Shown here: one piece after another, positions 1 through 64,000 of the stretch
How positions within the stretch are numbered: position 1 is the first letter of the stretch
Layout of the letters: each line of letters begins with the position of its first letter
Origin: an uncultured Clostridia bacterium
GTDB taxonomy: Bacteria > Bacillota > Clostridia > TANB77 > CAG-508
Length of the DNA stretch: 64,000 nt
Direction of reading: 5' to 3'
Assembly: GCA_947631745.1 (NCBI GenBank)
Contig: CANRMM010000001.1
Span: 1,367 to 65,366, forward strand
Translations under genes and position numbers: made by a program
Notes under the pieces: generated by a model
What the model was told of the DNA's origin: nothing
What the model saw: the letters and a program-made list of their open reading frames with translations, nothing else
Database searches by the model: none

Positions 1-310
1 TGAATTTTGAACCATGCTAGAAGAATTGTCAATAACTAAAAATACTTCAACAGGAAGGCGCTCTTGTTCAATACTTTTTTTATTTTTCATTGTTAGTGTA
101 ATTGTTAAAGATTTATCATACTCATCAAATTCAGTTACTTTCTTTTCAAATTCTCCCATGTCACCTATTTCCACATGACAAACATTATCTTCAACTAATT
201 CAAATTTTGTTGCATCTTCTGGTAAAGGATCTACTGCAAATACTTTATTAGAAAATAAAATAACAAATAATAATAAAAAATAAATTGATTTTATAAATTT
301 TTTATTCATT
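1..310 (-). CDS. Secreted vWA-domain protein, N-terminal part; its 3' part lies beyond the window start.
   Basis: Minus-strand translation from ATG at 308-310 gives MNKKFIKSIYFLLLFVILFSNKVFA (signal peptide), then ...EVFLVIDNSSSM, a MIDAS-like DxSxS motif. No stop before position 1. Confidence 0.45.
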
Positions 311-452
311 TACATAATCACCTTTCAAAAATAATACACTTTTGTATTTTATCACATTTTTAGCAAATTTTCAAGTTTTTAAAATAATTTACATAAAAAA
401 TTACAGTTAATGTTTAAGAGTAAAACGTAAGATAAATTTTCTCTCTATTCGT

Positions 453-481
453 TGACAATTCTAAACAATGTTACTATAATA
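453..481 (+). promoter_or_regulatory. Consensus sigma-A promoter TTGACA-17nt-TATAAT with no annotated downstream gene.
   Basis: ttgacaattctaaacaatgttactataat, read directly. Only about 80 nt follow before a T-run and the tRNA terminator region. Confidence 0.4.
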
Positions 482-562
482 ATAGTAGCTTAAGCAAAAA
501 TTCAAATGAAAATGACAATATGTACGAAGGTGTGAATGTCGGTTCATATCTTTTTTTATGCT

Positions 563-591
563 AAAAAAACAGAGCAGGGAGAACTGCTCTG
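563..591 (-). terminator. Rho-independent terminator downstream of tRNA-Gln.
   Basis: 8-bp perfect stem CAGAGCAG/CTGCTCTG followed on the minus strand by a 7-T run. Confidence 0.55.
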
Positions 592-696
592 AAATTACTA
601 TGTAATTTTTTGGTTTTCGTTGTCTTTGTGATATTTTTTCAATTTTCTGGAGTAGAATTCATAATGTGAACTATTTAAGTTCGTATAATGCTCATT

Positions 697-771
697 TGGC
701 TGGGGTACTGTGATTCGAACACAGGAATGTCGGAGTCAGAGTCCGATGCCTTACCGCTTGGCGATACCCCA
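697..771 (-). tRNA. tRNA-Gln (anticodon CTG), 75 nt, CCA encoded.
   Basis: Cloverleaf by eye. Acceptor TGGGGTA/TACCCCA; D-arm GCC-AAGCGGTAA-GGC; anticodon stem TCGGA/TCCGA with loop CTCTGAC; T-arm CTGTG-TTCGAAT-CACAG; discriminator G + CCA. Confidence 0.9.
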
Positions 772-838
772 ATATTTAATTTTCTAAGTATTACCGCATA
801 CTGACGCTGTAACTCACTTCGTTCGAACAGCCTCAGCA

Positions 839-865
839 GCTTGGCGATACCCCAATATTTAATTT
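839..865 (-). repeat. 27-bp direct duplicate of the first 16 nt of tRNA-Gln plus 11 nt of its upstream flank (pseudo-tRNA fragment).
   Basis: gcttggcgataccccaatatttaattt occurs at 756-782 and again at 839-865. The 14-bp gctgtaactcactt is also duplicated (806-819 and 866-879). Confidence 0.6.
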
Positions 866-921
866 GCTGTAACTCACTTATATATAATATCATATTTTTT
901 TCAAAATAACTACTATTTTTA

Positions 922-962
922 TAAAAAATTTAAGCAGAGTAATAATAATCACTTACTCTGCT
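922..962 (-). terminator. Rho-independent terminator of eno.
   Basis: 11-bp perfect inverted repeat AAGCAGAGTAA/TTACTCTGCTT followed by a T-run on the minus strand. Confidence 0.6.
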
Positions 963-983
963 TATTATATTTATAATTTCATT

Positions 984-2291
<1,308 letters not shown>

Positions 2292-2316
2292 TTATCTCTG
2301 TAAGCTTATCATTTTA

Positions 2317-3120
2317 TTATAAATGATTTAATATTTGACTTTTAACTGCTTTCCTTTGAGCTTCAATCTGCTCAACATATGAAAGTTCCTTTTCACGAGG
2401 TTTTTGTTTGATTCTTTTTAATCCTCTTCTTTCCTTTTTAATACAAGTATAACGTTGTTCATCATATTTCTTTCTTTCTTTTTCTTGTTGTTTTTTATTT
2501 TCATCTTGCATTAAAATAAATTCCTCATAAGGTCTTTCTTTATTATAGTCAACTATATTTTTTATTGGTCTTTTATAAATAGGTTCTGAATAGATATCAA
2601 CATCATACATGTCGTCTACCACATTCTCTATTAAATATCTTTCAATTAATTTTTTATCTTTTCGGCAAAAACTATCAATTGGAATATCTAAATATTTATA
2701 TTTCCATATAATATGTCTTTCCACATTTGAATATTTCGAGAGAGATAAATCATCATAATGAAATTCAATTTCAAATTTTAAATTAACTAATTTAATAGTA
2801 ATATTAGTCCATACTCTTGCTCCAGAATCCTTATGCAATCTCCATAGCTCTTTAATAGATTGATATAACCTTCCTACCAATCTAATATATTCTTCTTCAT
2901 TTAATGAAAAACGATTTGGTATTTCATACACATTAATTGGATTCTTTTTCAATATACCACTTGGGAAATAATAAAAGAATAGTTCTCCTGTTTCTATGCT
3001 TAAAGCTTTTTGTGTTACAGAAGCATATAAATAAATTTTTTCCCATTTTTCTGGTATTAAATAAAATAATTGTTTTTGTATATTACTATATATTTTTTTA
3101 ATTTCTGGTGTATTTTCCAT
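2317..3120 (-). CDS. DUF600/YezG-like immunity-protein homolog with a 110-aa Lys/Glu-rich C-terminal tail.
   Basis: N-terminal 150 aa (IPEKWEKIYLYASV...ELFFYYF...YEIP...W-T...KYKY) matches the staphylococcal tandem-hypothetical / B. subtilis YezG immunity family as recalled, not searched. Confidence 0.45.
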   Translation of the reverse strand: MENTPEIKKIYSNIQKQLFYLIPEKWEKIYLYASVTQKALSIETGELFFYYFPSGILKKNPINVYEIPNRFSLNEEEYIRLVGRLYQSIKELWRLHKDSGARVWTNITIKLVNLKFEIEFHYDDLSLSKYSNVERHIIWKYKYLDIPIDSFCRKDKKLIERYLIENVVDDMYDVDIYSEPIYKRPIKNIVDYNKERPYEEFILMQDENKKQQEKERKKYDEQRYTCIKKERRGLKRIKQKPREKELSYVEQIEAQRKAVKSQILNHL

Positions 3121-3136
3121 ATATTCCTCCAGATAA

Positions 3137-4669
3137 TTATGCCCTTTCTATTAAACTTTCTCCAGTCATTTCCTCTGGTTTTTCCAATTCTAATATATCT
3201 AACATAGTTGGCGCCAAATCTGCTAGTTTTCCCTCTTTTAATGTAACATCATCAATTCCTACTAACATTAATGGTACAGGATTTGTTGTATGAGCCGTAT
3301 GTGGCTCTCCTGTCTTATAATCTATCATTTGTTCAGCATTTCCATGATCAGCAGTAATTATTAGAGCACCGTTTTTTTCTTTAATTGCATCTACTACTCT
3401 TTGAACACATTCGTCAATCTTTTCAATTGCTTTTATTGCCGCTTCTAAGCTTCCAGTGTGCCCTACCATATCAGGATTTGCATAATTTAATATAATAACA
3501 TTATATTTTTCAGATTTAATAGCATCTACTACTTTCTGAGTTACTTCTTCAGCACTCATTTCTGGTTGTAAATCATAAGTTTCTACCTTAGGTGATGGTA
3601 TTAATATTCTATCTTCTCCAGGATATTGTTTTTCTTCTCCACCGTTAAAGAAAAATGTAACATGAGCATATTTTTCTGTCTCCGCAATTCTTAGTTGTGT
3701 TAATCCCTGCTTACTAATATATTCTCCAAAAGTATTTTTTAGTTCTTGTGGTTTAAATGCAATATGCACATTTGGAATTGTCTCATCATATTGTTTAAAA
3801 CATACATAATATAGCTCCATTTTTTTAGTTTCAAATTCATTAAAATCTGGATCTACTAATGTCCTTGTAATTTCTCTTGCCCTGTCTGGTCTAAAATTAT
3901 AGAAAATAACAGAGTCGTGATTTTCTATTTTTGCAATTGGCTCATCTTTTACACAAATAACCGTTGGTTCTACAAATTCATCAAATACTTCTTTTTGATA
4001 AGATGCTTCAATTGCTGAAATTGCTGAACTAGCTTTATTTCCTACTCCATTCACTAATGCATCATAAGCTTTTTGAACTCTTTGCCATCTCTTATCTCTA
4101 TCCATACTATAGAATCTGCCTGAAATTGTTGCTATTTTCCCTACACCTTTTTCCTTCATTTTTTCTTCCAATTTAGAAATATAACCTTCAGCAGATGCAG
4201 GTGGCGTATCTCTACCATCTAAGAAACAATGTACATATACATCTTCAAAATCTTTCCTTTTTGCTAACTCCAAAAGAGCATACAAATGACGAATATGGCT
4301 ATGAACCCCTCCATCTGAAAGCAAGCCTAATATATGTAATTTTGAATGATATTTTTTACAATTTTCGATTGCTTCTGTTAGTTCTGATACACTAAAAAAA
4401 TCTCCATCTTCTATTGATTTTGTAATTCTAGTTAAGTCCTGATATACAATTCTTCCAGCACCTATATTTGTATGTCCTACTTCTGAATTTCCCATTTGTC
4501 CTTCTGGTAATCCTACTTGCATACCACTAGTATGAATAATAGTTGTAGGACATGTTTTCATTAGTCTATCAATATTAGGTGTCTTCGCAAGTTTAACTGC
4601 ATTTCCCTTTTCATTCTCATTAATGCCAAATCCATCTAATATCATTAGCATTGTCATTTTTTTGTTCAT
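3137..4669 (-). CDS. gpmI: 2,3-bisphosphoglycerate-independent phosphoglycerate mutase.
   Basis: 510 aa, typical iPGM sequence and operon position. Confidence 0.95.
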
Positions 4670-4689
4670 TTCTCTTACTGCTCCTTTAT

Positions 4690-5445
4690 TTATTCTTTTA
4701 CACTTTCAATTATATTATAAAATTCATCTACTTTTAAACTAGCTCCTCCTATAAGAGCTCCATCAACATCTGAAGTTTCAAATAATTCTTTACTATTAGA
4801 AGATTTTACACTTCCTCCATATTGTATAATAATTTTATCTGCTACATTTTTTCCATATAAATCAGCTATTTCGCTACGGATTGTTTCTGCCATATTATTA
4901 GCATCTTCTGTTGTAGCTGTTTTTCCAGTACCTATTGCCCAAATTGGTTCATAAGCAATAATCAAATTAGAAACTTGATCATCAGTTAAACCTTCTAAAT
5001 CTAACTTCACTTGACTTTTTACAACTTCATCCTGTCTTCCTACCTCACGTTGTTCCAAAGTCTCTCCTACACACAAAATTGGCTTTAGCTCATTTGAAAA
5101 TGCTGTTTTTAATTTTTTATTAACTGTTTCATCTGTTTCATTAAAATATTGTCTTCTCTCTGAATGTCCAATTATAACATATTCTACACCAATTGATTTT
5201 AGCATCTGAGCTGAAACTTCTCCTGTATAAGCACCACTTTGTTCCCAATGCATATTTTGTGCTCCTATTTTAATATTAGTGCCTTGTGCATTCATTAAAG
5301 CATAAAATAAGTCTGTATATGGTACACAAAGAATTATCTCACTATCTTTGTCTTTAACTAAAGGTGTTAATTCTTCTATAAATTTAATGGTAGCATCTGG
5401 AAGCATATTCATCTTCCAGTTGCCCGCTATCACTTTTTTTCTCAT
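4690..5445 (-). CDS. tpiA: Triose-phosphate isomerase.
   Basis: 251 aa. [11 protein letters not shown] and GGASLK motifs. Confidence 0.95.
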
Positions 5446-5475
5446 TTAAAAACTGAATCCTTTCTATATATTTTT

Positions 5476-6738
5476 CTATCTTAAGTGCACATCTTTATCT
5501 TTATTTTCTATTTCATTTTTTTTATCAGAAACTTCCTTTTGAGTATGTTCTTTATCTGTTAAAGCTACTAAACCTGGTAAATTTTTTCCCTCTAATAACT
5601 CTAAAGAAGCTCCTCCTCCTGTTGAAATATGTGTAAATTTATCTGCTAATCCTAATTTTTTAATCGCTGCTACTGAATCTCCACCGCCTACAACTGAAAC
5701 AGAATCTGTATTTGCAATTGCTTCAGCAATTCTTTCTGTTCCAATTGTATATTTTGAGAACTCGCATACTCCTAAAGGTCCATTCCATAAAACAGTTTTT
5801 GCATCTTTCAACTCATTTTGAAATTCCATTACTGTTTTTGGTCCAACATCTAGCCCTTGATATCCTTCTGGTATGCTGTCTACATTCACCATTTTATCTG
5901 GAGTATCATTTGAAAAATCTGTTGTTACATGAACATCTTGTGGAAGTTTTATCTTCACTCCTTCTTGTTCTGCTTTTTTCATAATTTTCTTTGCTTCTTC
6001 TATTTTATCATCTTCACAAATCGAATTACCTATATTATATCCTTTTGCCTTCAAGAAAGTGAATGCCATACCTCCACCTATTAAAATTTCATCTACTTTA
6101 TCAATTAAGTTTTCGATCACACCAATTTTATCAGAAACTTTTGCTCCTCCTAAAATTGCAACAAAAGGTTTCTCTGGACTTTCTAAAACTCCACCTAAAA
6201 GTTCAATTTCTTTTTCCATCAATAACCCTGCAACAGATTCATCAACATGATGTGTTACTCCTTCTGTTGAACTATGTGCTCTATGTGCTGATCCAAAAGC
6301 ATCATTCACATACACACCATCTGAAAGTGATGCAAGTTCTGCAGACAAAGAATCATCATTTTTTTCTTCTCTAGGATCAAATCTTACATTTTCTAATAAT
6401 GCAACTTCTCCATCTTTTAAAGATTCTGTTGTGCTTTGTGCACTACTTCCAGTTATATCTGAAGCAAATTTTACATCTGTATCAAGTAATTCTGTTAGTT
6501 CATCTGCAACTGGCTTTAAAGAATATTTTTCATTTACTTGTCCCTTTGGTCTTCCTAAATGAGAACATAAAATTACCTTTGCACCTTGCTCTCTTAAGTA
6601 TTGAATAGTTGGAAGTGCTGCTGTAATTCTAGTATTATCTGTAATTTTTCCATTTTCATCTAATGGAACATTAAAATCACATCTTACCAATACCTTTTTT
6701 CCTTTTAAATCAATATCTCTAATTGTCTTTTTATTCAT
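5476..6738 (-). CDS. pgk: Phosphoglycerate kinase, with a roughly 25-aa charged C-terminal extension.
   Basis: 420 aa, PGK similarity throughout. Confidence 0.95.
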   Translation of the reverse strand: MNKKTIRDIDLKGKKVLVRCDFNVPLDENGKITDNTRITAALPTIQYLREQGAKVILCSHLGRPKGQVNEKYSLKPVADELTELLDTDVKFASDITGSSAQSTTESLKDGEVALLENVRFDPREEKNDDSLSAELASLSDGVYVNDAFGSAHRAHSSTEGVTHHVDESVAGLLMEKEIELLGGVLESPEKPFVAILGGAKVSDKIGVIENLIDKVDEILIGGGMAFTFLKAKGYNIGNSICEDDKIEEAKKIMKKAEQEGVKIKLPQDVHVTTDFSNDTPDKMVNVDSIPEGYQGLDVGPKTVMEFQNELKDAKTVLWNGPLGVCEFSKYTIGTERIAEAIANTDSVSVVGGGDSVAAIKKLGLADKFTHISTGGGASLELLEGKNLPGLVALTDKEHTQKEVSDKKNEIENKDKDVHLR

Positions 6739-6770
6739 ATTTAACTTCCTTTCAAGTATATAATATACTT

Positions 6771-7796
<1,026 letters not shown>

Positions 7797-7888
7797 CTAT
7801 CGCATCTATATATTTAGTATTACCTAAACATCCTTATTTTATATCAAAAGTAATTACTTTTCAAGTACTTCAGCATATTTTATTGCCA

Positions 7889-7934
7889 CAAAAAAACATT
7901 AGGTTGCTATAAATATAACAACCTAATGTTTTTT
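7889..7934 (-). terminator. Rho-independent terminator (12-bp stem, bidirectional-looking) after ORF 7947..8333.
   Basis: AACATTAGGTTG...CAACCTAATGTT flanked by A-run and T-run. Confidence 0.55.
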
Positions 7935-7946
7935 ATCCACAATTTT

Positions 7947-8333
7947 TTATAATTCTATATTATCTACGATTTCTATTTCTTTGAATAAAAAATTTTTAAC
8001 TTTTTCACCTGTTATTTCATAGAATAAAAAGTCGTGTACTTTTTGACCTGTAATTTCTTGATTCCAAAAATCAGATATTCCTTTAACAATTTTCTCTTGT
8101 TTTGGTGTTAAAGTAATTTCAACTTCTTGGAATAAGAAATTTCTAACTTTTGTCCAGATACTTACTTGTGTTGGCAAACCGTTTACAGCACTATTATTAG
8201 TAGCATAAGATACACCATTATTATTTGTTCCATAAGTTGTTCCTTTACTACCTGTACCATAAGTTGTGCTATTGTTACCTGTACCATAGTTTGTTCCATA
8301 GTTATCTTCCATAACATTTCCTCCTTTGTACAA
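7947..8333 (-). CDS. Hypothetical small repeat protein.
   Basis: 128 aa. N-terminal YGT(G/N) repeats, then three copies of a roughly 13-aa motif (V/K)xNFLF(Q/K)E(V/I)EI. Terminator follows. Confidence 0.5.
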   Translation of the reverse strand: MYKGGNVMEDNYGTNYGTGNNSTTYGTGSKGTTYGTNNNGVSYATNNSAVNGLPTQVSIWTKVRNFLFQEVEITLTPKQEKIVKGISDFWNQEITGQKVHDFLFYEITGEKVKNFLFKEIEIVDNIEL

Positions 8334-8507
8334 TTAACTACCTTTTTCAAGTATATTTATACTACATTTATTTTGATTTAGCAAGCATAGTTTTCTTGTT
8401 TTTTTTGGTTCTATTCGTAAAAAGCCCTATTTTAAAGGCTTTTCTCTGTTTATTACATTTTCATTACAGTTTTATTACAGTATTATGACTTTTGCTAATG
8501 CCACATG

Positions 8508-9062
8508 TCATATTTCCATTTGACTTCCTAAAAAACTAGCTGCAGATTGAACTACTTTTTGTTCTACTTCTGTCATTTTTGTACCTGGATCTTTTGAAAG
8601 TAATATGACACTTCCAATAACATCTCCATCAGAAATAATTGGATATACTACTTGTGAATTAAATTTTCTATCCTTATTATCATTTTTAGTAATTGGTATA
8701 GCAATATCATTATTTTCCTTACTTGTATATTTTTCTTTATCTTCTAATATTCTTTCTAATTCTTCACTAATACCTTGCTCTAAAAATTCTTTCTTAGAAC
8801 CTCCTGAAACAGCTATTACTGTATCTTTATCTGTAATACAAGCTATATGACCCGTTGTTTTTGCTAATGTTTCTGCGTACTCTGTAGCAAACTCAGATAA
8901 TTCACCAATTGGAGAATATTTCTTTAGAATAACCTCTCCTTCTTTATCAGTAAATATTTCAAGTGGATCTCCCTCTTTTATTCTTAATGTTTTTCTAATT
9001 TCTTTTGGAATAACAACTCTACCTAAATCATCAATTCTTCTTACAACACCTGTTGCTTTCAA
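8508..9062 (-). CDS. spoVT: Stage V sporulation protein T (AbrB-type N-domain plus GAF domain).
   Basis: N-terminus MKATGVVRRIDDLGRVVIPKEIRKTLRIKEGDPLEIF is AbrB/SpoVT-like. Length 184 aa. Confidence 0.8.
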   Translation of the reverse strand: MKATGVVRRIDDLGRVVIPKEIRKTLRIKEGDPLEIFTDKEGEVILKKYSPIGELSEFATEYAETLAKTTGHIACITDKDTVIAVSGGSKKEFLEQGISEELERILEDKEKYTSKENNDIAIPITKNDNKDRKFNSQVVYPIISDGDVIGSVILLSKDPGTKMTEVEQKVVQSAASFLGSQMEI

Positions 9063-9158
9063 AACATTCCCTCCTTTTAAACTTTATATTGATATTCTAA
9101 TTTTTTCTTTTATAGTCTTATTATTGTTTTTTTTACTATTTTTATTCATAAATTTTGA

Positions 9159-9200
9159 CAAAAAAATCACCAAAGTAAATCTACATTTTACTTTAGTGAT
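9159..9200 (-). terminator. Rho-independent terminator of the KAP NTPase gene.
   Basis: 14-bp stem ATCACCAAAGTAAA/TTTACTTT(A)GTGAT plus 7-T run on the minus strand. Confidence 0.6.
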
Positions 9201-9210
9201 TCTCTCTAAT

Positions 9211-11196
9211 TTAATATGTTGTTTGTTCAGTTTCTACTTCTCCACTCTGCTTTTTATATTCTTCTATAATTGTACCAAGTTCGTCTGAAAAATTCTGTAA
9301 CATAACCATCTTAATAGTAGGCAATTTTCCATCAAGGTAATCGTCCATAACTTGTTTCAATTTCTTCAAATTTGGCAATTCCAATTGCAAATTCTTTCCG
9401 TTTCTTTTTGCTCTATCTAATAATTTTTCTTTAATTGTCACAATATCCTCATTGCTTGCACAAGATATTCTCTGGAACATTTGAAAAACATCGTAATATT
9501 TGAAAATAGGTAAATCCATACATTCTTTATCAAATTTATCATAGAACATTTCCATCTTCATTGGAATACACTTAAAGATATCTTCAGCCTTTTCCATATA
9601 CATTTTTTCTTTTAATTTTTCATTAATATTATGGAAATGTGTTAAAATTTCATCCATATCTTCTGAATGCTCATTATCTAATGCAATTCTAGACAACTCT
9701 TCTTCAACATTATCACAATAAGAAGATGTAAGAGATGCAATATTCATTCCATTTAAAAATACACTTTTTATTGTTCTCATATCATAGTTAATCAAATCTT
9801 TTCTAATAAAGTAAGCAAAATAAGCAAACAATTTTACAATATTAATTAATTCTAAGCGTCCATTTTTTACATCATCTAATACTTCTTCAATAATACCATT
9901 AAATTGGTCATCTGTAATTTTCCAATACTCTTCTGTAAGAAGTCTTTTATACGCAGGTAACTTATCTGTATCAATAGTATTAATGATAACTTCCATATCT
10001 TCTTTAAATACTTTCATATCAAAAATACGAGTACGTACATAAATTTCAATAAATTTAAAGAAACGATATTCAGCTTTAAAATTATAATAATAGTTATTAT
10101 CAAATTCTTTGATATAAAACTGTCTATTATCCATAAATACCCTTGAAGATACTAAAATAGCTTTATATTCTTCATTATTATTAATGTTAACAAACTTATC
10201 CTTTGTAATTTTTCCGGCTTTAATTTCAAATGAAATAGCAATTGTAAAAATAAGCATTGTTTGTAAAATTCTATTGTTTGTATTAGGATATGCTTTATTA
10301 ACCATATCAAATATCTTTTTAAAATTCGTTAAAGAGTGTTTCAAAATTCTTAAATTTCTTGTTCCACTTTTATTAAATGTAGAAATAATTAAATTTGTAT
10401 TCTCTCTTAAGAAACGAATTAAATCTGGATATTTTTCATAACGCATTAACAAACCATTAATTATATAATTAAACTCTGGTGCATATTCAAAAGTTTCACC
10501 AATTAATTTTTCTTTGATTCTCTCATAATCATTTGCTTTATCAAAAACATACTCAATAGTATCACGAATTCTCTCTACCATTGGTTTATCTGTTTTTTCA
10601 TTTAATTGATTCTGTTTATCTAATAAATATGTTGCAATAAATGTCTTCATTTCCAAATTACTATTTTTTAATTTGGTAGACAACTCTTTTTCATTACATA
10701 TAATAATTGTTTTAATATGATCATGTTCTACAAAGTTATTAATATATCCTAATATGTCGATAACATCTACATTAGCTCTCTCTAAGTCATCAAAACAAAG
10801 CACTTTATCATCAGTTGAGAAAAATTCTGCATAATCAATCCTATCTCCATTTTGGGTTACACCAAAGAAATTAGCCATGTCTAAGCCTGTTTTTGCATAT
10901 TCTGGAATAGTACTAACTCCACTTGCATCCATAAATTTTTTCAAGTTTTTATCCATTAATTGCGTAGTTTCAATAAAGATTTTTTTACTAATTTCCTCTA
11001 AGTTTGAAATACCATACAAAGACATATAAATGGCTGTATACTGTTTTCCATTTAATTGCATAGATTCAATTTTAGGTTTTATCTTATGATTCCAAAAATA
11101 TGTTTTTCCGCTTCCCCATTCACCATTAATCATAATGGCATAATCTGTATAATCAGAACGAATATAATCTAATATGCTTTCTACTAAATCTTCCAT
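9211..11196 (-). CDS. KAP-family P-loop NTPase.
   Basis: 661 aa. Walker A GEWGSGKT near the N-terminus, Walker-B-like hhhDDLER, long alpha-helical C-terminal region. Confidence 0.55.
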   Translation of the reverse strand: MEDLVESILDYIRSDYTDYAIMINGEWGSGKTYFWNHKIKPKIESMQLNGKQYTAIYMSLYGISNLEEISKKIFIETTQLMDKNLKKFMDASGVSTIPEYAKTGLDMANFFGVTQNGDRIDYAEFFSTDDKVLCFDDLERANVDVIDILGYINNFVEHDHIKTIIICNEKELSTKLKNSNLEMKTFIATYLLDKQNQLNEKTDKPMVERIRDTIEYVFDKANDYERIKEKLIGETFEYAPEFNYIINGLLMRYEKYPDLIRFLRENTNLIISTFNKSGTRNLRILKHSLTNFKKIFDMVNKAYPNTNNRILQTMLIFTIAISFEIKAGKITKDKFVNINNNEEYKAILVSSRVFMDNRQFYIKEFDNNYYYNFKAEYRFFKFIEIYVRTRIFDMKVFKEDMEVIINTIDTDKLPAYKRLLTEEYWKITDDQFNGIIEEVLDDVKNGRLELINIVKLFAYFAYFIRKDLINYDMRTIKSVFLNGMNIASLTSSYCDNVEEELSRIALDNEHSEDMDEILTHFHNINEKLKEKMYMEKAEDIFKCIPMKMEMFYDKFDKECMDLPIFKYYDVFQMFQRISCASNEDIVTIKEKLLDRAKRNGKNLQLELPNLKKLKQVMDDYLDGKLPTIKMVMLQNFSDELGTIIEEYKKQSGEVETEQTTY

Positions 11197-11311
11197 ATTT
11201 CATATCCTTTCTTTTGTTTTATCTAACACTCTTATATTTTATCATAAAGTATCTTTTTTCTTCAATGAATTTTTCGTGAATTTTTTTATTTTTTGTCGTA
11301 ATGCTTTTTCA

Positions 11312-11944
11312 TTAGTCTCTTGCTATTGTAAAAATTCCAACTCTCTTTGCACCAGAATCTAATAATATATTTTTGCATTCTTGAGTTGTTGCACCTGTTG
11401 TATAAATATCATCTAAAATAACAATTCTCTTTCCAATTATTTTGTGTATATTCTTTACTATATATACATTTTTAACATTTTTTAATCGTTTTTCTTTTCC
11501 TAATGTACTTTGTGGTTGTGTATTAATTATTTTTTCTATAACATCTGTCTGTATTTCAATCTTTAAATCCTTTGCTACTTTTTTAGCAATTAATTCACTT
11601 TGATTATATCCTCTTTCTCTTTTTCTTTTTGCATGAACAGGAACCGGTAAAATCATATCATATCTCTTAAAAAAATCACAAGCACTTTCACAATTTAAAA
11701 CTAAACAAGAAAATAAATTATATAAATATGCTTTATCATTAAATTTATAAGCAATCATTTTCTGTCTTATTAGCCCTTCATATTTCAATAAATGAAATAT
11801 ATCATTAATCTGTTTATCATTTTGATACATATATTTTTGTAACTCTTCTTCACATTTTTTGCATAAATATCCTTGTCCTAAAATACCACATATTCCGCAA
11901 CTTGATGGAAAAATAAAATCGAGGACAATATTTAAAAAGTTCAT
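11312..11944 (-). CDS. comFC: ComF-family protein (double zinc ribbon plus phosphoribosyltransferase domain).
   Basis: 210 aa. N-terminal CxxC...CxxC, C-terminal VLDDIYTTGAT PRTase motif. Confidence 0.7.
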   Translation of the reverse strand: MNFLNIVLDFIFPSSCGICGILGQGYLCKKCEEELQKYMYQNDKQINDIFHLLKYEGLIRQKMIAYKFNDKAYLYNLFSCLVLNCESACDFFKRYDMILPVPVHAKRKRERGYNQSELIAKKVAKDLKIEIQTDVIEKIINTQPQSTLGKEKRLKNVKNVYIVKNIHKIIGKRIVILDDIYTTGATTQECKNILLDSGAKRVGIFTIARD

Positions 11945-11976
11945 AAAACCTCCTTAATTTGCCCCCGAATATTAAA

Positions 11977-14250
11977 TTAAATACATTGCAATTGATATGC
12001 TAATCCCGTATTTCTTTTTTTATTATCAACATTACGAATCATAAAATTTACAATATTTTTATTTCCTATAATAATAAGAAGTTTCTTAGCTCTTGTCATA
12101 CCTGTATATAGTAGATTTCTCGTTAATAACATCGGTGCAGTTTGACTAATTGGCATAATAACGACATCAAATTCACTACCTTGAGATTTATGCACAGTAA
12201 TAGCATAAGCATGCTCTATTTGTTCCAACTCATTAAATTGATACCATGCTAACTTATCATCATCAAATCGAATTTGCATTTGCTTTTCTTTTTCATTAAT
12301 ATTTTCAATAGTACCAAATTCCCCATTAAAAACGCCACTACCTGTTTCAAAGGTATTTCCATGTTTTTCCCAATACATTTCATAATTGTTTTTTATTTGC
12401 ATAATTCTATCTCCCTCACGGAAAATAGTTTCTCCAAATTTTCTTTCTTTTTTCGTCTCGTCTGCCGGATTTACAGTTTCTTGTAACTGCTTATTTAATT
12501 CTTTTGTTCCTAGTTCACCTTTTTTAGTTGGTGTTATTACTTGTATATTACGTAAAAAGTCATAATCTCCATATTTTTTTAATCTTTCTCCACTTAGTGA
12601 AATTACTTGATATAATATTTTACTTTTATTTCCTTCATCTATATAAAAGAAATCCTCTAGATAATTTTCTTCCATTTCTTCTTTTGAAATAAACCCATCC
12701 CCATCATTTACTCTGTGTGAATTCACTATAATTTTACTTTTAGCAGCCTGTCTAAAAATTTTATTAAGAGTAATTGTTGTAATTGTTTCTGACTCAATAA
12801 TATCTTTTAATACATTTCCAGGTCCCACAGAAGGAAGCTGATTAACATCTCCAACCAGCACTAATTTGGTTCCATTATAAATTGCCTTGCACAAATAATT
12901 CATTAAAAAAATATCTACCATAGACATCTCATCTACAATAATAATATCTGCATCTATAGGAGCAACTGAAAAATCCATATTTACATTTTGAGTATCATCT
13001 GAAACAATACTACCTATTTCTAAAAGCCTATGTAGTGTTTTTGCCTCGCTTCCTGTTGTTTCCGTCATTCGCTTTGCAGCTCTACCTGTAGGAGCACAAA
13101 GAACTGGTTTCATATTATTCTGTTTGTACAATTCTATTATAGTTTTTATAATAGTAGTTTTTCCCGTTCCAGGTCCACCGGTTATAACACACACATTATT
13201 TTCATTTATAGCTTTAATTGCTTCCTTTTGCATATCTGACAATTGAATATTAGACTGCTTTTCAACCAACTCTAATTCGTTCTTAAACCTATCAATATAT
13301 TTAATATTTTTATATCTATCCAATGTTATTAATTTTTCCGCAACTGCTTTTTCAGCCTTATAATATGGCATTAAATAAACCCATTCTTTATCTTCTATAT
13401 CCACAATAACTAGTTCATCTTTTGCTTTCATATTAATTAAAACATTTTCAATATATTCCTCTTCTATATGCAAAAGATTCTTCACGAATTGAATAAGATT
13501 ATCATATAAAACAGAGCAATGACCATTATAAGTAATTAAAACAAGAGCATGCTTTATTCCACTTCTAATACGTTTTTCATTTGTAATATCCATTCCAATA
13601 TCTAATGCCATTTTATCAATTTGACTAAAATCCACTTTATTCACTAAATCAACCAATAAATATGGATTAGCCTGTATTTCTTCCATTGCATTAACACCTA
13701 ATTTTTTATAAATTGTCTCCGCACTTTGTGGTCCTATTCCAAATTTATCTAAGAAACCAACTATTTGCCAAATTTCCCAATTTTCAATAAAGCTTTGTGC
13801 TATTTCAAATGCCCTATCCTTTGTAATTCCTTTAATTTGTGCTAATTTTTCTGGTTCCATTTTAAACACATGAATAGTTTCTTCTCCAAATGTTTCTATA
13901 ATTTTCTTTGCTGTAGATGGTCCTACTCCTTTAATAGTACCATTTGACAAATATCTTTCCAAAGCATCCAAGCTTTGTGGCAATACTTTTTCAAAAGTAT
14001 CTATTTTAAATTGCTCCCCATATTCAGGATGTTCTACCATATTTCCTATTGCCTTAATAGTATCTCCTACATTTATAAATGGAAGATATCCCACAATTGT
14101 AATTTCTTCATTATCTGTTTCAAATTCAGCAATGCAATAACTATTAAGTTCATTTTTATAAATAATTTCCTTTACTTCTCCTGTAATTTCCAAAGTCAAA
14201 AACCTCTCTACTTTTTTCACTATTTTATATGTATTTTTATGATTAATCAA
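11977..14250 (-). CDS. recD2: ATP-dependent RecD-like DNA helicase (RecD2).
   Basis: 757 aa. SF1 helicase motifs GGPGTGKTT and VDEMSMVD; N-terminal HhH region. Confidence 0.85.
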   Translation of the reverse strand: MINHKNTYKIVKKVERFLTLEITGEVKEIIYKNELNSYCIAEFETDNEEITIVGYLPFINVGDTIKAIGNMVEHPEYGEQFKIDTFEKVLPQSLDALERYLSNGTIKGVGPSTAKKIIETFGEETIHVFKMEPEKLAQIKGITKDRAFEIAQSFIENWEIWQIVGFLDKFGIGPQSAETIYKKLGVNAMEEIQANPYLLVDLVNKVDFSQIDKMALDIGMDITNEKRIRSGIKHALVLITYNGHCSVLYDNLIQFVKNLLHIEEEYIENVLINMKAKDELVIVDIEDKEWVYLMPYYKAEKAVAEKLITLDRYKNIKYIDRFKNELELVEKQSNIQLSDMQKEAIKAINENNVCVITGGPGTGKTTIIKTIIELYKQNNMKPVLCAPTGRAAKRMTETTGSEAKTLHRLLEIGSIVSDDTQNVNMDFSVAPIDADIIIVDEMSMVDIFLMNYLCKAIYNGTKLVLVGDVNQLPSVGPGNVLKDIIESETITTITLNKIFRQAAKSKIIVNSHRVNDGDGFISKEEMEENYLEDFFYIDEGNKSKILYQVISLSGERLKKYGDYDFLRNIQVITPTKKGELGTKELNKQLQETVNPADETKKERKFGETIFREGDRIMQIKNNYEMYWEKHGNTFETGSGVFNGEFGTIENINEKEKQMQIRFDDDKLAWYQFNELEQIEHAYAITVHKSQGSEFDVVIMPISQTAPMLLTRNLLYTGMTRAKKLLIIIGNKNIVNFMIRNVDNKKRNTGLAYQLQCI

Positions 14251-14267
14251 GATATTATTAACATAAT

Positions 14268-14296
14268 TTGAAAATTATTACATTTTATGGTATAAT
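14268..14296 (+). promoter_or_regulatory. Sigma-A promoter with extended -10 (TTGAAA-17nt-TGgTATAAT) for the 14445 gene.
   Basis: ttgaaaattattacattttatggtataat, read directly. Confidence 0.55.
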
Positions 14297-14326
14297 ATAA
14301 TGGTGTCAACAGAAATGTTGCATAAA

Positions 14327-14360
14327 AAGAATGTTAAATAACATTCTTTCCCTTTTTTCT
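14327..14360 (+). promoter_or_regulatory. Leader hairpin with downstream T-tract, possibly an attenuator.
   Basis: AAGAATGTT-aaat-AACATTCTT perfect stem followed by tcccttttttct. Lies between the promoter and the RBS of the 14445 gene. Confidence 0.4.
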
Positions 14361-14444
14361 CATACAAGAGGTGGAATTCCTAGCAGTCCCTTTTGTATGT
14401 TTACATATATAACTTTTGGCTCAATGTTTAAGGAGGTTTGTACA

Positions 14445-15662
14445 GTGAAAAACAAATTTCGGAGGCTTATGTGCCTCATCCTGACCCTGACCATGATGCT
14501 GTCCCTTGGGACTAGTGCTCACGCTCTGTCCATTGTGGACGACACCGATTCTGATTCCGATTCCGACATTCCTACTATTGTTGTAGATGGAGAATACACT
14601 ATCATCACCCCTGACTATGTTCTCGTAGATTCTTCTACTGGCGAAATCATATTTTTGGTTTCGTACGAGAATCTCTGCCAATGCATTCCTGTAATTGCCG
14701 AGCTTCCTCGTGATATTTTGGGAGATGCTCCCTACGACTTAGCTTATTGGGCTTCGATTTACGCCAAGGACGTCTATTTTGAAGATGGTTGTCTTTACAT
14801 CATCAATTATGGTAGTACTGATGGAGGTAACCTTTGGGTTCCAGATGATGATCCCTCTGATAATGATTCCAATGATAATAATTCTGATGATGGTGATCTT
14901 TGGATCCCTGATGATGACGACGACACCATTCCTGTTCTTCCGCTCCCTGAGCCGGAAAACAATAGTAACAATGACAGCAATAATAATAGTACTGGAAATG
15001 GTACTAACAATCCAACTAATCGGCCTACTGATGCCGACACATTAGCTGTTGTGTATGTAAATGGAGTACGTGTAACTGGCGTCAACGTTTATGTTAGGAA
15101 CGCCTTCTCAAAGGACAATTCCGGCACAGCATTGATTTTCCTTCCTTCTAATGATATTCCTGCTCTCTTTCCTAAAGAGACAGAAAACACATTTTTCAGT
15201 GAAGGATATGAAGAGTCCCGCCTGGAAGATTGGGCAGAGCGCTATGATTACAAGCTTGTAACCTATGGCAATAACGTTTTTCTAAACAACAACGGAGAGA
15301 CTCCGGGGTTGCTGAGACTAAACGGAACGCAAGTTGACTGTCAGTACTGTAGCGCAACTGTAAAATCTCCTGGTGTCACATTTGTTCCTTTAAAGATAGT
15401 TTCAGAATATTTTGGGTGTGTTACTGAATGGAGTCCTGAATATCCTAAGCGAGTAGTCGTCAGAAGAGATGGCTCAACAATGATACTCTGGATTGGTAAC
15501 ACAACTTATTGGGTTGATGGCACATACAAGCAAATAGAAGTTGCACCTTTCGTACGTAACGATACCACTTTAGTGCCCATTCGCATTATTATTCAAGAAT
15601 TAGGCTATAATGTCAAGTGGTCTGTAGAAGATGGCATCTGCATAGTAGAAATTACAAACTAA
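14445..15662 (+). CDS. Secreted protein with an Asp-rich low-complexity region and a C-terminal copper-amine-oxidase-N-terminal-like domain.
   Basis: GTG start 8 nt after AAGGAGG. Signal peptide KNKFRRLMCLILTLTMMLSLGTSAHA. About 45% GC against a roughly 28% GC background. Confidence 0.6.
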   Translation: MKNKFRRLMCLILTLTMMLSLGTSAHALSIVDDTDSDSDSDIPTIVVDGEYTIITPDYVLVDSSTGEIIFLVSYENLCQCIPVIAELPRDILGDAPYDLAYWASIYAKDVYFEDGCLYIINYGSTDGGNLWVPDDDPSDNDSNDNNSDDGDLWIPDDDDDTIPVLPLPEPENNSNNDSNNNSTGNGTNNPTNRPTDADTLAVVYVNGVRVTGVNVYVRNAFSKDNSGTALIFLPSNDIPALFPKETENTFFSEGYEESRLEDWAERYDYKLVTYGNNVFLNNNGETPGLLRLNGTQVDCQYCSATVKSPGVTFVPLKIVSEYFGCVTEWSPEYPKRVVVRRDGSTMILWIGNTTYWVDGTYKQIEVAPFVRNDTTLVPIRIIIQELGYNVKWSVEDGICIVEITN

Positions 15663-15698
15663 TAATCGTTCGAGCGAATTCCTAAAGAACGATTACTC

Positions 15699-15739
15699 CC
15701 CCTCCAGTCACAATGTGACTGATGGGGGAATTTTTTTAT
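15699..15739 (+). terminator. Rho-independent terminator of the 14445 gene.
   Basis: CCCCCTCCAGTCACA...TGTGACTGATGGGGG followed by aattttttt. Confidence 0.65.
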
Positions 15740-15744
15740 GCTTT

Positions 15745-16098
15745 TTAAGATTTATCTATACTATCCATTAACTCTTTACAATCCTTCCATTGTATTGGCT
15801 TAACACACTCGTATTCTGTGCTGAGTCGATTCAAAATCTTCATTGTATCATCAACAGAATCTAAATCTGTTACAATAATATTTTTTACATATTCTTCTTT
15901 TCCATAAATCAAACGAAATAAAATACTCCTTAAAAAACACTCTATCTTTTCTTCTTGATTTTTAGCAGCAATAATCATATAAATTCCATCTGATTTCAAT
16001 TTTGTATATGTACATATATATATTATATTTTTGATAACCTCAAATAGCCCATACAAGGCCAATACCCAAAAGATTCCATAAATGAAAAAATCCAACAT
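15745..16098 (-). CDS. Hypothetical small membrane protein.
   Basis: 117 aa. N-terminal hydrophobic helix. No recognisable family. Confidence 0.4.
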   Translation of the reverse strand: MLDFFIYGIFWVLALYGLFEVIKNIIYICTYTKLKSDGIYMIIAAKNQEEKIECFLRSILFRLIYGKEEYVKNIIVTDLDSVDDTMKILNRLSTEYECVKPIQWKDCKELMDSIDKS

Positions 16099-16184
16099 AT
16101 TATCCCTTCTTTCAGTATTCCTTTTATATTATATGAACTTTTTTACTTTTTGTGTTAGAAAAATGTATTCATAAAAAATTAGGC

Positions 16185-16212
16185 AAAAAAATAAGAGATT
16201 AAAAAATCTCTC
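16185..16212 (-). terminator. Terminator at the end of the ribosomal-protein cluster (after rplQ).
   Basis: GAGATT/AATCTC stem with T-run on the minus strand. Confidence 0.5.
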
Positions 16213-16239
16213 ATTTTTTCTTTTATACAACTCTTTATA

Positions 16240-16764
16240 TCAAACTAATTCTAATATAACCTTTTCAGCTGCATCTCCTCTTCTTTGTCCAAGTTTTAGG
16301 ATACGTGTATATCCTCCAACTCTCTCTGCATATTTTGGAGCAATATCTTCAAATAATTTTGCAACTAAATCTATATTTTTTCCTTCACTATCTTTAACTT
16401 TATTTAATTTTGTCATAATTTTTCTTCTTGCATTTAATCTTGAAGGCATATCTTTTTGTCTCTTTTCAGTAGTTTCTTCTCTTACTACTCTTAGATATTC
16501 TTTACCATTTTTGCTCTTTACAAGCTCAGTTACTTTATTACCTTTACTATCTAATTTTGCCTTAGAAACTTTAACATCTACTAATTCAAAATTGTCTTTT
16601 TCTTTAATAGCAAGTGCAATAATACTATCAACTATTGCTTTTGTCTCTTTTGCTCTAGCTTCAGTTGTTTCGATTTTTCCATGTAATATTAAGTCTGTAG
16701 CTTGTGATTTTAACATTGCTAATCTAATGTCTGTTGTTCTGCCTAACTTTCTATTTACTGCCAC
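16240..16764 (-). CDS. rplQ: 50S ribosomal protein L17 (long form, 174 aa, with an internal insertion).
   Basis: N-terminus [22 protein letters not shown] and C-terminus [25 protein letters not shown] match L17. Confidence 0.85.
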
Positions 16765-16785
16765 TGTATTTCCCTCCTTAATTTT

Positions 16786-17733
16786 CTATTCTTCATCTCT
16801 TATAAAATCTAAACCTAATAAATGTAGCTTATTAGTTACTTCATCCAATGATTTCTTACCTAAATTTCTTACTTTCATCATATCTGCTATAGTTCTATTT
16901 GTTAAATCTTCAACAGTTGAAATTCCAGCTCTTTTCAAGCAATTGAATGATCTTACTGATAGTTCCAAATCTTCAATTGACATTTCTAGAACTTTTTCTT
17001 TCTTTGTTTCTTCTTTTTCAACCATAACTTGTGTATTCTTTGCAGTTTCTGATAAATCTATAAATAAATCTAAATGTCCCGTCATAACTTTTGCAGCTAA
17101 GCTTAATGCTTCATATGGTTTTAAGCTTCCATCTGTCCAAACTTCAATTGTTAATCTATCATAATCTACTCTTTGACCAACTCTGGTATTTTCTACCGCA
17201 TAGTTTACCTTCTTTACTGGTGTAAAAATTGAATCTATTGGTAATACTCCTAAAGCTTGTTCAGGTTTTTTGTTCTTTTCAGCAGTATTATATCCTCTTC
17301 CCATTTCTGCTGTAAGCTCCATTTTTAAATTTCCGCCTTCTCCAACAGTTGCAATATGTAAATCTGGATTTAATACTTCTACTGTACCATCTGTAATAAT
17401 ATCTCCTGCTTTTACTTCTCCTGGTCCTTTAAAATCTATTCTTAGCATTTTTTCTTCATTTTTATCTAGTTTTAATCTAACACTTTTTAAATTAACAACT
17501 ATTTCTGGAACATCCTCTACTACATCTTTAACTGTAGAAAACTCATGTAGAACTCCATCTATTTTTATGCTTGTAATAGCACTTCCAGGAAGTGATGATA
17601 GCAATATTCTTCTTAATGAATTTCCGATTGTAATACCATATCCTCTTTCTAATGGTTCACAAGCAAATTTTGCATAATTGCCATCCTTGCCAATTTCTAA
17701 GCATTTAATATTTGGTTTTTCAAATTCTATCAT
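16786..17733 (-). CDS. rpoA: DNA-directed RNA polymerase alpha subunit.
   Basis: 315 aa, RpoA similarity. Confidence 0.95.
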
Positions 17734-17774
17734 TTTTACCTCCTAAATTTAGAAACATATCACTTCTCAGCCGA

Positions 17775-18401
17775 TTATTTTGAGTAAAGCTCTACTATTA
17801 AGTGTTCCTCTACTGGTAAGTCAACATCTGCTCTTTCTGCTAATCTTACTACTTTTCCACTTAATTTTTTTGCATCCTTTTCTAACCATTCTGGAACAGG
17901 TCTTGCGCCATTGGCTTCAACATTTACCTTAATTGCTCCATTATCTTTTCTGATTTCTCTTACACTAACAATATCTCCTGCTTTTACTAAATATGATGGA
18001 ATATCTACTTTTTGACCATTTACTTCAAAAGCACCATGTGTAATAAGCATTCTAGCTTGAGCTCTTGAACTTCCATATCCTAATCTATATACTACATTAT
18101 CTAATCTGCTTTCTAGTATTTGAAGTAAAACTTCACCAGTTTTTCCTCTTGTTTTAGAAGCCATATCAAAATATTTTCTAAATTGTTTTTCATTTACACC
18201 ATAAAATGCTTTTGTTTTTTGTTTTTCTCTTAACTGTGTTCCATACTCTGAAAGTTTTTTCTTTTTTTGTCCATTTTGTCCTGGAGCATAGTTTCTTCTT
18301 GAAATACTGCATTTATCTGTGTAACATCTTGTGCCTTTTAAGAACAACTTTTGTCCTTCTCTACGACAAATACGGCATTGTTCGTCTTTATATCTTGCCA
18401 T
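17775..18401 (-). CDS. rpsD: 30S ribosomal protein S4.
   Basis: 208 aa, [23 protein letters not shown]. Confidence 0.95.
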
Positions 18402-18426
18402 TTTAAAATTTCACCTTCCTTAAAAA

Positions 18427-18825
18427 TTATACTCTTCTTCTTTTTGGTGGTCTACAACCATTATGTGGTATTGGAGTTACATCCTTAATACTACTAATTT
18501 CTAATCCTGCTGATTGTAATGACCTAATAGCTGCTTCACGTCCTGAACCTGGACCTTTTACATATACTTCTACTGTTTTTAATCCATGTTCCATAGCTGC
18601 TTTAGCTGCTGTTTCTGCTGCTTCACCAGCTGCAAACGGTGTGCTTTTTCTTGAACCTTTGAATCCTAATTCTCCAGCACTTGCCCAAGATAAAACATTA
18701 CCTTGTGTATCGCTAATTGTAACTATTGTATTATTAAAACTAGAATGAATATGAGCCATTCCTTTTTCAATGTTTTTTCTATCTTTTCTTCTAGTTACTT
18801 TCTTTGTTACATTCTTTGTAGCCAT
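18427..18825 (-). CDS. rpsK: 30S ribosomal protein S11. Start moved to the internal ATG preceded by AAGGAGG.
   Basis: [36 protein letters not shown]... matches S11. Confidence 0.9.
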
Positions 18826-18886
18826 TTTCTTATTTTCCTCCTTTTTGAATTTCAAACCTGTACTTTTATAACCTTTAATTTACTTA

Positions 18887-19258
18887 CTATTTTGCTGCTT
18901 TGCTCTTGCTTACTAATTTTCTTGGTCCTTTTCTTGTACGAGCATTTGTTTTTGTTCTTTGGCCTCTTACTGGAAGACCTTTTCTATGTCTAATTCCTCT
19001 ATAACAACCAATTTCTGTTAATCTTTTAATATTTAAAGCAACTTCTCTACGTAAGTCTCCTTCTACTTTATAACCATCCATAGCTTTTCTAATTGCTTGT
19101 ACTTGGTCATCTGTTAAATCTTTTACTCTAACATCTGGACTTACTTTTGCATCCTTTAATATTTTTTGTGAGCTGGCTAAACCAATACCATAAATGTATG
19201 TTAATCCAACCTCAACTCTTTTTTCTCTAGGTAAATCTACGCCTGCTATACGAGCCAT
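18887..19258 (-). CDS. rpsM: 30S ribosomal protein S13. Start at [10 protein letters not shown].
   Basis: Canonical S13 N-terminus at the internal ATG, preceded by GGAGGTG. Confidence 0.9.
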
Positions 19259-19472
19259 AATTTTCCTTGCACCTCCAATTAATTTTCTTTTTTTAGTTAA
19301 TTTTTGTTTGTACGCCATTAAAGGTGAAATGCATCGGTTAAATACCGATCTTTAAAAACATTACAAACAATATATAAAACACAAATCTGATATATAACCT
19401 TATATATGACCTATCAATCATATATAAAGCTACAGCCGCTAATCTTAAGATTTGTGTTATTACCAATTTTAA

Positions 19473-19586
19473 TTATCCTTGTCTTTGCTTATGTTTTGGG
19501 TTATCACAGATAACTCTAATGACACCTTTTCTTTTTATTACTTTACATTTTTCGCATATTTTCTTTACAGATGGTCTTACTTTCAT
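19473..19586 (-). CDS. rpmJ: 50S ribosomal protein L36.
   Basis: Translates to [37 protein letters not shown]. Below the ORF-track length cutoff. Confidence 0.85.
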
Positions 19587-19630
19587 TTCTTTCACCTCAA
19601 CTTAACTTGTTTTATACTTATATTTGAAGA

Positions 19631-19849
19631 TTATTTTGCTCTCCATGTAATTCTACCACGAGTAAGGTCATAAGGTGATAACTCTACTTTTACCTTATCC
19701 CCTGGAAGAATTTTAATATAATTCATTCTTAATTTTCCAGAGATATGAGCTAATATTTGATGTCCATTTTCTAGCTCAACTTTAAAATTAGTATTAGGTA
19801 AAGTTTCTATAACTGTTCCTTCTACCTCTATAACATCTTCTTTTGACAT
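19631..19849 (-). CDS. infA: Translation initiation factor IF-1.
   Basis: [70 protein letters not shown]. Confidence 0.9.
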
Positions 19850-19911
19850 ATAATCCTCCATATAGACAATTCTCTATTTTAAAACAATATCTTTGATATT
19901 ATACTATAGAA

Positions 19912-20682
19912 TTAAACCAATGTCAATACTTCTGGTTCTTTTTCAGTAATTAAAATCGTATTTTCATAATGTGCAGATAAGCTTCCATCATCTGTTAAAA
20001 TTGTCCACCCATCTTCATCTTGATAGATATCATGTTTTCCTGCTATTACCATTGGTTCAATTGCTAAAGTCATTCCTGGCTCTAGCCTTATGCCTTTACC
20101 AGCTTTTCCATAGTTTGGTATTCCTGGATCTTCATGCATTTCTCTTCCAATACCATGTCCCTGAAATTCTCGAACAACACTATAGCCATTTTTTTCTACA
20201 TATTCTCCTATTGCATGAGAAATATCTCCAATACGATTTCCTGGTTTTGCATATTGAATTCCCTCAAAAAATGCCTGTTTTGTAACTTCTACCAAGTTTT
20301 TAGCCTCTTTTGAAGCATTACCAACAATAAAAGTCCTTGCTGCATCACCATTAAATCCATTTTTACATACAACCAAATCTACACTCACTAAATCTCCATC
20401 ATGAATAATTTTATGGGCAGATGGAATTCCATGAATAACCTCATCATTAATAGAAATGCATAGAGTGGCAGGGAAATTAGGAACTCCCCTCATTCCACTT
20501 GGATAACCTTTTTGTGCAGGTATTCCTCCATTTTCATGAATCACTTTCTCAGCAAACTTATCAAGTTCCAAAGTGGACATACCTGGTTTAATAACTTTTT
20601 CTATTTCTTTATATACTAGGCTTGTAATTCTACAAGCCTCTTTCATCAATTCTATTTCCTTTTTTGATTTTATTGTTACCAA
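19912..20682 (-). CDS. map: Methionine aminopeptidase type I.
   Basis: 256 aa, MetAP similarity. Confidence 0.9.
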   Translation of the reverse strand: MVTIKSKKEIELMKEACRITSLVYKEIEKVIKPGMSTLELDKFAEKVIHENGGIPAQKGYPSGMRGVPNFPATLCISINDEVIHGIPSAHKIIHDGDLVSVDLVVCKNGFNGDAARTFIVGNASKEAKNLVEVTKQAFFEGIQYAKPGNRIGDISHAIGEYVEKNGYSVVREFQGHGIGREMHEDPGIPNYGKAGKGIRLEPGMTLAIEPMVIAGKHDIYQDEDGWTILTDDGSLSAHYENTILITEKEPEVLTLV

Positions 20683-20683
20683 T

Positions 20684-21340
20684 CTAATTACTTCCTTTTA
20701 AATGCTCTTTTATATTATTAACAGCCTCATCCAAATTTTTTGGACAAACAGAATATAATGTATTGTTTCCTTTATAAAAGTCTAATAATTCTTGTGAATT
20801 TTGATGATATACTACCAATCTTTTTCTTACAGTTTCCTCATTATCATCATCTCTTTTTACCAATTTACTACCACAAATATCACAAATTCCTTTTTCCTTT
20901 GGAGGTCTTGTTTCCAAATTATAAATTGCTCCACAAGATTTATTTGAACAAGTTAATCTGCCAGCTAGTCTTTTTACAATTACATCATCAGGCACATTAA
21001 GTTCAATGGCAATTTGAGATTGATTCGGCCTTTTTTCTGTTAAAAATTCTGATAAAGCTTTTGCTTGTACAGCTGTTCTAGCAAATCCATCTAATATTGC
21101 TCCATCCGCTACATCATCTTCAGATAGGCGAGCCTTAATCATTCCCATTGTAACATCATCTGGAACTAATAGTCCTTGCTTCATATATCCTTCAGCTTTT
21201 TTTCCAAGCTCTGTTTGATTACTAATTTGTTCACGGAAAATATCTCCTGTTGACAAATGTTTTAAGTTCATATCTTGAGATAATATTTTTCCAATGGTAC
21301 CCTTCCCAGTACCAGGTGCTCCTAACATTACTATATACAT
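20684..21340 (-). CDS. adk: Adenylate kinase (with zinc lid).
   Basis: GAPGTGKGT P-loop, lid with CxxC...CDICG. Confidence 0.9.
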   Translation of the reverse strand: MYIVMLGAPGTGKGTIGKILSQDMNLKHLSTGDIFREQISNQTELGKKAEGYMKQGLLVPDDVTMGMIKARLSEDDVADGAILDGFARTAVQAKALSEFLTEKRPNQSQIAIELNVPDDVIVKRLAGRLTCSNKSCGAIYNLETRPPKEKGICDICGSKLVKRDDDNEETVRKRLVVYHQNSQELLDFYKGNNTLYSVCPKNLDEAVNNIKEHLKGSN

Positions 21341-21439
21341 AATATTCTTACCTCTCTATATGGTTTTATCTTTAATAATTAAACACAATCAGAGGCAAAC
21401 AGCAATTGATTTTGCCACCTGTCCTCTGATAATTTTATA

Positions 21440-22783
21440 TTATTCTAAGAATCCTTTATAATGTCTCATAACAAGTTGTGACTCTAATTGTTGTACCATT
21501 TCAAGTGCAACACCCACAACAATTAAGATTGAAGTTCCACCAAATGCTAAGTCTAATCCTGGAATGAATCTAACTAGCATTGGAAGAATTGCAATAATGG
21601 CTAAGAATAAACCTCCAAACCAAGTTAATTTTCCAATAATTGATGACAGATAATCTGTTGTTGGTTTACCGGCTCTAATACCTGGTATAAATCCACCATT
21701 TCTCTTAATATTATTTGAAACTTCTGCTGGATTAAATGTAGCATATGTATAGAAGAATGTAAATCCAACAATTAATAGAATATATACTAAAGCATTAGCA
21801 ATTGTGTATCCCATTGGTAATGTTTCAGTTCCTATAGTTGTAGTTGAAGTTGCTATTGAAAATTTATAAATAACTGCCCAAAATCCTGTTTCAGTTGCAA
21901 TATTTGGTGCAAACATTTGAATAATCATTGCTGGGAATGTCATAAATGATGAAGCAAAGATAATAGGCATTACTCCTGCCATAGCAAGTTTTAATGGAAT
22001 ATGTGTATTTTGTGCTCCTACCATTTTTCTTCCTACAACTCTTTTTGAATATTGTACTGGAACTTTTCTTTCAGCTTCTTGTACAAATACAACTCCTGAT
22101 ACCAAAATAATTGCTCCAATAATAATTCCTAATGTCATTAATAATCCTACTGTAAAAGTAGTTCCTGCTGCTCCACTTAATAGGTTCCAGAATGTTCCTA
22201 ATACTTGTGGAAGTCCTGCAATAATACCAACAAAAATAATCATAGAAATACCATTTCCAATTCCTTTGTTAGTGATTTCATCACCTAGCCACATAAGTAA
22301 TGCTGTTCCTGCCATTAATGAAATAACAACTATAAATCCATTTAAGAAACTAGCTTCCATAAATATTCCTGTAGAACTATATGATAAATATAATCCAATT
22401 CCTTCAATTAAAGCTAGTACAACTGTTAAGATTTTAGTATACTTATTTATCTTTCTTCTTCCTTCTTCTCCACCTTCTTTAGTTAATCTTTCCAAAGCAG
22501 GTATAACCATAGCTAATAATTGTATTACGATTGATGCTGTAATATATGGGCTTATTGACATTGCAAAAATAGAAAATCTTGAAAAAGCTCCTCCTGAAAT
22601 CATATCAATAAGTCCTGCCATTCCGTTATTTGAAGTTCTCATATATTCAGCAAGTGTGAATGTATCTACTCCTGGAACTGTTATCCAGCATCCAAATCTA
22701 AAGATAACAATTAATAATAATGTATATAATATTTTCTTTCTAACGTCTGGCGTTTTTAGTGCATTTTTTATTGTTTTAAACAA
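21440..22783 (-). CDS. secY: Preprotein translocase subunit SecY.
   Basis: 447 aa polytopic membrane protein with SecY similarity. Confidence 0.95.
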   Translation of the reverse strand: MFKTIKNALKTPDVRKKILYTLLLIVIFRFGCWITVPGVDTFTLAEYMRTSNNGMAGLIDMISGGAFSRFSIFAMSISPYITASIVIQLLAMVIPALERLTKEGGEEGRRKINKYTKILTVVLALIEGIGLYLSYSSTGIFMEASFLNGFIVVISLMAGTALLMWLGDEITNKGIGNGISMIIFVGIIAGLPQVLGTFWNLLSGAAGTTFTVGLLMTLGIIIGAIILVSGVVFVQEAERKVPVQYSKRVVGRKMVGAQNTHIPLKLAMAGVMPIIFASSFMTFPAMIIQMFAPNIATETGFWAVIYKFSIATSTTTIGTETLPMGYTIANALVYILLIVGFTFFYTYATFNPAEVSNNIKRNGGFIPGIRAGKPTTDYLSSIIGKLTWFGGLFLAIIAILPMLVRFIPGLDLAFGGTSILIVVGVALEMVQQLESQLVMRHYKGFLE

Positions 22784-23218
22784 CTAAATCACCTCTGCCT
22801 TTCCTCCTAAAGCTTCTATTTTTTCTTTAGCAGCTTTAGTAAATCTTACAGCCTTAACTGTTAATTTTTTATCTAATTTACCAGTTGCAAGGATAACGAT
22901 TCCATCGTTTGCTTTGCTGATAATTCTATCTTTAATTAAAGTTTCTGCTGTAACTTCTTCGACTGTTGATTTATTAAGCATTGTTAAAGTTACTTCTGTA
23001 TAATTTCTAGTATTGATATTTGTAAATCCTCTTTTTGGTAATCTTCTATATAATGGTGTTTGACCACCTTCGAATCCACGTCTAACTCCTCCACCAGATC
23101 TTGCTTTTTGACCTTTATGTCCTTTTCCAGAAGTTTTTCCTAAACCTGAACCAATACCACGTCCCACTCTTGTTCTCTTTGTGGCTACCTGTGCTGGTTT
23201 TAATTCGTCTAATTTCAT
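22784..23218 (-). CDS. rplO: 50S ribosomal protein L15.
   Basis: 144 aa, L15 similarity. Confidence 0.9.
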
Positions 23219-23240
23219 TTTGAGTTACACCTCCTTATTA

Positions 23241-23738
23241 TTATAAAATTTCGTCTACTTTTTTTCCTCTTTTTTTAGCAATTTGCTCTGCAGTTTTCAT
23301 TGCCTTTAATCCTTCAAGTGTAGCATATACTACATTTCTTGGATTATTTGTTCCAATAACTTTTGTTCTAATGTCTTTATATCCAGCAAGTTCTAGAACA
23401 GGTCTTACACTACCACCTGCTATAACTCCAGTACCTTCTTCAGCTGGTTTTAATAAAACATTAGCACTACCAAATTTACCAACATATTCATGAGGTATAG
23501 TTGTTCCAACAATAGCAACTTCTATTAAATTTTTCTTAGCTTCTTCTATTGCTTTCTTTATAGCATCTGGAACTTCAGCTGCTTTACCATTACCTACACC
23601 TACATGACCATTTTCATCGCCAACAACAACAACAGCACTAAATCTAAAAGTTCTTCCACCTTTTACAACTTTTGCAACTCTGTTAATTGCTACAACTTTT
23701 TCTTTTAATTCAGATGTATTTTCTGATTGCACTTTCAT
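23241..23738 (-). CDS. rpsE: 30S ribosomal protein S5. Start at the ATG (MKVQSEN...) preceded by AAGGAGG.
   Basis: [26 protein letters not shown]... matches S5. Confidence 0.9.
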
Positions 23739-23820
23739 TTTCCTCCTTATCTTAAACAATGTTTGCAAAAAATCTTACACTTTATTTTTGCTTTACTAAT
23801 GTTTGCAAAAAATCTTAGAT

Positions 23821-23870
23821 TTTTTGCATCTAATATCCGTAAGCTCACTTCGTTCGCACGGCTATTAGAA
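23821..23870 (-). repeat. Stem-loop repeat element, copy B, in the L18-S5 spacer. It includes the rplR stop codon.
   Basis: tttttgcatctaatatCCGTaagctcacttcgttcgcACGGctattagaa. See findings. Confidence 0.5.
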
Positions 23871-24224
23871 TTCCAAGCCACCTTCTCTTGCGGCATCAGC
23901 TAATTCTTGAACAACTCCGTGGTAAATATATCCACCTCTATCAAAAACAACTGATTTTATTTTCTTTTCTCCTGCTCTTTTAGCAATTAAAGCTCCTACT
24001 TCCTTAGCTGCTTCTTTATTAGCATGCTTTGTTTTTACTTCTTTATCTAATGTTGAAGCTTGTGCTAAAGTTTTTCCAGCTACATCATCAATAATTTGTA
24101 CATATAAATTACTATTACTTCTATATACACAAAGTCTTGGAGCTTCTGCTGTTCCAGAAACTTTTCTACGTACTCTTAAATGTCTTCTATCTCTTTCTGC
24201 CTTTCTATCAATTTTTGTAATCAT
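23865..24224 (-). CDS. rplR: 50S ribosomal protein L18.
   Basis: 119 aa, L18 similarity. Confidence 0.9.
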
Positions 24225-24297
24225 TTTTTTCTCCTTTCTAACCAGAGTAACAGCCCTGATTTACTTCAATTACAATTACTTATTTATATTTCAGGTT

Positions 24298-24837
24298 TTA
24301 TTTCTTACCTGCTTTACCTTCCTTACGTCTAATATGCTCTTCTGCATATTTAATACCTTTTCCTCTATATACTTCAGGTGGTCTCTTTGTTCTTACAACA
24401 GCTGCTGTTTGACCAACCAATTCTTTATCAATTCCTCTTACAGTAATGTGGTTAGCGTCTGGAACATCAAAAGTAATACCTGCTGGTGGATCCATCTCTA
24501 CTGTATGTGAATAACCTAAGTTCATTACTAATTTATTTCCCTTCTTTTGAGCTCTATAACCAACACCATTGATTTCTAAATCTCTTTTATATTCATTTAC
24601 AACACCTTGAATCATGTTGTTAATTAATGTTCTTGTTAAACCATGTAAACTTCTATTTCCTGGTTCATCATCTGGTCTCTTTACAGTGATAACATTACCA
24701 TCTAAAGTAACTTCCATGTTTTTATGTAAGTCCTTTTCTAGTGTACCTTTTGGACCTTTTACTGTAATATGATGTCCTTCTATTTTAACTTCTACACCTT
24801 GTGGTACATCAATAGGTTTATTTCCTATTCTTGACAT
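24298..24837 (-). CDS. rplF: 50S ribosomal protein L6.
   Basis: 179 aa, L6 similarity. Confidence 0.9.
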   Translation of the reverse strand: MSRIGNKPIDVPQGVEVKIEGHHITVKGPKGTLEKDLHKNMEVTLDGNVITVKRPDDEPGNRSLHGLTRTLINNMIQGVVNEYKRDLEINGVGYRAQKKGNKLVMNLGYSHTVEMDPPAGITFDVPDANHITVRGIDKELVGQTAAVVRTKRPPEVYRGKGIKYAEEHIRRKEGKAGKK

Positions 24838-24856
24838 CTTGGTTTTCCCTCCTTTT

Positions 24857-25255
24857 CTACCATACGTAAGCTAGAACTTCTCCTCCTAGGCCTTCTGCTC
24901 TTGCTTCTTTGTCTGTTTTTATTCCTTTTGATGTTGAAATAAGTGCAATACCTAAACCATTTAAAACTTGTGGTAATTCATCTTTTGATGCATACACCCT
25001 TAATCCTGGTTTACTAATTCTTTTTAATCCATCAATAACTCTTGCACCTTTTTCATCATATTTTAAAGTGATTCTTAAAATTCCTTGATGAGAATCATCT
25101 ATTTCTTCAAATGATGTAATATATCCTTCTTTAAATAGAATATCAGCAATAGCTTTCTTCATATTTGAAGCAGGTACATCAACTGTTTTATGTTTTGAAC
25201 TATTTGCATTTCTAATTCTTGTTAGCATATCTGCTATTGGATCAGTTGTATTCAA
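24857..25255 (-). CDS. rpsH: 30S ribosomal protein S8.
   Basis: 132 aa, S8 similarity. Confidence 0.9.
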
Positions 25256-25359
25256 ATCTTTTCCCTCCTTTTTAATAATTTGCCATATTAATTTAACTAA
25301 AACTAGTGTATCTTTATGTAGCTTGACAACACAAGACTCTGGTTCTTGTTAAATTAGAT

Positions 25360-25545
25360 TTACCAGCTAGCTTTCTTAACTCCAGGAATTTCTCCCTTAT
25401 GAGCTAATTCTCTAAAGCATACACGGCAAATTCCAAATTTTCTAATATATGCATGTGGTCTTCCACAAATTTTACATCTATTATATTCTCTTGTCTGATA
25501 TTTTTGTGTTCTTTGTTGTTTTACTTTTAAAGATTTTTTAGCCAT
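25360..25545 (-). CDS. rpsZ: 30S ribosomal protein S14 type Z (zinc-binding, 61 aa).
   Basis: [25 protein letters not shown]. Confidence 0.85.
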
Positions 25546-25566
25546 TTTTTTCTCCTTTCATTTTAA

Positions 25567-26106
25567 TTAGTTTTTAAATGGCATTCCTAATAGAGATAAC
25601 AATTCTTTAGCTTCTTCGTCTGTTTTAGCAGTTGTTACAAATATGATATCCATACCTCTAATTTTATCAATTTTGTCATATTCGATTTCTGGGAAAATTA
25701 ATTGTTCTTTAACTCCCATTGAATAATTTCCTCTACCATCAAACGAATTTGTTGAAACTCCTCTAAAATCTCTAACTCTTGGAAGTGCTACATTAAATAA
25801 TTTGTATGCAAAATCATACATTTTATCTTTTCTTAAAGTAACTTTACATCCCATGTTGATTCCTTCTCTTATTTTGAAGGCTGCTATTGCTTTTTTGGCC
25901 TTTGTAATAATTGGTTTTTGACCAGTTATTAAAGTCAAATCATTAATAGCATTTTCCAATGATTTAGGATTATCTTTTGTGTCTCCTAAACCTATATTAA
26001 TAACTATTTTTTCTAGTTTTGGAATTTCCATTACTGATTTATAGTTAAATTTTTTCATTAACGCTGATTTAACTTCTTTTTCATATTGCTCTCTTAATAT
26101 TTCCAT
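25567..26106 (-). CDS. rplE: 50S ribosomal protein L5.
   Basis: 179 aa, L5 similarity. Confidence 0.9.
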
Positions 26107-26133
26107 AAGTCTAAATAGACCTCCTTCCTTCTA

Positions 26134-26442
26134 TTACTTCAATTTTGCTCCGCATTTTTTACAAACACGTACTTTTTCATCTTTCTCTATTTTATATCCA
26201 ACTTTTGTTGCTTTATTGCATTTTGGACATACAACATTTACTTTGCTACTATGAATAGCACATTCAACTGGTATAATACCACTTTCATCGCCTTGTTTTC
26301 TAGCTTTTATATGTTTTTTTCTAGCATTAATGCCTTTTACAATGATTTTTTCTGTTTTTGGTATTACTTCTAAAACTTCACCAGTTTTTCCTTTATCATT
26401 TCCTGATAAAACTTTAACTGTATCTCCCTTTTTGATTCTCAT
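26134..26442 (-). CDS. rplX: 50S ribosomal protein L24 (variant with four Cys).
   Basis: MRIKKGDTVKVLSGNDKGKTGEVLEV..., C-terminal CPKC...CKKC. Confidence 0.85.
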   Translation of the reverse strand: MRIKKGDTVKVLSGNDKGKTGEVLEVIPKTEKIIVKGINARKKHIKARKQGDESGIIPVECAIHSSKVNVVCPKCNKATKVGYKIEKDEKVRVCKKCGAKLK

Positions 26443-26610
26443 TTATTATTTTCACCTCTTTAATCTTAGATTTTATGAACTCTTTTTGATTAGATGCAAC
26501 TACTTGTAGCTTAAAGAAGCTACAACTTCCGTTTCACTTTTTTGAAGCTACGATTAATACTTTGTATTGCTCATCCAGCCTAAGGGCTGTCTTCGCTAAC
26601 AAATTTTAAG

Positions 26611-26675
26611 TTTTCGCATCTTTTATCCGTAACGCTCTAATGTCTACTAGACATTATCGCTAACGGCTTAAAGAA
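26611..26675 (-). repeat. Stem-loop repeat element, copy C, in a 225-nt L14-L24 spacer. It includes the rplN stop codon.
   Basis: ttttcgcatcttttatCCGTaacgctc TAATGTCTA c TAGACATTA tcgctaACGGcttaaagaa. Confidence 0.5.
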
Positions 26676-27036
26676 CTTCTGGGGCAAGTGAAAGAATTTT
26701 CATATAATCTTTTTCTCTTAATTCTCTTGCAACAGGTCCAAATATACGAGTTCCTCTTGGTGTTCCATCTTCTCTTATAATAACAGCTGCATTTTCATCA
26801 AATCTTACATAAGAACCATCTGCTCTTCTAGTAGGTTTCTTTGTTCTTACAACTACAGCTTTTACAACATCACCTTTTTTTACAACGCCACCTGGTGTTG
26901 CAGTTTTAACAGAAGCAACTATGATATCACCGATTCTAGCATATTTTCTATAAGAACCACCTAGACATCTGATACACATAATCTCTTTAGCACCAGTATT
27001 ATCAGCAACTTTTAAAATTGTTTGTTGTTGTACCAT
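26668..27036 (-). CDS. rplN: 50S ribosomal protein L14.
   Basis: 122 aa, L14 similarity. Confidence 0.95.
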
Positions 27037-27057
27037 GATAATATTTCCTCCTTTAAA

Positions 27058-27321
27058 TTATTTGATTTCTGCCTTTTCTAGTATTTCAACAACTCTCCAT
27101 CTCTTATCTCTTGATAGAGGTCTAGTTTCCATTACTTTTACTTTATCACCGATTTGACAAGCATTTTCTTCGTCATGAGCTTTTAACTTATATGTTCTCT
27201 TTTGAACTTTTCCATAAGTTTTATGTTTCTCACTTGTTTGAACAGATACTACAACTGTTTTATCCATTTTATTTGAAGAAACAACGCCTATCATAGTTTT
27301 ACGAAGATTTCTTTCCTCCAT
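27058..27321 (-). CDS. rpsQ: 30S ribosomal protein S17.
   Basis: 87 aa, S17 similarity. Confidence 0.9.
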
Positions 27322-27335
27322 AATTTTTCTCCTTC

Positions 27336-27536
27336 CTATTTATTTTCTGCCATCTTTCTTTCTGTTAATACAGTTTGTATTCTTGCAATATCCTTCTTCA
27401 CTTCTTTTATTTTCATAGGATTATCTAGTCCATGCGTAGCTAGGCTAAATCTTAATTTGAATAATTCAGATTTTAATTCTCCTAATTCCTTTTCTAAATC
27501 TGGTGAAGACATTTCTTTGATTTTATTTATCTTCAT
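27336..27536 (-). CDS. rpmC: 50S ribosomal protein L29.
   Basis: 66 aa, L29 similarity. Confidence 0.85.
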
Positions 27537-27966
27537 CTAATTCACCACCTACTTCAGTTTCCTTCTTTACAAATTTACACTTAACAGATAGTTTATTTGC
27601 AGCTAATCTTAAAGCTTCTCTTGCAACATCTTCTGTAACATCTGCAATTTCAAACATTATTCTGTCTGGCTTTACATTTGCAACCCAGAATTCAACAGCA
27701 CCTTTACCTTTACCCATACGAGTACCAATAGGTTTTCTTGTAATTGGTTTATCTGGGAATATTTTAATCCAAACTTGACCACCTCTTTTGATATAACGTG
27801 TCATAGCAACACGGGCAGCCTCTATTTGATTTGACGTAATTTGTCCAGCTTCAAGAGATTGTAATCCATATTCTCCATCTGTAATTCTGTTTCCTCTTGT
27901 AGCTCTACCTCTATTTCTACCTTTTTGTTGTTTTCTATATTTTGTTCTTTTTGGTATTAATGGCAT
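27523..27966 (-). CDS. rplP: 50S ribosomal protein L16.
   Basis: 147 aa, L16 similarity. Confidence 0.9.
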
Positions 27967-28628
27967 TATTTGTCTCCTCCTTCCACTACATTTTTCTTAG
28001 TTGGAAGAACCTCTCCTTTATATATCCAAACTTTTACACCGATTTTTCCATATGTTGTATCTGCTTCTGCAAATCCATAATCGATATCAGCTCTTAAAGT
28101 TTGAAGAGGTATAGTACCTTCTTTATAAAATTCAGTTCTAGCCATATCTGCTCCACCTAATCTTCCAGATACTGAAGTTTTAATTCCTAATGCACCTGAT
28201 TTCATAGTTTTTTGCATACATTGTTTCATAGCTCTTCTAAAAGAAACTCTCTTCTCTAATTGACCAGCTATATTTTCTGCAACTAATTGAGCATCTGTAT
28301 CAATATTTTTAACCTCAACGATATTTAAGTTAACTTCTTTATTAATCATTTTTTCCAATTCAGCTTTTAAAGTTTCAGCTAAATTTCCACCTTTACCTAT
28401 AACGATACCAGGTTTTGCTGTATAAACATTTACCTTTACAAATTTAGCAGTTCTTTCAATTTCTATTTTAGAAATTCCTGCTAGATATAATTTTTTCTTA
28501 ACATACACACGAATCTTATGATCTTCTACTAGGTAATCACCAAAATCTTTTGAATCTGCATACCATTTTGAATTCCAATCTTTAATAATACCTACTCTTA
28601 ATCCATGTGGATCCATTTTTTGTCCCAT
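27966..28628 (-). CDS. rpsC: 30S ribosomal protein S3.
   Basis: 220 aa with KH domain, S3 similarity. Confidence 0.95.
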
Positions 28629-28657
28629 TTTGTAAATGTCCTCCTTTCTTTCCTCTA

Positions 28658-29008
28658 TTAATCTCTCTCTTTTAATACTATTGTAATATGACTTGTTCTT
28701 TTTCTAACTCTAACAGCACTACCTTTTGCTGCAGGTCTAATTCTCTTTAATGTAGGTCCTTGATTTGCATATATTTCAGACACATATAATTTTTCATGAG
28801 TCATATTATGGTTGTTTTCAGCATTTGCAATAGCTGATTTTAATAACTTTTCAATGATTTCTGATGAAGCTTTTGGAGTATATTTTACAATTGCTAATGC
28901 TTCATCAACATTTTTCCCTTTAATTAAATCTGCTACAATTTTGACTTTTCTACTTGAAATTCTAGCATATTTAAGGGTTGCTTCTGCTCTTGGTATTATC
29001 TCTTCCAT
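28658..29008 (-). CDS. rplV: 50S ribosomal protein L22.
   Basis: 116 aa, L22 similarity. Confidence 0.9.
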
Positions 29009-29045
29009 TTCTTTCCTCCTTGCTATTTTTTAACGATACTACTTC

Positions 29046-29327
29046 TTATTGTTTTGTAGTTGTTGTCTTATCTCCTGAGTGTCCTTTAAATGTTCTAGTA
29101 GGTGCAAATTCACCTAATTTATGTCCTATCATTTCTTCTGAAATATATACAGGCACATGTTTTCTACCATCATGAACAGCGATTGTATGACCAACCATTT
29201 GTGGATATATTGTAGAAGCTCTTGACCAAGTCTTAAGTACTTCTTTTTTTCCACTCTCGTTCATAGCTTCAATTCTTTTTAATAATTCAGGTGCTACATA
29301 TGGTGCCTTTTTAGTTGATCTTGACAT
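29046..29327 (-). CDS. rpsS: 30S ribosomal protein S19.
   Basis: 93 aa, S19 similarity. Confidence 0.95.
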
Positions 29328-29340
29328 TTAGTTTCCCTCC

Positions 29341-30168
29341 TTATTTTCTTCTCTTTACTATAAATTTATTTGTATTTTTATTTTTAGCTCTTGTCTTATA
29401 TCCTAATGCTGGTTTGCCCCAAGGTGTTAATGGTCCTGCGTGTCCTACTGGTGCTCTACCTTCACCACCACCATGAGGGTGATCTACTGGGTTCATTACA
29501 GAACCTCTTACAGTTGGTCTAACTCCTAAATGTCTAGTTCTTCCTGCTTTTCCCAACTTAACATTTTCATGATCTTGATTTCCAACAGTTCCAATTGTTG
29601 CTTTACAAACTGACATTACTAATCTCATTTCTCCTGATGGAAGTCTTACGTGTGCATATTTTCCTTCCTTAGCCATTAATTGTGCTTCCTGTCCAGCTGC
29701 TCTTACTAATTTTGCACCTTGACCTGGATTTATTTCTATATTATGAATCATAGTACCAACTGGTATATTTTCAATTCTCATGCAGTTACCTGGTTTGATA
29801 TCTGCTTTATCACTAGATACTACTTTATCACCATCTTTCAATCCGACTGGTGCTAAGATATATGCTTTTTCACCATCCTCATATTGGATTAATGCAATAT
29901 TACTGCTACGATTTGGATCATATTCAATTCCCATTACAGTAGCTGTCATATCTAATTTATTTCTTTTAAAATCTACAATTCTATATTTTTGTCTATTTCC
30001 TCCACCTTGGTGTCTTACAGTTATTCTACCATAACTATTTCTTCCTGAATTTTTCTTCTTTGTTGCAAGCAATGATTTTTCAGGAGTTTTCTTTGTTACT
30101 TCTTCGTAAGTAGATACTGTCATATTTCTTCTTGATGGAGTATATGCTTTAAAATGTTTCATTCCCAT
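29341..30168 (-). CDS. rplB: 50S ribosomal protein L2.
   Basis: 275 aa, L2 similarity. Confidence 0.95.
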
Positions 30169-30279
30169 TGTTTTATTCTCTCCTTTTTTGGTATTGACGG
30201 ATTCTTTCCTGCTCCGTTTGCAGATATTCTTTATTATCTGGGTTCTTTCCCAATATTTTTATTACAATTCAATACTAAT

Positions 30280-30627
30280 CTATGCTCCCATAAATTCATC
30301 AATTGAATCTTTATATTTCTTTGTTACTTTTGTTTCTTTTCCACCTTTTGACATGTATGTCTTTTCAGATGCGTTTGTATCAATTGTAACAATTGCTTTT
30401 TTCCAGTCAGAAGTTTTTCCAACATTTCTTCCAACCCTTTTTTCTTTTCCTTTTACAGTTACAGTATTTACATTTAATACTTTTACTTCAAAAAGTTTTT
30501 CTACTGCATTTTTTATATCAATCTTTGTAGCCTTTCTGTTTACTTCAAAAGTGTACTTTCCATCTTGAATCCCATCACTACTTTTTTCAGTAATCACTGG
30601 CGCAATAATAACATCTTCTGCAACCAT
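30280..30627 (-). CDS. rplW: 50S ribosomal protein L23 (with a C-terminal extension).
   Basis: 115 aa, L23 core. Confidence 0.85.
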
Positions 30628-31250
30628 TATGCGTACACCTCCTCTAATTTCTTAACAGCATCTAAAGTTACAACAAGATTTTTATATTTTAATAAATCAT
30701 ATACATTCATTGTGTTTACTAGAGTTGTTTTAACTCCTTCAATATTTCTTGCTGATTTTTGTACTGTTTCATTTTTCTCAGGTAAAAGTATTAATGTTTT
30801 TCCTTCTACTTTTAAGTTTGTTAATGCTTTTGCCATTTCCTTTGTCTTAATTTCTTTTAATGTTAAACTATTAACAACTACTAATTCTTTTTCTAATACT
30901 TTTGAGCTTAAGCAAGATTTAATTGCTAATCTCTTTTCTTTCTTATTTACTTGGTATTTATATGAACGAGGTTTTGGTCCTAAAGCAATACCACCTTTAA
31001 TCCATTGTGGAGCTCTTATACTTCCTTGTCTTGCTCTACCTGTTCCTTTTTGTTTCCAAGGTTTTCTTCCACCGCCACGAACTTCAGCTCTAGTTTTTGT
31101 ACTTTGTGTACCTTGTCTTTGATTAGCTAAAAAGTTAACTAAAACACTATGTACTACAGCTTCATTTGGTTCGATACCGAAAATTTCTTCTTTTAAGTTA
31201 ACTGTGTCAACTTTTTTACCTTCCATATCATATACGTCTATTTTAGGCAT
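30627..31250 (-). CDS. rplD: 50S ribosomal protein L4.
   Basis: 207 aa, L4 similarity. Confidence 0.9.
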
Positions 31251-31268
31251 TTCGTTTCTCCTCCCTTT

Positions 31269-31901
31269 CTATTTTGATTTAACACTTGATTTTATTTTTA
31301 GTATTGCACCTTTAGCTCCTGGTACACTACCTCTTACTAATAATACATTTTTATCTAAATCTACTCTAACAACTTCTAGATTTAAAATTGTAATTGTTTG
31401 AACTCCCATGTGACCTGGTAATCTTTTACCTTTATAAACTCTACCTGGTGTTGAAGTTGATCCCATTGAACCTGGTCTTCTGTGATACATAGAACCATGT
31501 CCCATAGGTCCTCTTGTTTGTCCATGACGTTTAATAACACCTTGGAATCCTTTTCCTTTTGAAGTTCCTTGTATATCTACTTTTTCTCCAGCAGTGAAAA
31601 TGTCAGCTTTTAATTCATCACCAACTTTTACTTCTTCTACTGAATCTAATCTAAACTCTCTTAAATATTTCTTAGGTGTAACATTTACTTTTGTAAAATG
31701 TCCTTTTTCTGGTTTATTAACTTTCTTTGCTTTTACTTCTCCAAAACCTAATTGGATTGCATTATAACCATCTGTTTCTTCTGTTTTAACCTGTGATACT
31801 ACACAAGGTCCAGCTTCGATAACTGTTACTGGAATAACTTTTCCTGATTCATCAAAAATTTGAGTCATTCCAATTTTTTTACCAATTAATCCTTTTTTCA
31901 T
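31269..31901 (-). CDS. rplC: 50S ribosomal protein L3.
   Basis: 210 aa, L3 similarity. Confidence 0.95.
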
Positions 31902-31962
31902 TTTTCCTCCTATTGGCTGATATTTTATATTTCATCTATTTTCAAAATGTTATATCAGCATT

Positions 31963-32010
31963 GGTGCTGAGGTTGTTAGGCTCTGCCGTTACAACGTCAG
32001 TATGCAAATG
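31963..32010 (+). repeat. Stem-loop repeat element, copy D, in a 184-nt S10-L3 spacer. Orientation is opposite to copies A-C.
   Basis: gtgctgaggTTGTtaggctctgccgttACAAcgtcagtatgcaaatgc. Flanks match the reverse complement of copy A (794-840). Confidence 0.5.
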
Positions 32011-32085
32011 CCTTAGCATTTGTATTCCTTTTGCATAAGTTGACTGTAAAACTCGATGCTTTTTTTCAAAAGCCTCTCGTTAACA

Positions 32086-32418
32086 CTACAACTTAATCTC
32101 TATATCAACACCTGCTGGCAAATCGATTTTCATCAAACTATCAACAGTTTTTTGTGTTGGATAAAGAATATCAATAACTCTTTTATGTGTTCTCATTTCA
32201 AATTGTTCTCTTGAATCTTTATCTTTATGTGGAGAACGCAAAATTGTTATTATTTCCTTTTGTGTTGGTAATGGAATAGGACCTGAAACCTTTGCTCCTG
32301 TCTTTTTAGCAGTATCTACTATCTTTTCAGCAGACTGTTCTAAAACTACATGATCATAAGCCTTTAATCTTATTCTGATTTTTTCACTTGTTACCGTATT
32401 TTCCTTCTTTGTTGCCAT
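32086..32418 (-). CDS. rpsJ: 30S ribosomal protein S10.
   Basis: 110 aa, [10 protein letters not shown]..., S10 similarity. Confidence 0.9.
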
Positions 32419-32687
32419 TAAAAATTCCCTCCTTAAATATATTTTATTTTAGGTCGGAAGCTATAAACGCATCCTGGTGTTTCTATATTTACCAATATTA
32501 AAACCCAAATTCGCATGAAAAACTTGGGATAAGTCTGCATTTATAATAACCATTTATTCATTAAATAAATGGCTTAACTTACCGCCCTGGTCTTAGCCAC
32601 GACATACTCTGTAAGAGTTCCCTCCATCAAAGCTTAACACTTTGTGTAGCCACATCTTACTTCATCGCTAAATAACATGCTCTCATA

Positions 32688-32715
32688 TTATATAACAATA
32701 AATCAGTAAAGTCAA
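32688..32715 (-). promoter_or_regulatory. Candidate sigma-A promoter of the S10 operon (TTGACT-16nt-TATAAT) with a roughly 270-nt leader.
   Basis: Minus-strand ttgactttactgatttattgttatataat. The long structured leader is consistent with the L4-autoregulated S10 leader (inference). Confidence 0.45.
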
Positions 32716-32880
32716 CTGTTTTGTTCATTTTTATTACACTTTTATGACATTTTTGTAACAATTCTTCTTACAAAGTTAATTTTAAAAATAACATAAAAAA
32801 GAATACCTTATTTGAATATTTAAATCAATTTTCATTTAAAGTATTCTTTTTATTTTTTATTTGTATATTGTACCTATCAG

Positions 32881-33000
32881 ATTTTATTTTCCCTTTTTTT
32901 ATATTTCTTAGGCTTCTAAGTACAACCTATTTAAGTCTGTCCCTCAAGTGACAAAAGTGTCACTTTAAAGAACGTCCCCAAAGTGACAAAGTGACAAATC
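32881..33000 (+). repeat. REP-like repeat, copy 1 (about 120 bp), containing GTGACAaaagTGTCAC.
   Basis: Near-identical to 43240-43385. Shares the GTCCC(C)AAGTGACA...GTGACAAAGTGACAA core with 50703-50766 (reverse) and 51706-51783. Confidence 0.6.
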
Positions 33001-33696
33001 AATAAGTTGTTGTTCTAAGAAACTCATATTGTCTTTATTTTCTTGCAACGTTTCTATAGAAATAGCATTATCTAAATAGAACTCTCCTACTGCCGTTCTT
33101 TGAAGTTCTTTCATAAAACCAACTGTCTCTAACTTCTGTGCAATGTCTTCACATAAACTACGAATATATGTACCTTTTGAACATTTTACTTGAAATTCGA
33201 TTTCTTTTTCCTTTAAATTAATCGCTATCAATTTAATCTCATAAATGTTAATATTTCTAGGTTCTACCGTTACTTTTTCACCTTTTCTTGCATATTCATA
33301 AAGTTTTTTTCCATTTACTTTAATTGCAGAATACATTGGTGGAATCTGTTTCTGTTCTCCTAAAAAAGATTTTAAAACTTTTTTTACATTTTCTTCTGTC
33401 AATTTTTCTTTTATATATTTCTCATTTAATTCTTGTTCTTCTATAATCTTACCTTCCACATCTGCCGTATCTGTTTTTACACCTAACTTAAGTATTACTT
33501 TATATTCCTTATCATGATTTGTTAAATAACTGGAAAGTTTTGTTCCTTTTCCTATTAAAAGAGGAAGGACTCCTGTTGCATTTGGATCCAATGTTCCAGT
33601 ATGTCCCACCTTCTCTTTATATATTTTTTTTACAATAGCTACAATATCATGAGAAGTATATCCTTTTGGTTTATTCACCACTAAGATTCCATCCAT
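32965..33696 (-). CDS. truB: tRNA pseudouridine(55) synthase TruB, C-terminally truncated.
   Basis: 243 aa with the catalytic TruB core. The last 11 codons and the stop lie inside REP-like copy 1. About 50-60 aa short of typical TruB. Confidence 0.8.
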   Translation of the reverse strand: MDGILVVNKPKGYTSHDIVAIVKKIYKEKVGHTGTLDPNATGVLPLLIGKGTKLSSYLTNHDKEYKVILKLGVKTDTADVEGKIIEEQELNEKYIKEKLTEENVKKVLKSFLGEQKQIPPMYSAIKVNGKKLYEYARKGEKVTVEPRNINIYEIKLIAINLKEKEIEFQVKCSKGTYIRSLCEDIAQKLETVGFMKELQRTAVGEFYLDNAISIETLQENKDNMSFLEQQLIDLSLCHFGDVL

Positions 33697-33706
33697 AATC
33701 TTCCCC

Positions 33707-34660
33707 CTATTTTAATTGTGCTCTTACCTGATACAATATTTTTTCTTTAACCTGCTCAATTGTTCCCTGTATTAAGGCTCCTGCTGCACGAATATGTCCG
33801 CCTCCTTCAAAAAACAAACATACATCTGAAACATTTACATATTCATTTGAGCGAAGAGAAACCTTGCATCCTTTATCAGTTTCACGAATGAAAACAGATA
33901 CTTCTACTCCTTCAATATCTCTTCCTATTTCCACAATGCCTTCATGGTCTCCGCTTCCTGCTCCTACCTTTTTTTCATCTTCTTCTGTAATATATGTATA
34001 CGCAACTCTTCCTTCTTCTAATAATTCTAATCTATTTGTAGCAATACGATTCAACTCAAAATTTGGTCTCGTTCTTGTTTGTAATACTTGTTTATATACT
34101 TTTGAAACATTAACTCCTTTATTCAATAGCCAGGCTACAAATTCAAAAGTTTCAGCTGTTACTCCAGAATACTTAAAACCACCTGTGTCAGTAATAATTC
34201 CTGTCAAGATACAAGTTCCAATTTCTTGTGTAATTTCAATTTTAAAATGTTCTAAAATAATAATCATGATTTGTGCACAGGCTGGTGCAGCTGGATTAAC
34301 AAAATTTATGTCACCATACATGGTATTAGTCCCATGGTGATCTATACAAATCTTCATTTTTGCATTCTCAAAATATTCTGAAAATCCATTAAGCATCCTC
34401 ATTGTTGCACAATCTACTGAAATCGCTAAATCATATTTTTCAATAGCAGATTCTTTCTTTATTTCATCAGCCCTTGGCAAGAATTCAAATATTTTCGGAT
34501 ATTCTGGTATAATAATATCTGGATTTTTTCCATAATTTTTTAATGCATTATATAACGCTAATGCAGTTCCTACTGCATCTCCATCTGGATTTTCATGCGT
34601 TAATATAGCTATCGTTTGTGCCTTATTAATTTCTTCTAACATATTATCTAGAGTATTCAT
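33707..34660 (-). CDS. nrnA: DHH/DHHA1 phosphoesterase (NrnA-like oligoribonuclease / pAp phosphatase).
   Basis: 317 aa, DHH motif region, GGGH near the C-terminus. Confidence 0.75.
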   Translation of the reverse strand: MNTLDNMLEEINKAQTIAILTHENPDGDAVGTALALYNALKNYGKNPDIIIPEYPKIFEFLPRADEIKKESAIEKYDLAISVDCATMRMLNGFSEYFENAKMKICIDHHGTNTMYGDINFVNPAAPACAQIMIIILEHFKIEITQEIGTCILTGIITDTGGFKYSGVTAETFEFVAWLLNKGVNVSKVYKQVLQTRTRPNFELNRIATNRLELLEEGRVAYTYITEEDEKKVGAGSGDHEGIVEIGRDIEGVEVSVFIRETDKGCKVSLRSNEYVNVSDVCLFFEGGGHIRAAGALIQGTIEQVKEKILYQVRAQLK

Positions 34661-34698
34661 AAATCTTCTCCTATTCTTTTTTCTATCATGTAAGAATT

Positions 34699-35067
34699 TT
34701 ATTCATCTTTATTTTGTTTATCTTTATTTAATTCCTTTAGTATAGAATCGATTTTTTCTCCATAAGCCAAGGAATCATCCAATTCAAATACTAATTCTGG
34801 TGTAATTCTTAAATTAACTGTTTTAGCAATTTGACTACGAATAAAACCTGAAGAAGTTTGTAAACCCTCCATCGTTTTTTTCATATCCTTTGAATTTAGA
34901 ATACTAACATATACTTTTGCATATTTAAAATCTGGTGTAATCTTAACTCTTGTAACACTTATCATTCCTGTTACATTAGGATTTTTCAATTCATAACTAA
35001 TAATTTGGCTTAATTCTTTTCTTAACTCTTCATTAATTCTATTAAGTCTAGCCTCATTTTTTGGCAT
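34699..35067 (-). CDS. rbfA: Ribosome-binding factor A.
   Basis: 122 aa, RbfA similarity. Confidence 0.9.
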   Translation of the reverse strand: MPKNEARLNRINEELRKELSQIISYELKNPNVTGMISVTRVKITPDFKYAKVYVSILNSKDMKKTMEGLQTSSGFIRSQIAKTVNLRITPELVFELDDSLAYGEKIDSILKELNKDKQNKDE

Positions 35068-35077
35068 AATGCCCTCC

Positions 35078-38077
35078 TTATTTTTTCACTTCTTCCATCA
35101 CGAAGAATTCTAATATATCCAATTCTTTTAAGTCATCATACTTTTCAATTTGCATACCACATTCATAACCTTTTGTCACTTCTTTTACATCATCTTTAAA
35201 TCTCTTTAAAGATACAAGTTTTCCTTCATGAATAACAATATTGTCACGAATGACTCTAACTCCTGCATTTCTTTCTACTCTTCCGTCTAATACATAGCAT
35301 CCTGCAATTGTCCCAACATTTGATACTTTGAAAGTCTGTCTTACTTCTGCATTTCCAATTACGTTTTCCTCAAATACTGGATCTAACATTCCTTTCATAG
35401 CAGCTTCTACATCTTCAATAGCTTGGTAAATAACAGAATACTGCTTAATTTCAACTCCATCTTTTTCTGCCATGTCCTTCGCACTAATATTTGGTCTTAC
35501 ATCAAATGCAATAATAATTGCCTTTGCTGCTTTTGCAAGTTGAACATCAGACTCATTAACAGCTCCAACGGCAGAGTGAATAACTTTTACCTTAACTTCA
35601 TCATTTGATATTTTTTCTAATGATTGTTTTAATGCCTCTGCTGTTCCTTGAACATCTGCTTTTACAATAATTCCTAATTGTTTTAAGTTTTCATTTTCCA
35701 TTTTTTCAAATAAATTGTTAAGAGTAACTTTATTGCCCTCTGTCATTGCCTTTTCTCTTTCTTCACGTTTACGCTTTTCAATTAAATGCTTTGCCATTTT
35801 TTCATCTTTTACTTCATAGAAAGTATCTCCTGCTTCAGGTACATTAGTAAGTCCCATAATTTCAACTGGTGTTGATGGTCCTGCCTTTTTAATCTTCTGA
35901 CCTTTATCATTTCTCATTGCTCTAATTCTACCAATTGAAGTTCCTACAACAATTGTATCTCCTACATCTAGAGTTCCTCTTTGTACTAACATAGATGCAA
36001 TTGGACCCTTTGCCTTATCTAATCTTGCTTCAATAACTGTACCTTTTGCCTGTTTATTTGGATTTGCTTTTAATTCCCTCATGTCTGAAACTAACAATAC
36101 CATCTCTAATAAGTTGTTTATATTAAGTCTTTTCTTAGCAGAAATTGGTACGAAGATAGTATCTCCTCCCCATTCCTCTGGTACTAATTCATATTCCATT
36201 AGTTCTTGCTTAATTTTATCAACATTAGCTCCTGGTAAATCAATTTTATTAATAGCTACAATAATTGGAATTTCAGCAGCCTTAGCATGATTAATTGCTT
36301 CTATTGTTTGAGGCATAACACCATCATCTGCTGCTACAACAAGAATAGCAATATCTGTAATTTGTGCACCTCTTGCTCTCATACTTGTAAACGCCTCATG
36401 TCCCGGTGTATCTAAGAAAGTAATTTCTCTATCATTAACATTTACTTTATAAGCACCTATGTGTTGAGTGATACCTCCCGCTTCACCTTCGATTACATTT
36501 GTACTACGGATTGCATCCAATAAAGAAGTTTTACCATGATCTACGTGTCCCATAACAACAACAACAGGTGGTCTTGGTTGTAATTCCTCTGGTGAATCCT
36601 CTGTCTCATCAAATAAGATATCTTCCTCTTTTACTTCTTCCTTCTTTGTTGCAGTAATACCAAATTCAGATGCAACTAAGTATGCTGTATCAAAATCAAT
36701 TGAATTATTAATAGTTGCCATTATTCCATAGTTAAATAATTTTTTAATAACTTCTGCTGTTGTCTTTTTCATTTCTGCTGCTAAATCTTTTACTGTAATG
36801 TTTTCAGGAATTACAATCTCTTTTAATTCAAAAATTTTCTGTTTATTTCTTTCTTCCTCATTTTTCTGAATTTTTTTCTTGTTTTTCTTTCCTCGTGCAG
36901 TAGTTAAATCATAATATTCAAGCATTCCTCCATCTTGTTCTTCAAACATATTTGACAATCTATCTACCTGCTTTAAATCCTTTAATTTTCCATCATCAAA
37001 TTCTTCAAATCTTCCTGACTTTCTTGATTTAGTAGCTTTTTTGATAGATTTTTGTTCATCATATTTGCTATTTGCCTTCTGTTTTTCCATTACTTTATTT
37101 GAATAGTCTCTTTGCAATTCTTTTTCTACAACTTCTGTAGTCATAATGTTTTTAATATTTTTGTCAATGCCTTTTTCATCTAGTGGTCTATTACGATTAA
37201 ATTCTCTATCTCTATTTCCATTTTGATTATTATATCCATTATTATTGCGATAATTGTTTCTACCATCATTGTTGTTTCTATAATTATTTCCATTCTGATT
37301 ATTACGATAATTACTCCTATTATCCCCATTTTGATTATTTCTATAACCATTATTATTTTGATTACGATAATTATTATTACGATTGTCAAAATTTCTATTG
37401 TCATGATTATGATTATCAAAATTTCGATTTACTTGTTGTTCTCTTGGTCTATAATTATTGGTATTATGAATAACATCATTTTTCTGTTCTTTTTCTTTAA
37501 CAGTATTATTTTCCACTTTTACTTCCGGTGTCATATTTTTTTCTTCTACTTTTACTTCCTCTTTCTTTTCTTCTTTAACTTCCTTTATAGGTTCTTTCTC
37601 TTCTTTTATAACAACTTCTTTCTTTTCTTCTTTTGATTTATCTGATTTTATACCAAAAAGTTCACTAACAGTAAGTGGTTTAGTTTGTTTATTACGATAA
37701 ACAATATTGTAATCCTTACTATTATTTCTCTCTACAAATCCTACATCTTTTCGATTCGTTTCAATCTTTTTCGATGACTCCTGTTTTGTTTTTTCTTCTT
37801 CATCTATAATAACTTCTCTTCGTATAATAACAGGCTTAGACTCCTTTTTTACATTACCTGCATTCTCTTTTTTAACAGTCTCTTTTTCCTTCTGCACTTT
37901 ATCATTTTTATCAAAAGCCTCTTTTATTTTATCTACTTGTTCTTCTTCTATATTACTTAGATGACTTGTTACTGCAATTCCTATTTTTTGAGCCTTTTCT
38001 ATAATTTCCTTACTTGTTACTCCTATTTTTTTTGCTAATTCATGTATTTTCATCTTACCCAATAATTTCACCCCCAT
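35078..38077 (-). CDS. infB: Translation initiation factor IF-2 (999 aa) with an Asn/Tyr/Arg-rich low-complexity insert.
   Basis: G-domain [16 protein letters not shown] and full IF-2 similarity. Confidence 0.95.
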
Positions 38078-38375
38078 TAATAACTTTCTTTATAGCATTA
38101 GAAAAATTTATATCTTTTACTCCTACCACAACCTTGTTTTCTTTACCGATTGCTTTACTCAATTCTTCCATTTTTAAAATTTCTATCACAGGTATCTCCC
38201 TTTCAGTACACACTTTCTTAAAATTATTTTTTGTTCTTTCTGCTGCATCTTCTGCCAGCAATAATAACTTTATCTTCTTTTTTTCTATATCTGTCATACA
38301 GGCTTCTGTTCCAAAAACAATCTTTCCTGCTTTTGTAGCTAATCCTAATAACCCACATATTTTATTTTTTATCAA
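38055..38375 (-). CDS. ylxQ: L7Ae-family RNA-binding protein YlxQ.
   Basis: 106 aa, [17 protein letters not shown] start. Overlaps the infB start. Confidence 0.7.
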
Positions 38376-38626
38376 TTAACACACCTCTCAACTCCTCATA
38401 GATTTCTTCCTCTACTTTCATTTCGAAGCATTTTTCAATTCGTTTTGATTTAATAGCCTTTTCTAAGCATTGAATATCATTACACAAATATGCACCTCTT
38501 CCAGACAATTTACCGGGTTTTATCTATACAAATATTCCCATTTTTATCTTTTACAATTCGAATTAGCTCATTTTTATTTTTCTTTGCATTACATCCTAAA
38601 CAAGTTCTTTGTGGTAAACTTTTCAA
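38362..38626 (-). pseudogene. ylxR: ylxR (DUF448, YlxR-family) with an apparent +1 frameshift.
   Basis: TTG start after AGGAG gives LKSLPQRTCLGCNAKKNKNELIRIVKDKNGNICIDKT, then a stop. The +1 frame continues GKLSGRGAYLCNDIQCLEKAIKSKRIEK... to a stop at 38362. The break is at aaaaCCCGG. Confidence 0.5.
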
Positions 38627-38668
38627 ATGTTTCACTCCTTTTATTTATTGTATTGCTTGTTTTATATA

Positions 38669-39817
38669 TTATTCTTCATTTTCCTCATTTTCTTTCATTT
38701 CTTCATTGTCATTTTGCGCTTTTGATAACATTTCTCTAAATTGTGACTCACTCTTAATATCTATCTTCCAATTTGTTAATCTAGCTGCTAATCTTGCATT
38801 TTGTCCAGCCTTTCCTATAGCTAAAGATAGCTGATCATCTCTTACTATAACTTGTGCAAATTTTTCTTCCTCATGAATATCTACAGCCATAACTTGTGCT
38901 GGAAGCAATGCTGCTGCTATATAAATTGATGGATCTTCAGACCATTCTATAACATCTATCTTTTCTCCACCTAATTCATTAATAATATTTTGAATACGAA
39001 CTCCCTTCTGTCCTACACAAGAACCTACTGGATCAATATTTTCATTTGGAGAATATACTGCTACTTTACTTCTATTTCCTGGATCTCTTGAAACACTTTT
39101 TATTTCAATAACTCCTTCATAAATTTCTGGTATTTCTAATTCGAACAATTTACGAACGAAATCAGGATTTGCCCTTGAAACAATAACTTGTGGTGCTCCT
39201 TTAGCTCCTCTTTCTACATTCATAACATAAGCTCTTATTTTATCATTAACATGATATTTTTCCGTTGGAACTTGTTCTTTTATTGGCATAACACCTTCTA
39301 GTTTTCCCAAATCCATTACAACAATTCCACCATCTGCCTTTTGAATAATTCCAGAAACAATTTCACCTTTTCTTTCATTAAATTCATCAAATAAGAAATT
39401 ACGCGAAGCCTCTCTTATTTTTTGAATAATAACCTGCTTTGCTGTTCCTGCTGCAATTCTTCCAAAATTTCTTGGAACTAATTCTATAGAAACCTTATCT
39501 CCTACTTGAACCTTTGAATCTATTTTTCTTGCATCTGCCAATGTAATTTCTAGATTAATATCTTCTATATCTTCTGGATTCTCTACCACATCTTTTTCTG
39601 CATATAAATGAACTTCACCAGTATCCTTATCCATTGTTACTCTAACATTTTCTTTTGAATCAAAATTTTTCTTATAGGCCGTTACTAAAGCTGCCTCAAT
39701 CGATTCTAACATATATTCTTTTTTTATTCCTTTTTCTTTTTCTATTTCTTCCATTGCCGCAATTAATTCTGTACTATCTATAGCTGGAGCAACTTTCTTA
39801 TCTGATTTTTTCTTCAT
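38669..39817 (-). CDS. nusA: Transcription termination/antitermination factor NusA.
   Basis: 382 aa, S1 and KH domains, NusA similarity. Confidence 0.95.
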   Translation of the reverse strand: MKKKSDKKVAPAIDSTELIAAMEEIEKEKGIKKEYMLESIEAALVTAYKKNFDSKENVRVTMDKDTGEVHLYAEKDVVENPEDIEDINLEITLADARKIDSKVQVGDKVSIELVPRNFGRIAAGTAKQVIIQKIREASRNFLFDEFNERKGEIVSGIIQKADGGIVVMDLGKLEGVMPIKEQVPTEKYHVNDKIRAYVMNVERGAKGAPQVIVSRANPDFVRKLFELEIPEIYEGVIEIKSVSRDPGNRSKVAVYSPNENIDPVGSCVGQKGVRIQNIINELGGEKIDVIEWSEDPSIYIAAALLPAQVMAVDIHEEEKFAQVIVRDDQLSLAIGKAGQNARLAARLTNWKIDIKSESQFREMLSKAQNDNEEMKENEENEE

Positions 39818-39835
39818 TTTTTCTTCATTCCTCCT

Positions 39836-40357
39836 TTATATTTCTTCATCCCAATGATATACTGTTTTCATTAAAGTTATATTTTTTCTATCTATATTAA
39901 TCATTTGTCTATTTTCTAGCTCTAATACAATCTTATCTTCATCAAATTCTTTTAAAATTCCTATAATTTCTTTGCACTTATTTTCTTTTTTATTCTTTTT
40001 ACAATTTTCATCTTGAGCTATTTCAATTTCAATTGGCTTAAATAACCTTACCATCACTTCATTGCCAATATTATCTTTCAAATGTACATCTTTTCTTAAA
40101 ACCTTTTCCAACCCTGTTGAAGATACTTCTAAAAAATACTGTTCTTTAATATAATCTGCTGTATCTAAGATATCATTAATCTCATTATTTACTCTTTCGC
40201 AGTCATCTAAATCAATCACTCCTTCTTCTTTTTCAATGAAGACACGTAAATAGTAATTAGATGACTCCTTTGCATATTGCACATCATATAGTTGATAACC
40301 CAAATTTTCTATAATAGGTTTAATTAACTTTTCTACTCTTTCTTCTATATTAGACAT
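39836..40357 (-). CDS. rimP: Ribosome maturation factor RimP.
   Basis: 173 aa, RimP similarity, first gene of the nusA operon. Confidence 0.85.
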   Translation of the reverse strand: MSNIEERVEKLIKPIIENLGYQLYDVQYAKESSNYYLRVFIEKEEGVIDLDDCERVNNEINDILDTADYIKEQYFLEVSSTGLEKVLRKDVHLKDNIGNEVMVRLFKPIEIEIAQDENCKKNKKENKCKEIIGILKEFDEDKIVLELENRQMINIDRKNITLMKTVYHWDEEI

Positions 40358-40536
40358 TAGTTTTTCCCCTTTTACAAGATAGAAGAGTGGAACTTGTTTC
40401 CACTCTTCTACGTTAATTATTATGCAGTATTATTATACTGCAATATTTTACCAATTGCAAGTATTTTTATGTATTTTCTTTATTTTTACCTTTTCTTTAT
40501 ATATTTATACCTACTGGATTTTACATATCAGTATTT

Positions 40537-41304
40537 TTAATACTCATTATCATGTAGCATCGTTCCATTTGCATAGAAATTATCTAAATCTTCTACATCT
40601 ATTGTATATAAATCTGTTGGCTCACTATTTAAGTTTATATCGATACTTTCTATCTCTTTCCATCCTTCTTCTGTCTTTACTACATCATCATTTTCTAAAT
40701 ATTCATATCCTTCATACCTTGATAATGACTTCCAGCCTTCTTTTGTATATATTGGATGATACATATTTTGTACTAATGTACTTCCGTCTTTAAATTTAAT
40801 TGTCACAATATCTGTTGCATCTTCATGTATATATGTTCCTGTTACTTTTCTTAGTTCATTTCTTTCTGTTTCTTCGTTGTATGCTACTACTGTATCTCCT
40901 ATTTTTAAATCTTCTATTGCTTTTATATGTCCTTCTACGTCTATTAATACTTGTGAACCTGCTACAATACATTTATTGTGTACTAATATACTATCTAATC
41001 CTACAAAGTAGTCGTGATTATCCTCTACTATCAAATTATATACTTTTATTGTTTCATTGTTTTCTATTCTTTCTATCTTAGTTATCTTCTGTTCTACATT
41101 ATTACTATTAATTAATATATCTCCTACTTTCAAATTACCTGCTTCTGTCCATCCTTTACTCATTACATAAAATGGATGATTTGGTGTTACTTCTACATCT
41201 GCATTTTCTGTATATATTTTTAATAGATTTCCGCTATAATTATGAACTAAAGTTTTTAATACTTCTTTTACTTCTATTTCACGTGTGTCATTAACTCCTC
41301 CTCA
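40537..41304 (-). pseudogene. Degenerate tandem Hint (Hedgehog/intein, BIL-like) domain cassette. TGA sits at the Cys1 position of the first Hint domain.
   Basis: Open frame after TGA (41302-41304): GGVNDTREIEV...TPNHPFYV...VYNLIVEDNHDYFVGLDSILVHN-K-CIVAGSQVLIDV...LYTIDVEDLDNFYANGTMLHDNEY-stop. The only in-frame ATG (41163) lacks an RBS. Confidence 0.6.
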
Positions 41305-41329
41305 AATAGTTCAAACCATGGCGAAATCT

Positions 41330-41428
41330 AAAAATATCACCTGATACAACTTCTCTTTCATAATATAGCTGTCAATCTATAGCAAAATTTAAAAATATCA
41401 CCTGATACAACTTCTCTTTCATAATATA
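41330..41428 (-). repeat. Two 38-bp perfect direct repeats (41330-41367 and 41391-41428) straddling the stop codon of ORF 41358..43232.
   Basis: aaaaatatcacctgatacaacttctctttcataatata occurs twice. Copy 1 encodes YYEREVVSGDIF in the ORF frame; copy 2 is in a shifted frame. Confidence 0.6.
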
Positions 41429-43232
41429 ATTCTTCGTTGTCTGCTGACCAAGTTAATCCTTCCCAATCGCATTCATAATAATAACCTCTACCAAAATTAA
41501 CCGACGTTCTTTCTTGTGTAGTCACTTTAACACTTCTAGCATTCAAAGGAACACTAATCTTCTTACTTTCTGGTTCAGAGCTCCAATTAAATGCTCCAGG
41601 TGTAAAAGGAATTGATATTGTTTCACTCGATAATTCACTTCCATCACCATCATACCAAGTCACTAAATATTCAAATGGAGCATAAACAACACTATCCCAG
41701 TCATTATTGTCTTCGGCCCAAAGTCCCCTCGCCAAACCATTCAAAACCTCGCTATACTCACCTTTAATTGGAAACCCTCCATCCCAGGTTCTACGCAATT
41801 CATATTTTTCTCTATATTCTGGACTACACTGTTTCGACCATTTTTCAGCCAAAGGATCGTAAACACTTTTGTAATACAAATCCTCACAAAATGCTTCCAT
41901 AACGAGCGACATCAGCTCGTCACCGGCGTCAGCCCCCTCCTCGATTACATCCATAATATCATAGTATAGTTTGAAATCATGGTAATAATATGCATTATTC
42001 ATACATTTTTGAATGTAATCCTTGGTAAATAATTCGGAATCACCACCATAAGTTACAGTCGTAGCATCTTTAAGGCACGAAACCACATAAGCACTAAAAT
42101 CACCATTGAAATGTTCATTAATAAAATCCTGTTCATGCGAAGAGACGTAATCGTCGACCAAACCTTCCCAACCATCACAGTACTCCCAGTCCAAGTTTAT
42201 TAAATAGTCATCCAAAATAACTTCTCTTTCTATTATAATATATGGCGTTACATCTGCTTCTACCTCCGGTAATTTTTCTCCTTTTGGTATTACTGGTTTT
42301 GGAGTTCCTGTTAACTCTCCTATTCTATTTATTATTATTTCCTTTGCTTCTACATCTCCTTGTGTTACTGTGTATGTATATTCTATTGTTGCTGTTCCGT
42401 TTGGCTCTAATGAATCTATAATAAATTCTCCGTTCTTGCAACTTACCCCTTCACTCATACTTGATACTTTTATTTCTTCATCTCCTGGAAAATATGTTCC
42501 ACTTCCTGCTGTTAGCGTATCTGGTATATGAATATTCTTCATTGTTACTTTGCCTGTATTTTTTACCGTTATTGTCCATTCTATTTCTTCATTCGCTATA
42601 TAATATTCTCCATTTTTTGGAGTTGATGTTACCTCTTTTGTTATCTCAAAATTTGAATTGTCATTTTCTACTATGTTCTTTATTCCATCTACTAATATTC
42701 CTAATTCTCTATTTTCTCTTGTATCTTTTCCATAATACATTACTCTATATGTTTTGCCTTCATCTGTTTCTGCTAACTTTATTGTTTCTTCTGTTTTTGC
42801 TACCTTTGTTATACTTCCTGTCCCTGGTGCTACTTCTTCTAATTTATATACATCTGTACTTCCTTCTCCATTTCCTAATGCTAGCCTTGTTCCTGCTAAT
42901 GTTTCAACATTTATTTTATATACTCCATCTGTTCCTATATCTTCAACTATTCCTCTATCTTGCAAATAATCTATTAAACTTGTTTCCTCTTTTCCAACCC
43001 TTCCTGCCCAGTAATCCGAATATGCCATCTGTATCCTTTCCCACACTGTTGCATGAGTATGCTCTACTTTCCCTCTATCTGCACTTGAAATTAATCCATT
43101 CTCTCCAAATACTGCATTAATACTTATTACTGCCAAAATAATTAATATTACTATTGTTACCACTAATGCTATTAGTGTTATTCCTTTATGCTGTTTCAGC
43201 ACTCCTTTTATTTTCCCTGTTCTTTCTTTCAT
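41358..43232 (-). CDS. Secreted protein with prepilin-like N-terminus, conserved paralogous domain, DUF11-like repeat and a compositionally foreign C-terminal module.
   Basis: 624 aa. KG|ITLIALVVTIVILIILAVISINAVFG. About 160 aa shared with ORF 46127..47371 (about 90% nucleotide identity at the 5' end). TITVKNTGKVTMKNIHIPDTL is a DUF11-like motif. Confidence 0.6.
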   Translation of the reverse strand: MKERTGKIKGVLKQHKGITLIALVVTIVILIILAVISINAVFGENGLISSADRGKVEHTHATVWERIQMAYSDYWAGRVGKEETSLIDYLQDRGIVEDIGTDGVYKINVETLAGTRLALGNGEGSTDVYKLEEVAPGTGSITKVAKTEETIKLAETDEGKTYRVMYYGKDTRENRELGILVDGIKNIVENDNSNFEITKEVTSTPKNGEYYIANEEIEWTITVKNTGKVTMKNIHIPDTLTAGSGTYFPGDEEIKVSSMSEGVSCKNGEFIIDSLEPNGTATIEYTYTVTQGDVEAKEIIINRIGELTGTPKPVIPKGEKLPEVEADVTPYIIIEREVILDDYLINLDWEYCDGWEGLVDDYVSSHEQDFINEHFNGDFSAYVVSCLKDATTVTYGGDSELFTKDYIQKCMNNAYYYHDFKLYYDIMDVIEEGADAGDELMSLVMEAFCEDLYYKSVYDPLAEKWSKQCSPEYREKYELRRTWDGGFPIKGEYSEVLNGLARGLWAEDNNDWDSVVYAPFEYLVTWYDGDGSELSSETISIPFTPGAFNWSSEPESKKISVPLNARSVKVTTQERTSVNFGRGYYYECDWEGLTWSADNEELYYEREVVSGDIFKFCYRLTAIL

Positions 43233-43239
43233 TTATTTT

Positions 43240-43385
43240 CCCCTTTTCTTTTATATTCTTAGTTTTCTAAGTATAACCTATTTAAGTCTACTTATTTAAT
43301 TTTATTCCTTTAAGTCTGTCCCTCAGGTGACAAAAGTGTCACAAATAGGAACGTCCCCCAAGTGACAAAGTAACAAAAATGACAG
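43240..43385 (+). repeat. REP-like repeat, copy 2 (about 145 bp, with an internal tttaagtct duplication).
   Basis: See 32881..33000. Lies between the start of ORF 41358..43232 and mutS2. Confidence 0.6.
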
Positions 43386-43461
43386 GCTACCAAAAATAGT
43401 CTGTCATTGAATATACTAAACAAAAGGCTTTATTGTCCCTTCTTATTTCCATAAAATTACT

Positions 43462-43486
43462 TGTGTGTGTGTGTGTGTGTGTGTGT
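43462..43486. repeat. (TG)12 dinucleotide microsatellite.
   Basis: tgtgtgtgtgtgtgtgtgtgtgtgt, read directly. Intergenic, between divergent genes. Confidence 0.85.
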
Positions 43487-43734
43487 ACTCTCGCAATGGT
43501 TTCAGGTTTTGCCATTTTTTATTATTCCTCTTTCTTTCGTTTATACTTATTTTATACCAATAATATTAACTTTTGTCAACATTGAAATTTATAATATTTT
43601 TTACCCCTGTATACAAGATAATCCTTCTTTTCTTTACAACACTAAAAAGAATACCTTATTAAAATTATGACATTTTCAACAATATTACTATAAAATATGT
43701 TATAATAATATCATTATTTATTTTGGAGGATGTT

Positions 43735-46077
43735 ATGAACACAAAATATCTTGATACTTTAGAATATCATAAAATCATAAATCAAGTCGAAAATTTAGCC
43801 AAAACATATTGTGGTAAAGAAAAAGTTAAAAATTTATCTCCTTGCTTCTCATCAGAAACTGTTCAATATTTACTAAGTCAAACTACTGAAGCAATCAGTC
43901 TAATTTATAGAAAGTCAAATATTCCACTAGCAGAAATTCCTAATATTTCATTATGGATAAAACAATTAGAAAGCTACTCTATTTTGTCTCCTAAAGCTTT
44001 ATTAGAAATTGCTACTATTTTTAAAATTTCAAGAGAAATAAAACAATATTTTTTATCAGATGAGAATTTTGATGTTTCATCTTTCCCTATCTTATATGAC
44101 GATTTTTCTCAATTATATATAAATAAAAATATGGAAGAAAAAATATTTCATATCATAATAGATGAAAATACAATAGCTGATAATGCTTCCACTAAACTTG
44201 CTTCTTTAAGAAAGCAAAGTAAAAAATTAGAACAAGATATTAGAGATAAATTATCTTCTTTAATTCATTCATCTACTTATTCAAAATATATGATGGAAAC
44301 AATTATAACAATTCGTAACAACCGTTATGTAATTCCTGTAAAAGAAGAATATAAAAATAATGTAAAAGGTTTCATCCATGATGTGTCAAGTAGTGGCTCT
44401 ACAGTATTTATTGAACCAATTAATGTTTTCGAACTAAATAATGAAATTTCAAACATAAAAGTTGAAGAAAATAAAGAAATTGAAAGGATTTTACAAGAAC
44501 TATCAAGCGAGCTATATGAATATACTGAAAATTTAATTTCTAACATTAATATCATTGGAGAACTGGATTGTATTTTCGCAAAAGCAAATTATTCCATAAG
44601 CATAGATGGTACAATGCCTAAGATAGATAATATATCTACAAAAAATTCTCAATCTAAAGTAATTCATCTTTTACAAGCCAGACATCCATTAATTGCTAAA
44701 GATACTGTTGTACCAATCGATATATCTGTTGGAGAAAATTATACTTCTTTAGTCATTACTGGGCCTAATACTGGAGGTAAAACAGTAACTCTAAAAACCG
44801 TAGGTCTTTTACTTTTAATGGCTTATACTGGTATATATATACCTTGTAAAGAAAATAGTACCATTCATGTTTTTGATCATATCTTTGCAGACATCGGTGA
44901 TGAACAAAGTATTCAAGAATCATTAAGTACATTTTCTTCTCACATGTCAAATATTATTGAAATTACTGAAGAAGCAAATAATAATAGCTTAATTTTATTA
45001 GATGAATTAGGTTCTGGAACAGATCCTATCGAAGGTGCGAACTTAGCTATCAGTATCTTAGAATATTTTCATCAGTTAGAAACTATTACTATTTGCACAA
45101 CCCACTATCCAGAACTAAAAAATTATTGCTTACTAACAGATGGTTTTGAAAATGCAAGTAGTGAATTTGATATTGAAAAACTACAACCAACCTATAAACT
45201 ATTAATAGGAATTCCCGGTAAAAGTAATGCTTTTGCAATTAGCCAAAAATTAGGTTTGAATAAAGACATATTGCAACGTGCTAATTCTTTAATGAAAAAT
45301 GAAGATATTAGTATTGAAGAACTAATGAAAAGTATATATGATGATAAAATTGCTATTGAACGAGAAAAAGAAAAAATAGAAAAAAATTCGCATCAGCTTG
45401 AACATCTACGAAAATCTTTAGAGCAAGAAAATGAAAATGTAAAAAAACGTGAACAGGAATTAATTGAAAAAGCTAAATTAGAAGCCAGAGATATCGTTCT
45501 ATCTGCAAAAGAAGAAGTTAACGATATTATACATGAAATTAATCAATTAGAAAAAGATTATCAAAATTATGCAGACTATGTAGAAGAAAATGGATTAAAA
45601 AAAGCAAATCAGTTACGTAATCAGCTAAATAGCAAATTACAAGATATTGATACCTTAGGAAATACAGATACTAGATTAAACCTAGAAGTTTTAAAAAATC
45701 TTAACACTAAACAACAAATGAAACAAAACAAATTACCAAAAAATTCAACTCAAGGCAAGGACAAAAATAATATTAAAAGTAATAGTCATTCTAGCATCAA
45801 TTTTATAAAAAACAATAATTACAAATCTCAACATATTTCCTCTGAAATCAATGTAATTGGTATGAATGTAGATGAAGCCACTTTTCTAATTGATAAATAT
45901 TTAGATGATTGCATTATTAGTAAGCTTTCTCCTATTCGTATTGTTCATGGGAAAGGAACTGGAAAGTTAAGACAAGGTATTCATACTTATTTAAAGAAAA
46001 ATCCTCATGTTAAATCATTTCGCCTTGGCACTTTTGGTGAAGGAGAAATGGGTGTTACTGTAGTTGAATTAAAATAG
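43735..46077 (+). CDS. mutS2: Endonuclease MutS2 (MutS domain plus C-terminal Smr domain).
   Basis: Walker A GPNTGGKT. C-terminal Smr (VHGKGTGKLRQG). ATG at 43735 lies 4 nt after GGAGGA. Confidence 0.9.
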   Translation: MNTKYLDTLEYHKIINQVENLAKTYCGKEKVKNLSPCFSSETVQYLLSQTTEAISLIYRKSNIPLAEIPNISLWIKQLESYSILSPKALLEIATIFKISREIKQYFLSDENFDVSSFPILYDDFSQLYINKNMEEKIFHIIIDENTIADNASTKLASLRKQSKKLEQDIRDKLSSLIHSSTYSKYMMETIITIRNNRYVIPVKEEYKNNVKGFIHDVSSSGSTVFIEPINVFELNNEISNIKVEENKEIERILQELSSELYEYTENLISNINIIGELDCIFAKANYSISIDGTMPKIDNISTKNSQSKVIHLLQARHPLIAKDTVVPIDISVGENYTSLVITGPNTGGKTVTLKTVGLLLLMAYTGIYIPCKENSTIHVFDHIFADIGDEQSIQESLSTFSSHMSNIIEITEEANNNSLILLDELGSGTDPIEGANLAISILEYFHQLETITICTTHYPELKNYCLLTDGFENASSEFDIEKLQPTYKLLIGIPGKSNAFAISQKLGLNKDILQRANSLMKNEDISIEELMKSIYDDKIAIEREKEKIEKNSHQLEHLRKSLEQENENVKKREQELIEKAKLEARDIVLSAKEEVNDIIHEINQLEKDYQNYADYVEENGLKKANQLRNQLNSKLQDIDTLGNTDTRLNLEVLKNLNTKQQMKQNKLPKNSTQGKDKNNIKSNSHSSINFIKNNNYKSQHISSEINVIGMNVDEATFLIDKYLDDCIISKLSPIRIVHGKGTGKLRQGIHTYLKKNPHVKSFRLGTFGEGEMGVTVVELK

Positions 46078-46084
46078 TTATGTA

Positions 46085-46122
46085 AAAAAGGAATTTAGTT
46101 TTGCAAAACTAAATTCCTTTTT
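46085..46122. terminator. Bidirectional rho-independent terminator between convergent mutS2 and ORF 46127..47371.
   Basis: 19-bp perfect palindrome AAAAAGGAATTTAGTTTTG/CAAAACTAAATTCCTTTTT. Confidence 0.7.
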
Positions 46123-46126
46123 TACT

Positions 46127-47371
46127 TTATTCAGTCCATATTAAAGGATCTTCCTTTGTTCCCTCTCCTTGTACTCTATCAATAGCTGTTGGATTAACTA
46201 TAAAAATTGGTCTTAACTTATTCGTAGCCACATTGCTTCTATAAAAATTTTTATAATAAAAATTTGAATATATACTAAAGCCAGCAATCGTCTCCGGATT
46301 ATAGGTTCTACTTAGAAAATATTCAAGGCCATAATATTCACCTGCACCAGACGTCTTTTGTGCTCTAGAAGACACCCAATAATTTGATTTACTAGTTGTA
46401 TCGAAAATATCAACTCCCAATGATTTCATATTTTGCATCTGTAAAAAATCAATATTAGAATTGCTATCTACATCTTTAATCATTGTATCACCAACTGTCC
46501 ACTTTCCTGAAGTTGCTTTTTCTGCTAAATTTACTAAATCTTTTGATTCAGAATATGGATCATTTGGCACACTTCCTACACATCTTGCACTAGTTACATA
46601 CATATTATTACTTTCATTTACATATTTTTTTGCCTCATTATTCAATGTTTCTATAGCACTATTATATGATTCTACTGCTAATTGCATTTGTTCTGAAGTT
46701 CCACCCTGAGTTAAATCACAATCATTTCCAATCCCAATGTTTTCTCCTACTACATCTGTTGCTATCATTTGTATTCCATAATTAGTTTTATTTGTTTTAT
46801 TATATTCTTCGTCATACATTACTACGCACTCTATTGTTGTACCATTATATGGCAATTGCACATATTTTCCTACTTTGAATTCACTTGCAGTTTGAGGCAA
46901 ATCTTTTTTCTTATCTCCTTCTAGCACTCCCAAGTTTCTAGGTCCACTTTCTCCATAATAATTTACACTATATGTCTTATCTCCATTTGCTTCTACGGTT
47001 TCTTCTAATTTATATACATCATTTTGGTCATCTGTTCCATTTCCTAATGCTAACTTTGCTCCTGCTAATGCTACTGTGTTTATTTTATATCCTCCATTAC
47101 TGGTCTGTTCTGTTCCTATTATTTCTTTTTCTTGTAAATATGATATTAAATCTTTTTTCTCATTTGCTACTTTCCCTGCCCAGTAATCTGAGTATGCCAT
47201 CTCCATTCTTTCCCATACTGTTGCATGTGTATATTCTACTTCTCCTTTTTCTGTACTTGAAATTAACCCATTTTCTCCAAACACCGCATTAATACTTATT
47301 ACTGCCAAAATTATTAATATCACTATTGTTACAACTAATGCTACTAAGGTTATTCCTTTTTCTCTTTTCAT
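46127..47371 (-). CDS. Secreted protein with prepilin-like N-terminus, paralog of 41358..43232 with an unrelated C-terminal region.
   Basis: 414 aa. MKREKG|ITLVALVVTIVILIILAVISINAVFGENGLISS... RBS AGGAGGA immediately downstream of ppiB. Confidence 0.6.
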   Translation of the reverse strand: MKREKGITLVALVVTIVILIILAVISINAVFGENGLISSTEKGEVEYTHATVWERMEMAYSDYWAGKVANEKKDLISYLQEKEIIGTEQTSNGGYKINTVALAGAKLALGNGTDDQNDVYKLEETVEANGDKTYSVNYYGESGPRNLGVLEGDKKKDLPQTASEFKVGKYVQLPYNGTTIECVVMYDEEYNKTNKTNYGIQMIATDVVGENIGIGNDCDLTQGGTSEQMQLAVESYNSAIETLNNEAKKYVNESNNMYVTSARCVGSVPNDPYSESKDLVNLAEKATSGKWTVGDTMIKDVDSNSNIDFLQMQNMKSLGVDIFDTTSKSNYWVSSRAQKTSGAGEYYGLEYFLSRTYNPETIAGFSIYSNFYYKNFYRSNVATNKLRPIFIVNPTAIDRVQGEGTKEDPLIWTE

Positions 47372-47388
47372 TTGTTATCCTCCTATTT

Positions 47389-48213
47389 TTAATATGACAC
47401 TGTCATATATTGTTGCATCATTTGTTGATACCATGCATTAACATCAAATGGCTCTATTGTTTCTGGAACACCATAATCTATACCATATGTTTCTACAGAT
47501 ATACTTTCAATAACAACATCTTTTTTAGGTTTATCAGATGGAATTTCATTTCCATCATCATCTTTTGGAGCTTCCTCACCCTCTTTTAAATCTTCACTTC
47601 TATAATAAACCTCTACATTTTGAATTTTTTCAATAATATCATATCCTTCAATAACTTTACCAAATCCTGCATAGTTACCATTTAAAAAGTCATCATCTGC
47701 TGTTGTAATAAAGAATTGTGAACCTGCTGAATTGTATCCCTCTTCCGCTAAACTAGTACTTATTGTATTTCCATAATCACCTCTTGCCATTGAAATAACA
47801 CCTTTTTCATGTCTTAGTGTATTTTGAAAATCATTAGCAATAAATTCACCTTTTATATTATATTCTCTATCATCTGCCACATTATCCATAATATCACTTA
47901 GTTTTGGAGAATCATCTCCATTTCCATTTTTCGAACCTCCTTGAATCATAAAATCCGGAATAGTTCTATGGAAAGTTAATCCATCATAATATCCTCTGTT
48001 AGCTAAACGAATAAAATTAGCTACTGTATTTGGTGCCATTTCTGGATACAATTCTATTTTTACTGTACCATAATCCTTTATTTCCATAGTAGCAATTGGA
48101 TGAGGCACATTTAAAGTTGCTTTCTGTACAATTCCATACGTTACAAATCCAATTCCTCCTAATACCAATATAATTGCAATTACTAATATAACTGTTATGA
48201 TTTTCTTTTTCAT
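47389..48213 (-). CDS. ppiB: Membrane-anchored cyclophilin-type peptidyl-prolyl cis-trans isomerase.
   Basis: N-terminal TM helix. Cyclophilin motifs FHRTIPDFMIQGG and FFITT. Confidence 0.85.
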   Translation of the reverse strand: MKKKIITVILVIAIILVLGGIGFVTYGIVQKATLNVPHPIATMEIKDYGTVKIELYPEMAPNTVANFIRLANRGYYDGLTFHRTIPDFMIQGGSKNGNGDDSPKLSDIMDNVADDREYNIKGEFIANDFQNTLRHEKGVISMARGDYGNTISTSLAEEGYNSAGSQFFITTADDDFLNGNYAGFGKVIEGYDIIEKIQNVEVYYRSEDLKEGEEAPKDDDGNEIPSDKPKKDVVIESISVETYGIDYGVPETIEPFDVNAWYQQMMQQYMTVSY

Positions 48214-48235
48214 TTTCTTACCTCTTTCTTTATTA

Positions 48236-49312
48236 TTATAACATTAAATTATCAAATACAAACTGTTCTTGCATTCTTTTTAATGACTGCTTAATTGTCC
48301 TTGCTCTTACTTCTCCAATTCCTTCAACCTCATCCAATTGTGGAATATCAGCAATTAAAATATGTTGAAAAGACTTAAATGATTTTACTAAATTTTCCAC
48401 AATATTACTTGGCATCCTTGGAATCTTACTAAGAACACGATAACCTTTTGTATATACTCCTACTTCATCATAATTATCAAAAGCTTCATAGCCTAATAAA
48501 TTAGCTATTTTATCTGCCTTCATTAGTTCCTCTGGTGTCAGTTTATTAATTTCCTCTAACACCTTTTCAGAAGAGCGTTTTTTGCCTGGAGCAATATAGT
48601 CTTTTATAATCAGCAGTTCTTCTTTTTCTAAATCTCCTACCAATTCATCCAGTTGCATTTCCAAAAGCCTTCCTTCTTCCCCAAGTTCATCGATTGCCCT
48701 ATTAACCTCTTCTACAACCTTCATTACCATTTCTGCTCTTTGAATCGCAATCAAAACATTTTCTAAAGTAACAATATCATTAAATTCATATTCATTTAAA
48801 ATATTTAATTTACTATCAAAAACCTTTTTATACTTTTCAACAGTCTGTAATGCTTGATTTGCCTTTGAAACAACAGCATCAGATTCTTTCAAAACATATC
48901 TTGCATTTCCTCTAAAAATAGTAATCATTCCTCTTCTTTGAGAAATACTAATGACTAATGCTCCTGTTTGCTTTGCAGTACGCTCTGCAGTTCTATGCCT
49001 TGTACCTGTTTCTGTTGTTGAAATTTCTGATGAAGGAATTAATTGTGCATTCGCATAAAGAATTTTTTTCAGATCAGAACTTAAGATAATTGCTCCATCC
49101 ATTTTAGCTAATTCATATAATCGAGAAGACGTATATTCTACATCTAATTTAAAGCCACCATCAACTAAGTCCAAAACTTCTTTTGTATCTCCAATTGTAA
49201 TTAATGCTCCTGTCTTAGCTTTTAAGATATTCTCTAATCCATTTCGAATAGGGGTCCCTGGTGCAATTAATTTCAATGCTTCTGTGATAGAATCATCTTT
49301 ACCGACTGCCAA
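48236..49312 (-). CDS. disA: DNA integrity scanning protein DisA (diadenylate cyclase).
   Basis: 358 aa, DAC domain (DGAIIL...TGTRHR) with a C-terminal HhH region. Adjacent to radA. Confidence 0.85.
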   Translation of the reverse strand: MAVGKDDSITEALKLIAPGTPIRNGLENILKAKTGALITIGDTKEVLDLVDGGFKLDVEYTSSRLYELAKMDGAIILSSDLKKILYANAQLIPSSEISTTETGTRHRTAERTAKQTGALVISISQRRGMITIFRGNARYVLKESDAVVSKANQALQTVEKYKKVFDSKLNILNEYEFNDIVTLENVLIAIQRAEMVMKVVEEVNRAIDELGEEGRLLEMQLDELVGDLEKEELLIIKDYIAPGKKRSSEKVLEEINKLTPEELMKADKIANLLGYEAFDNYDEVGVYTKGYRVLSKIPRMPSNIVENLVKSFKSFQHILIADIPQLDEVEGIGEVRARTIKQSLKRMQEQFVFDNLML

Positions 49313-49325
49313 CTTTGTTCACTCC

Positions 49326-50690
49326 TTATCTAATTCCGAGCGTTCTCATCGCCTCATTAATATTTCTAACGCCTATTATATCTAATTTATAATCATCTTT
49401 CAATAGTTTTTTATTACTTTCTGGTATAATACATTTTTTAAACCCTAATTTTTCCGCTTCTTTAATTCTTTTTTCAATCATATTAACAGCTCTAACCTCT
49501 CCTGTTAAGCCAACTTCACCAATCGCTACTACTTCTTTTGGAATACTAACATTTTTATAACTAGAGCCACAAGCCAAGATAACTCCTAAATCAACCGCAG
49601 GTTCCACAATACGAATACCACTAACAACATTTAAATAAACGTCTTGTCCTCCTAGAGCTAACCCTGCCTTTTTTTCCAAAACTGCAATTAAAACTGCCAA
49701 ACGGTTATAGTCAAAACCATTTGCTGTCCTTTTAGGAATACCAAATACACTTGTTGCAGTTAAAGCTTGTAATTCTATTAAAAGTGGTCTTGTTCCTTCC
49801 ATACTTGCTACAACAACTGACCCTGCGGGATTATCCTCCCTCTCTGAAATCAAAATAGAAGATGGATTCGTAATTTCTACCATACCTTCATTTTTCATTT
49901 CAAACATACCTAATTCATTAGTTGAACCAAATCTATTCTTAACACTTCTTAACATTCTATAAGAAAAATAGCGTTCTCCTTCTATATACAAAACAGTATC
50001 AACCATGTGCTCTAAAACTCTTGGTCCAGCAATATTTCCATCTTTTGTAACATGACCAATAATAATTGTCGTAATATTATTATCCTTGCAAATACGCATA
50101 ATTCTTGCTGTAATCTCTCTTACCTGACTAACTGTACCAGCAGCAGAAGTTATCTCTTCTGAATACATTGTTTGAATAGAATCAATAATAACTAACTTAG
50201 GCTGAACTGATAAAATTGCCTCCTGAATAGCATCTATATCTGTTTCTCCTAAAAACATAATATCATCATTATTAATTCCTAAACGGTCAGCTCTAATTTT
50301 AACTTGCTCTGCCGACTCCTCTCCAGAAACATACAGAACTTTTCCTTCTCCTTGAATTTTATCACAAAGTTGAAGAATTAAAGTAGACTTACCAATACCA
50401 GGTTCTCCACCAACTAATACAAGAGAACCTTTCACTAGTCCACCACCTAAGACTCTATCCAATTCTCCAATACCAGTACTAATGCGAGAAGTATAAATTC
50501 CCTCTACATCTTTCAGCTTTCTTGGCAACACATTTTTCTGCTTACCACTAGGATTATTTGTAGATACCGTATTATTAACCTTCTCTTCATAAAAACTATT
50601 CCATTCATTACATGCAGGACACTTTCCCAGCCATTTAGCCGACTCATATCCACAATTTCCACACACAAACACCGTCTTTACCTTCGCCAT
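49326..50690 (-). CDS. radA: DNA repair protein RadA/Sms.
   Basis: N-terminal Zn ribbon CGNCGYESAKWLGKCPAC, Walker A GEPGIGKST, Lon-like C-terminus. Confidence 0.9.
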   Translation of the reverse strand: MAKVKTVFVCGNCGYESAKWLGKCPACNEWNSFYEEKVNNTVSTNNPSGKQKNVLPRKLKDVEGIYTSRISTGIGELDRVLGGGLVKGSLVLVGGEPGIGKSTLILQLCDKIQGEGKVLYVSGEESAEQVKIRADRLGINNDDIMFLGETDIDAIQEAILSVQPKLVIIDSIQTMYSEEITSAAGTVSQVREITARIMRICKDNNITTIIIGHVTKDGNIAGPRVLEHMVDTVLYIEGERYFSYRMLRSVKNRFGSTNELGMFEMKNEGMVEITNPSSILISEREDNPAGSVVVASMEGTRPLLIELQALTATSVFGIPKRTANGFDYNRLAVLIAVLEKKAGLALGGQDVYLNVVSGIRIVEPAVDLGVILACGSSYKNVSIPKEVVAIGEVGLTGEVRAVNMIEKRIKEAEKLGFKKCIIPESNKKLLKDDYKLDIIGVRNINEAMRTLGIR

Positions 50691-50702
50691 TTTTCCTCCT
50701 TC

Positions 50703-51783
50703 TTGTCACTTTGTCACTTTGGGGACGTTCCTTTTTGTGACACTTTTGTCACTTGTGGGACACTCCTTCATTCTTTAGATATCGCTCTATATATCATCCT
50801 TTTATTAATACCTAAAATTCTAGCTAGTTGTTCTCTATAAATGCCATCTATTTTACTAGCCTCTTTAATAATTTTATCCCTATACTCTGGCTTGTACCTT
50901 TGTATACTTAGTAAATTATCTATATGTAATTTTCTTCTAATTTCTACTATTGCTTCTTCATCATTTAGTCTAGTTATATTTTCAAATTCTTTTTCATCAT
51001 ATTGTTCTTCAATATTACTCATATTATAGTTTTTCCATAGTTCGATTGCTCTTTGCCTATCCAAACTAAAAATAGATAAAATAAATTCAATATCTGTGAT
51101 TTTTTTATTTCCTACATATTCCTGATAACTGCTCCATTGATATGAACTCATTTCACCTATCCCATCTTTTTGAGGATTTCGATGAATATATCTCTGTACA
51201 TTTAACAAGTAGCTCTCACTTTCAACACTTTTGCTATTAAATCTATTAAAAAAAAGATGACCAATCCTATCATATTTTTTATTAAAATATACTGCATAAG
51301 ACGTCGCTAAGCTTTGCATAATTTTAGAAAGCATATTTTCATTATCTTTTATGAGCATATGAACATGATTACCCATTAAAACATAAGCATATAATTGATA
51401 TTTATATTTATCTTTTGTATCTATAATTTTTTCTATAAACTTTTCTCTATCGTCATTATCAAAAAATATTTCTTGACTATTAATTCCTCTGATAATAACA
51501 TGATACACATTTGTAAAAGATTTTTTACTTTTTCTTGAACTACGAGGCATTATACCACCTTTCCTTTCTTTAAGGTTGAATGCCCCCGTATTCAACTTTT
51601 ACATAAATAAAAATATAGCATAAATTTCACAATCATGCTATATTTTTCACAAAATTTATATATATATTTCAAATATATTTCAAATTTTATAATTAATATT
51701 ATTAAGAGTGTCCCCAAAGTGACAGTTTTGTCACTAAAAAGAACGTCCCCAAAGTGACAAAGTGACAACTAAAGTGACAAAAG
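50703..51783 (-). mobile_element. IS200/RAYT-like unit: Y1 HUH transposase gene flanked by inverted copies of the REP-like repeat.
   Basis: Repeat copy 3 (50703-50766, reverse) and copy 4 (51706-51783, forward) bracket ORF 50768..51550. Confidence 0.6.
50768..51550 (-). CDS. Y1 HUH transposase, IS200/IS605-TnpA / REP-associated tyrosine transposase-like, with a C-terminal HTH extension.
   Basis: NVYHVIIRG..., HUH motif GNHVHMLI, catalytic-Tyr motif RYIHRNP. Start taken at MPRSSRK (ATG 51550) after GGAAAGGTGG. Confidence 0.7.
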   Translation of the reverse strand: MPRSSRKSKKSFTNVYHVIIRGINSQEIFFDNDDREKFIEKIIDTKDKYKYQLYAYVLMGNHVHMLIKDNENMLSKIMQSLATSYAVYFNKKYDRIGHLFFNRFNSKSVESESYLLNVQRYIHRNPQKDGIGEMSSYQWSSYQEYVGNKKITDIEFILSIFSLDRQRAIELWKNYNMSNIEEQYDEKEFENITRLNDEEAIVEIRRKLHIDNLLSIQRYKPEYRDKIIKEASKIDGIYREQLARILGINKRMIYRAISKE

Positions 51784-53703
51784 AAACATTGCGTGAGACC
51801 ATGCAAGACCATTTACCCATGATGGAGTCATAGTATTGTTGTCAATTTGTTCTGATAGAAATCCATGCTCATTAGCACTATTTATAACAAAATCTATGCA
51901 TTCCTTAGCTTTCTGTCTTTCTCTATTAGCTTGATAATACATTGCCATCCATAAAGTTGCTATTGGCCAAGGGTCTTTTCCTCCACGATAGTTATCTCCT
52001 TCAAATCTTAAATATCCCCCTGTATAAGTACGCAATGTCATATTAATTCTTTCTACCGTATTTAGTACTTTCTTTTCTTTTGCTCCAAATAATCTAAATG
52101 GTACAACTGTTGCAAGCATACTAATATCTGTTCTTTGATCCTTGCAATTTCTATACAAGCATTTTAATTTTTCATCATACATATTTTTGGATATATATTT
52201 TTTTATTTCTTCTTGATATTTCTCCATTTTAGTTTTTAATTTACTAATTGCTTCTAATTTTAATCTATTATCTTGATATTCTCCTTCTACTTTTTCATAA
52301 ATATTGAGCATCGCTTGAAATGCTGCATAAATACTAGCTAAAGAGTATAAATGAACTCCTTCTTCCATTTCCCACAAGTCGTAACTATCTGGTAGCTTAT
52401 TTCTTTCTTCTGTATGATATGTCATCTCAATTTCATTTTTTACCACATCACTTTTATCATGAATTCCCATAATGTTTTCAATATAAATACATAAGAATTT
52501 TGATGCATTTTCACACATTTTTAATGTATCTTTTAAGAATTTTACGTCATTTATTTCTTGATAATGCTCATATATTCCATAAATAACACTAGCGGTTTCA
52601 TCAATCTGATATCCCCAGCAAGGTGCTAACTTTCCATCTGTATAAAATCTTTGTTCCCACATTCCATTTTTATTTTGAGTATTCTTACAAAATATCTTAT
52701 AGAACTTTTCCGTTTCCTTATACATTTTTATTTTATCTAATCCTTTTGTAACAAACACTGCATCACGTGGCCAGCAATAGGCATACCTGCCACTTTGTTC
52801 TCTATCTTCATCTACTTCAACAGCAGCTGAGATTCCACCAGTATTGCTATTAATTAAAAGTGGAAATAGTAAAATACTTCTTTTATAAATTTTATTATAT
52901 TTTCTATTGTAATCGGTTGTTTCTGCTTTCAATTCTATGTTAATATGGTCTTTCACATATTTTTTCCAGTATTTTTCTACACTTAATTGTTCTTTAGCAA
53001 CATCCATTTTTCGAATATTGCTTACTTGTGCCATGATTTTTTCTCCGTTATTAACTTCTGAAGTAGATATGTATAAAAAGATGTCTAATTCTTTCTTTTC
53101 CCCTGGTCTAAGAAGACCTACATCATAGCTTACACTAGAGTCAGCACTCATTCCTATGTAATCTTTATCTTGGATTACACCACTACCAATACTAGTCTCT
53201 GAATCATTTAACTGATGACTCAAAACATTTCCCTTTGAGAAAATACACATTGTAGATTGATGACTATATTGTTCTAGTACTCCCTCACTCATCTTTGATC
53301 CTACCATATTGTTATAATCAGACAACAATTTAGAATGTACCAAAAAATTAACATTTAAATCAATAGTATTATGATTTTCAAATATATACCTTTTTATCAA
53401 TACATCCTCTTTTAAAGAAACAAAATCTATTTGCTGCACTTTTAATTCAAAATATGTATTTTCAATCTCTGTATGTAATACATTTGTATCCTCTGTATAA
53501 TATTGCTGATATCGATTATTTTGATCCTCATGTAAATAGATCATACAAGAATCATTAATTTTTACTCCTGTATAAAAATAGTCTATAAACTGTCTATAAT
53601 CTGGTGTATCATACATAAGTCTTAGCAATTCTCCATTTCTAGTATAACTAGCCGTAATATTTTTACCACCAATAATGGCATCGTTCATATATTTCTTCTT
53701 CAT
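51769..53703 (-). CDS. Glycoside hydrolase, GH15 (glucoamylase)-like (alpha/alpha)6-barrel family (tentative).
   Basis: 644 aa with a WPRDA-type motif. The last 6 codons and the stop lie within REP-like copy 4. Confidence 0.45.
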   Translation of the reverse strand: MKKKYMNDAIIGGKNITASYTRNGELLRLMYDTPDYRQFIDYFYTGVKINDSCMIYLHEDQNNRYQQYYTEDTNVLHTEIENTYFELKVQQIDFVSLKEDVLIKRYIFENHNTIDLNVNFLVHSKLLSDYNNMVGSKMSEGVLEQYSHQSTMCIFSKGNVLSHQLNDSETSIGSGVIQDKDYIGMSADSSVSYDVGLLRPGEKKELDIFLYISTSEVNNGEKIMAQVSNIRKMDVAKEQLSVEKYWKKYVKDHINIELKAETTDYNRKYNKIYKRSILLFPLLINSNTGGISAAVEVDEDREQSGRYAYCWPRDAVFVTKGLDKIKMYKETEKFYKIFCKNTQNKNGMWEQRFYTDGKLAPCWGYQIDETASVIYGIYEHYQEINDVKFLKDTLKMCENASKFLCIYIENIMGIHDKSDVVKNEIEMTYHTEERNKLPDSYDLWEMEEGVHLYSLASIYAAFQAMLNIYEKVEGEYQDNRLKLEAISKLKTKMEKYQEEIKKYISKNMYDEKLKCLYRNCKDQRTDISMLATVVPFRLFGAKEKKVLNTVERINMTLRTYTGGYLRFEGDNYRGGKDPWPIATLWMAMYYQANRERQKAKECIDFVINSANEHGFLSEQIDNNTMTPSWVNGLAWSHAMFLLSL

Positions 53704-53720
53704 TAGTTTCCCCCTACTTG

Positions 53721-55370
53721 CTACTTATTCTCAACAATTTTCACAATTTGATTTTCTAATTCTTTTAATTTTTCTTTAATTTTCATAATTTCTTCATCAC
53801 TTGTATCATTCATTAGGTATTCTTCTTTTACAATGCTCTCCATATCTTCTATTTCTTCTTTCAACGTCTTCATTCTGTCAAGAACATCTAACCTCAAGTA
53901 TTGTTCTTTTGCATTATCTGTTACAATTCCAGATAACTTAATCTCATCTTTTAGTTCATAAGTTTCTCCATAAGAAGGAATAGTAACTTTGATTCCTGTT
54001 TCTGCTTGGATTTTATCCCTTAAAACAATTTGACCTTCTGGTTCTCCATGAACCAAGAAAATATGTTGTGGTTTTGAAATAAATGAATAAATAAAGTTCA
54101 TTAACCATTCCTGATCTGCATGTCCAGAATATCCTTCAATATATTCTATTCTAGCATTTACTGCAATCTCTTCTCCAAATATTTTTACAGTCTGAGCACC
54201 ATCAACAATTTTTCTTCCCAAAGTTCCCGGAGCCTGATATCCAACAAATAAAATTGTACTATTAGGATTCCATAAATTATGTTTTAAATGATGTTTAATT
54301 CTTCCTACTTCACACATACCACTAGCTGAAATAATAATTGCTGATTCATTCTTTTCATTTAGTTCCTTAGATTCATCTGCTGTTCTAGTAAATTCTAATC
54401 CTGGAAACTCCAATGGATTATCTCCACTCTTTATAATAGCCTGTGTTTCATCATCAAATAAATCCATGTTTTCACGAAATACCTCAGTTGCTGATATAGC
54501 AAGTGGACTATCTACATACACTGGAACCGTCATCAATTTTTGATATTTTTTATAAAAATCATCATCATGTTCTTCATCTTTTATCTTATTTAGCTCATAT
54601 AAAATTTCCTGAGTTCTACCAACAGCAAAAGATGGAATAACAACTGTTCCTCTCTTTTCTAAAGTTTCGTATATAATATTTAAAAATAAATTAGCTTTAT
54701 CATCATTTCTTAAATGAAGTCGATTTCCGTATGTTGATTCCATAACTAAATAATCACAATCATCAATCATCGTTGGTGATGAAAGAAGTGGAATATCGTT
54801 ATTTCCTAAATCTCCTGTAAATACAATTTTCTTTTGAACACCTTGTTCCTTTATCCATACTTCAATAATTGCTGATCCAAGCATGTGTCCAGCATCATTA
54901 AAACGAACATGTATATTTTCACTAATTTCTATTAATTGATCATATTGTACAGGTTGAAAAATTTCCATTGACTTTGCAGCATCTTCAGCCGTATATAATG
55001 GTGGTAATTCTTTTTCTCCCTTTCTCTTTCTCTTTCTATTTCTCCACTCAATTTCTGCTTCTTGAATATGACCACTATCAGGAAGCATAATCGCACATAA
55101 ATCACATGTTGCTTTTGTTGCAATAACAGGATTTCTATATCCTTCATTATATAACTTTGGTATTCTTCCTGAATGATCAATATGAGCATGGGTTAACAAC
55201 ATAAAATCAATTTCATTAACATCAAACAAAAATGGTGCTGCATTCTCTAATTCGTCTACTGCTGAACCCTGATACATTCCACAATCTACCAAAAATTTTT
55301 TTCCAGCTCCTTCTACTAAAAAATTAGAACCAGTTACTGTTTTTGTTGCACCTAAAAAAGTAATTTTCAT
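53721..55370 (-). CDS. MBL-fold beta-CASP RNA-metabolising hydrolase (CPSF/TTHA0252-like) with a C-terminal coiled-coil extension.
   Basis: ITFLGATKTVTGSNFLVE...LVDCGMYQG...HAHIDHSG. 549 aa. Confidence 0.6.
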   Translation of the reverse strand: MKITFLGATKTVTGSNFLVEGAGKKFLVDCGMYQGSAVDELENAAPFLFDVNEIDFMLLTHAHIDHSGRIPKLYNEGYRNPVIATKATCDLCAIMLPDSGHIQEAEIEWRNRKRKRKGEKELPPLYTAEDAAKSMEIFQPVQYDQLIEISENIHVRFNDAGHMLGSAIIEVWIKEQGVQKKIVFTGDLGNNDIPLLSSPTMIDDCDYLVMESTYGNRLHLRNDDKANLFLNIIYETLEKRGTVVIPSFAVGRTQEILYELNKIKDEEHDDDFYKKYQKLMTVPVYVDSPLAISATEVFRENMDLFDDETQAIIKSGDNPLEFPGLEFTRTADESKELNEKNESAIIISASGMCEVGRIKHHLKHNLWNPNSTILFVGYQAPGTLGRKIVDGAQTVKIFGEEIAVNARIEYIEGYSGHADQEWLMNFIYSFISKPQHIFLVHGEPEGQIVLRDKIQAETGIKVTIPSYGETYELKDEIKLSGIVTDNAKEQYLRLDVLDRMKTLKEEIEDMESIVKEEYLMNDTSDEEIMKIKEKLKELENQIVKIVENK

Positions 55371-55382
55371 AAATCCTCCATT

Positions 55383-56909
55383 TTAAACAAATAATTTGAA
55401 TTTTCTTTTTATTTTGATATGACTTACTTCTAATTTTGTCTCCTTTTCTAACATATTCGCATCATAGTATTGTAAATATAAAGTTCCATCTTCATATCTA
55501 CAAGCAATATTTGCCTTTTCCAAATCAATCATTTTTGAATTAAATATTTCTTTTAGCACTTGATAAGTAAGCTCTTGATCCTCACTAAAGTTTTCCCAAA
55601 TTTTATTTTGCTGTGCTTTTTTTATAATTAACTTTATTATAGATTCAAAACTGCTATTAAGTTCCTCCATATCATTTAACTTTTTCTTATCATCTATTGG
55701 AAGAAAACAATAATAACGAAGCCTATAAATCCAATCAACGATGTCATCTCTATCCTCTAATAATTCAATTTCCCTTTCTGCCTTTTTCAATACTAATTTG
55801 CAAAACTTAACAATTAAGTTTTTAATTTTATTTGGCTTTTCTAAATCTAAGTGCTTTAAAAATAGCGCTTCTTTTCTTCTCTTTTCCTTTTCTTTAATAA
55901 ATTCTTTAGGTTCCAAAACTCTATTAAATTCTTTTATTTCTTCTAAAATGCTTTTTCTCTCTTTATCAAGTCTATCTGCTAGATGACTAATACTAAATAT
56001 TTTTTGTTTATTTGGCAATTTTTCATTTCTTTTAGCATACTCTTCTCTTAATAAAGTAGTATTGTTCACAATCCTATCAATATTTTCTATCTGTGCTACT
56101 GCTTCTTTTTTTCTATCTGTTATCGATTTAACAAATAACTCTTTATTTTGAATCAGTTGATATCCTTCATCTTTCTCTTGTTTCATTTTAATCAACTTTT
56201 CAGTTTCTTCTTGCCTCGTTCTTAGATATTCCTTCATAATTACTTCATAGAATGCCATTAGTATTTCTTCTTCGTCTTTAGAATCTTGTAGTTCAAAAAT
56301 ACTTTCTTCCATTTCGTCTTCTACTACAACATCCATATTCATATAATCAATACCAATTCCATAGAGAAATACTAAAGATTGATACACAATATTATATGAA
56401 ATATTTTCAATTTCATTTACGCTAATATCCCAAGACCACCCATTAAAATCACGTATCACTTCTACCTGATTCATATTATTTCCAATTTTCATAGCCTCTT
56501 GAATTGCTTCTTTAACATAAGCATAAGTAGGCTCGTATTCTATATCTTTTTCACCCATATACCATATAGCAGATAATAAAGATTTTTCATTAGGATAACA
56601 CAAAATCTTTCCTTTTTCGACATCTACTATTTCCTTTTGATTATAATCTTGTTCTACATCTGTTTTAATAAATTCAATCTCATAACACTTTTCCTTAATA
56701 ATTTGTAATACATACGGAATAAAGTCTTTTTTCGTAAGAACTTCTACTTTAACTTTTTCATAATCTTTATAAGTTGTTTCTATTTTATACAGCATACTTA
56801 ATAAGATATTTTTCACATCTAGTGAAAATAACTTATTATCTAATATTTTTTCTAACTCATTATTATAATCTTTTATATTCAATTTAGAAAAAATTTTTCG
56901 TGATTCCAT
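55383..56909 (-). CDS. Hypothetical protein, 508 aa, Lys/Glu-rich, no recognised family.
   Basis: Long ORF with coding-like composition, tightly spaced with the neighbouring genes. Confidence 0.4.
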   Translation of the reverse strand: MESRKIFSKLNIKDYNNELEKILDNKLFSLDVKNILLSMLYKIETTYKDYEKVKVEVLTKKDFIPYVLQIIKEKCYEIEFIKTDVEQDYNQKEIVDVEKGKILCYPNEKSLLSAIWYMGEKDIEYEPTYAYVKEAIQEAMKIGNNMNQVEVIRDFNGWSWDISVNEIENISYNIVYQSLVFLYGIGIDYMNMDVVVEDEMEESIFELQDSKDEEEILMAFYEVIMKEYLRTRQEETEKLIKMKQEKDEGYQLIQNKELFVKSITDRKKEAVAQIENIDRIVNNTTLLREEYAKRNEKLPNKQKIFSISHLADRLDKERKSILEEIKEFNRVLEPKEFIKEKEKRRKEALFLKHLDLEKPNKIKNLIVKFCKLVLKKAEREIELLEDRDDIVDWIYRLRYYCFLPIDDKKKLNDMEELNSSFESIIKLIIKKAQQNKIWENFSEDQELTYQVLKEIFNSKMIDLEKANIACRYEDGTLYLQYYDANMLEKETKLEVSHIKIKRKFKLFV

Positions 56910-56938
56910 TCCCTCTCCTCTTTTGTTTTCCTAATAAA

Positions 56939-59422
56939 TTATCCTGCTTCCTGATTATCTGTGCCACTCATTTTTAGTTCTTCCCATCTTTCCTTTGGCA
57001 TCAATACTTCACGAGGTTTACTTCCCTGAAAACCTGAAATAATTCCTCTCTCTTCCATCTGGTCAATAATTCTTCCTGCCCTTGCATAACCTACTTTGAA
57101 TCTTCTTTGAATAAAAGATGTAGATGCTTGTCTAGTTTCCACAACAACATCTATTGCTTCCATTAGCAATGGATCTGTCCCATCATCTTCTTCAACTGCT
57201 TGCTCATCTAATTCTTTATCTGTACTATTATTCTTCTCAATTTGCTCAATAATATCTTCATTATACGTTGTATTACTATTGTTTTTAACAAAATCAACAA
57301 TCTTTTCTACTTCCTTATCAGATACAAAAGCTCCCTGAATTCTTGTAGGTTTTGGTGCACCAGAAGGATAGAATAGCATATCTCCTTTTCCAAGTAACTT
57401 TTCTGCACCAACCATATCCAAAATAGTTCTTGAATCAACTTGTGATGAAACTGCAAATGAGATTCTAGATGGAATATTTGCTTTAATAATACCTGTAATA
57501 ACATCAACAGATGGTCTCTGAGTTGCAATAACAAGGTGCATACCAGCAGCTCTTGCCATTTGAGCTAATCTACAAATAGCATCTTCTACATCCTTTGCTG
57601 CTACCATCATTAAATCTGCCAACTCGTCAATAATAATAACAATTTGAGGTAACTTTCCAGCTCCACCTTCACTATCAATTGCTGCATTATATCCTTTAAT
57701 ATCTCTTACATTTTTATTAGCAAATAAACTATAACGATTTACCATTTCCTGTACTGCCCAAGCTAAAGCTCCAGCTGCCTTTTTAGGATCCGTAACAACA
57801 GGAATTAATAAATGTGGAATACCGTTATACACAGAAAGTTCAACAACTTTTGGATCGACCATAAGAAGTTTTACTTCACTTGGTTTTGCTTTATACATAA
57901 TACTTGTAATTAATGTATTAATACATACACTCTTTCCAGAACCAGTTGCACCAGCAATTAAAACGTGTGGCATTTTTGCAATATCTGTAACAACTTCCTT
58001 ACCACCAACATCCTTTCCCAATGCAAAAGCAAGTTTTGATTTGTGTTCTGAAAAAGCCTCGCAGTCAATAATGTCTCTTAAAGGTACTATCTCATTTTCT
58101 TTATTTGGAACTTCAATTCCAACAGCTTGTTTTCCTGGAATTGGTGCTTCTATACGAATCGTCTCAGCTGCTAAACTTAATGCAATATCATCTGCCAAAT
58201 TTGCAATTTTACTAACTCTTACACCTTCAGCCGGTTTTAATTCATAACGAGTAATTGCTGGACCTACTGAAACATTTTCCACTTTTGCAGAAACTCCAAA
58301 ACTATATAATGTTTTTTGAAGTCTCGTTGCTGTATCTGCTACTGCTTTTTTACTATTTTTAGCTTTTTTCTCTCCCTCGCTCATAAGCTGAATAGGAGGA
58401 AAATCATAATTTTCGTCTTCAACCGTCAAAGTATGCTCTAATTGTAAGACTTGTTTTACTTTTTCTTCTTTTGTCTCTTCTTCTGTCTTAAATAAATTAG
58501 ATTCCAAATAATCTGGATTCATTTCTTCTTTTTCGTTTTTCTCTTCTCTTTCTTCTTTTGGCTCTTTTCCTGATTTTATCTCATTACTTCCTCTTTTTAT
58601 ATTAAACGGAATTAAATCATCAATTGCATAATTAGCTTTTTTATCATTTTTCCCATCTACAGCTTTTTCATCATTTAAATTAATAGTCAACTGATCAGCA
58701 AGTTGTTCAGCCTGCCTTCTTTGCTCTTCTTTTTCTCTTAATCTTTTCTCTTTTTTCGTTTCTTTTGCAATTGGCTTTTCATCTTCATCATCATCAAGTT
58801 CTATACTGCCTATAACTTTTCGATTTGTTCTTCTTTCTTTACGTTCTTCTTCCCTTTCTGCTCTTCTATCTTCTCTATTTTCACGAGCATTTTCCATAAA
58901 TCGTGCAATAATTTCTGCCGGTTGTATTCCAAAAATAAATATAAGAAATAAAATAGCAACTCCAACACATAAAATAGATGTTCCAAATTCTCCTAAAAGT
59001 TTTATTAACGGATATGCCACAATTGTACCAATAGCACCTCCGCCGACATTTTTTTCACCTAAATAATATCCTTGCTCTACCATTTTTGAAAAATCTTCTG
59101 ACACATCTATATTTTCATTAGAAATTTGAAATACGCTAAGTACTGTACAAATACACACAATAAAAATTCCATATTGCACTAATTTTGAAAATAGATAATC
59201 CCTATCTTCATATGCCATATATAAACCAATAAGAAATGTTCCTATTGGTAAAATATATTTAGTAATTCCCATAATGCCTCCTAGCATTGGGCTTAAATGC
59301 TCTCCTATGTATCCTGATTGAGTATAAATAAGAATTGCAAGTAAAATACTAATCAAAAGCATTCCTACTACTGCAACATTGACATCAATTCCTCTTTTTT
59401 TAGACTTCGCTCTCTTTGCCAA
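56939..59422 (-). CDS. ftsK: DNA translocase FtsK/SpoIIIE.
   Basis: 827 aa. N-terminal TM helices, Walker A AGATGSGKS, C-terminal gamma-domain wHTH. Confidence 0.9.
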   Translation of the reverse strand: MAKRAKSKKRGIDVNVAVVGMLLISILLAILIYTQSGYIGEHLSPMLGGIMGITKYILPIGTFLIGLYMAYEDRDYLFSKLVQYGIFIVCICTVLSVFQISNENIDVSEDFSKMVEQGYYLGEKNVGGGAIGTIVAYPLIKLLGEFGTSILCVGVAILFLIFIFGIQPAEIIARFMENARENREDRRAEREEERKERRTNRKVIGSIELDDDEDEKPIAKETKKEKRLREKEEQRRQAEQLADQLTINLNDEKAVDGKNDKKANYAIDDLIPFNIKRGSNEIKSGKEPKEEREEKNEKEEMNPDYLESNLFKTEEETKEEKVKQVLQLEHTLTVEDENYDFPPIQLMSEGEKKAKNSKKAVADTATRLQKTLYSFGVSAKVENVSVGPAITRYELKPAEGVRVSKIANLADDIALSLAAETIRIEAPIPGKQAVGIEVPNKENEIVPLRDIIDCEAFSEHKSKLAFALGKDVGGKEVVTDIAKMPHVLIAGATGSGKSVCINTLITSIMYKAKPSEVKLLMVDPKVVELSVYNGIPHLLIPVVTDPKKAAGALAWAVQEMVNRYSLFANKNVRDIKGYNAAIDSEGGAGKLPQIVIIIDELADLMMVAAKDVEDAICRLAQMARAAGMHLVIATQRPSVDVITGIIKANIPSRISFAVSSQVDSRTILDMVGAEKLLGKGDMLFYPSGAPKPTRIQGAFVSDKEVEKIVDFVKNNSNTTYNEDIIEQIEKNNSTDKELDEQAVEEDDGTDPLLMEAIDVVVETRQASTSFIQRRFKVGYARAGRIIDQMEERGIISGFQGSKPREVLMPKERWEELKMSGTDNQEAG

Positions 59423-59555
59423 GTAAATTCCTCCTTTTGCTTACGTTTCACTTTATATTTTTATTCAATTTTTAGTGATAAAAAATCTCTTTTATTATAT
59501 CATAAGACATCAAAAAAACAACAAAATCTTCTAAGATTTTTGAAAAACAAAACTT

Positions 59556-59606
59556 AAAAATAGAAGTCAGAAATCAATTATTTTATTGATTTTCCTCTGA
59601 CTTCTA
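59556..59606 (-). terminator. Rho-independent terminator after ORF 59626..60063.
   Basis: Roughly 18-bp imperfect stem TAGAAGTCAGAAATCAAT/ATTGATTT(tcc)TCTGACTTCTA plus T-run on the minus strand. Confidence 0.55.
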
Positions 59607-59625
59607 TAATGATTTCTATTACATC

Positions 59626-60063
59626 CTATTTCAATTCTTTTCTGTTATTTTTTATAATTTTTAATGCATCTTCTAATGCAACTTCAATACCAGCCAAAAC
59701 ACCATCAGCGTACTCTTCAGTTCCACTTTTAATTTCTCTTGACATTTCATTTGCAGTTTCTATAATTTCCACTTTTTTTTCATAAGCTTTACGTGTAATT
59801 TCATGTTCATCAATCATAGATATAATTCTGTTTTCGGCCTCTTTTATAATATCATTAGCTTCATTATTTGCTTCTACCAAAATACGTTGTCTTTCTTCTT
59901 TAATCCATTTTGCTTGTTTTAATTCATCTGGTAATTTAAGTCTAACCTCTTTAATTAATTCTAAAACTTCTTCTTTATCAACCACACACTTGTTAGAAAA
60001 AGGAACACTTTTACTTTTTTCTAATATATCTTCTAATGTTTCCAATAAAGTAAATATTTCCAT
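59626..60063 (-). CDS. Hypothetical coiled-coil protein (145 aa).
   Basis: ORF immediately downstream of rsmD, in the place where coaD is usually found. Confidence 0.4.
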   Translation of the reverse strand: MEIFTLLETLEDILEKSKSVPFSNKCVVDKEEVLELIKEVRLKLPDELKQAKWIKEERQRILVEANNEANDIIKEAENRIISMIDEHEITRKAYEKKVEIIETANEMSREIKSGTEEYADGVLAGIEVALEDALKIIKNNRKELK

Positions 60064-60067
60064 AACT

Positions 60068-60628
60068 TTACTCCTTTCGATTTAAGAAAATGAGACTAGC
60101 TCTTCCATATTTTCTTAAATCATAAACGTCTATATCTAACGTTTCTAATTCTTTCAATTCCCTTACTTCATTATCTGTTTCAATAATAATAATTCCATAT
60201 TTTTTTAGTAAGTTCATTGATAAAATTTGTTTTGTAGCCTCCACTGCTATATTTTCTCGATAAGGAGGATCAATATATATGATGTCAAATGATATTTTTT
60301 TATCACTTAGTTCCTTTAAACAATCCTTATAATCTTTTTCAAAAAGAAGTGCCCTATCTAAAAATCTAGTTTTTGTAAGATTATGATATATCATATTAAA
60401 TGCTTGATGCGACTTTTCACAAAAATATGCTTGATGACATCCTCTGCTAATACATTCAATTCCTATTGCACCACTTCCTGCAAATAAATCTAAAACATCA
60501 CTATTCTCTATTTTACTTTGAATGATATTAAATAATGATTCTTTTACACGATCTAATGTAGGTCTCGTTGAAATATCATCGATAGAACTTAATTTTGTTC
60601 CTCTTGCCATTCCACTTATAACTCTCAC
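60068..60628 (-). CDS. rsmD: 16S rRNA (guanine966-N2)-methyltransferase RsmD.
   Basis: 186 aa. SAM motif LDLFAGSGAIGIE and DPPY. Confidence 0.8.
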   Translation of the reverse strand: MRVISGMARGTKLSSIDDISTRPTLDRVKESLFNIIQSKIENSDVLDLFAGSGAIGIECISRGCHQAYFCEKSHQAFNMIYHNLTKTRFLDRALLFEKDYKDCLKELSDKKISFDIIYIDPPYRENIAVEATKQILSMNLLKKYGIIIIETDNEVRELKELETLDIDVYDLRKYGRASLIFLNRKE

Positions 60629-60806
60629 AGCTACCTCTACTTAAAAATTTACTTATATTTTATAATGAATTATCAATATGTCAATAGTATTTACACAATT
60701 GTAATATAGTCTTAATACAATTGTAACACTGTTACTTTTTTGTAACAAACATTTAGTTGTCATAAATTATATACCAAATAATATAAAATGTAAATATTCT
60801 TTCTCC

Positions 60807-60839
60807 AAAAAATACAAGCGACTTTTTTCAAAAGTCGCC
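60807..60839 (-). terminator. Rho-independent terminator of divIVA.
   Basis: GCGACTTTT/AAAAGTCGC stem plus T-run on the minus strand. Confidence 0.6.
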
Positions 60840-60847
60840 TTATATTT

Positions 60848-61297
60848 CTAATCTTTATTTGCTTCTTTTAGTAATTCCAATTGTGATATTAACAATGATT
60901 CCATTTTTGCTTTATACACATCAATTTGCTTTTTCAAATCTTCTAACTCTTTTGTTTTCAATATTATCTGTTGGTCTAATTCAGACGCAGCCCTTCTAGC
61001 CTGTGCCTGCGCTTCTTGTATCATTTGTTCCGATTGCTGTTGTGCTACTTTTTTTATCTCTTCTGCTGTTCCTTGTGCCATTACTAATGTATTTTGAAGA
61101 GTTCCTTCTAATTTTTTATATTTTTCTAAACTTTCTTCAAGTTCCTGTATTTTACTTTTGTCATCATTTGATTCTTTGTACAATTTTTCATAATCTACCG
61201 TTAATTCATCTAAGAATTCGTCAACTTCATCAACGCTATAACCATTCATCATTTGTTTTGCAAATTTCTTATTTTCTATATCCAATGGTGTATACAT
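60848..61297 (-). CDS. divIVA: Cell-division protein DivIVA. Start at MYTPLDIENKKF.
   Basis: N-terminal DivIVA lipid-binding domain motif, then a coiled coil. Confidence 0.85.
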   Translation of the reverse strand: MYTPLDIENKKFAKQMMNGYSVDEVDEFLDELTVDYEKLYKESNDDKSKIQELEESLEKYKKLEGTLQNTLVMAQGTAEEIKKVAQQQSEQMIQEAQAQARRAASELDQQIILKTKELEDLKKQIDVYKAKMESLLISQLELLKEANKD

Positions 61298-61339
61298 AAC
61301 TTCTCCTCCCAAATTTATACATGAACTTTTTTACATCAT

Positions 61340-61825
61340 TTAATTATTATTTCCATTTTTTATCCAAGAAACTGATAATTTATTTTTTATTTCTTCTCTT
61401 GCCATATCATTAGTAATATCATAATTGTATGGTGCAACTAAAAATATAGAATTAGACACTTTTTGTAAATTTCCGTCTAAAGCATGTACCGCTCCACTTA
61501 CAACATCAACTATTCTCCTAGCAATATCCTTATTAACATATTCTAGGTTAACAATAATTGATTTTTTTTCTTTTAATAGAGTACAAATACTCTCTGATTG
61601 CTCAAATGTAGTTGGTTGACATATAACCATTTTAACCTGTTGAGTTTGTGGCATATTTACCACTTTATTGTTCTTTCTTCCCCAAGGTCTTCTTTCTTCC
61701 TCTTCTTCTGTTTCTTGTATATCATCATCATTTGAATAATCTACTTCTTCATTTTCTTCTTCCAAATCTCTTTCAGGTTCTACTCCTAATAGTCCCCATA
61801 CCTTTTCCATAATAGCTCCAGCCAT
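61340..61825 (-). CDS. sepF: Cell-division protein SepF.
   Basis: Acidic N-terminal region, conserved SepF C-terminal domain (VICQPTTFEQSESICTLLKEKKSIIVNLE...). Confidence 0.8.
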   Translation of the reverse strand: MAGAIMEKVWGLLGVEPERDLEEENEEVDYSNDDDIQETEEEEERRPWGRKNNKVVNMPQTQQVKMVICQPTTFEQSESICTLLKEKKSIIVNLEYVNKDIARRIVDVVSGAVHALDGNLQKVSNSIFLVAPYNYDITNDMAREEIKNKLSVSWIKNGNNN

Positions 61826-61968
61826 TCTAATAACCTCCTATAAACTTATTTGTCCTTAGTTTTCTTGCATATAGTATCTAACTTTTTACTTTTCTTGTCA
61901 AGCCCTTTTTTGTTTTGTTACAATTTTTTAACATAAATGTAATATTTCTGTAATATTTTTGTAATATT

Positions 61969-63264
61969 CTATGGACTTTTTAAAATTTCATCATACAAAG
62001 TAAGTCTTCGCTTATATACATCATCATTTGAAGTATATCCCAACTCTTCTAAGTCTTCCGTCGTGTAATTTTTTACAATAGAATATCTTTCATTTGACCT
62101 TAATACTTGTATCAAGATTTTATCTTGATATCCTGCTCTCAATCTAATAACATACGAAACTTGTTTATCACCCTTTTGTTCCGTTACAATAGCTGAATTT
62201 GGTATTTTTTTCCCTGTATCACTCCACCAAATAATTTGAAAAGAAATTTTTCGATAACTAATAAGCTCTTCCACACATCTTTCTATCTCAAATACTATAA
62301 CATACTGGTTGTTTCCTTCATCTGCAATATAAGCAATTTCAGCCGGTATTTCATTTCCACTTGGTAAACGCAATTTTACTCTTGTCCCTATTTTTGCATC
62401 CTTCGCATATTTTGTTCTAATAGCAGTTGCTATATAACATTCATAATTGTCAATTACTTTTCCACTTTCTTCATTAGCAGCAATAATTTGTCCGGTTTTT
62501 AAATTCAATCCTTCTAAAAAGTCTTTTGTTATATATTTAAAGTCTCCTGGTTTCAAAATCTCTTCATATCCATCCACACGGTAAGAAACCATTCCACTAA
62601 TAGGTGATTCTAAATATTCCGCTCCTTCATTTAATTTATTTTCGTACTCTTTTCTTTCATCAACCAATTTTTTTAAATATGAACCTACTGGGCTATATTC
62701 TCCTGCTATTTTAGCTTTTTTTGTAATATAATTATTAATGTCCTTTTTATATTCTTGTATTTTTATTAAATCACTTTCTTGATAAATCATATCTAATCTA
62801 TCTGTTATCTGATCTTCCAGTGCTTTAATATCACCAGGGTATAACTCTTTTAACTCCTTTTCTCCTTCCATAGCTACATCTATTTTTTCATCCAATTCTT
62901 GTATTTTTTTAATAAGATTTTCTTCTCCATTAGAATAATATCGAAAAATAGGTTCTCCCTTAGCTACTCTCTCTCCTTCCGTCTTTATCTGAGACATTCC
63001 GTTCTTATAATTTTCACCTTTGATAACAGTCTCATCTCTAATAATATATCCCACTGCACTTTCTTCTTGATATATTTTTCCCTGTTCTACCAAAAAAGTA
63101 TCTGTTGGATTTTGAAATAATTGAATCATTAATTGTAAAATATAAATTAAGATGCATGCCAAAATAAGCATAACAAAAAATTTTCTATGCTTTAAAAGAA
63201 TCTGTTTGATTTTACTATTAGATTTTTTATTTTTCTTCACATTCACTTTTGTTTCTTTTTTCAC
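61969..63264 (-). CDS. Membrane-anchored coiled-coil protein, HlyD-like (tentative).
   Basis: 431 aa, single N-terminal TM helix, coiled coil, beta-rich C-terminus. Start overlaps the miaA stop. Confidence 0.35.
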   Translation of the reverse strand: MKKETKVNVKKNKKSNSKIKQILLKHRKFFVMLILACILIYILQLMIQLFQNPTDTFLVEQGKIYQEESAVGYIIRDETVIKGENYKNGMSQIKTEGERVAKGEPIFRYYSNGEENLIKKIQELDEKIDVAMEGEKELKELYPGDIKALEDQITDRLDMIYQESDLIKIQEYKKDINNYITKKAKIAGEYSPVGSYLKKLVDERKEYENKLNEGAEYLESPISGMVSYRVDGYEEILKPGDFKYITKDFLEGLNLKTGQIIAANEESGKVIDNYECYIATAIRTKYAKDAKIGTRVKLRLPSGNEIPAEIAYIADEGNNQYVIVFEIERCVEELISYRKISFQIIWWSDTGKKIPNSAIVTEQKGDKQVSYVIRLRAGYQDKILIQVLRSNERYSIVKNYTTEDLEELGYTSNDDVYKRRLTLYDEILKSP

Positions 63265-64000
63265 CTTTTATTATATTCCTCCAAAATAATGTTAATATTA
63301 TTTTGTATATTATCTAATCCATCTAGCCATATAATATTTTCATATCTCCTAAACCATGTCATTTGCCTTTTAGCATATCTTCTTGATTCTTGTTTAATTT
63401 TATCTACCATTTCCTCTTCTGTACAATTTCCATTAAAGAAATCTACTACTTCTTTGTATCCTAATCCCTGCATAGCAGTTGGATATTGACTATATTTTTC
63501 GCAAAGTAATTGAACTTCCTTTACCAATCCATTTTGCATCATAATATCAACTCTTTTGTTAATTCTATCATACAAAATCTCACGGTTCATTTGAATTCCA
63601 AATAATATATATTCATACTTTGGACCTATTTTTCTAGATTCTATTTCTTGTTCAGTTTTTGTTTTTCCAGTTGCCTTATAAATCTCTAAAATACGAAAAA
63701 TTCTTTTTTTATCATTTCTACTAATTTTATGAGTTGCCTCACTATCAATTTTTTCCGCTTCCTCATATAAATAATCAAGCCCTTTTTCTAAAGCAATTTT
63801 TTCCAATTCTTCTCTATATTGCAAATTAACCTCTATATCATTATAATCAATCCCATAAATTAATGAATTAATATATAAACCTGTTCCGCCTACCACAATT
63901 GGTACCTTATTTTCTTGAAAAATAGTATCAATTGCATCTATTGCATCTTTTTTATAGTTTGCCACGCTATATCGTTCTGAAGGAGAAATACAATCAATTA
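63261..64000 (-). CDS. miaA: tRNA dimethylallyltransferase MiaA. The 5' part lies beyond the window end.
   Basis: KVPIVVGGTGLYINSLIYG and downstream MiaA similarity. The frame stays open to position 64000; the P-loop region is not in the window. Confidence 0.8.
   Translation of the reverse strand, partial: IDCISPSERYSVANYKKDAIDAIDTIFQENKVPIVVGGTGLYINSLIYGIDYNDIEVNLQYREELEKIALEKGLDYLYEEAEKIDSEATHKISRNDKKRIFRILEIYKATGKTKTEQEIESRKIGPKYEYILFGIQMNREILYDRINKRVDIMMQNGLVKEVQLLCEKYSQYPTAMQGLGYKEVVDFFNGNCTEEEMVDKIKQESRRYAKRQMTWFRRYENIIWLDGLDNIQNNINIILEEYNKR

Follow-up and report, generated by a model that had tools for sequence, protein, structure and literature searches.

Four related sequences in a 64,000-nucleotide stretch of bacterial DNA (hereafter the window) are members of one hairpin family, which apparently has not been described before. 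We consider it reasonably probable that all four are recent insertions of a non-autonomous, interspersed hairpin of the REP/MITE kind, one that would be spreading at the DNA level in gut Clostridia and in a few other lineages. The elements, called A to D, would have landed just after the stop codons of the ribosomal-protein genes L14 (C) and L18 (B), both in sense, behind S10 in antisense (D), and inside a tRNA-Gln gene (A). An earlier note on this DNA had proposed that a small mobile repeat, similar to MITE, REP or BOX elements, had invaded the ribosomal-protein operon, and that proposal is supported here by further copies of the repeat and by empty sites in relatives. Such insertions would explain the 100-400-nt, strain-variable spacers of this lineage in the S10/spc operon, whose intergenic regions are usually among the most compact and conserved in bacteria.

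Four copies of one hairpin in the window

The window originates from a metagenome contig (ENA ERZ27249187, NODE_166) of a low-GC bacterium (about 29% GC in the window), and its conserved genes show about 80% DNA identity to those of MAGs labelled 'uncultured Clostridium sp.'. The minus strand of the window carries the S10-spc-alpha ribosomal-protein operon. To describe the family, 50 distinct copies, 49 of them from other genomes and one being window copy A, were aligned without gaps, with B, C and D left out, and a covariance model (R1) was derived from the alignment. When R1 was run over the whole 64-kb window with filters off, the top four matches were the four elements of the earlier note, each located where that note had placed it (A 61.5, B 54.2, D 19.2 and C 17.3 bits), and the fifth match had E=0.43; family members were also recovered when the other loci were scanned. 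The matches of A and B extend over the full length of R1, whereas in C and D both stems and the 3′ motif are matched and the tip has been replaced.

The flanks that the four elements have in common in pairs were found to be exact, as had been claimed. The pattern TGCTGAGGYTGTT-N(8-30)-TTACARCGTCAGTATGC is matched by A and D, with two matches in the window and none in 100 shuffles, and the pattern AGCCGT-N(10-40)-TTACGGATAWWAGATGCRAAAA is matched by B and C, again with two matches in the window and none in shuffles. The nearly identical loop of A and B was recovered as a 13-mer, CGAACGAAGTGAG, that is exactly the same in both. The hairpin RNAs of all four elements folded better than shuffled controls (z -2.4 to -3.6). 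It is hardly credible that the similarity arose by chance in an AT-rich genome or as an assembly artefact: C and D do score only 17-19 bits and the window is a metagenome assembly, but the flank patterns never occurred in shuffles, B reached 54 bits with a model built without it, C is present in three independent assemblies and the family is abundant elsewhere.

Element A (783-840, minus strand; R1 match at 793-840, in the training set) is a complete copy with the arms CUGCUGAGG and CGUCAGUAUGC, the canonical tip CGAACGAAGUGAG and the tail GGUAAUACUUAGA. An intact tRNA-Gln(CUG) gene, identified by ARAGORN and by the Rfam tRNA model (61 bits), lies at 697-771 on the minus strand, downstream of enolase and of element A, and the insertion point of A falls after nucleotide 16 of the tRNA-Gln gene sequence.

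Element B is composed of two parts, both on the minus strand. Its first hairpin (23823-23871; E=1e-14, outside the training set) has the 5′ arm UCUAAUAG, which includes the L18 stop codon UAA, a canonical tip and the 3′ arm AUAUUAGAUGC, and it folds with -13 kcal/mol (z -2.4). The second module (23760-23827), delimited from the sequence, contains a perfect hairpin, GCAAAAAAUCU-A-AGAUUUUUUGC (23805-23827), followed by AAACAUUAG, together with a direct repeat of UAAGAUUUUUUGCAAACAUU (23760-23777 and 23800-23817), and it ends just before the S5 ribosome-binding site. Its layout matches that of four other loci (L030, L081, L082 and L026), and the second hairpin followed by (U)AAACAUU trails many copies, these four among them.

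Element C (26614-26674, minus strand; E=0.02, fold z -3.4), which has its flanks in common with B, lies in an L14-L24 spacer of 225 nt. Its 5′ arm, UUCUUUAAG, includes the L14 stop codon and its 3′ arm is AUAAAAGAUGC; in place of the tip it carries a 9-bp helix, the inner palindrome at 26629-26647, with the GA...GA bracket kept. The 9-bp length of this palindrome had been given correctly, and so had the absorption of the upstream stop codons by the flanks of B and C, the L18 and L14 stops both lying within the 5′ arms. Element C was kept in three loci from independent assemblies (L002-L004), where it scored 31.3 bits.

Element D (31963-32025, plus strand; R1 match at 31963-32008, E=0.0045) is antisense to the operon and lies in an S10-L3 spacer whose length of 184 nt, like the 225 nt of the L14-L24 spacer, agrees with the earlier figure. 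Its arms are of the A type and its tip, GGC-UCU-GCC, is short; UAUGC comes next, and then a second hairpin (32002-32025). The element folded better on the plus strand (z -3.1) than on the mRNA strand (z -1.8).

Structure and hosts of the family

The consensus derived from the 50 copies is nTTAAGTTAGCTGTTCGAACGAAGTGAGTTACAGATAACTTATGCAA. On the strand that carries the 13-mer, the architecture consists of a 7-bp outer stem, a G·A (or G·G) mismatch, a 4-bp CYGU/ACRG stem, the tip and (U)AUGC, so that terminal inverted repeats are present as two arms of 7 + 4 bp; the core measures about 45 nt, and when second hairpin and tail are included the length is at most about 75 nt. The 4-bp stem that the earlier note had described around a 16-35-nt loop does exist, but the full stem also includes the 7-bp outer stem and the 1x1 G·A mismatch. 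The region taken for a loop is likewise real, but it is itself structured, with a C-G pair, tandem G·A/A·G, an R-Y pair, a C-G pair and an RAA triloop. We interpret this tip as a mini-hairpin because its variation is structured and its G·A pairs are kept. While the outer stem is variable, the tip follows the formula C-GA-RC-RAA-GY-GA-G; in copies that had not been selected by pattern, CGAACGAAGUGAG was changed to CGAGCAAAGCGAG or UGAACAAAGUGAA (A-U to G-C, C-G to U-A), and the two G·A positions were retained in almost all copies that still had the tip.

Pairing was found in 91.6% of the cells of the 50-copy alignment, as against 20-42% when the partner was slid by 1-3 columns. Both sides had changed in 8 of the 14 pairs in this alignment and in 11 of the 14 in a larger one, so the compensatory stem changes seen in the four copies were confirmed and extend far wider than had been claimed. 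The proposed shuffling of modules was upheld in part: the arms do vary and the tip is the conserved part, but A/D and B/C are better described as subfamilies with different outer arms. Within near-perfect outer stems G·T outnumbered A·C by 9:1, an excess that points to the folding of one particular strand; over all pairs the ratio was an uninformative 27:18.

A one-genome-per-species collection was scanned with the pattern CGAACGAAGTGAG(N)TTACRG, an exact core of 19-20 nt, and 90 loci were obtained, against about 20 expected by chance on a rough estimate. Complementary arms surround the core in about 80 of the 90. R1 gave 107 matches in the 0.76 Mb of loci fetched, several per genome. Among the hosts are dozens of MAGs of uncultured Clostridium, Clostridiaceae and Clostridia, each genome having 3-6 copies with the exact core, as well as the cultured C. 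yunnanense, C. folliculivorans and C. zeae. The hairpin was also found in Facklamia, Globicatella, Aerococcus and Ruoffia of the Aerococcaceae, in one deltaproteobacterial MAG (6 copies), in Mailhella and in a few candidate-phyla bacteria (possibly CPR), where the element stands behind tRNA genes. In Aerococcaceae it forms one arm of a three-way-junction repeat of about 170 nt, which has 13 covarying pairs and no Rfam match.

When Rfam 15 was searched with the window and 22 loci, at the gathering threshold and at E<=5, no family overlapped any copy, and the only matches, to tRNA, T-box and OLE, were all away from the copies. A BLAST search of plasmids and phages with the two-hairpin consensus, which is insensitive to core-only matches, returned nothing, and the core pattern had two matches in viral contigs, both weak to R1 (19.8 bits). 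The A-type pattern matched once in JGI metagenomes, in a copy that is embedded in a different repeat of about 105 nt. A literature search for the tip sequence as DNA and RNA in both orientations returned only unrelated primers. The family appears to be uncatalogued, and it adds to the repeats of gut Clostridia, where REP-type elements have hardly been described.

Several known structures were compared by inspection and dropped. There is no 3-nt bulge beside the G·A pairs as in a kink-turn, the R boxes of an integron attC site do not fit, and a hammerhead or other small ribozyme core, a Xer/dif-like site and HUH-origin nonanucleotides were dismissed in the same way. A CRISPR or type III antitoxin array was rejected as well, as the sequences between the repeats are themselves repeated and no toxin or cas family was present among the gene products checked near copies; CRISPR-DR models gave one weak match only, away from the copies.

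Empty sites, duplications and nesting

The closest relative, GCA_947628735.1, is 95% identical to the window in L24 and 98% in enolase. Its operon (L002) has C, is without B, and has a D that is short of a 97-nt segment. According to the spacer alignments, this segment corresponds to 31996-32092 of the window (plus strand) and is bounded by the 6-nt direct repeat TACAAC (31990-31995 and 32087-32092); with the segment missing, the hairpin of D abuts the S10 stop codon in L002. B is absent from L002, L005-8 and L099-104. The L14-L24 spacer, 225 nt long in the window, measures only 28 nt in L099-L104, whose L24 is 88-90% identical, and no family member was found across the operon loci of relatives at this distance (about 20 kb each for long contigs). 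Altogether, the operon loci of 10 relatives contained no member except C in L002, and B and the full-length D are known from one metagenome contig only. The reverse is seen in the rbfA-nrnA spacer, where L082 has a copy and the window none.

The ribosomal-protein spacers vary in length even among strains with the same L24 protein, the L23-L2 spacer ranging from 66 to 401 nt. A lack of further copies together with conserved spacers, which the earlier note had regarded as the mark of operon-specific leaders, is the opposite of what was seen, with about 90 loci and spacers that differ among relatives. It is accordingly very improbable that the elements are regulatory leaders specific to the S10/spc operon, acting as autoregulatory binding sites of ribosomal proteins. 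Three of the four copies are indeed in ribosomal-protein spacers, and the tip resembles a linear stretch of what we take to be 5S rRNA (CCGAAC..GAAGUGA), with the genes of the presumably 5S-binding proteins L5 and L18 close by. However, that stretch is presumably not a hairpin within 5S rRNA, and 5S rRNA mimicry was set aside as a purely linear resemblance. Moreover, neither spacers nor elements are conserved at 88-95% L24 identity, D is antisense, no Rfam ribosomal-protein leader matches, and the same hairpin is found beside genes for PGI, GatC, a helicase-nuclease, a serine recombinase and response regulators and beside tRNA genes.

At the tRNA-Gln site, all features of which are on the minus strand, a direct repeat of 27 nt, the longest flanking repeat found, is present in two copies. 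The proximal copy (756-782) comprises 11 nt upstream of the tRNA and tRNA-Gln nucleotides 1-16 and is part of the intact gene, and the distal copy (839-865) leaves a fragment of the tRNA 5′ end ahead of element A. The tRNA-Gln site of the closest relative (L108) has only one copy of the repeat, the distal one being absent, and it is empty, reading plainly ...ATATAAAGTGAATAAAAAAT|tRNA (also given as ...ATATATAAAGTGAATAAAAAAT|tRNA). From the comparison of the two sequences, we regard the distal copy as a target duplication, by which an intact tRNA-Gln gene would have been recreated. Beyond it, a partial copy consisting of the 3′ half of the hairpin, AAGUGAGUUACAGC (866-879), joins the promoter/leader of the tRNA at an AAGUGA that was already there. 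In the comparison of the window with L108 it appears as an 8-nt patch, GUUACAGC, that copies the 3′ stem of the hairpin, and it is the sole 3′ half without a 5′ half in all the sequence examined. AAGTGA microhomology is present at the junction of element A.

The same layout, in which a 5′ tRNA fragment is followed by the element and the complete tRNA, was found again at tRNA-Gln(UUG) in L028 and at tRNA-Thr in L053. Flanking direct repeats of 17, 20, 21, 23, 24 and 27 nt were detected at six sites, three of which are tRNA genes; of the three sites with 17-24-nt repeats beyond these, at least two are outside tRNA genes. No flanking direct repeat of at least 12 nt was found at the remaining sites, and B and C have no clear target duplication. 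No known transposase fits this pattern, in which some sites have long duplications of variable length and others have none that can be detected.

The 5′ arms of B (UCUAAUAG) and C (as DNA, GUUCUUUAA) are the ends of the native genes, which read TTTCTAATAG and GTTCTATAA in outgroups that have no element; TCTAATAG and GTTCT(a/t)TAA likewise occur in such outgroups. The arm pair of C (the GTTCTTTAAG arm) recurs in L037 at the end of an unrelated gene, GatC ...KVL*, which is also encoded by GTTCTTTAA. At about 13 loci the 5′ arm takes in the stop codon of the ORF upstream. Two observations bear on whether the arm belongs to the element. The major subfamily has a conserved 5′ arm of 9 nt (TTAAGTTAG), suggesting that the arm travels with the element, whereas in tandem arrays a matching 5′ arm is present in the first unit only, suggesting that it does not. 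One possibility is that sites similar to the 5′ arm of the element receive the copies; the other is that the target is selected or copied by the 7-nt 3′ arm.

The tandem arrays are head-to-tail with periods of 58-77 nt, are present in several genomes and often lie at contig ends. Since such arrays break assemblies, the family should be of use in the annotation of MAGs. Copies are also inserted into one another. Among the interrupted copies of the family type, 8 of 10 break exactly after CGAACRAAG, at which point a new copy (TTAAG...) begins, and in a ninth the break comes one base sooner. A further two copies, located at the ends of arrays, stop after GAAGUG, and in L084 the nesting is triple. 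Because some of the composites were duplicated later, these cases amount to about 3-4 independent events.

Possible role in the transcript and means of spread

Elements B and C would be co-transcribed with the operon and would form stable stem-loops that take in the upstream stop codon and are tolerated there. A scan for intrinsic terminators over 23000-33000 detected none at B or C on the minus strand, and no promoter was predicted at B or C; the second hairpin of D was flagged on the antisense strand only. The hairpins are without a U tract. The effect of the elements on the operon is probably limited to additional stable stem-loops in the transcript. By analogy with REP, ERIC and Correia hairpins, those of B and C may protect or punctuate the mRNA.

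In co-directional gene contexts, 31 copies are in the sense and 10 in the antisense orientation (about 26:8 when duplicate loci are omitted). This bias, the excess of G·T and the tip, which is conserved across phyla and serves as an arm of the covarying Aerococcaceae element, suggest that the folded strand, possibly RNA, is under some selection and not neutral; the strand that folds could be the transcript or single-stranded DNA exposed in replication. If it were the transcript, the hairpin might mainly be a functional RNA module, with the tip as a binding or cleavage site of a widely conserved protein or RNase, copies in tRNA leaders and intercistronic spacers retained for mRNA stability, processing or stoichiometry, and spread as a secondary matter. 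We regard this as unlikely, though worth weighing. It would account for variable stems combined with a tip that is conserved in Clostridia, Aerococcaceae, delta-proteobacteria and possibly CPR, for the use of the hairpin as an arm of the Aerococcaceae three-way junction of about 170 nt with its 13 covarying pairs, for the 31:10 preference for sense, for the 9:1 ratio of G·T over A·C in near-perfect stems and for copies between a stop codon and the next ribosome-binding site within operons. A possible analogy is the Ruminiclostridium cip-cel operon, whose processing is controlled by intercistronic stem-loops (PMC10311766). Against this stand the antisense position of D and its worse fold on the mRNA strand, close relatives that do without these copies, and the roughly one quarter of copies that are antisense in co-directional contexts. 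Nesting, tandem copies and long target duplications are unexpected for a regulatory site, and there is no Rfam family and no match to a known ribosomal-protein leader. A sense bias can also be obtained by strand-specific insertion during replication, as in the behaviour of IS200/IS605 elements.

The insertion of a mobile hairpin remains the reading that we prefer, and known repeats of this kind were compared with the family. REP and BIME sequences are palindromes tagged with GTAG or CGTC and mobilised by RAYT Y1 transposases. Like the present family, they are short, imperfect, multi-copy palindromes, mostly located just downstream of coding regions and co-transcribed, with subfamilies that show compensatory stem changes and with an abundance that differs between close strains (PMC3733652). 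The CGTC-type REPs are without a dedicated transposase, and Firmicutes are not mentioned in that REP survey (PMC3733652); around the present copies no transposase was found either. In contrast to REPs, the family consensus (TTAAG...CTTATGC; nTTAAGTTAGCTGTT...TTACAGATAACTTATGC) has no terminal GTAG or CGTC tag, CGTC occurring in the A/D subfamily only inside the 3′ arm; the conserved part is the structured tip of 13 nt and not the stem; no RAYT was seen nearby when the ORFs around copies were probed; and clusters are head-to-tail and nested instead of head-to-head or tail-to-tail dimers.

BOX elements have a modular build. Together with ERIC, Correia/NEMIS, RUP, Efa and Ype, they resemble the family as non-autonomous RNA hairpins near gene 3′ ends that vary between strains, and hairpin repeats of the MITE type are thought to alter mRNA stability (PMC1590033). 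The family differs from ERIC, Correia, RUP, BOX, Efa and Ype by its much smaller core (about 45 nt), by its occurrence across phyla and by the absence of sequence similarity; no parent insertion sequence was found for it among the ORFs of 90 loci, and it has no fixed short target duplication (17-27 nt or undetectable). Tiny mobile elements of two hairpins at gene termini and in intergenic spacers are also known as the double-hairpin elements and GC clusters of fungal mitochondria, which are organellar and unrelated in sequence. The SDR sequences of cyanobacteria were reportedly termed 'very small mobile repeated elements' by Elhai et al. in 2008. By the accounts in PMC3116915 and PMC3733652, they would likewise be very small non-coding hairpins with nesting, and with a mobility recognised from filled and empty orthologous sites; they would differ in sequence, host range and size. 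Given the missing end tag, the conserved tip, the head-to-tail and nested clusters, the long variable duplications and the cross-phylum range, we class the family among small palindromic repeats and not as REP or MITE in the strict sense. Three of its traits are unusual: what is conserved is a structured tip and not the stems, copies insert into one another at a single position of the loop, and insertions into tRNA genes are accompanied by a duplication through which the gene is restored.

Clustering of the ORFs around 90 loci, with a Pfam search of representatives, brought out no recurrent transposase family, and none was detected beside any copy. A phmmer probe for Y1 transposases, with a sequence taken to be IS608 TnpA as the query, had no match in the 3026 ORFs from about 0.9 Mb of sequence surrounding copies. 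The variable long duplications, the microhomology at a junction, the nesting at one position and the tandem reiteration lead us to infer a process more like hairpin-promoted template switching, or the action of a trans-acting nuclease, than a classical transposase. The tip, with its tandem G·A pairs and C-RAA-G mini-hairpin, would fold in one strand and provide a point of breakage or template switching, and new copies would arise by microhomology-guided copying into sites resembling the 5′ arm or through an enzyme in trans. As such sites are rich in UAA and UAG, gene ends would be the targets, and at tRNA-Gln the 27-bp target duplication would rebuild the intact gene.

A bolder proposal, which we hold to be rather doubtful, is that the tip is the working part of a cross-phylum insertion system that acts on folded single strands with a re-targetable guide arm, or else that a conserved protein binds the tip and that the Aerococcaceae element, built around it, is a new class of structured RNA. 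In the former case, breakage and joining would occur at a single bond of the tip, GAAG|UGAG, and the 7-nt 3′ arm would pair with the 7 nt preceding the insertion point and in this way pick the target. Such a system, if real, would explain why copies lie exactly on stop codons and tRNA ends, why the same subfamily is found at two unrelated genes ending in GTTCTTTAA, and the homing into loops. What makes these data interesting is how the family might spread and why its tip is conserved; if a mechanism can be attached to its unusual traits, the family could serve as a tractable model for the spread of enzyme-less or trans-mobilised hairpins, or could reveal a new RNA-protein module.

One inverted pair of copies, 3.1 kb apart, was found in L021. 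It was considered as a pair of transposon ends, but this was not supported: of the three ORFs between the copies one is a deaminase and the other two match nothing in Pfam, and the copies stand beside terminator-like hairpins in the flanks of the segment. In 6-7 MAGs the gene of a large serine recombinase ends in a copy, a recurrence that looks like one mobile island with a passenger copy.

A large serine recombinase gene beside hairpin copies

A gene encoding a large serine recombinase (Resolvase + Recombinase + Zn_ribbon_recom) was found repeatedly near copies of the hairpin family, the ~45-75-nt repeat with a conserved structured tip, in several MAGs (loci L034, L053, L073, L077, L090 and L094; for example, L094 3008-4930). 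In L034, L090 and L094, the loci whose gene end was inspected, the stop codon of the recombinase abutted or overlapped a hairpin copy. This arrangement probably reflects one mobile island that takes a hairpin copy from genome to genome.

The hairpin tip in an Aerococcaceae element

The tip of the hairpin family was also observed as one arm of a multi-copy ~170-nt element of Aerococcaceae (Ruoffia, strain DSM 111176). The predicted fold of this element is a three-way junction in which 13 pairs covary, and the element had no match in Rfam. Copies were located at L064 2200-2600, L072 3260-3450, L065 3120-3310 and 6376-6570, L092 4000-4190 and L093 4105-4295; two of the copies, in L064, are arranged in tandem upstream of a T-box leader.

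Other repeats and stem-loops

A second repeat family of ~70 nt, with the pattern TGTCCCTCAAGTGACAAAAGTGTCAC...GAACGTCCCCAAAGTGACAAAGTGACAA, was present in four copies within the window, three on the plus strand (32930-32998, 43309-43377 and 51701-51769) and one inverted (50697-50765). One of these occupies the boundary between TruB and the S10 leader, part of the repeat sequence was flagged as terminator-like, and a related copy was seen 3′ of rbfA in the relative L082 (~1680-1725). A third family comprised long hairpins of 105-120 nt (CTTGYGTTGTCAA ... GTAC-N5-GTAC ... TTTCCTAGCA), which fill the L14-L24, L5-S14, L23-L2, S14-S8, L6-L18 and S8-L6 ribosomal-protein spacers of the relatives L005-L008 in both orientations, with 83-86% identity from spacer to spacer. 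Only a remnant was found in the window, in the S14-S8 spacer (25315-25337); in the metagenome match L105 (1440-1660), an A-type hairpin is nested inside a copy of the long hairpin. Stem-loops outside the hairpin family were detected in the L6-L18 (24225-24297), L23-L2 (30169-30279) and SecY-Adk (21341-21439) spacers of the operon in the window, and the L23-L2 hairpin region was kept in part among relatives.

Gene content and duplications

On the strand opposite to the operon, a 443-aa ORF (14331-15662, plus strand) showed a GC content of 42% against the 29% background. Its product carries runs rich in Asp, Ser and Asn and a Cu_amine_oxidN1 domain at the C-terminal end. The ORF looks like a recently acquired gene for a secreted or cell-surface protein. 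In the enolase/tRNA-Gln interval, the closest relative (L108) has an additional 60-aa gene with its own terminator (4417-4599), which is missing from the window (880-984). A 61-nt tandem duplication, made of two 57-nt copies with 91% identity, was observed at 41311-41428, and two segments of ~330 nt (42867-43198 and 47036-47370), 82-84% identical and separated by 4.2 kb, may represent paralogous genes.

Follow-up and report, generated by a model that had tools for sequence, protein, structure and literature searches.

In an uncultured Clostridia bacterium, the truB gene is cut short at a short dispersed repeat and is followed by the S10 ribosomal-protein operon, an arrangement that is probably the trace left when this lineage lost or relocated at least ~7.4 kb between two ancestrally neighbouring operons, as gene order in related genomes suggests. 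The gene is truncated, the block that lies between the two operons in a relative is missing, the truB-side breakpoint falls on the boundary of a repeat, and a family of such repeats is present together with a transposase. We infer that the repeat caused the event, which is a real but fairly ordinary rearrangement. The analysis covered a window of 64,000 nt, meaning the whole stretch of DNA under study, in which the genes around the truB-rpsJ junction all lie on the minus strand. The features at and near the junction are the following.

32086-32418, minus strand: rpsJ (S10), first gene of the S10 operon
32419-32686, minus strand: rpsJ 5' leader of ~260 nt, conserved with relatives
32687-32715, minus strand: S10-operon promoter, TTGACT-17-TATAAT, matching at 11 of 12 positions and found at the homologous position in relatives
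32783-32865, minus strand: AT-rich inverted repeat, a ~15-bp stem followed by UUUUUU, terminator-like
32882-32929, minus strand: remnant of a DUF11/CLIPPER leader and Shine-Dalgarno sequence, homologous to 43233-43289
32927-33003 (core 32930-32998), minus strand: copy 1 of a REP/TIR-family repeat, at the truB-side breakpoint
32965-33696, minus strand: truncated truB, 243 aa, identified by Pfam, NCBIfam and homologue alignment
41358-43232, minus strand: DUF11/CLIPPER-type secreted-protein gene (Pfam), 51% identical to the gene after truB and 6S RNA in the relative Lapin-016 bin4 (L002, GCA_947628735.1)
43305-43378 (core 43309-43377), minus strand: repeat copy 2, oriented as copy 1
43723-46077, plus strand: mutS2, divergent

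The predicted TruB retains a complete TruB_N domain (Pfam, E 1.1e-57) with the invariant LDPNATG motif, and scores 261.7 bits with TIGR00431 against an NCBIfam cut-off of 151.45. Its C-terminus is another matter. TruB_C_2 is covered at positions 1-43 of 66 only, and PF09157, carried by the closest homologues, has no Pfam match in the window protein, which bears out the expectation of the sequence-only reading that alignment would reveal loss of the PUA domain. Relatives have TruB proteins of 291-309 aa, compared with 243 aa here; the closest homologues (72-74% identity) measure 302-308 aa, and the best 120 are nearly all 286-329 aa long and align to just 96% of the query. That reading also held that truB is truncated at the repeat, and the alignment (A1) agrees, as homology ceases at about residue 232 (...EQQLI D), ~65 further residues present in relatives are gone, and the tail LSLCHFGDVL-stop has no counterpart in them. 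Repeat copy 1 encodes the final 10-11 codons and the stop of truB, and its RNA folds as a 14-bp hairpin overlapping that stop codon. At the DNA level, similarity to the relative contigs L002, L004 and L046 ceases at 33011-33028, or ~32999 by eye, and the truB-side breakpoint coincides with the first base of copy 1 (32998) within ~2 nt. A tblastn search of the 64-kb window recovered no remnant of the TruB C-terminus (best E 0.34).

No acceleration, frameshift or internal stop was seen in the window truB. In a three-taxon comparison of seven operon genes, the catalytic part of TruB has a branch of 0.127 in the window, 0.123 in L002 and 0.136 in L004, and these values show no relaxed selection on the truncated gene. 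Either the truncation is recent or the shortened TruB may still be under selection, which raises the question of whether a predicted TruB that has lost its PUA-like domain still works.

Read in the direction of transcription, the window carries a 24-codon (CA)12 ORF, copy 2, the DUF11/CLIPPER gene, a PT-HINT ORF and the rimP operon, which comprises rimP, nusA, a frameshifted ylxR, an L7Ae-family gene, infB, rbfA, nrnA and truB. A 546-nt spacer then leads to rpsJ and the remaining S10/spc/alpha ribosomal-protein cluster. In L002 and L004, a full-length truB is followed directly by 6S RNA (RF00013, 104-106 bits; gathering score 46.4) and then by prmC, whiA, a hemN-like gene, transglycosylase (-), murC (-), spoVG and a small ORF; L002 alone has a CLIPPER gene between 6S RNA and prmC, absent from L004. 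The 6S RNA also lies directly downstream of truB in L046 (positions 9000-9184 in L002, 8319-8507 in L004 and ~9712-9895 in L046). On the other side, murC(-)-spoVG and then small or variable ORFs precede rpsJ in L031-L038, L042/L043 and L045, the last with an RpsJ 97% identical to that of the window, while spo0A-sortase and more ORFs precede it in L039-L041. The adjacency of truB and rpsJ occurs in none of the ~15 relative contexts, in agreement with the suggestion that it is derived. The same suggestion had assumed that truB normally continues into ribF-rpsO-pnp and that tuf/fusA normally precedes rpsJ, and here it failed: the clade has 6S RNA and prmC-whiA-hemN-like-transglycosylase-murC-spoVG after truB, and murC-spoVG with small or variable ORFs, never tuf/fusA, before rpsJ. 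This is a warning for annotation, as the model-organism gene orders truB-ribF-rpsO-pnp and tuf-rpsJ do not apply in this clade.

L046 holds both operons on one contig, 7.4 kb apart and on one strand, in the order rimP...truB (296 aa), 6S RNA, prmC, whiA, hemN-like, transglycosylase, murC, spoVG, orf64, rpsJ, rplC. Window positions 40486-33028 align with L046 1522-9388, and 32745-30970 with L046 16830-18591, such that 282 nt in the window stand where L046 has 7,441 nt. Because the operons are already neighbours in L046, the event would be a loss or relocation of the intervening block. None of prmC, whiA, hemN-like, murC, spoVG or 6S RNA is present in the 64-kb window, and the possibility that the block lies elsewhere in the window was discarded after tblastn with nine block proteins gave no match there. 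We likewise rejected a simple repeat insertion leaving the truB 3' remnant downstream, since the window contains neither the TruB C-terminus nor 6S RNA. Since murC is normally essential, relocation of the block is likelier than loss, and the missing essential genes, murC among them, are presumably now elsewhere in the genome. A PrmC search yielded a candidate (P0251) on 3-8 kb contigs from sister samples (L047-L051) with the order CLIPPER-like gene, prmC, whiA, hemN-like, transglycosylase, murC, spoVG, orf140. The divergence of these contigs from L002 (77-85%) is about equal to that of the window (84%); they are a plausible candidate for the relocated block, but nothing ties them to this genome.

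The 282-nt filler consists of repeat copy 1, the CLIPPER-gene leader remnant and the AT-rich terminator-like hairpin. The remnant at 32882-32929 is followed by no gene; its homologue, 43233-43289, is the leader and Shine-Dalgarno stretch that separates copy 2 from the start codon of the intact DUF11 gene, whose whole leader after copy 2 spans 43233-43304. Nothing in relatives corresponds to the AT-rich inverted repeat. From 32722-32745 downward, the rpsJ leader shares 78-85% identity with the regions upstream of rpsJ in relatives, and at 32504-32528 it has an attenuator-like hairpin with a T-run after it. At 32579-32673, it matches the S10-Clostridia model (RF03136) at 18.8 bits, with E 0.47 and a gathering score of 35.1; the relative L031 has no match at the gathering score either, and Rfam otherwise returned only this sub-threshold S10-leader match in the window. 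No repeat lies at the right-hand breakpoint, near 32746. An operon fusion had been proposed for the junction, and a truB-rpsJ transcriptional fusion is not indicated, because two hairpins (that of the repeat and the AT-rich 15-bp stem with U6) and an intact S10 promoter intervene; the truB and S10 operons presumably remain separate transcription units.

Several further observations concern the neighbourhood. The rpsJ-rplC spacer (31902-32085) measures 184 nt, compared with ~60-85 nt in L031, L039 and L042, and holds a hairpin at 32002-32025; L045 and L046 also have long spacers, but these are unrelated in sequence and fail to align with that of the window, for which reason a conserved element was rejected. 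The ylxR gene (38365-38626, minus strand) is split by a frameshift, its N-terminal 37 codons lying in one frame and its C-terminal 52 in another, and gene callers likewise call only the C-terminal part in L002. Between mutS2 and copy 2, a perfect (CA)12.5 tract at 43462-43486 lies in the 24-codon ORF (MAKPETIARVHTHTHTHTQVILWK), which has its own TTGACA-17-TATAAA promoter and a terminator and is possibly a slipped-strand phase-variable element. A 29/61-nt tandem repeat (41311-41428) follows the DUF11/CLIPPER gene and is itself followed by the PT-HINT ORF, in which no toxin domain was found. In nucleotide sequence, the N-termini of the DUF11/CLIPPER gene and of a second ORF at 46127-47371 share 82% identity, and 40537-43232 together with 46127-47371 looks like a variable surface-protein or polymorphic-toxin-like locus.

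The repeat at the junction belongs to a family of 60-70 nt with four copies in the window, 83-92% identical to one another, where the chance expectation for a 30-mer of the repeat is 0.00. The two remaining copies bracket a transposase gene, on which the sequence-only reading is silent.

50697-50770 (core 50697-50765), plus strand: repeat copy 3, inverted, between the transposase stop and the radA ribosome-binding site
50768-51550, minus strand: Y1 HUH transposase of the RAYT/TIRYT kind, 260 aa from its ATG
51698-51774 (core 51701-51769), minus strand: repeat copy 4, which gives a GH15-like ORF its end

Copies 1 and 2 are direct and 10.3 kb apart, as had been noted from the sequence, and share ~57 nt beyond the repeat in addition to the repeat itself, ~120 nt in all. 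Since they are only 88% identical in the repeat and 77-88% in the leader, they are not a recent duplicate. Copy 4 supplies the last codons (LSL) and the stop of the GH15-like ORF (51769-53703), which likewise confirms an earlier claim. The orthologue in UBA11489 ends inside the orthologous repeat copy as well (overlap at 51769-51790 in the window and ~6380-6460 in L007), and the overlap is thus conserved between species. In a separate case, at L019 7300-7540, an ORF reads into or through a repeat and gains a hydrophobic tail (FVTLGTFLLVTILSL...).

A scan of GTDB species genomes found the repeat core in six uncultured Clostridia MAGs, namely UBA11489, Lapin-016 bin4, SRR15633991 bin.32, ABMPRH_45_2_1, MGYG-HGUT-04260 and UMGS2019. 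Copy number reaches 4 in the 64 kb of the window and 16 in the fetched pieces of UBA11489, many copies of the family occupy intergenic sites, and some in relatives form inverted doublets. In SRR15633991 bin.32, one doublet lies between infB and rbfA (L024 3341-3463) and another in the ribosomal-protein cluster near map (L027 1047-1263); the family therefore seems to tolerate or prefer sites in highly expressed operons. The consensus of 30 copies is TTTGTCACTTTGGGGACGTTCCTTTTTGTGACAnTTTTGTCACTTTnGGGACACACCTTAA, and the ~60-nt unit comprises two direct TGTCAC-TTT-GGGGAC boxes and one 6-bp hairpin. The GTGACA/TGTCAC stem (6-7 bp) is paired in 86% of cells and shows two compensatory pairs in a core that is otherwise invariant, and its further pair types exceed all but 5 of 500 shuffles. 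An alternative long-loop stem fits the data equally well but has no covariation.

The family is oriented with respect to genes. Of 31 copies, 14 have their TGTCAC end at a distance of 0-10 nt from the Shine-Dalgarno sequence and start codon of a gene that runs away from this end, a position taken by the other repeat end in none of the 31. The copy before radA, GTGACA|AAAGGAGGAAAAATG (window 50690-50770), is one example, and the other loci are L007, L009, L011, L013, L016, L018, L021, L023, L024, L026, L027 and L030. This bias suggests either a target preference for the complement of the ribosome-binding site or a role in 5' UTRs.

The transposase matches Y1_Tnp in Pfam (E 3.4e-15) and carries the motifs HVH (GNHVHML) and YIHRNP (RYIHRNP) in its translation. 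Its best NCBIfam model is the REP-associated tyrosine transposase NF047646, with 57.5 bits against a cut-off of 80, and residues 233-259 give weak matches to HTH_28, HTH_17 and HTH_23 (E 0.1-0.17). The family counts 694 library representatives at E<=1e-30; among the best 150 of these, most are ~250-270 aa long and matched over almost the whole query. A phmmer search against PDB chains gave no match. The gene is single-copy, 18 kb from the truB-rpsJ junction, and the copies that bracket it, 3 and 4, are inverted, 87% complementary and 940 nt apart. UBA11489 (L007) has the transposase, 53% identical in amino acids to that of the window, and both flanking copies at the same site between radA and the GH15-like gene. 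By this arrangement, the Y1 HUH transposase is likely the enzyme of the repeat family.

The ancestral order would have been rimP-nusA-ylxR-L7Ae-infB-rbfA-nrnA-truB, 6S RNA, sometimes the DUF11/CLIPPER gene, then prmC, whiA, hemN-like, transglycosylase (-), murC (-), spoVG, small ORFs, the S10 promoter and leader, and rpsJ. The ancestor of this particular genome may have carried truB-6S-(repeat-leader-CLIPPER)-prmC...spoVG-S10, from which deletion or excision, in one step or two and with the TGTCAC end of the repeat as an endpoint, would have removed, on the truB side, the truB 3' end and 6S RNA and, on the other side, everything from CLIPPER through spoVG. The 282 nt would thereby stand in for the DNA between about truB codon 233 and a point shortly before the S10 promoter. 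Two routes could lead there, either homologous recombination between two direct repeat-plus-leader modules or cleavage by the transposase at the repeat end followed by illegitimate joining. The junction retains only one repeat copy, which offers no proof of recombination between two.

The source is a short-read metagenome assembly with a coverage of ~6.6x (ENA ERZ27249187), the junction carries a repeat and the missing block holds essential genes, all of which would suit a chimeric contig joined at the repeat. Such an artefact is nonetheless very improbable. Differences of 8-17% separate the repeat copies, and the longest stretch that copy 1 has exactly in common with the others, ~28 nt by eye in the four-copy alignment, would not suffice to create a chimera when assembling at k=55+. 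Unique sequence lies on either side of copy 1, and the join would need a truB-internal repeat that is absent from every relative. Moreover, the exact 243-aa TruB occurs with the same neighbours on five contigs of 50-200 kb that have at least two lengths, 68,025 and 69,250 nt, and an independent ENA contig, NODE_166_length_68025, matches the window junction at 100% identity. The JGI metagenomes contained no match to a junction 30-mer, and a TruB search there returned only relatives at 45-60% identity. The sequence-only reading had instead pictured two distant conserved operons, united when the direct copies on either side of the nusA operon, 1 and 2, recombined or mediated a translocation. The stretch shared by these copies fits that proposal, as does the shift of the DUF11/CLIPPER gene, which lies downstream of truB in L002 and upstream of rimP here. 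It is improbable all the same, being largely refuted by L046, where the operons are neighbours on one strand; the mutS2-rimP side is otherwise collinear with L002, and neither ribF/rpsO/pnp nor tuf/fusA adjoins either operon in any relative examined.

A more serious contender, although still an unlikely one, gives the repeat the role of a bystander: the block would have been removed and truB truncated by an ordinary illegitimate event, a deletion or a translocation, while the repeat either already stood beside the CLIPPER leader or was inserted later into the new intergenic space. The off-repeat position of the right-hand breakpoint speaks for this and, like the divergence of copies 1 and 2, against a repeat scar. 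The repeat-leader-CLIPPER module is present both at copy 2 and in the relative L019, so the repeat may be part of an ancestral downstream cassette, and the many intergenic sites of the family point the same way. Set against this, the truB-side breakpoint meets the first base of the repeat almost exactly, and the three relatives that keep the region (L002, L004 and L046) have no repeat between truB and prmC. We therefore retain a loss or relocation of the intervening block, with one end at the repeat, as the probable course of events. A bolder extension is tentative and rather doubtful: the repeats would be an active, site-selective element of a RAYT-Group-1/TIRYT transposase, inserting beside the Shine-Dalgarno complement, with the repeat boundary as a recombination hot spot. 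If so, this boundary would reshape operon borders and gene 3' ends, and a housekeeping tRNA-modification enzyme that displays no sign of decay would have lost a domain to the repeat.

Here the join left by the loss of several genes between two core operons is marked by a repeat of the REP/TIR type, which also gives a conserved enzyme a new C-terminus. The locus raises the question of whether the repeat family targets ribosome-binding-site regions. Compared with the TruB family (TIGR00431), the window TruB likewise has the full catalytic domain and LDPNATG, and differs in the absence of the C-terminal PUA-like domain found in all close homologues. Judged from its sequence, the repeat at the truB-side end is a bona fide REP/TIR-type element; the repeat-transposase system belongs to a known kind, and the kind of event is also known.

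REP/REPIN-RAYT systems were reportedly the subject of Nunvar 2010 and Ton-Hoang 2012. They were also described by Bertels & Rainey 2011 (PMC3116915). Like them, the present system combines a short dispersed hairpin repeat with a single-copy Y1 HUH gene between inverted copies, its inheritance is syntenic and apparently vertical, and REPIN-like inverted doublets occur in relatives. It differs in that the repeat lacks the GTAG/CGTC tag and has a ~60-nt unit with two direct boxes, the transposase scores below the NCBIfam RAYT cut-off and has a C-terminal extension, and copy number looks moderate.

The likeness to TIRtron/TIRYT elements is closer in some respects. These elements carry the motif GGGGWSAS (Di Nocera et al. 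2013, PMC3733652; also given in PMC6006769) and correspond to TnpA-Y1 subclass 2.1 of Quentin et al. 2018 (PMC6006769), who also give Y---NP as the class-2 (TnpA-REP) signature, and to RAYT Group 1 of Bertels et al. 2017, noted in Clostridia (PMC5581495). Some TIRs form moderately abundant dispersed families with dimers, and ORFs with REP-encoded residues have been listed (Di Nocera 2013, PMC3733652). Here, too, a ~260-aa class-2 Y1 protein, a candidate for the subclass, has Y---NP and a putative HTH-like C-terminal tail (weak matches, E ~0.1), and the flanking inverted repeats carry GGGGWSAS, matched by GGGGACAC in copy 4 and in the UBA11489 copies. At the same position, copy 3 has TGGGACAC and the 30-copy consensus reads nGGGACAC. 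Subclass 2.1 genes had no REP-like repeats nearby in Quentin et al. (PMC6006769), whereas the flanking repeats here are a dispersed family in at least six MAGs. The findings extend clear REPtron/TIRtron systems, described in the literature mostly from Proteobacteria, to uncultured gut Clostridia.

REP sequences are known as join-points of rearrangements from older work in Salmonella and E. coli. As in those cases, the repeat here lies at the join-point, where it supplies C-terminal codons and a stop. In contrast to them, a housekeeping gene, truB, loses a whole domain, and the host belongs not to the Proteobacteria but to an uncultured low-GC Clostridia lineage.

Follow-up and report, generated by a model that had tools for sequence, protein, structure and literature searches.

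Canonical inteins are inserted at a conserved site of a conserved host protein and use a +1 nucleophile for ligation. A second group of the Hint superfamily, the A-type bacterial intein-like (BIL) domains, was reportedly described by Amitai et al. in 2003 and Dassa et al. in 2004. The hosts of A-type BILs are not housekeeping genes but secreted or surface proteins that are variable and non-conserved (PMC7765530). In the BUBL1 locus of Tetrahymena, the BIL2 domain activates the C-terminus of its N-extein and moves it to a lysine, generating an isopeptide bond without ATP (PMC8616854). Our search of the literature on tandem or terminal Hint architectures found nothing relevant.

The window analysed here is a 64,000-nucleotide stretch of contig CANRMM010000001.1, assembled from an uncultured Clostridia bacterium. 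Directly downstream of a strain-specific surface-protein gene (ORF 41358-43232, hereafter the ORF), it holds the relic of a tandem Hint module, a pointer to a family of surface proteins from gut Clostridia, so far little described, that end in Hint modules. Part of this large polymorphic family, from uncultured gut Clostridia, ends in intein-like domains with almost no C-extein, sometimes with two subtypes back to back. The annotation of the locus is corrected as well: the 208-residue 'gene' called here is a fragment that has lost its 5' part, with no indication of selenocysteine or a toxin.

Two Hint domains in an open frame

An open frame of 254 codons runs on the minus strand from 41301 to 40540, followed by its stop codon, and encodes two consecutive Hint-superfamily domains (Table 1), as a first-pass annotation made from the bare sequence had proposed. 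PT-HINT (PF07591), the best Pfam model for both domains, matched the frame in two stretches with an E-value of 6.1e-26 and 91.7 bits against a cut-off of 27.7, and further matches were obtained with Intein_splicing (1.6e-17) and Vint (1.9e-7, residues 111–192). The comparison with Hint profiles that the annotation had suggested as a check thus recovered the Hint motifs, and the elements it had read by eye, namely block B (TPNHPF), blocks F/G and all the motifs of the second domain, are where it had placed them. In the Hint 1 remnant, block B occupies 41170-41187 and blocks F/G (VYNLIVEDNHDYFVG...ILVHN) end at 40975. Hint 2 opens with its Cys1 in the motif CIVAGSQV from 40971 (TGT, 40969-40971), carries the block B histidine within NMYHPIYT (40744-40767) and closes with the C-terminal motif NFYANGTMLHDN, ending at 40546 in an atypical HDN. 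The histidine of the block B motif TxxH is therefore found in both domains, as TPNH in Hint 1 and as NMYH, with threonine replaced by asparagine, in Hint 2. Our own HMM for Hint 2 (h2) was covered from position 1 to 141 of its 142 positions.

Table 1. Coordinates of the features at the locus (positions in the window)
Feature	Positions	Strand	Basis
Lineage-specific insertion, ~3.2 kb: ORF, duplication and Hint relic	40471..43690	.	Orthologous loci compared
Two-residue tail Glu-Tyr after Hint 2, and TAA stop (40537-40539)	40537..40545	-	Relatives' ends compared
Hint 2, complete; BIL2/Vint-like subtype	40546..40971	-	Pfam Vint and Hint matches on residues 110–192; own HMM h2
One Lys codon, separating Hint 1 (...VHN) from Cys1 of Hint 2	40972..40974	-	Relatives have K or C here
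Hint 1 remnant, A-type BIL, first ~30 residues absent	40975..41292	-	Pfam, intein_Nterm, alignment, tblastn
First in-frame ATG (41161-41163), start of the 208-aa ORF P0001	41149..41163	-	No Shine-Dalgarno upstream
Junction without homology to Hint relatives; TGA 41302-41304 inside	41293..41310	-	tblastn
Duplication copy 2; ORF stop TGA (41358-41360) in its first bases	41311..41367	-	Repeat search, alignment
Duplication copy 1; encodes ORF C-terminus ...LYYEREVVSGDIFKFCYRL	41372..41428	-	Repeat search, alignment
ORF, 624 aa, surface-protein gene	41358..43232	-	Pfam; homologue coverage
Orphan C-terminal region of the ORF	about 41361-42251	-	No homologue
DUF11/DUF7507 ('CLIPPER') Ig-like domain, residues 194–299	42336-42653	-	Pfam
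Pilin-like N-terminal anchor, residues 13–37	43122-43196	-	Part of ORF 41358-43232
(CA)12 microsatellite, leader region of the ORF	43462..43486	.	Twin assembly L002 has (CA)10

Over the Hint stretch, 31 and 46 stop codons interrupt the two alternative frames of this strand, against one in the Hint frame, in a genome of 30% G+C; the frame is therefore not open by chance. At sites conserved in the outgroup, 10 derived changes were counted in the relic versus 8 in an intact relative, and the remaining 254 codons show no excess of changes. The description of the cassette as 'degenerate' therefore overstates the damage. The annotation was right about the missing ribosome-binding site: the first in-frame ATG, at 41163, has no Shine-Dalgarno sequence before it.

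The missing start of Hint 1

Profiles and alignments show that Hint 1 lacks its first ~30 residues, comprising Cys1, block A and three β-strands. Residues 6–109 of the fragment align to positions 27–136 of the 137 positions of PT-HINT, leaving positions 1–26 missing, and residues 4–46 align to positions 41–83 of the 83 positions of the NCBIfam model intein_Nterm, leaving positions 1–40 missing. The window's NDTREIEV aligns with N(E/Q)(K/E)TNEIE, which in six intact relatives lies 30 residues after Cys1. With the N-terminal Hint 1 segments of three relatives as queries, tblastn detected homology only from 41292 downward and no trace, in any frame upstream, of CFxxGTKV(L/I)TPxGxxNIExxKxGDxVYTR. 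The missing block A was likewise not found in other frames or in a DNA alignment with the contig of the closest relative. The absent segment comprises strands 63–66, 69–72 and 81–86 in an AF2 model of P0005, one of the intact relatives. Cys1 and block A are thus absent from Hint 1 and present in Hint 2 (CIVAGSQV).

The first-pass annotation had taken GGVNDTREIEV for block A and had placed the Cys1 codon of Hint 1 at the TGA 41302-41304. Neither assignment holds: the supposed block A aligns well downstream of Cys1, and profile, alignment with relatives and tblastn agree that Cys1 and block A were deleted, not mutated. The TGA falls ~27–30 positions past the expected Cys1, in a segment without homology, and 9 nt upstream of it lies a second in-frame TGA (41311-41313). 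No SECIS or other recoding element was detected by Rfam. The selenocysteine lead fails on these three counts, and the relic is not a selenoprotein or a recoded gene. The junction segment 41293-41310 also holds an AGGAGG followed by an out-of-frame ATG that opens a five-codon mini-ORF, MTHVK.

Intact relatives and Hint subtypes

Six intact relatives (P0002–P0007, 334–365 residues) are 48–74% identical to the relic over 96–99% of the fragment. All six have the same layout, in which an anchor is followed by Hint 1 with CF.xGT.V..., by Hint 2 and, 0–3 residues later, by the stop codon. The chain ends in ...LHDNDY in the closest relative, P0002, and in ...NGTLMKGY in P0003–P0007; in the window, only two codons (EY) separate Hint 2 from the stop. 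Because the six intact relatives stop 0–3 residues past Hint 2, the missing toxin is the native state. It had been noted correctly that nothing follows Hint 2, but the polymorphic-toxin framing of that observation falls, since the intact relatives end likewise and the next gene is rimP, with no immunity gene.

Foldseek searches with the AF2 model of P0005 returned the two BIL-domain structures described below, together with numerous inteins. Hint 1 is an A-type BIL domain whose closest PDB entry is 2LWY, a BIL of C. thermocellum (P0005 Hint 1: phmmer E=1.2e-18; Foldseek target-normalised TM 0.91). In agreement with this assignment, the window's Hint 1 ends in ILVHN at 40975 and belongs to a polymorphic host family. 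Like A-type BILs, Hint 1 combines a block B TxxH, a C-terminal His-Asn and a variable surface-protein host. It departs from them in two respects: the copy in the window is without Cys1 and block A, and in the family Hint 1 is followed, after one residue, by a second Hint subtype, with no C-terminal protein segment.

Hint 2 is closest to the BIL2 of the Tetrahymena BUBL1 locus (6Y75). Residues 201–332 of P0005 matched 6Y75/6TMM by phmmer with an E-value of about 1e-7, and the same two entries were the top Foldseek matches for the two-domain model (target-normalised TM 0.84–0.88, rmsd 1.6–1.7 Å). BIL2 is thus the best sequence and structure match for Hint 2 and offers a precedent for a terminal Hint with little or no C-extein. 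However, the host is bacterial, the identity is only 24%, and the terminal His-Asn reads HDN in the window and is missing from P0003–P0007. In the latter, only the N-terminal thioester step is available to Hint 2, because the terminal Asn is lacking. Pfam results for the window fragment, L001 and P0005 contained no ubiquitin-like domain, so the flanking arrangement of BUBL proteins was not found.

Comparison with other Hint systems places the module apart from each of them. With pretoxin HINT (PF07591), it has in common polymorphic secreted proteins, swapped C-terminal parts and displaced 3' fragments left downstream; unlike pretoxin systems, neither the window nor the six intact relatives have a toxin domain, an immunity gene is missing, and the Hint module is the conserved end while the upstream passenger is the variable part. 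Hedgehog/Hog proteins likewise consist of a passenger followed by a terminal Hint without a functional C-extein, and Hint structures of this group, 6TYY and 1AT0, were weaker fold matches in Foldseek (E about 5e-5 to 8e-5), but the similarity is distant, there is no sterol-recognition region, and the two Hints here stand in tandem. Unlike canonical inteins, these modules have variable surface-protein hosts, a Lys comes directly after Hint 1 in the window and in P0002, and Hint 2 has no C-extein.

The upstream gene and its family

Type IV pilins with a class III signal peptide carry Gly at position -1, a hydrophobic stretch and Glu at +5. The N-terminus of the ORF resembles this pattern: KGITL(I/V)AL was found in 111 of 120 ORF homologues. 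Position +5 is Ala in all 111 homologues carrying the motif, and the Pfam model N_methyl scored 14.3 bits on the ORF N-terminus, below its cut-off of 21.2. The term 'pilin-like' therefore denotes resemblance only.

Homologues cover just the N-terminal 50–67% of the ORF and diverge after PKGEKLPEVE. For its C-terminal 305 residues, neither protein collection yielded a homologue, 1.84 billion (1.84e9) representative proteins included, and blastx of 41200-42400 revealed no alternative-frame homology. An intact ORF–Hint–Hint gene was never observed, because no relative carries these 305 residues. The last residues of the ORF, CYRLTAIL, resemble by eye the Hint 1 start CFxxGTxVL, a likeness that is not significant by BLAST and is a hint only; the distance from the cysteine concerned, Cys617 (TGC, 41382-41384), down to the first conserved Hint codon is 92 nt, against an expected 90. 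Two other ORF motifs, WEYCDGWEGL and YECDWEGL...YYEREVVSG, looked by eye like a pre-Hint adaptor (GMTWEEW...YY.VSG), and this candidate was rejected: the adaptor profile (LITFTI...GMTWEEW...) scored -2.2 bits on the ORF, below shuffled controls, which reached up to 9 bits.

The link between the ORF and Hint modules is provided by the rest of the family. At least 11 proteins with an ORF-type N-terminus end in a Hint 2-type domain, 2–3 residues before the stop, among them the N-terminal homologues of the ORF P0088, P0089, P0100 and P0103, and in P0140 and P0008 the ORF-type N-terminus is combined with Hint 1. A large passenger is fused to the protein nearest to the relic (L001/P0002); it shares homology with the C-terminal parts of P0180 and P0175, two proteins with an ORF-type N-terminus. 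These architectures show that such Hint–Hint cassettes are C-terminal modules of the ORF's own gene family. Of the earlier view that a degenerate C-terminal cassette has been displaced, this much stands: a non-functional, 5'-broken Hint–Hint cassette lies directly after a surface-protein gene, and its module type is known in the family of that gene. Many terminal Hint 2-type domains of the family are invisible to Pfam. The passengers of L001 and L098 had seemed by eye to be FGE-sulfatase-like, which Pfam did not confirm; only homology to the C-terminal parts of family members is claimed for them.

Insertion site and junction duplication

The ORF, the duplication and the relic together form an insertion between the rimP promoter and the start of mutS2. 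In the orthologous loci L097 (NusA 94% identical) and L099 (88%), mutS2 and rimP are ~250 bp apart with nothing between them, while L098 holds a different family member at this site; tblastn found no Hint in L097–L099. Flank homology ends at about 40468-40487 and about 43691-43721, and the stop of Hint 2 is only about 65 nt from the insertion edge. The mutS2–rimP intergenic site is thus a hot spot for the insertion and replacement of members of a polymorphic surface-protein family. L002, assembled independently from another sample, is 99.97% identical to the window over 12.6 kb and has the same structure, the only difference being a (CA)10 microsatellite in place of (CA)12.

Immediately upstream of the relic, a 57-nt sequence repeats the 3' end of the ORF, forming an imperfect tandem duplication with 91% identity and a spacing of 61 nt. 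A 37-nt core is repeated exactly and is unique to this place, being absent from the rest of the window and from 98 other loci. The five mismatches between the copies are all confined to the final 18 of the 57 positions, for which our own count, C(18,5)/C(57,5), gives ~0.002; therefore simple recent slippage does not explain the pair. Removing one copy of the 61-nt repeat opens no frame into Hint 1: the frame ends in ...LNYLRRS and a stop, one base out of phase. A diversity-generating retroelement was considered for the repeat pair and rejected, as the mismatches (A/G, T/C, T/C, A/G and A/T) are not adenine-specific and no reverse transcriptase lies nearby. A third, degenerate copy of the 61-nt unit was supported by neither alignment nor TRF.

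Origin of the relic

The stretch 40537-41301 is probably what is left of an earlier surface-protein gene that ended in Hint domains: its 3' end, promoterless and stranded at a replacement hot spot. This explanation joins the observed domain identities, truncation, duplication, insertion and family architectures with an order of events and a chemistry that we infer. The original module would have consisted of an A-type BIL (Hint 1), one residue, a BIL2/Vint-like Hint 2 and then the stop codon. As in intact members, it would have occupied the extreme C-terminus, behind an N-terminus formed by a pilin-like anchor and a variable passenger or by a bare membrane anchor. A rearrangement would have taken away the first ~30 codons of Hint 1 and everything joining the module in frame to upstream coding sequence; the junction carries the 61-nt duplication of the present ORF 3' end, and the ORF now stops inside the second copy. 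As it stands, the relic is non-functional, because a start codon with a ribosome-binding site and a signal sequence are both missing and its first fold is incomplete. In this order of events the rearrangement is recent, the 254 codons being open and no more diverged than an intact relative. Two ancestries may be distinguished. The relic is somewhat more likely to be the former C-terminus of the ORF's own gene lineage than an independent small anchor–Hint–Hint gene beheaded by the arrival of the ORF. Several observations given above speak against the stranded-end explanation: no intact ORF–Hint–Hint gene was seen in any relative, the adaptor profile did not match the ORF, taking out one repeat copy opens no frame into Hint 1, and the mismatches between the copies are clustered. 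The pristine state of the 254 codons could likewise mean that the fragment is kept for a reason.

One such reason would be a role as a silent reserve cassette, comparable to orphan CdiA-CT/Rhs modules or pilS copies, with the repeat letting recombination swap the Hint–Hint module onto the surface protein. The direct repeat shared by the 3' end of the ORF and the stretch immediately before the relic (37 nt exact, 57 nt at 91%) would suit this role, as would the 254 intact codons without excess change, a polymorphic family with C-termini swapped after PKGEKLPEVE, and the length-variable (CA)n tract upstream of the ORF. The likeness to CdiA/Rhs orphan modules is also real: the fragment is 5'-truncated and promoterless, lies just downstream of the main gene and is preceded by homology to the 3' region of that gene. 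However, it is a processing module and not a toxin–immunity pair, it is a single cassette with no array, and recombination would yield no working gene, because exchange between the direct copies only deletes 61 nt, leaving the frame unrepaired and Cys1 and block A missing. The independent assembly shows an identical arrangement, no recombinase lies nearby and the neighbours are housekeeping genes, all of which makes a reserve cassette improbable. A new role for the fragment on its own, with the 208-residue ORF P0001 expressed from the ATG at 41163 as a half-Hint plus Hint 2 protein, is very unlikely. Gene callers do report P0001 as a gene, with the fragment's protein on five contigs, and its Hint 2 is intact, Cys1 and the block B His included. 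Nevertheless, unlike every intact relative, the product would have no signal or anchor, its first 63 residues, a third of Hint 1, would be unable to fold, its start lacks a Shine-Dalgarno sequence, and the ATG aligns with an internal K/E position of the relatives.

The two remaining alternatives concern the reading of the DNA itself. Short-read mis-assembly across paralogous surface-protein genes could in principle have created both duplication and truncation, given a metagenome assembly, many paralogues in the family and a low contig coverage of about 6.5x. Yet the independent assembly is identical through the junction and differs only in the microsatellite, the copies differ at five positions, unlike a collapsed or expanded repeat, and the core sequence occurs only here among all loci fetched; we regard an artefact as highly improbable. 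Recoding would make one protein of the ORF and the Hint frame, with TGA read as selenocysteine or another sense codon or with a programmed frameshift. TGA is indeed a rare stop, used by 2 of 35 long ORFs; it also terminates the ORF, and an AGG AGG pair is present at the junction. However, the TGA at 41302-41304 is not aligned with Cys1, the ORF's TGA is followed within 10 codons by another TGA and then a TAG, the Hint frame has both TGAs described above, Rfam gave no recoding element, and the housekeeping ORFs are intact under table 11. Recoding is effectively refuted because block A is missing, in every frame.

Possible activity of terminal Hint modules

The chemistry of the intact module may be outlined by reference to characterised BIL domains. 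Each Cys1 would turn the preceding peptide bond into a thioester, after which the module would either cut itself off or pass the C-terminus of the passenger to a nucleophile. Among characterised proteins, the terminal domain comes nearest to a Hint that attaches its N-extein to lysines, and bacterial modules doing likewise would provide a self-contained covalent attachment of surface proteins. By this analogy, the terminal Hint could be a built-in conjugation device, independent of ATP and sortase, that transfers the passenger thioester to a lysine or a cell-wall amine; we consider this doubtful. It would define an undescribed class of Clostridia surface proteins in which a pilin-like anchor of non-canonical type precedes a swappable passenger, and the chain ends in one BIL domain or in a tandem of A-type BIL and BIL2-like domains. 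The passenger would then be anchored, polymerised or cross-linked.

A second broken gene

A scan of JGI metagenomes yielded one locus, which was uninformative, and a search for phage association gave only three weak matches to viral contigs. Among the loci compared, L013 carries an anchor–Hint 1–Hint 2 gene that is cut inside Hint 2, with a pilin-like LRR gene beginning 2 nt later, and is an independent example of breakage. The L013 locus comes from an uncultured Clostridia MAG.

A beheaded tandem Hint module

Directly 3′ of the gene for the 624-aa surface protein (the ORF), an open frame of 254 codons matches the Pfam profile PT-HINT in two stretches (E=6.1e-26; 91.7 bits vs a cut-off of 27.7), together with Intein_splicing (1.6e-17) and, in its second half, Vint (1.9e-7); by these matches it belongs to the Hint superfamily. 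The frame is not open by chance, since over this stretch the strand's remaining two frames hold 31 and 46 stops, at a genome G+C of 30%. The first-pass annotation had described two consecutive Hint domains, and the two PT-HINT stretches bear this out; its block B and C-terminal motifs are also right. The relic is a gene remnant built of known domain types, and is ordinary in itself.

Three independent alignments show that Hint 1 of the relic is beheaded. Relic residues 6–109 align to positions 27–136 of the 137 in PT-HINT; residues 4–46 correspond to positions 41–83 of the 83 in the NCBIfam intein N-terminal model, of which the intact relative P0005 covers 1–82; and when the relic is aligned jointly with six intact relatives, its NDTREIEV falls opposite N-E-x-T-N-E-I-E, 30 residues past their Cys1, with no relic counterpart to their CF.xGTKV(L/I)TPxGxxNIExxKxGDxVYTR. 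In tblastn with the N-terminal segments of three relatives, homology starts at 41292 and runs downward only, none to their N-terminal Hint 1 being found in any frame upstream, and DNA alignment to the closest relative's contig likewise agrees with homology only from 41292 downward. In the AlphaFold model of P0005 (mean pLDDT 79), the part missing from the relic comprises the nucleophile and three β-strands. The segment GGVNDTREIEV, previously read as block A, therefore lies beyond it, and the TGA thought to occupy Cys1 sits in a junction without homology to Hint relatives. At this junction an AGGAGG, followed 5 nt on by an ATG, opens a 5-codon mini-ORF outside the relic frame, probably fortuitously.

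Coordinates of the features discussed (window positions unless a locus is named)
Feature	Position	Strand	Description
Insertion, limits from flank homology	about 40471–43690		
Hint relic	41301–40540	−	stop 40537–40539
ATG of the 208-aa ORF (P0001)	41163		in the relic frame
Mini-ORF MTHVK	41291–41300		
Junction	41293–41310		18 nt
In-frame TGA	41302–41304		within the junction
Repeat copy 2	41311–41367		
ORF	41358–43232	−	stop TGA 41358–41360
Repeat copy 1	41372–41428		
TGTCAC/GTGACA motifs	43330–43375		
Leader mini-ORF	43387–43515	−	42 codons
(CA)12 microsatellite	43462–43486		
Promoter-like site	43579–43551		TTGACA-17-TATAAA
Second family gene (P0086)	46127–47371		414 aa
IS200-like Y1 transposase gene	50768–51595		275 aa
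Passenger–Hint split, L001	580–730		contig coverage 2.7x
Family member, L098	2–385		
Broken tandem-Hint gene, L013	7761–9624		

Intact relatives and the terminal tandem

Six intact proteins (P0002–P0007, 334–365 aa), 48–74% identical to the relic across 96–99% of it, were recovered in a search of 5.8 billion protein clusters. Each starts with a membrane anchor or a larger passenger; Hint 1 and Hint 2 follow, separated by a single residue (K or C), and the stop codon comes 0–3 residues after Hint 2. That no toxin follows Hint 2 in the window, as first described, is thus native architecture rather than a sign of decay.

Hint 1 and Hint 2 differ in subtype. In P0005, the former resembles the C. 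thermocellum bacterial intein-like (BIL) domain (2LWY; phmmer E=1.2e-18, Foldseek target-normalised TM 0.91), and A-type BILs are found in variable bacterial proteins and cleave at their own termini (PMC7765530). Hint 2 resembles BIL2 of the Tetrahymena BUBL1 locus (6Y75/6TMM; E about 1e-7, TM 0.84–0.88, rmsd 1.6–1.7 Å), which moves its N-extein to a lysine via an isopeptide bond (PMC8616854). The C-terminal His-Asn of Hint 1 is retained; the corresponding end of Hint 2 reads HDN in the window and P0002, and P0003–P0007 lack the Asn altogether, so that in these five the N-terminal thioester step alone would be available. The relic reveals an architecture in which polymorphic surface proteins with a pilin-like anchor finish, at the very C-terminus and without a C-extein, in a heterotypic tandem, an A-type BIL followed by a BIL2-like Hint; no description of such a terminal tandem was found in the searchable literature. 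Because the terminal domain resembles a lysine-conjugating BIL, it is conceivable, if rather unlikely, that it would serve, by analogy, as a self-catalysed device for covalent attachment of surface proteins. Many environmental proteins (among them P0021, P0022, P0025, P0028, P0036, P0037, P0040, P0042, P0044, P0050, P0061 and P0063) end in ...LVHNK, a Hint domain plus a single Lys, several having two tandem Hint domains in other orders; in the window, Hint 2 comes directly after this VHN-K.

A polymorphic surface-protein family

The ORF comprises a pilin-like N-terminal anchor, a DUF11/DUF7507 Ig-like domain (Pfam) and a C-terminal portion of about 300 aa. The anchor scores under the Pfam N_methyl threshold and has Ala, not Glu, at +5, so 'pilin-like' denotes resemblance only. 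Matches to the ORF's 289 homologues are confined to the N-terminal 50–67%. Among the 120 homologues listed (P0064–P0183), 111 carry the motif KGITL(I/V)AL, starting with the near-invariant KGITL(I/V)AL(V/I)xTI(V/I)(I/V)L..ILA...GENG(L/I), and all 111 have Ala at +5, where a canonical pilin has Glu; passengers among the 120 are very diverse (LRR, FN3, DUF11, SpaA, Cna_B, FGE-sulfatase). The homologues form a large, polymorphic family whose class III-like signal is unusual. Paralogues part abruptly past PKGEKLPEVE into unrelated C-terminal domains, and 1.84 billion representative proteins include no homologue of the last 305 residues of the ORF. The family is thus one of polymorphic surface proteins with swapped C-terminal parts.

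Hint modules are one recurrent ending of this family. Profiles of the two Hint domains picked out at least 11 proteins that have an ORF-type N-terminus and end in a Hint 2-type domain 2–3 residues before the stop (among them P0088, P0089, P0100 and P0103, also recovered as N-terminal homologues of the ORF), and Hint 1 is carried by two more such proteins, P0008 and P0140. In the relic's closest relative (P0002, on contig L001), the module is joined to a passenger that shows homology to the C-terminal portions of family members; because of an apparent frameshift there, probably a sequencing error, one long passenger-Hint-Hint gene is called as two. Many terminal Hint 2-type domains escape Pfam: P0010, P0013–P0020, P0023, P0026, P0088, P0089, P0100 and P0103 have no Pfam Hint among precomputed hits, nor did a scan of P0013 find one, although their terminal domains end in ...(Y/F)ANGTLVQ(G/S)SY and match Hint 2 of the window at E about 1e-23. 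These domains are a blind spot of current domain models.

An insertion hot spot

Housekeeping genes lie to both sides: rimP-nusA-infB to one, and to the other mutS2, a cyclophilin gene, disA and radA. The close relatives L097 and L099 (NusA 94% and 88% identical) have an empty mutS2-rimP gap of about 250 bp and no Hint sequence in these loci. The Hint 2 stop codon lies only about 65 nt inside the insertion edge, as expected if Hint-Hint is the natural 3′ end of an inserted gene. In a third relative (L098; NusA 92%), a different family member, with a C-terminal domain matching P0148 and P0145 (E about 3e-19), lies just upstream of the rimP promoter, which marks this intergenic region as a hot spot for these genes.

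The window's second family gene is 52% identical to the N-terminal third of the ORF, has no Pfam domain and is a lineage-specific insertion, the cyclophilin gene and mutS2 adjoining in L097 and L099. An independent case comes from an unrelated Clostridia MAG (L013), where an anchor-Hint1-Hint2 gene with 66% identity to P0005 breaks off within Hint 2 (...ITIKK, then stop) and abuts the ORF family: a pilin-like leucine-rich-repeat gene begins 2 nt past its stop. Evidently, family genes often recombine and replace one another. Only two long ORFs have TGA as their stop, and the Y1 transposase gene is one of them; it lies between a GH15 gene and radA, is found at the same place in L099 and is absent from L097.

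Origin of the relic

The final 57 nt of coding sequence in the ORF recur 61 nt downstream with 91% identity, including an identical 37-nt core absent elsewhere in the window and in 98 other loci. Copy 1 is read in frame by the ORF (...LYYEREVVSGDIFKFCYRL); copy 2 is entered one base out of phase, and the ORF stops in it at once. All five mismatches fall within the last 18 positions (probability about 0.002 if evenly spread, by our own count), which suggests that either recombination joined two diverged parents or gene conversion partly homogenised an old duplication. Collapsing the duplication to one copy regains no reading frame into Hint 1.

The relic is probably a 3′ end left stranded, at a replacement hot spot, by an earlier surface-protein gene that terminated in Hint domains. 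As it stands it would be non-functional, because Hint 1 lacks nucleophile and block A and the frame has no usable start and no anchor. 'Degenerate' was too strong a term: at sites conserved in the outgroup P0003–P0007, derived amino-acid changes number 10 in the relic vs 8 in intact P0002, and the 254 codons hold no internal stop, so either truncation was recent or the relic is protected in some way. Of the first description, a decayed, displaced cassette of the upstream gene, the displacement is supported and the decay is not. Whether that gene was the present ORF or a previous occupant is a matter of leaning, towards the ORF: the relic's closest relatives are of the fused type, the ORF's β-strand-like end (...GDIFKF-Cys) resembles the relatives' pre-Hint junctions, and the repeat links ORF and relic. 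All this is no more than suggestive, and two statistical tests did not bear it out.

All four competing readings are less likely than a stranded 3′ end. That the relic serves as a reserve cassette for recombination seems improbable, and independent expression of the 208-aa ORF somewhat more so, its ATG lacking a Shine-Dalgarno sequence, as first noted. An assembly artefact is very unlikely: a contig from another sample (L002) is 99.97% identical across 12.6 kb, junction included, so the structure is not one sample's accident. Recoding is scarcely credible, and selenocysteine, which the first-pass annotation had proposed to exclude by a search for a SECIS-like structure, is excluded for practical purposes; the TGA is misplaced, a second in-frame TGA lies 9 nt upstream, an Rfam scan of the window returned only a tRNA, and the standard code leaves housekeeping ORFs intact.

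A repeat tract in the leader

The (CA)12 microsatellite, (CA)10 in the twin assembly L002, is the sole difference across 12.6 kb. It lies within a mini-ORF that has a good ribosome-binding site, encodes (His-Thr)4 and is placed downstream of a promoter-like site, about 230 nt upstream of the ORF's ATG. Since the 4-nt change shifts the mini-ORF's frame, the tract may act as a slipped-strand phase-variation switch for the surface protein. Between mini-ORF and surface-protein gene, repeated TGTCAC/GTGACA motifs (e.g. GTGACACTTTTGTCAC) look like an operator.

Follow-up and report, generated by a model that had tools for sequence, protein, structure and literature searches.

What kind of protein keeps a nearly constant N-terminus and carries unrelated sequences behind it? 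Two genes, here called g1 and g2, raise this question in the stretch of 64,000 nucleotides that we analyzed (the window), from an uncultured low-GC gut Clostridia bacterium. A first-pass annotation had likened them to polymorphic toxins and contact-dependent effectors. Both ORFs were found at the coordinates given there, each on the minus strand (Table 1).

Table 1. Features of the g1 and g2 loci, in window coordinates
Feature	Position	Strand	Description	Basis
PT-HINT remnant	40537..41301	-	C-terminal half of one Hint domain, then one complete Hint domain	
61-nt tandem duplication	41311..41428	-	copies 91% identical, spanning the g1 stop codon	
g1	41358..43232	-	624 aa; probable modular pilin-like surface protein: leader, pilin-like module, CLIPPER stalk, orphan C-region	ORF, Pfam
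g1 orphan C-terminal region	41361..42287	-	aa 316-624; predicted helical part, then beta part	
g1 CLIPPER/CLIPPER_2 (DUF11/DUF7507) domain	42333..42653	-	aa 194-300; isopeptide-type Ig-like stalk domain	Pfam, TIGR01451
g1 pilin-like module	42684..43181	-	aa 18-183 (ITLIALVVTIVILIILA...); helix, GENG hinge, second helix, small beta-sheet; part in common with g2	
g1 leader peptide	43182..43232	-	aa 1-17 (MKERTGKIKGVLKQHKG); last residue is the invariant Gly(-1)	ORF, family leader alignment
REP-like element	43310..43382	.	between the upstream ORF and g1	
Small ORF upstream of g1	43381..43515	-	own Shine-Dalgarno sequence; includes the (CA)12 tract	
(CA)12/(TG)12 dinucleotide tract	43462..43485	.	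230 nt upstream of the g1 start	
Perfect 22+22 nt palindrome	46082..46125	.	between convergent mutS2 and g2; likely bidirectional terminator	
g2	46127..47371	-	414 aa; probable modular pilin-like surface protein: leader, pilin-like module, lectin-like module	ORF, BLASTP, AF2
g2 C-module	46130..46879	-	aa 165-414; enlarged C-type-lectin-like domain, unnamed family	
g2 pilin-like module	46916..47353	-	aa 7-152	
Cyclophilin-type peptidyl-prolyl isomerase	47389..48213	-	membrane-anchored; immediately upstream of g2	Pfam Pro_isomerase (E 3e-42)

A common carrier with a prepilin-like leader

The N-termini of g1 and g2 are 52% identical over 199 aa (BLASTP; E value, 3e-45). Counted from the Lys-Gly codons, the first 100 nt of the shared region are 90% identical, as the first-pass annotation had reported; identity is 85% over 200 nt and reaches background level past ~400 nt. 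The first 34 shared codons differ at nine synonymous positions and one nonsynonymous position, indicating that the identity of the 5′ ends reflects purifying selection on the protein. These counts rule out recent gene conversion. Similarity extends as far as the final strand of the predicted N-terminal module (about residue 183 in g1 and residue 152 in g2). Past this point the divergence is complete, also as described: BLASTP found no similarity between the C-terminal parts. The window holds no further copies of the leader. No inverted or direct repeats suited to shufflon-type switching of the C-terminal modules were found apart from the coding similarity itself, and we dropped that mechanism.

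Both proteins have a class III-type layout, in which a short basic leader ends in Gly(-1) and a hydrophobic helix of ~20 residues comes directly after it. The N-termini read MKERTGKIKGVLKQHKG/ITLIALVV... in g1 and MKREKG/ITLVALVV... in g2. The carrier helix is nearly invariant (ITL[IV]ALVVTIVILIILA) and is a homolog of type IV pilin alpha1-N. Behind it lie a conserved G-E-N-G hinge, another helix, and a small beta-sheet. Gly(-1) is present in 110 of 110 distinct family leaders; Ile+1, Thr+2, Leu+6, and Thr+9 are also invariant, even where the search pattern permitted alternatives. The segment before the Gly is 7 to 54 aa long and hypervariable, and it accommodates inserted GC-rich hairpin sequence. 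A boundary this sharp, from hypervariable to invariant sequence at the Gly, is expected of a processing site.

Bacterial type IV pilins characteristically have Glu at position +5 (Glu5). Both g1 and g2 have Ala at this position, and among the 110 leaders position +5 is Ala in 102, Thr in 4, Ser in 3, Val in 1, and Glu in none. The first-pass annotation had described a prepilin-like N-terminus with Ala in place of Glu+5, and profile comparisons bore this out. The family profile aligned in register with the class III signals of MshA (E value, 0.003) and geopilin (E value, 0.007), and Pfam N_methyl was the top leader match (16.4 bits for g2 and 14.3 bits for g1, below the cutoff of 21.2). The predicted N-terminal module appears to resemble the minor pseudopilins GspI, EpsI, and XcpV and type IV pilins; in the AF2 model of g2 it consists of helices at residues 6 to 31, 36 to 67, and 75 to 81 and then five strands up to residue 151.

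Other searches with g1 and g2 gave less. TIGR02532 matched neither protein, and GspG and PRK10574 appeared only at E values of >0.1. The IPR012902 signature, by which modular pilins have been surveyed, scored only below its threshold in both proteins. A phmmer search of PDB sequences returned only a marginal match to the MshA leader, and PHROGs returned only marginal leader matches to two small phage protein families. Foldseek found no significant match in the PDB, which we counted against a pilin-like adhesin. No Pfam or NCBIfam model reaches its cutoff on the Glu5-less subfamily, and a literature search with leader motif strings found no matches. Standard pilin models miss this family because Glu5 is absent.

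Outer modules and their relatives in gut Clostridia

The C-terminal module of g2 carries the motifs CxVxY, YGIQ, SYNxAIETLNNEA, ARCVGS, D.N, YW.SSR, and LRP. Its predicted fold matches solved C-type-lectin-like domains of the type found in the C-terminal region of Lcl and the N-terminal region of IgA peptidase. Identity is only 15 to 16% to these structures, 9qa6 (IgA peptidase of Thomasclavelia ramosa, N-terminal domain) and 8q4e (Legionella Lcl, C-terminal domain); zinc ligands have been described for the IgA peptidase domain. A scan of GTDB representatives gave a best match of 31% identity, and the domain is found again at no fewer than 40 loci in related metagenome-assembled genomes (MAGs).

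The outer part of g1 begins with the DUF11-like domain noted in the first-pass annotation, which scored above the Pfam cutoffs (DUF7507/CLIPPER_2, 43.4 bits, cutoff 27; DUF11/CLIPPER, 35.5 bits, cutoff 24.6) and matched TIGR01451 (24.7 bits). CLIPPER (DUF11) domains form isopeptide-stabilized stalks in surface adhesins, although some DUF11 domains lack the bond (PMC12617251). An intact g1 paralog of 873 aa also has CLIPPER/CLIPPER_2 domains. The region behind the stalk is an orphan. A word-index search with it found no matches, and an exhaustive HMMER search over 1.84e9 representatives returned only the region itself and one repeat protein (E value, 7e-5). One Listeria-Bacteroides (Flg_new)-like repeat unit lies in its beta part (about aa 519 to 545). 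The AF2 model made without an alignment had a pLDDT of 46.6, too low for a fold search. The carrier module (~150 aa) is joined in the two proteins to outer parts that are unrelated: g1 has a CLIPPER stalk and an orphan region, and g2 has an enlarged C-type-lectin-like head.

MAGs of related uncultured gut Clostridia have this leader in front of BspA-type leucine-rich repeats (LRR_5), DUF285, GH5 cellulases, and lectin-like modules. The modules that it bears span 220 to 1,381 aa, and the genes often lie three to five in tandem. Each genome has numerous paralogs, most of which lie away from pilus operons, and some carry bulky enzymes. Most members outside the g1/g2 genome consist of helix and linker only, with no pilin beta-sheet. 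For proteins of this kind, membrane anchoring fits better than incorporation into a filament. Three sister paralogs from the same sample as g1 (P0001, P0002, and P0003) are frameshifted or truncated, and P0001 and P0002 have a conserved junction sequence (...TATAGTATTTCTCGGAAC...).

A prepilin peptidase, which the first-pass annotation had suggested looking for, was not found in the window, but one related MAG with four anchor loci encodes a Peptidase_A24 protein (71.9 bits) two genes 3′ of an anchor gene. Neither the window nor the flanks (up to 10 kb) of 39 of 40 related loci contain an A24 peptidase, a PilB-type ATPase, or a pilin of the classical GFTLIE type. Motif scans that covered the window plus ~590 kb from related loci likewise revealed no filament ATPase or platform protein nearby (PilB/PilC, ComGA/GB, or TadA/BC). 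Among viral contigs, the g2 family had no relatives and the leader profile matched only eight loci, indicating that the leader family is not mainly phage borne.

Toxin, decaying gene, membrane anchor, or displayed adhesin

We conclude that g1 and g2 are probably lineage-specific, Glu5-less modular pilin-like surface proteins, and most likely adhesins. The polymorphic-toxin reading would make the N-terminus a trafficking domain, the C-termini toxins, and Hint a pre-toxin processing module. A constant N-terminus with unrelated C-termini suits it, and so do an orphan region in g1, as at many toxin tips, and the tandem duplication near the g1 end, whose EREV(V/I) motif recurs at aa 337 of g1 and suggests past recombination. 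The Hint remnants reported earlier are also there, directly 3′ of g1 (PT-HINT, E value of 4e-22 in ORF 40537..41163, and the TIGR01443 intein C-terminal motif). However, they do not form an in-frame PT-HINT between a stalk and a toxin. They belong to a separate, N-truncated ORF whose frame, open upstream to 41301 with no start codon, is not that of g1; by three-frame translation nothing follows the last Hint motif, and rimP is next. Fusion of g1 to Hint by loss of one 61-nt copy would require a second frameshift and was ruled out, and related loci have no Hint homologs. No toxin or immunity family of Pfam, NCBIfam, or PADLOC matched g1 or g2. Profile searches and structure prediction, both proposed as checks, gave a lectin-like C-terminal module in g2 and neither a toxin signature nor relatives for the C-terminal region of g1. 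Nor does an immunity-like small ORF follow either gene: g2 is followed by the palindrome and convergent mutS2, in a gap too small for one, and g1 by the Hint fragments and rimP. The lectin-like fold is kept across its many loci, and sister genes bear LRR, DUF285, and GH5 modules. What holds of the earlier proposal is a conserved export or anchoring N-terminus with interchangeable C-terminal modules; toxin function we regard as highly improbable. We also think it improbable, if less so, that g1 is decaying, that is, a longer surface protein cut by the 61-nt duplication and parted from a phase-variable 5′ end, with degenerate sequence as its C-terminus. This would account for the duplication across the stop codon, the Hint fragments downstream, the orphan region, and the state of the three sister paralogs. 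It would also account for the small ORF upstream of g1. That ORF is homologous at the nucleotide level to the leader of family member P0070 (locus L050), in which a (CA)12 tract (6037 to 6061 of L050) lies in frame, and it is now separated from g1 by a REP element and by stop codons in every frame. Against decay, the 624-aa ORF is intact, and an identical g1 protein is encoded on five metagenome contigs from several samples. Moreover, the ORF would end within ~10 codons of its present site with or without the duplication, and comparison with the intact 873-aa paralog shows good conservation of the N-terminal module and the CLIPPER domain.

A less remote alternative, to which we give limited weight, is a plain signal anchor: the helix would be an uncleaved type II membrane anchor derived from a pilin ancestor, with no prepilin peptidase or filament, and the proteins would be membrane-tethered ectoproteins. 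The lack of Glu5 in every member is consistent with this, as are the lack of type IV machinery in the window and beside 39 of the 40 loci, the GH5 enzymes and very large proteins among the cargo, and the absence of a pilin globular domain from most members. A mere anchor, however, does not need the same five residues from Gly(-1) to Thr+9 across unrelated ectodomains, or a switch from hypervariable leader to invariant helix precisely at the Gly; the neighboring membrane-anchored cyclophilin has an unrelated transmembrane segment. The in-register alignment with cleaved class III signals and the A24 peptidase of a related MAG also argue against a plain anchor. As Glu5-less modular pilin-like proteins, g1 and g2 would insert N-in/C-out, and an A24 prepilin peptidase would cut the leader after the Gly. 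The mature protein could then cap a type IV filament or a short pseudopilus as a tip subunit without Glu5, with filament assembly, or could stay held in the membrane by its pilin helix, as archaeal bindosome proteins do. Domain shuffling at the boundary after the carrier module may have produced the differences between paralogs, which would give many binding or enzymatic heads a single export and display route.

Known systems and flanking elements

The first-pass annotation knew of no family with this N-terminus. Modular pilins have in fact been described and are widespread; they include two Streptococcus sanguinis proteins, PilB (vWA module) and PilC (lectin module), and a location at the pilus tip has been proposed (Raynaud et al. 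2021, PMC8179133). They resemble g1 and g2 in combining a class III-type signal, a small pilin module, a short linker, and a bulky module (lectin-like in g2), with many architectures on one carrier. As in modular pilins, the extra modules are not specific to pilus biology (lectin-like in g2, CLIPPER in g1, and LRR_5, DUF285, or GH5 in sister proteins). They differ from the present family, in which Ala, Thr, or Ser (and Val once) replaces Glu5 throughout, IPR012902/PF07963 is not reached, each genome has many paralogs mostly off pilus operons, and many members lack the pilin beta-sheet. The present family is best read as a Glu5-less, lineage-expanded form of this known modular pilin design, for which there is no Pfam or NCBIfam model at cutoff.

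A minor pilin without Glu5 that caps the tip is also known (PMC10191384). The family nevertheless differs from GspK and the GspI-J-K tip complex: there is no sequence-level relationship, no GspI/J partners or secretion ATPase are adjacent, and the host here is Gram positive. Sulfolobus sugar-binding proteins of the bindosome carry class III signal peptides (PMC3047682), and the likeness is that a class III-type signal free of the bacterial Glu5 rule displays many diverse nonfilament surface proteins. That system is archaeal and has dedicated Bas assembly machinery, and its cargo consists of ABC-transporter binding proteins instead of adhesin or enzyme modules. With the CLIPPER fibrillar adhesins (PMC12617251), g1 and the 873-aa paralog have CLIPPER/CLIPPER_2 in common, but g1 has a single CLIPPER, and its anchor is an N-terminal pilin-like helix in place of an LPXTG/sortase or OmpA-type C-terminal anchor. 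Polymorphic toxin systems with PT-HINT are alike in the constant N-terminus, the variable C-termini, and the PT-HINT sequence adjoining g1; they differ in having toxin domains and immunity genes, and the Hint fragments here are truncated and out of frame.

A wider proposal is tentative, and we would sooner doubt it than rely on it. Uncultured low-GC gut Clostridia may have a dedicated display pathway that relies on Glu5-less class III signals and is the bacterial equivalent of the archaeal bindosome. Its A24 peptidase, aided or not by a minimal type IV filament machine, would process and present unrelated surface proteins, dozens of them in each genome, among them lectin-like heads, LRR proteins, isopeptide stalks, and GH5 enzymes. 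Some would be turned on and off, either through a conserved leader cassette that bears (CA)n or through recoding where carrier and module join. If leader processing takes place as suggested here, a pilin-type signal would be the main route of surface decoration for a whole clade of uncultured gut Clostridia, replacing sortase or working beside it. Surface-proteome predictions for these organisms would then change, for adhesins, LRR proteins, and glycoside hydrolases alike; the modular-pilin concept would widen, and the archaeal bindosome would have a bacterial parallel. For the window, the toxin annotation is removed in favor of two probable adhesins. The lectin-like head of g2 would be a fold relative, by structure prediction, of an unexplained N-terminal domain in a gut IgA peptidase.

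The ORF and Pfam survey of the window agreed with the flanking genes named in the first-pass annotation (disA, radA, ppiB, and nusA): disA and radA lie upstream of ppiB, rimP and nusA lie downstream of g1, and convergent mutS2 lies between the paralogs. Strict translational coupling of g2 to ppiB, as had been claimed, does not fit the 17-nt spacer with its own AGGAGG between them, although the two genes are probably cotranscribed. This arrangement is absent at P0077, the closest full-length g2 homolog. The (CA)12/(TG)12 tract upstream of g1 is the sole such repeat in 655 kb (the window and related loci), and copies of the REP-like element flank a Y1 transposase gene (RAYT-type, Y1_Tnp) at 50768..51595.

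The carrier common to g1 and g2

The paralogs g1 and g2 share a pilin-homologous, strongly constrained leader and helix without Glu5, on a small pseudopilin-like carrier to which unrelated surface-type modules are attached. BLASTP aligned residues 12 to 208 of g1 with residues 1 to 177 of g2 (52% identity; E, 3e-45) and gave no alignment beyond them. The 5′ ends are nearly identical, as the first-pass annotation had claimed, with 90% nucleotide identity over 100 nt when counted from the Lys-Gly codons; identity fades to background past ~400 nt from these codons. Of the first 34 shared codons, 9 carry synonymous differences and only 1 a non-synonymous one; the leader and helix are under strong purifying selection as protein. 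Recent gene conversion as the source of the identity was rejected on the same counts.

The leader, a short basic segment ending in Gly(-1), is MKREKG in g2 and MKERTGKIKGVLKQHKG in g1, and these are its only copies in the 64 kb. It is followed by the helix ITL[IV]ALVVTIVILIILAVISINAVF, a G-E-N-G hinge, and ~115 more residues. Pfam N_methyl was the best match on the leader yet was below threshold (16.4 and 14.3 bits versus a cutoff of 21.2), and NCBIfam gave only marginal pseudopilin matches on the N termini. When aligned by a g2-family profile, the leader stays in register with class III signals, both that of the MshA major pilin (E, 0.003) and that of geopilin (E, 0.007): Gly, Ile, Thr, Leu, Ile, Ala of the family face Gly, Phe, Thr, Leu, Ile, Glu. 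The proposed prepilin-like signal with Ala for Glu+5 is thus borne out. An AlphaFold2 model of g2 (14-sequence alignment; mean pLDDT, 73) has helices at residues 6 to 31, 36 to 67, and 75 to 81 and five strands, the last ending at 151. The likeness of g1 and g2 stops at this last strand of the predicted module; we therefore infer shuffling at the domain level.

Identical g1 and g2 proteins are encoded on a 68-kb contig of a gut-type metagenome assembly (ENA ERZ27249187) and in sister assemblies, and the ~150-amino-acid N-terminal module of g1 and g2 is confined to the sample set of this organism. In ERZ27249187, contigs with comparable coverage carry an intact 873-amino-acid paralog (N-terminal module, three CLIPPER domains, and a C-terminal domain), further tandem copies of the module, and two paralogs (P0002 and P0001) in which a conserved +1 frame change splits the module ORF from a CnaB/CLIPPER stalk ORF. 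The genome thus has at least six genes on this carrier. In P0002 and P0001, the module ORF closes with a conserved tail, KYSISRNRIRR[VI]NKLEI, and the +1 frame continues (VFLGTESEELTNWKLN[VI]KFD...) into the stalk ORF, which itself carries no signal. Conservation across the ~70-nt junction exceeds that of the flanking sequence; the junction would reflect programmed +1 frameshifting or else belong to a duplicated pseudogene. A sortase gene (L043, 14199-14933) lies ~4 kb from tandem pilin-like/CLIPPER paralogs of the same assembly.

Features of the window and of related loci
Feature	Position	Strand	Remarks
g1	41358..43232	-	ORF, 624 aa
g2	46127..47371	-	ORF, 414 aa
PT-HINT ORF	40537..41163, frame open to 41301		C-terminal half of one Hint and one complete Hint
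61-nt tandem duplication	41311-41428		91% identical; spans g1 stop codon
(CA)12 tract	43462-43485		230 nt upstream of g1
Upstream ORF	43381-43515	-	44 codons; own Shine-Dalgarno sequence; holds (CA)12
Y1-transposase (RAYT-type) gene	50768-51595		flanked by inverted REP-like elements 50697-50765, 51702-51768
More REP-like copies	43310-43382, 32969-32990		intergenic
A24 prepilin peptidase of related MAG	L036 16045-16797		250 aa; Peptidase_A24 only match
Frame-changed paralogs P0002, P0001	L046 10001-12119, L043 10001-11402		same assembly as window contig

Attached modules and the toxin reading

Residues ~165 to 414 of g2 belong to an unnamed family (18 matches in a word-index search), in which the closest homolog, P0077, has the same complete architecture. 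The family profile weakly matched residues 105 to 272 of IgA peptidase (E, 0.014), inside a region that, according to its authors, is an N-terminal domain of enlarged C-type-lectin-like type and is not needed for catalysis (PMC12237041). The DUF11-like repeat claimed for g1 is CLIPPER/CLIPPER_2 (formerly DUF11/DUF7507; residues 194 to 300, above Pfam cutoffs), an isopeptide-stabilized stalk unit of fibrillar adhesins (PMC12617251). Residues 316 to 624 of g1 had no relatives in the word-index search; exhaustive HMMER against 1.84 billion representatives returned only g1 itself and one Listeria-Bacteroides-repeat protein, matched over one unit of ~27 residues. The single-sequence AF2 model of this region is unreliable (pLDDT, 46.6). 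Profile searches of the C-terminal regions, as earlier proposed, thus leave g2 lectin-like and g1 316 to 624 a near-orphan, with no toxin family detected.

The first-pass annotation had read g1 and g2 as polymorphic-toxin-like proteins followed by Hint-domain remnants. The remnants are real: the PT-HINT ORF is an open frame lacking a start codon that stops straight after the last Hint motif and is followed by rimP. It is, however, N-truncated, with no in-frame link to g1, and Hint homologs were absent from all related loci. Fusion through loss of one 61-nt copy was considered and rejected; with one copy removed, g1 still stops within about 10 codons, and the frames would not join. We therefore conclude that the Hint fragments are relics of an earlier arrangement, outside working g1. 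With toxin, immunity, and defense families also undetected in g1 and g2 (Pfam, NCBIfam, and PADLOC), a toxin function is very improbable. The duplication encodes the motif YYEREVV, whose similarity to IIIEREVI at g1 residue 337 suggests past recombination at this motif.

The leader family and its probable processing

A search with the N-terminal 153 amino acids found 75 proteins, all from metagenomes or MAGs and nearly all without a Pfam domain; in most, likeness is confined to the leader, helix, and GxNG(I/L) hinge, with divergence thereafter. A g2-family scan of the GTDB representative genomes gave 40 loci (up to four per MAG), every one of them in a MAG of uncultured gut Clostridia or of Clostridium sp. 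The suggested search for further leader ORFs was productive, yielding 53 in these loci and the window, of up to 1,381 amino acids and frequently in tandem arrays of 3 to 5 genes. Their C-terminal modules include BspA-type LRR (E, 1e-46), DUF285 (E, 7e-36), GH5 cellulase with DUF285 (E, 6e-55), and g2-type lectin-like modules, some duplicated or behind long Ig-like repeat regions. No leader ORF in the scanned loci ends in LPXTG.

Among 110 distinct leaders, Gly(-1), Ile+1, Thr+2, Leu+6, and Thr+9 never vary, including at positions for which the search pattern permitted alternatives; Gly+26, Asn+28, and Gly+29 are nearly invariant. Position +5 is Ala in 102, Thr in 4, Ser in 3, Val in 1, and never Glu. 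The segment before Gly is hypervariable (7 to 54 residues) and takes even GC-rich hairpin-like insertions and a (CA)n tract. In P0081 and P0090, an in-frame GC-rich hairpin-like insert is translated VGAGLVSAH or VGTGLASAQ; such insertions suggest that the leader tolerates repeat elements. Eight viral-classified contigs (L051 to L058; IMG/VR) encode proteins with the same leader; these copies may be prophage-borne, or the contigs may be host DNA placed in viral bins. Weak matches to the leader (E, about 1e-3 to 2e-4) also come from two small PHROG families without known function.

Pilin-type processing and display of g1 and g2 is, in our judgment, rather probable: an A24 peptidase would cut the leader after Gly, and the product would be displayed at the cell surface. 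Because a hypervariable leader turns abruptly into an invariant helix at Gly, a processing site seems favored. An uncleaved anchor would hardly explain this switch, and the adjacent membrane-anchored cyclophilin carries an unrelated transmembrane segment; we consider such an anchor unlikely. The proposed search for a prepilin peptidase succeeded in part. Neither motif scans nor phmmer detected an A24 peptidase, a PilB-type ATPase, or a classical GFTLIE pilin within the window or in the vicinity of 39 of the 40 loci. At the remaining locus, L036, whose MAG has four anchor loci, a protein that scores 71.9 bits against Peptidase_A24 (cutoff, 26.5) is encoded two genes downstream of an anchor gene. 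It has no DiS_P_DiS match at an E of ≤0.01 and, by eye, no PilD-type cysteine pairs, and so may cleave without N-methylation. Its neighbors form a housekeeping cluster (HAD phosphatase, Xaa-Pro peptidase, and EF-P). Gram-positive genomes commonly hold candidate pilins outside pilus operons (PMC3244431).

After cleavage, two fates are conceivable. Type IV filament subunits pair their Glu5 with the N-terminal amine of the next subunit up, and a Glu5-less subunit caps the tip complex (PMC10191384); g1 and g2, with their pilin-like globular module, would fit the tip, a location also proposed for modular pilins with bulky modules (PMC8179133). Alternatively, the pilin helix would hold the protein in the membrane, which better fits the many relatives with only helix and linker and with enzymes as cargo. 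Class III signals serve archaeal bindosome proteins in this way (PMC3047682).

The claim that no family with such an N terminus is known holds in that no curated Pfam or NCBIfam model reached its cutoff on the leader and a full-text literature search for leader motif strings found no paper, but modular pilins, which likewise carry bulky modules on a pilin carrier, are already described (PMC8179133). Apparently new in the leader family are the universal loss of Glu5 from an otherwise near-invariant mature N terminus, the wide range of cargo, and the expansion within a single clade of uncultured gut Clostridia.

Genomic surroundings

The window has ~30% GC and uniformly negative GC skew. The claimed translational coupling of g2 to ppiB does not hold strictly: a 17-nt spacer with a Shine-Dalgarno sequence of g2's own follows the cyclophilin gene. 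P0077 lies in a different neighborhood; linkage of g2 to ppiB-disA-radA is therefore not conserved. A perfect 22+22-nt palindrome at the end of g2 is common to convergent mutS2.

Within 655 kb (window and loci), the (CA)12 tract upstream of g1 is unique as a non-AT dinucleotide repeat of at least 6 units. The leader of P0070, from a different metagenome (L050, 6001-6061), includes in frame a nucleotide-homologous cassette (Shine-Dalgarno sequence, ATG, ~10 codons, and (CA)12-13), and slipped-strand mispairing there would switch expression on and off. In g1, a REP element and stops in every frame separate the cassette from the gene. The inverted REP-like elements around the Y1-transposase gene are 63 to 66 nt long, and the REP-element 22-mer had 5 matches versus 0 expected. 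The IF-2 homolog (35078-38077) has a long Asn/Arg/Tyr-rich low-complexity insertion in its N-terminal region.
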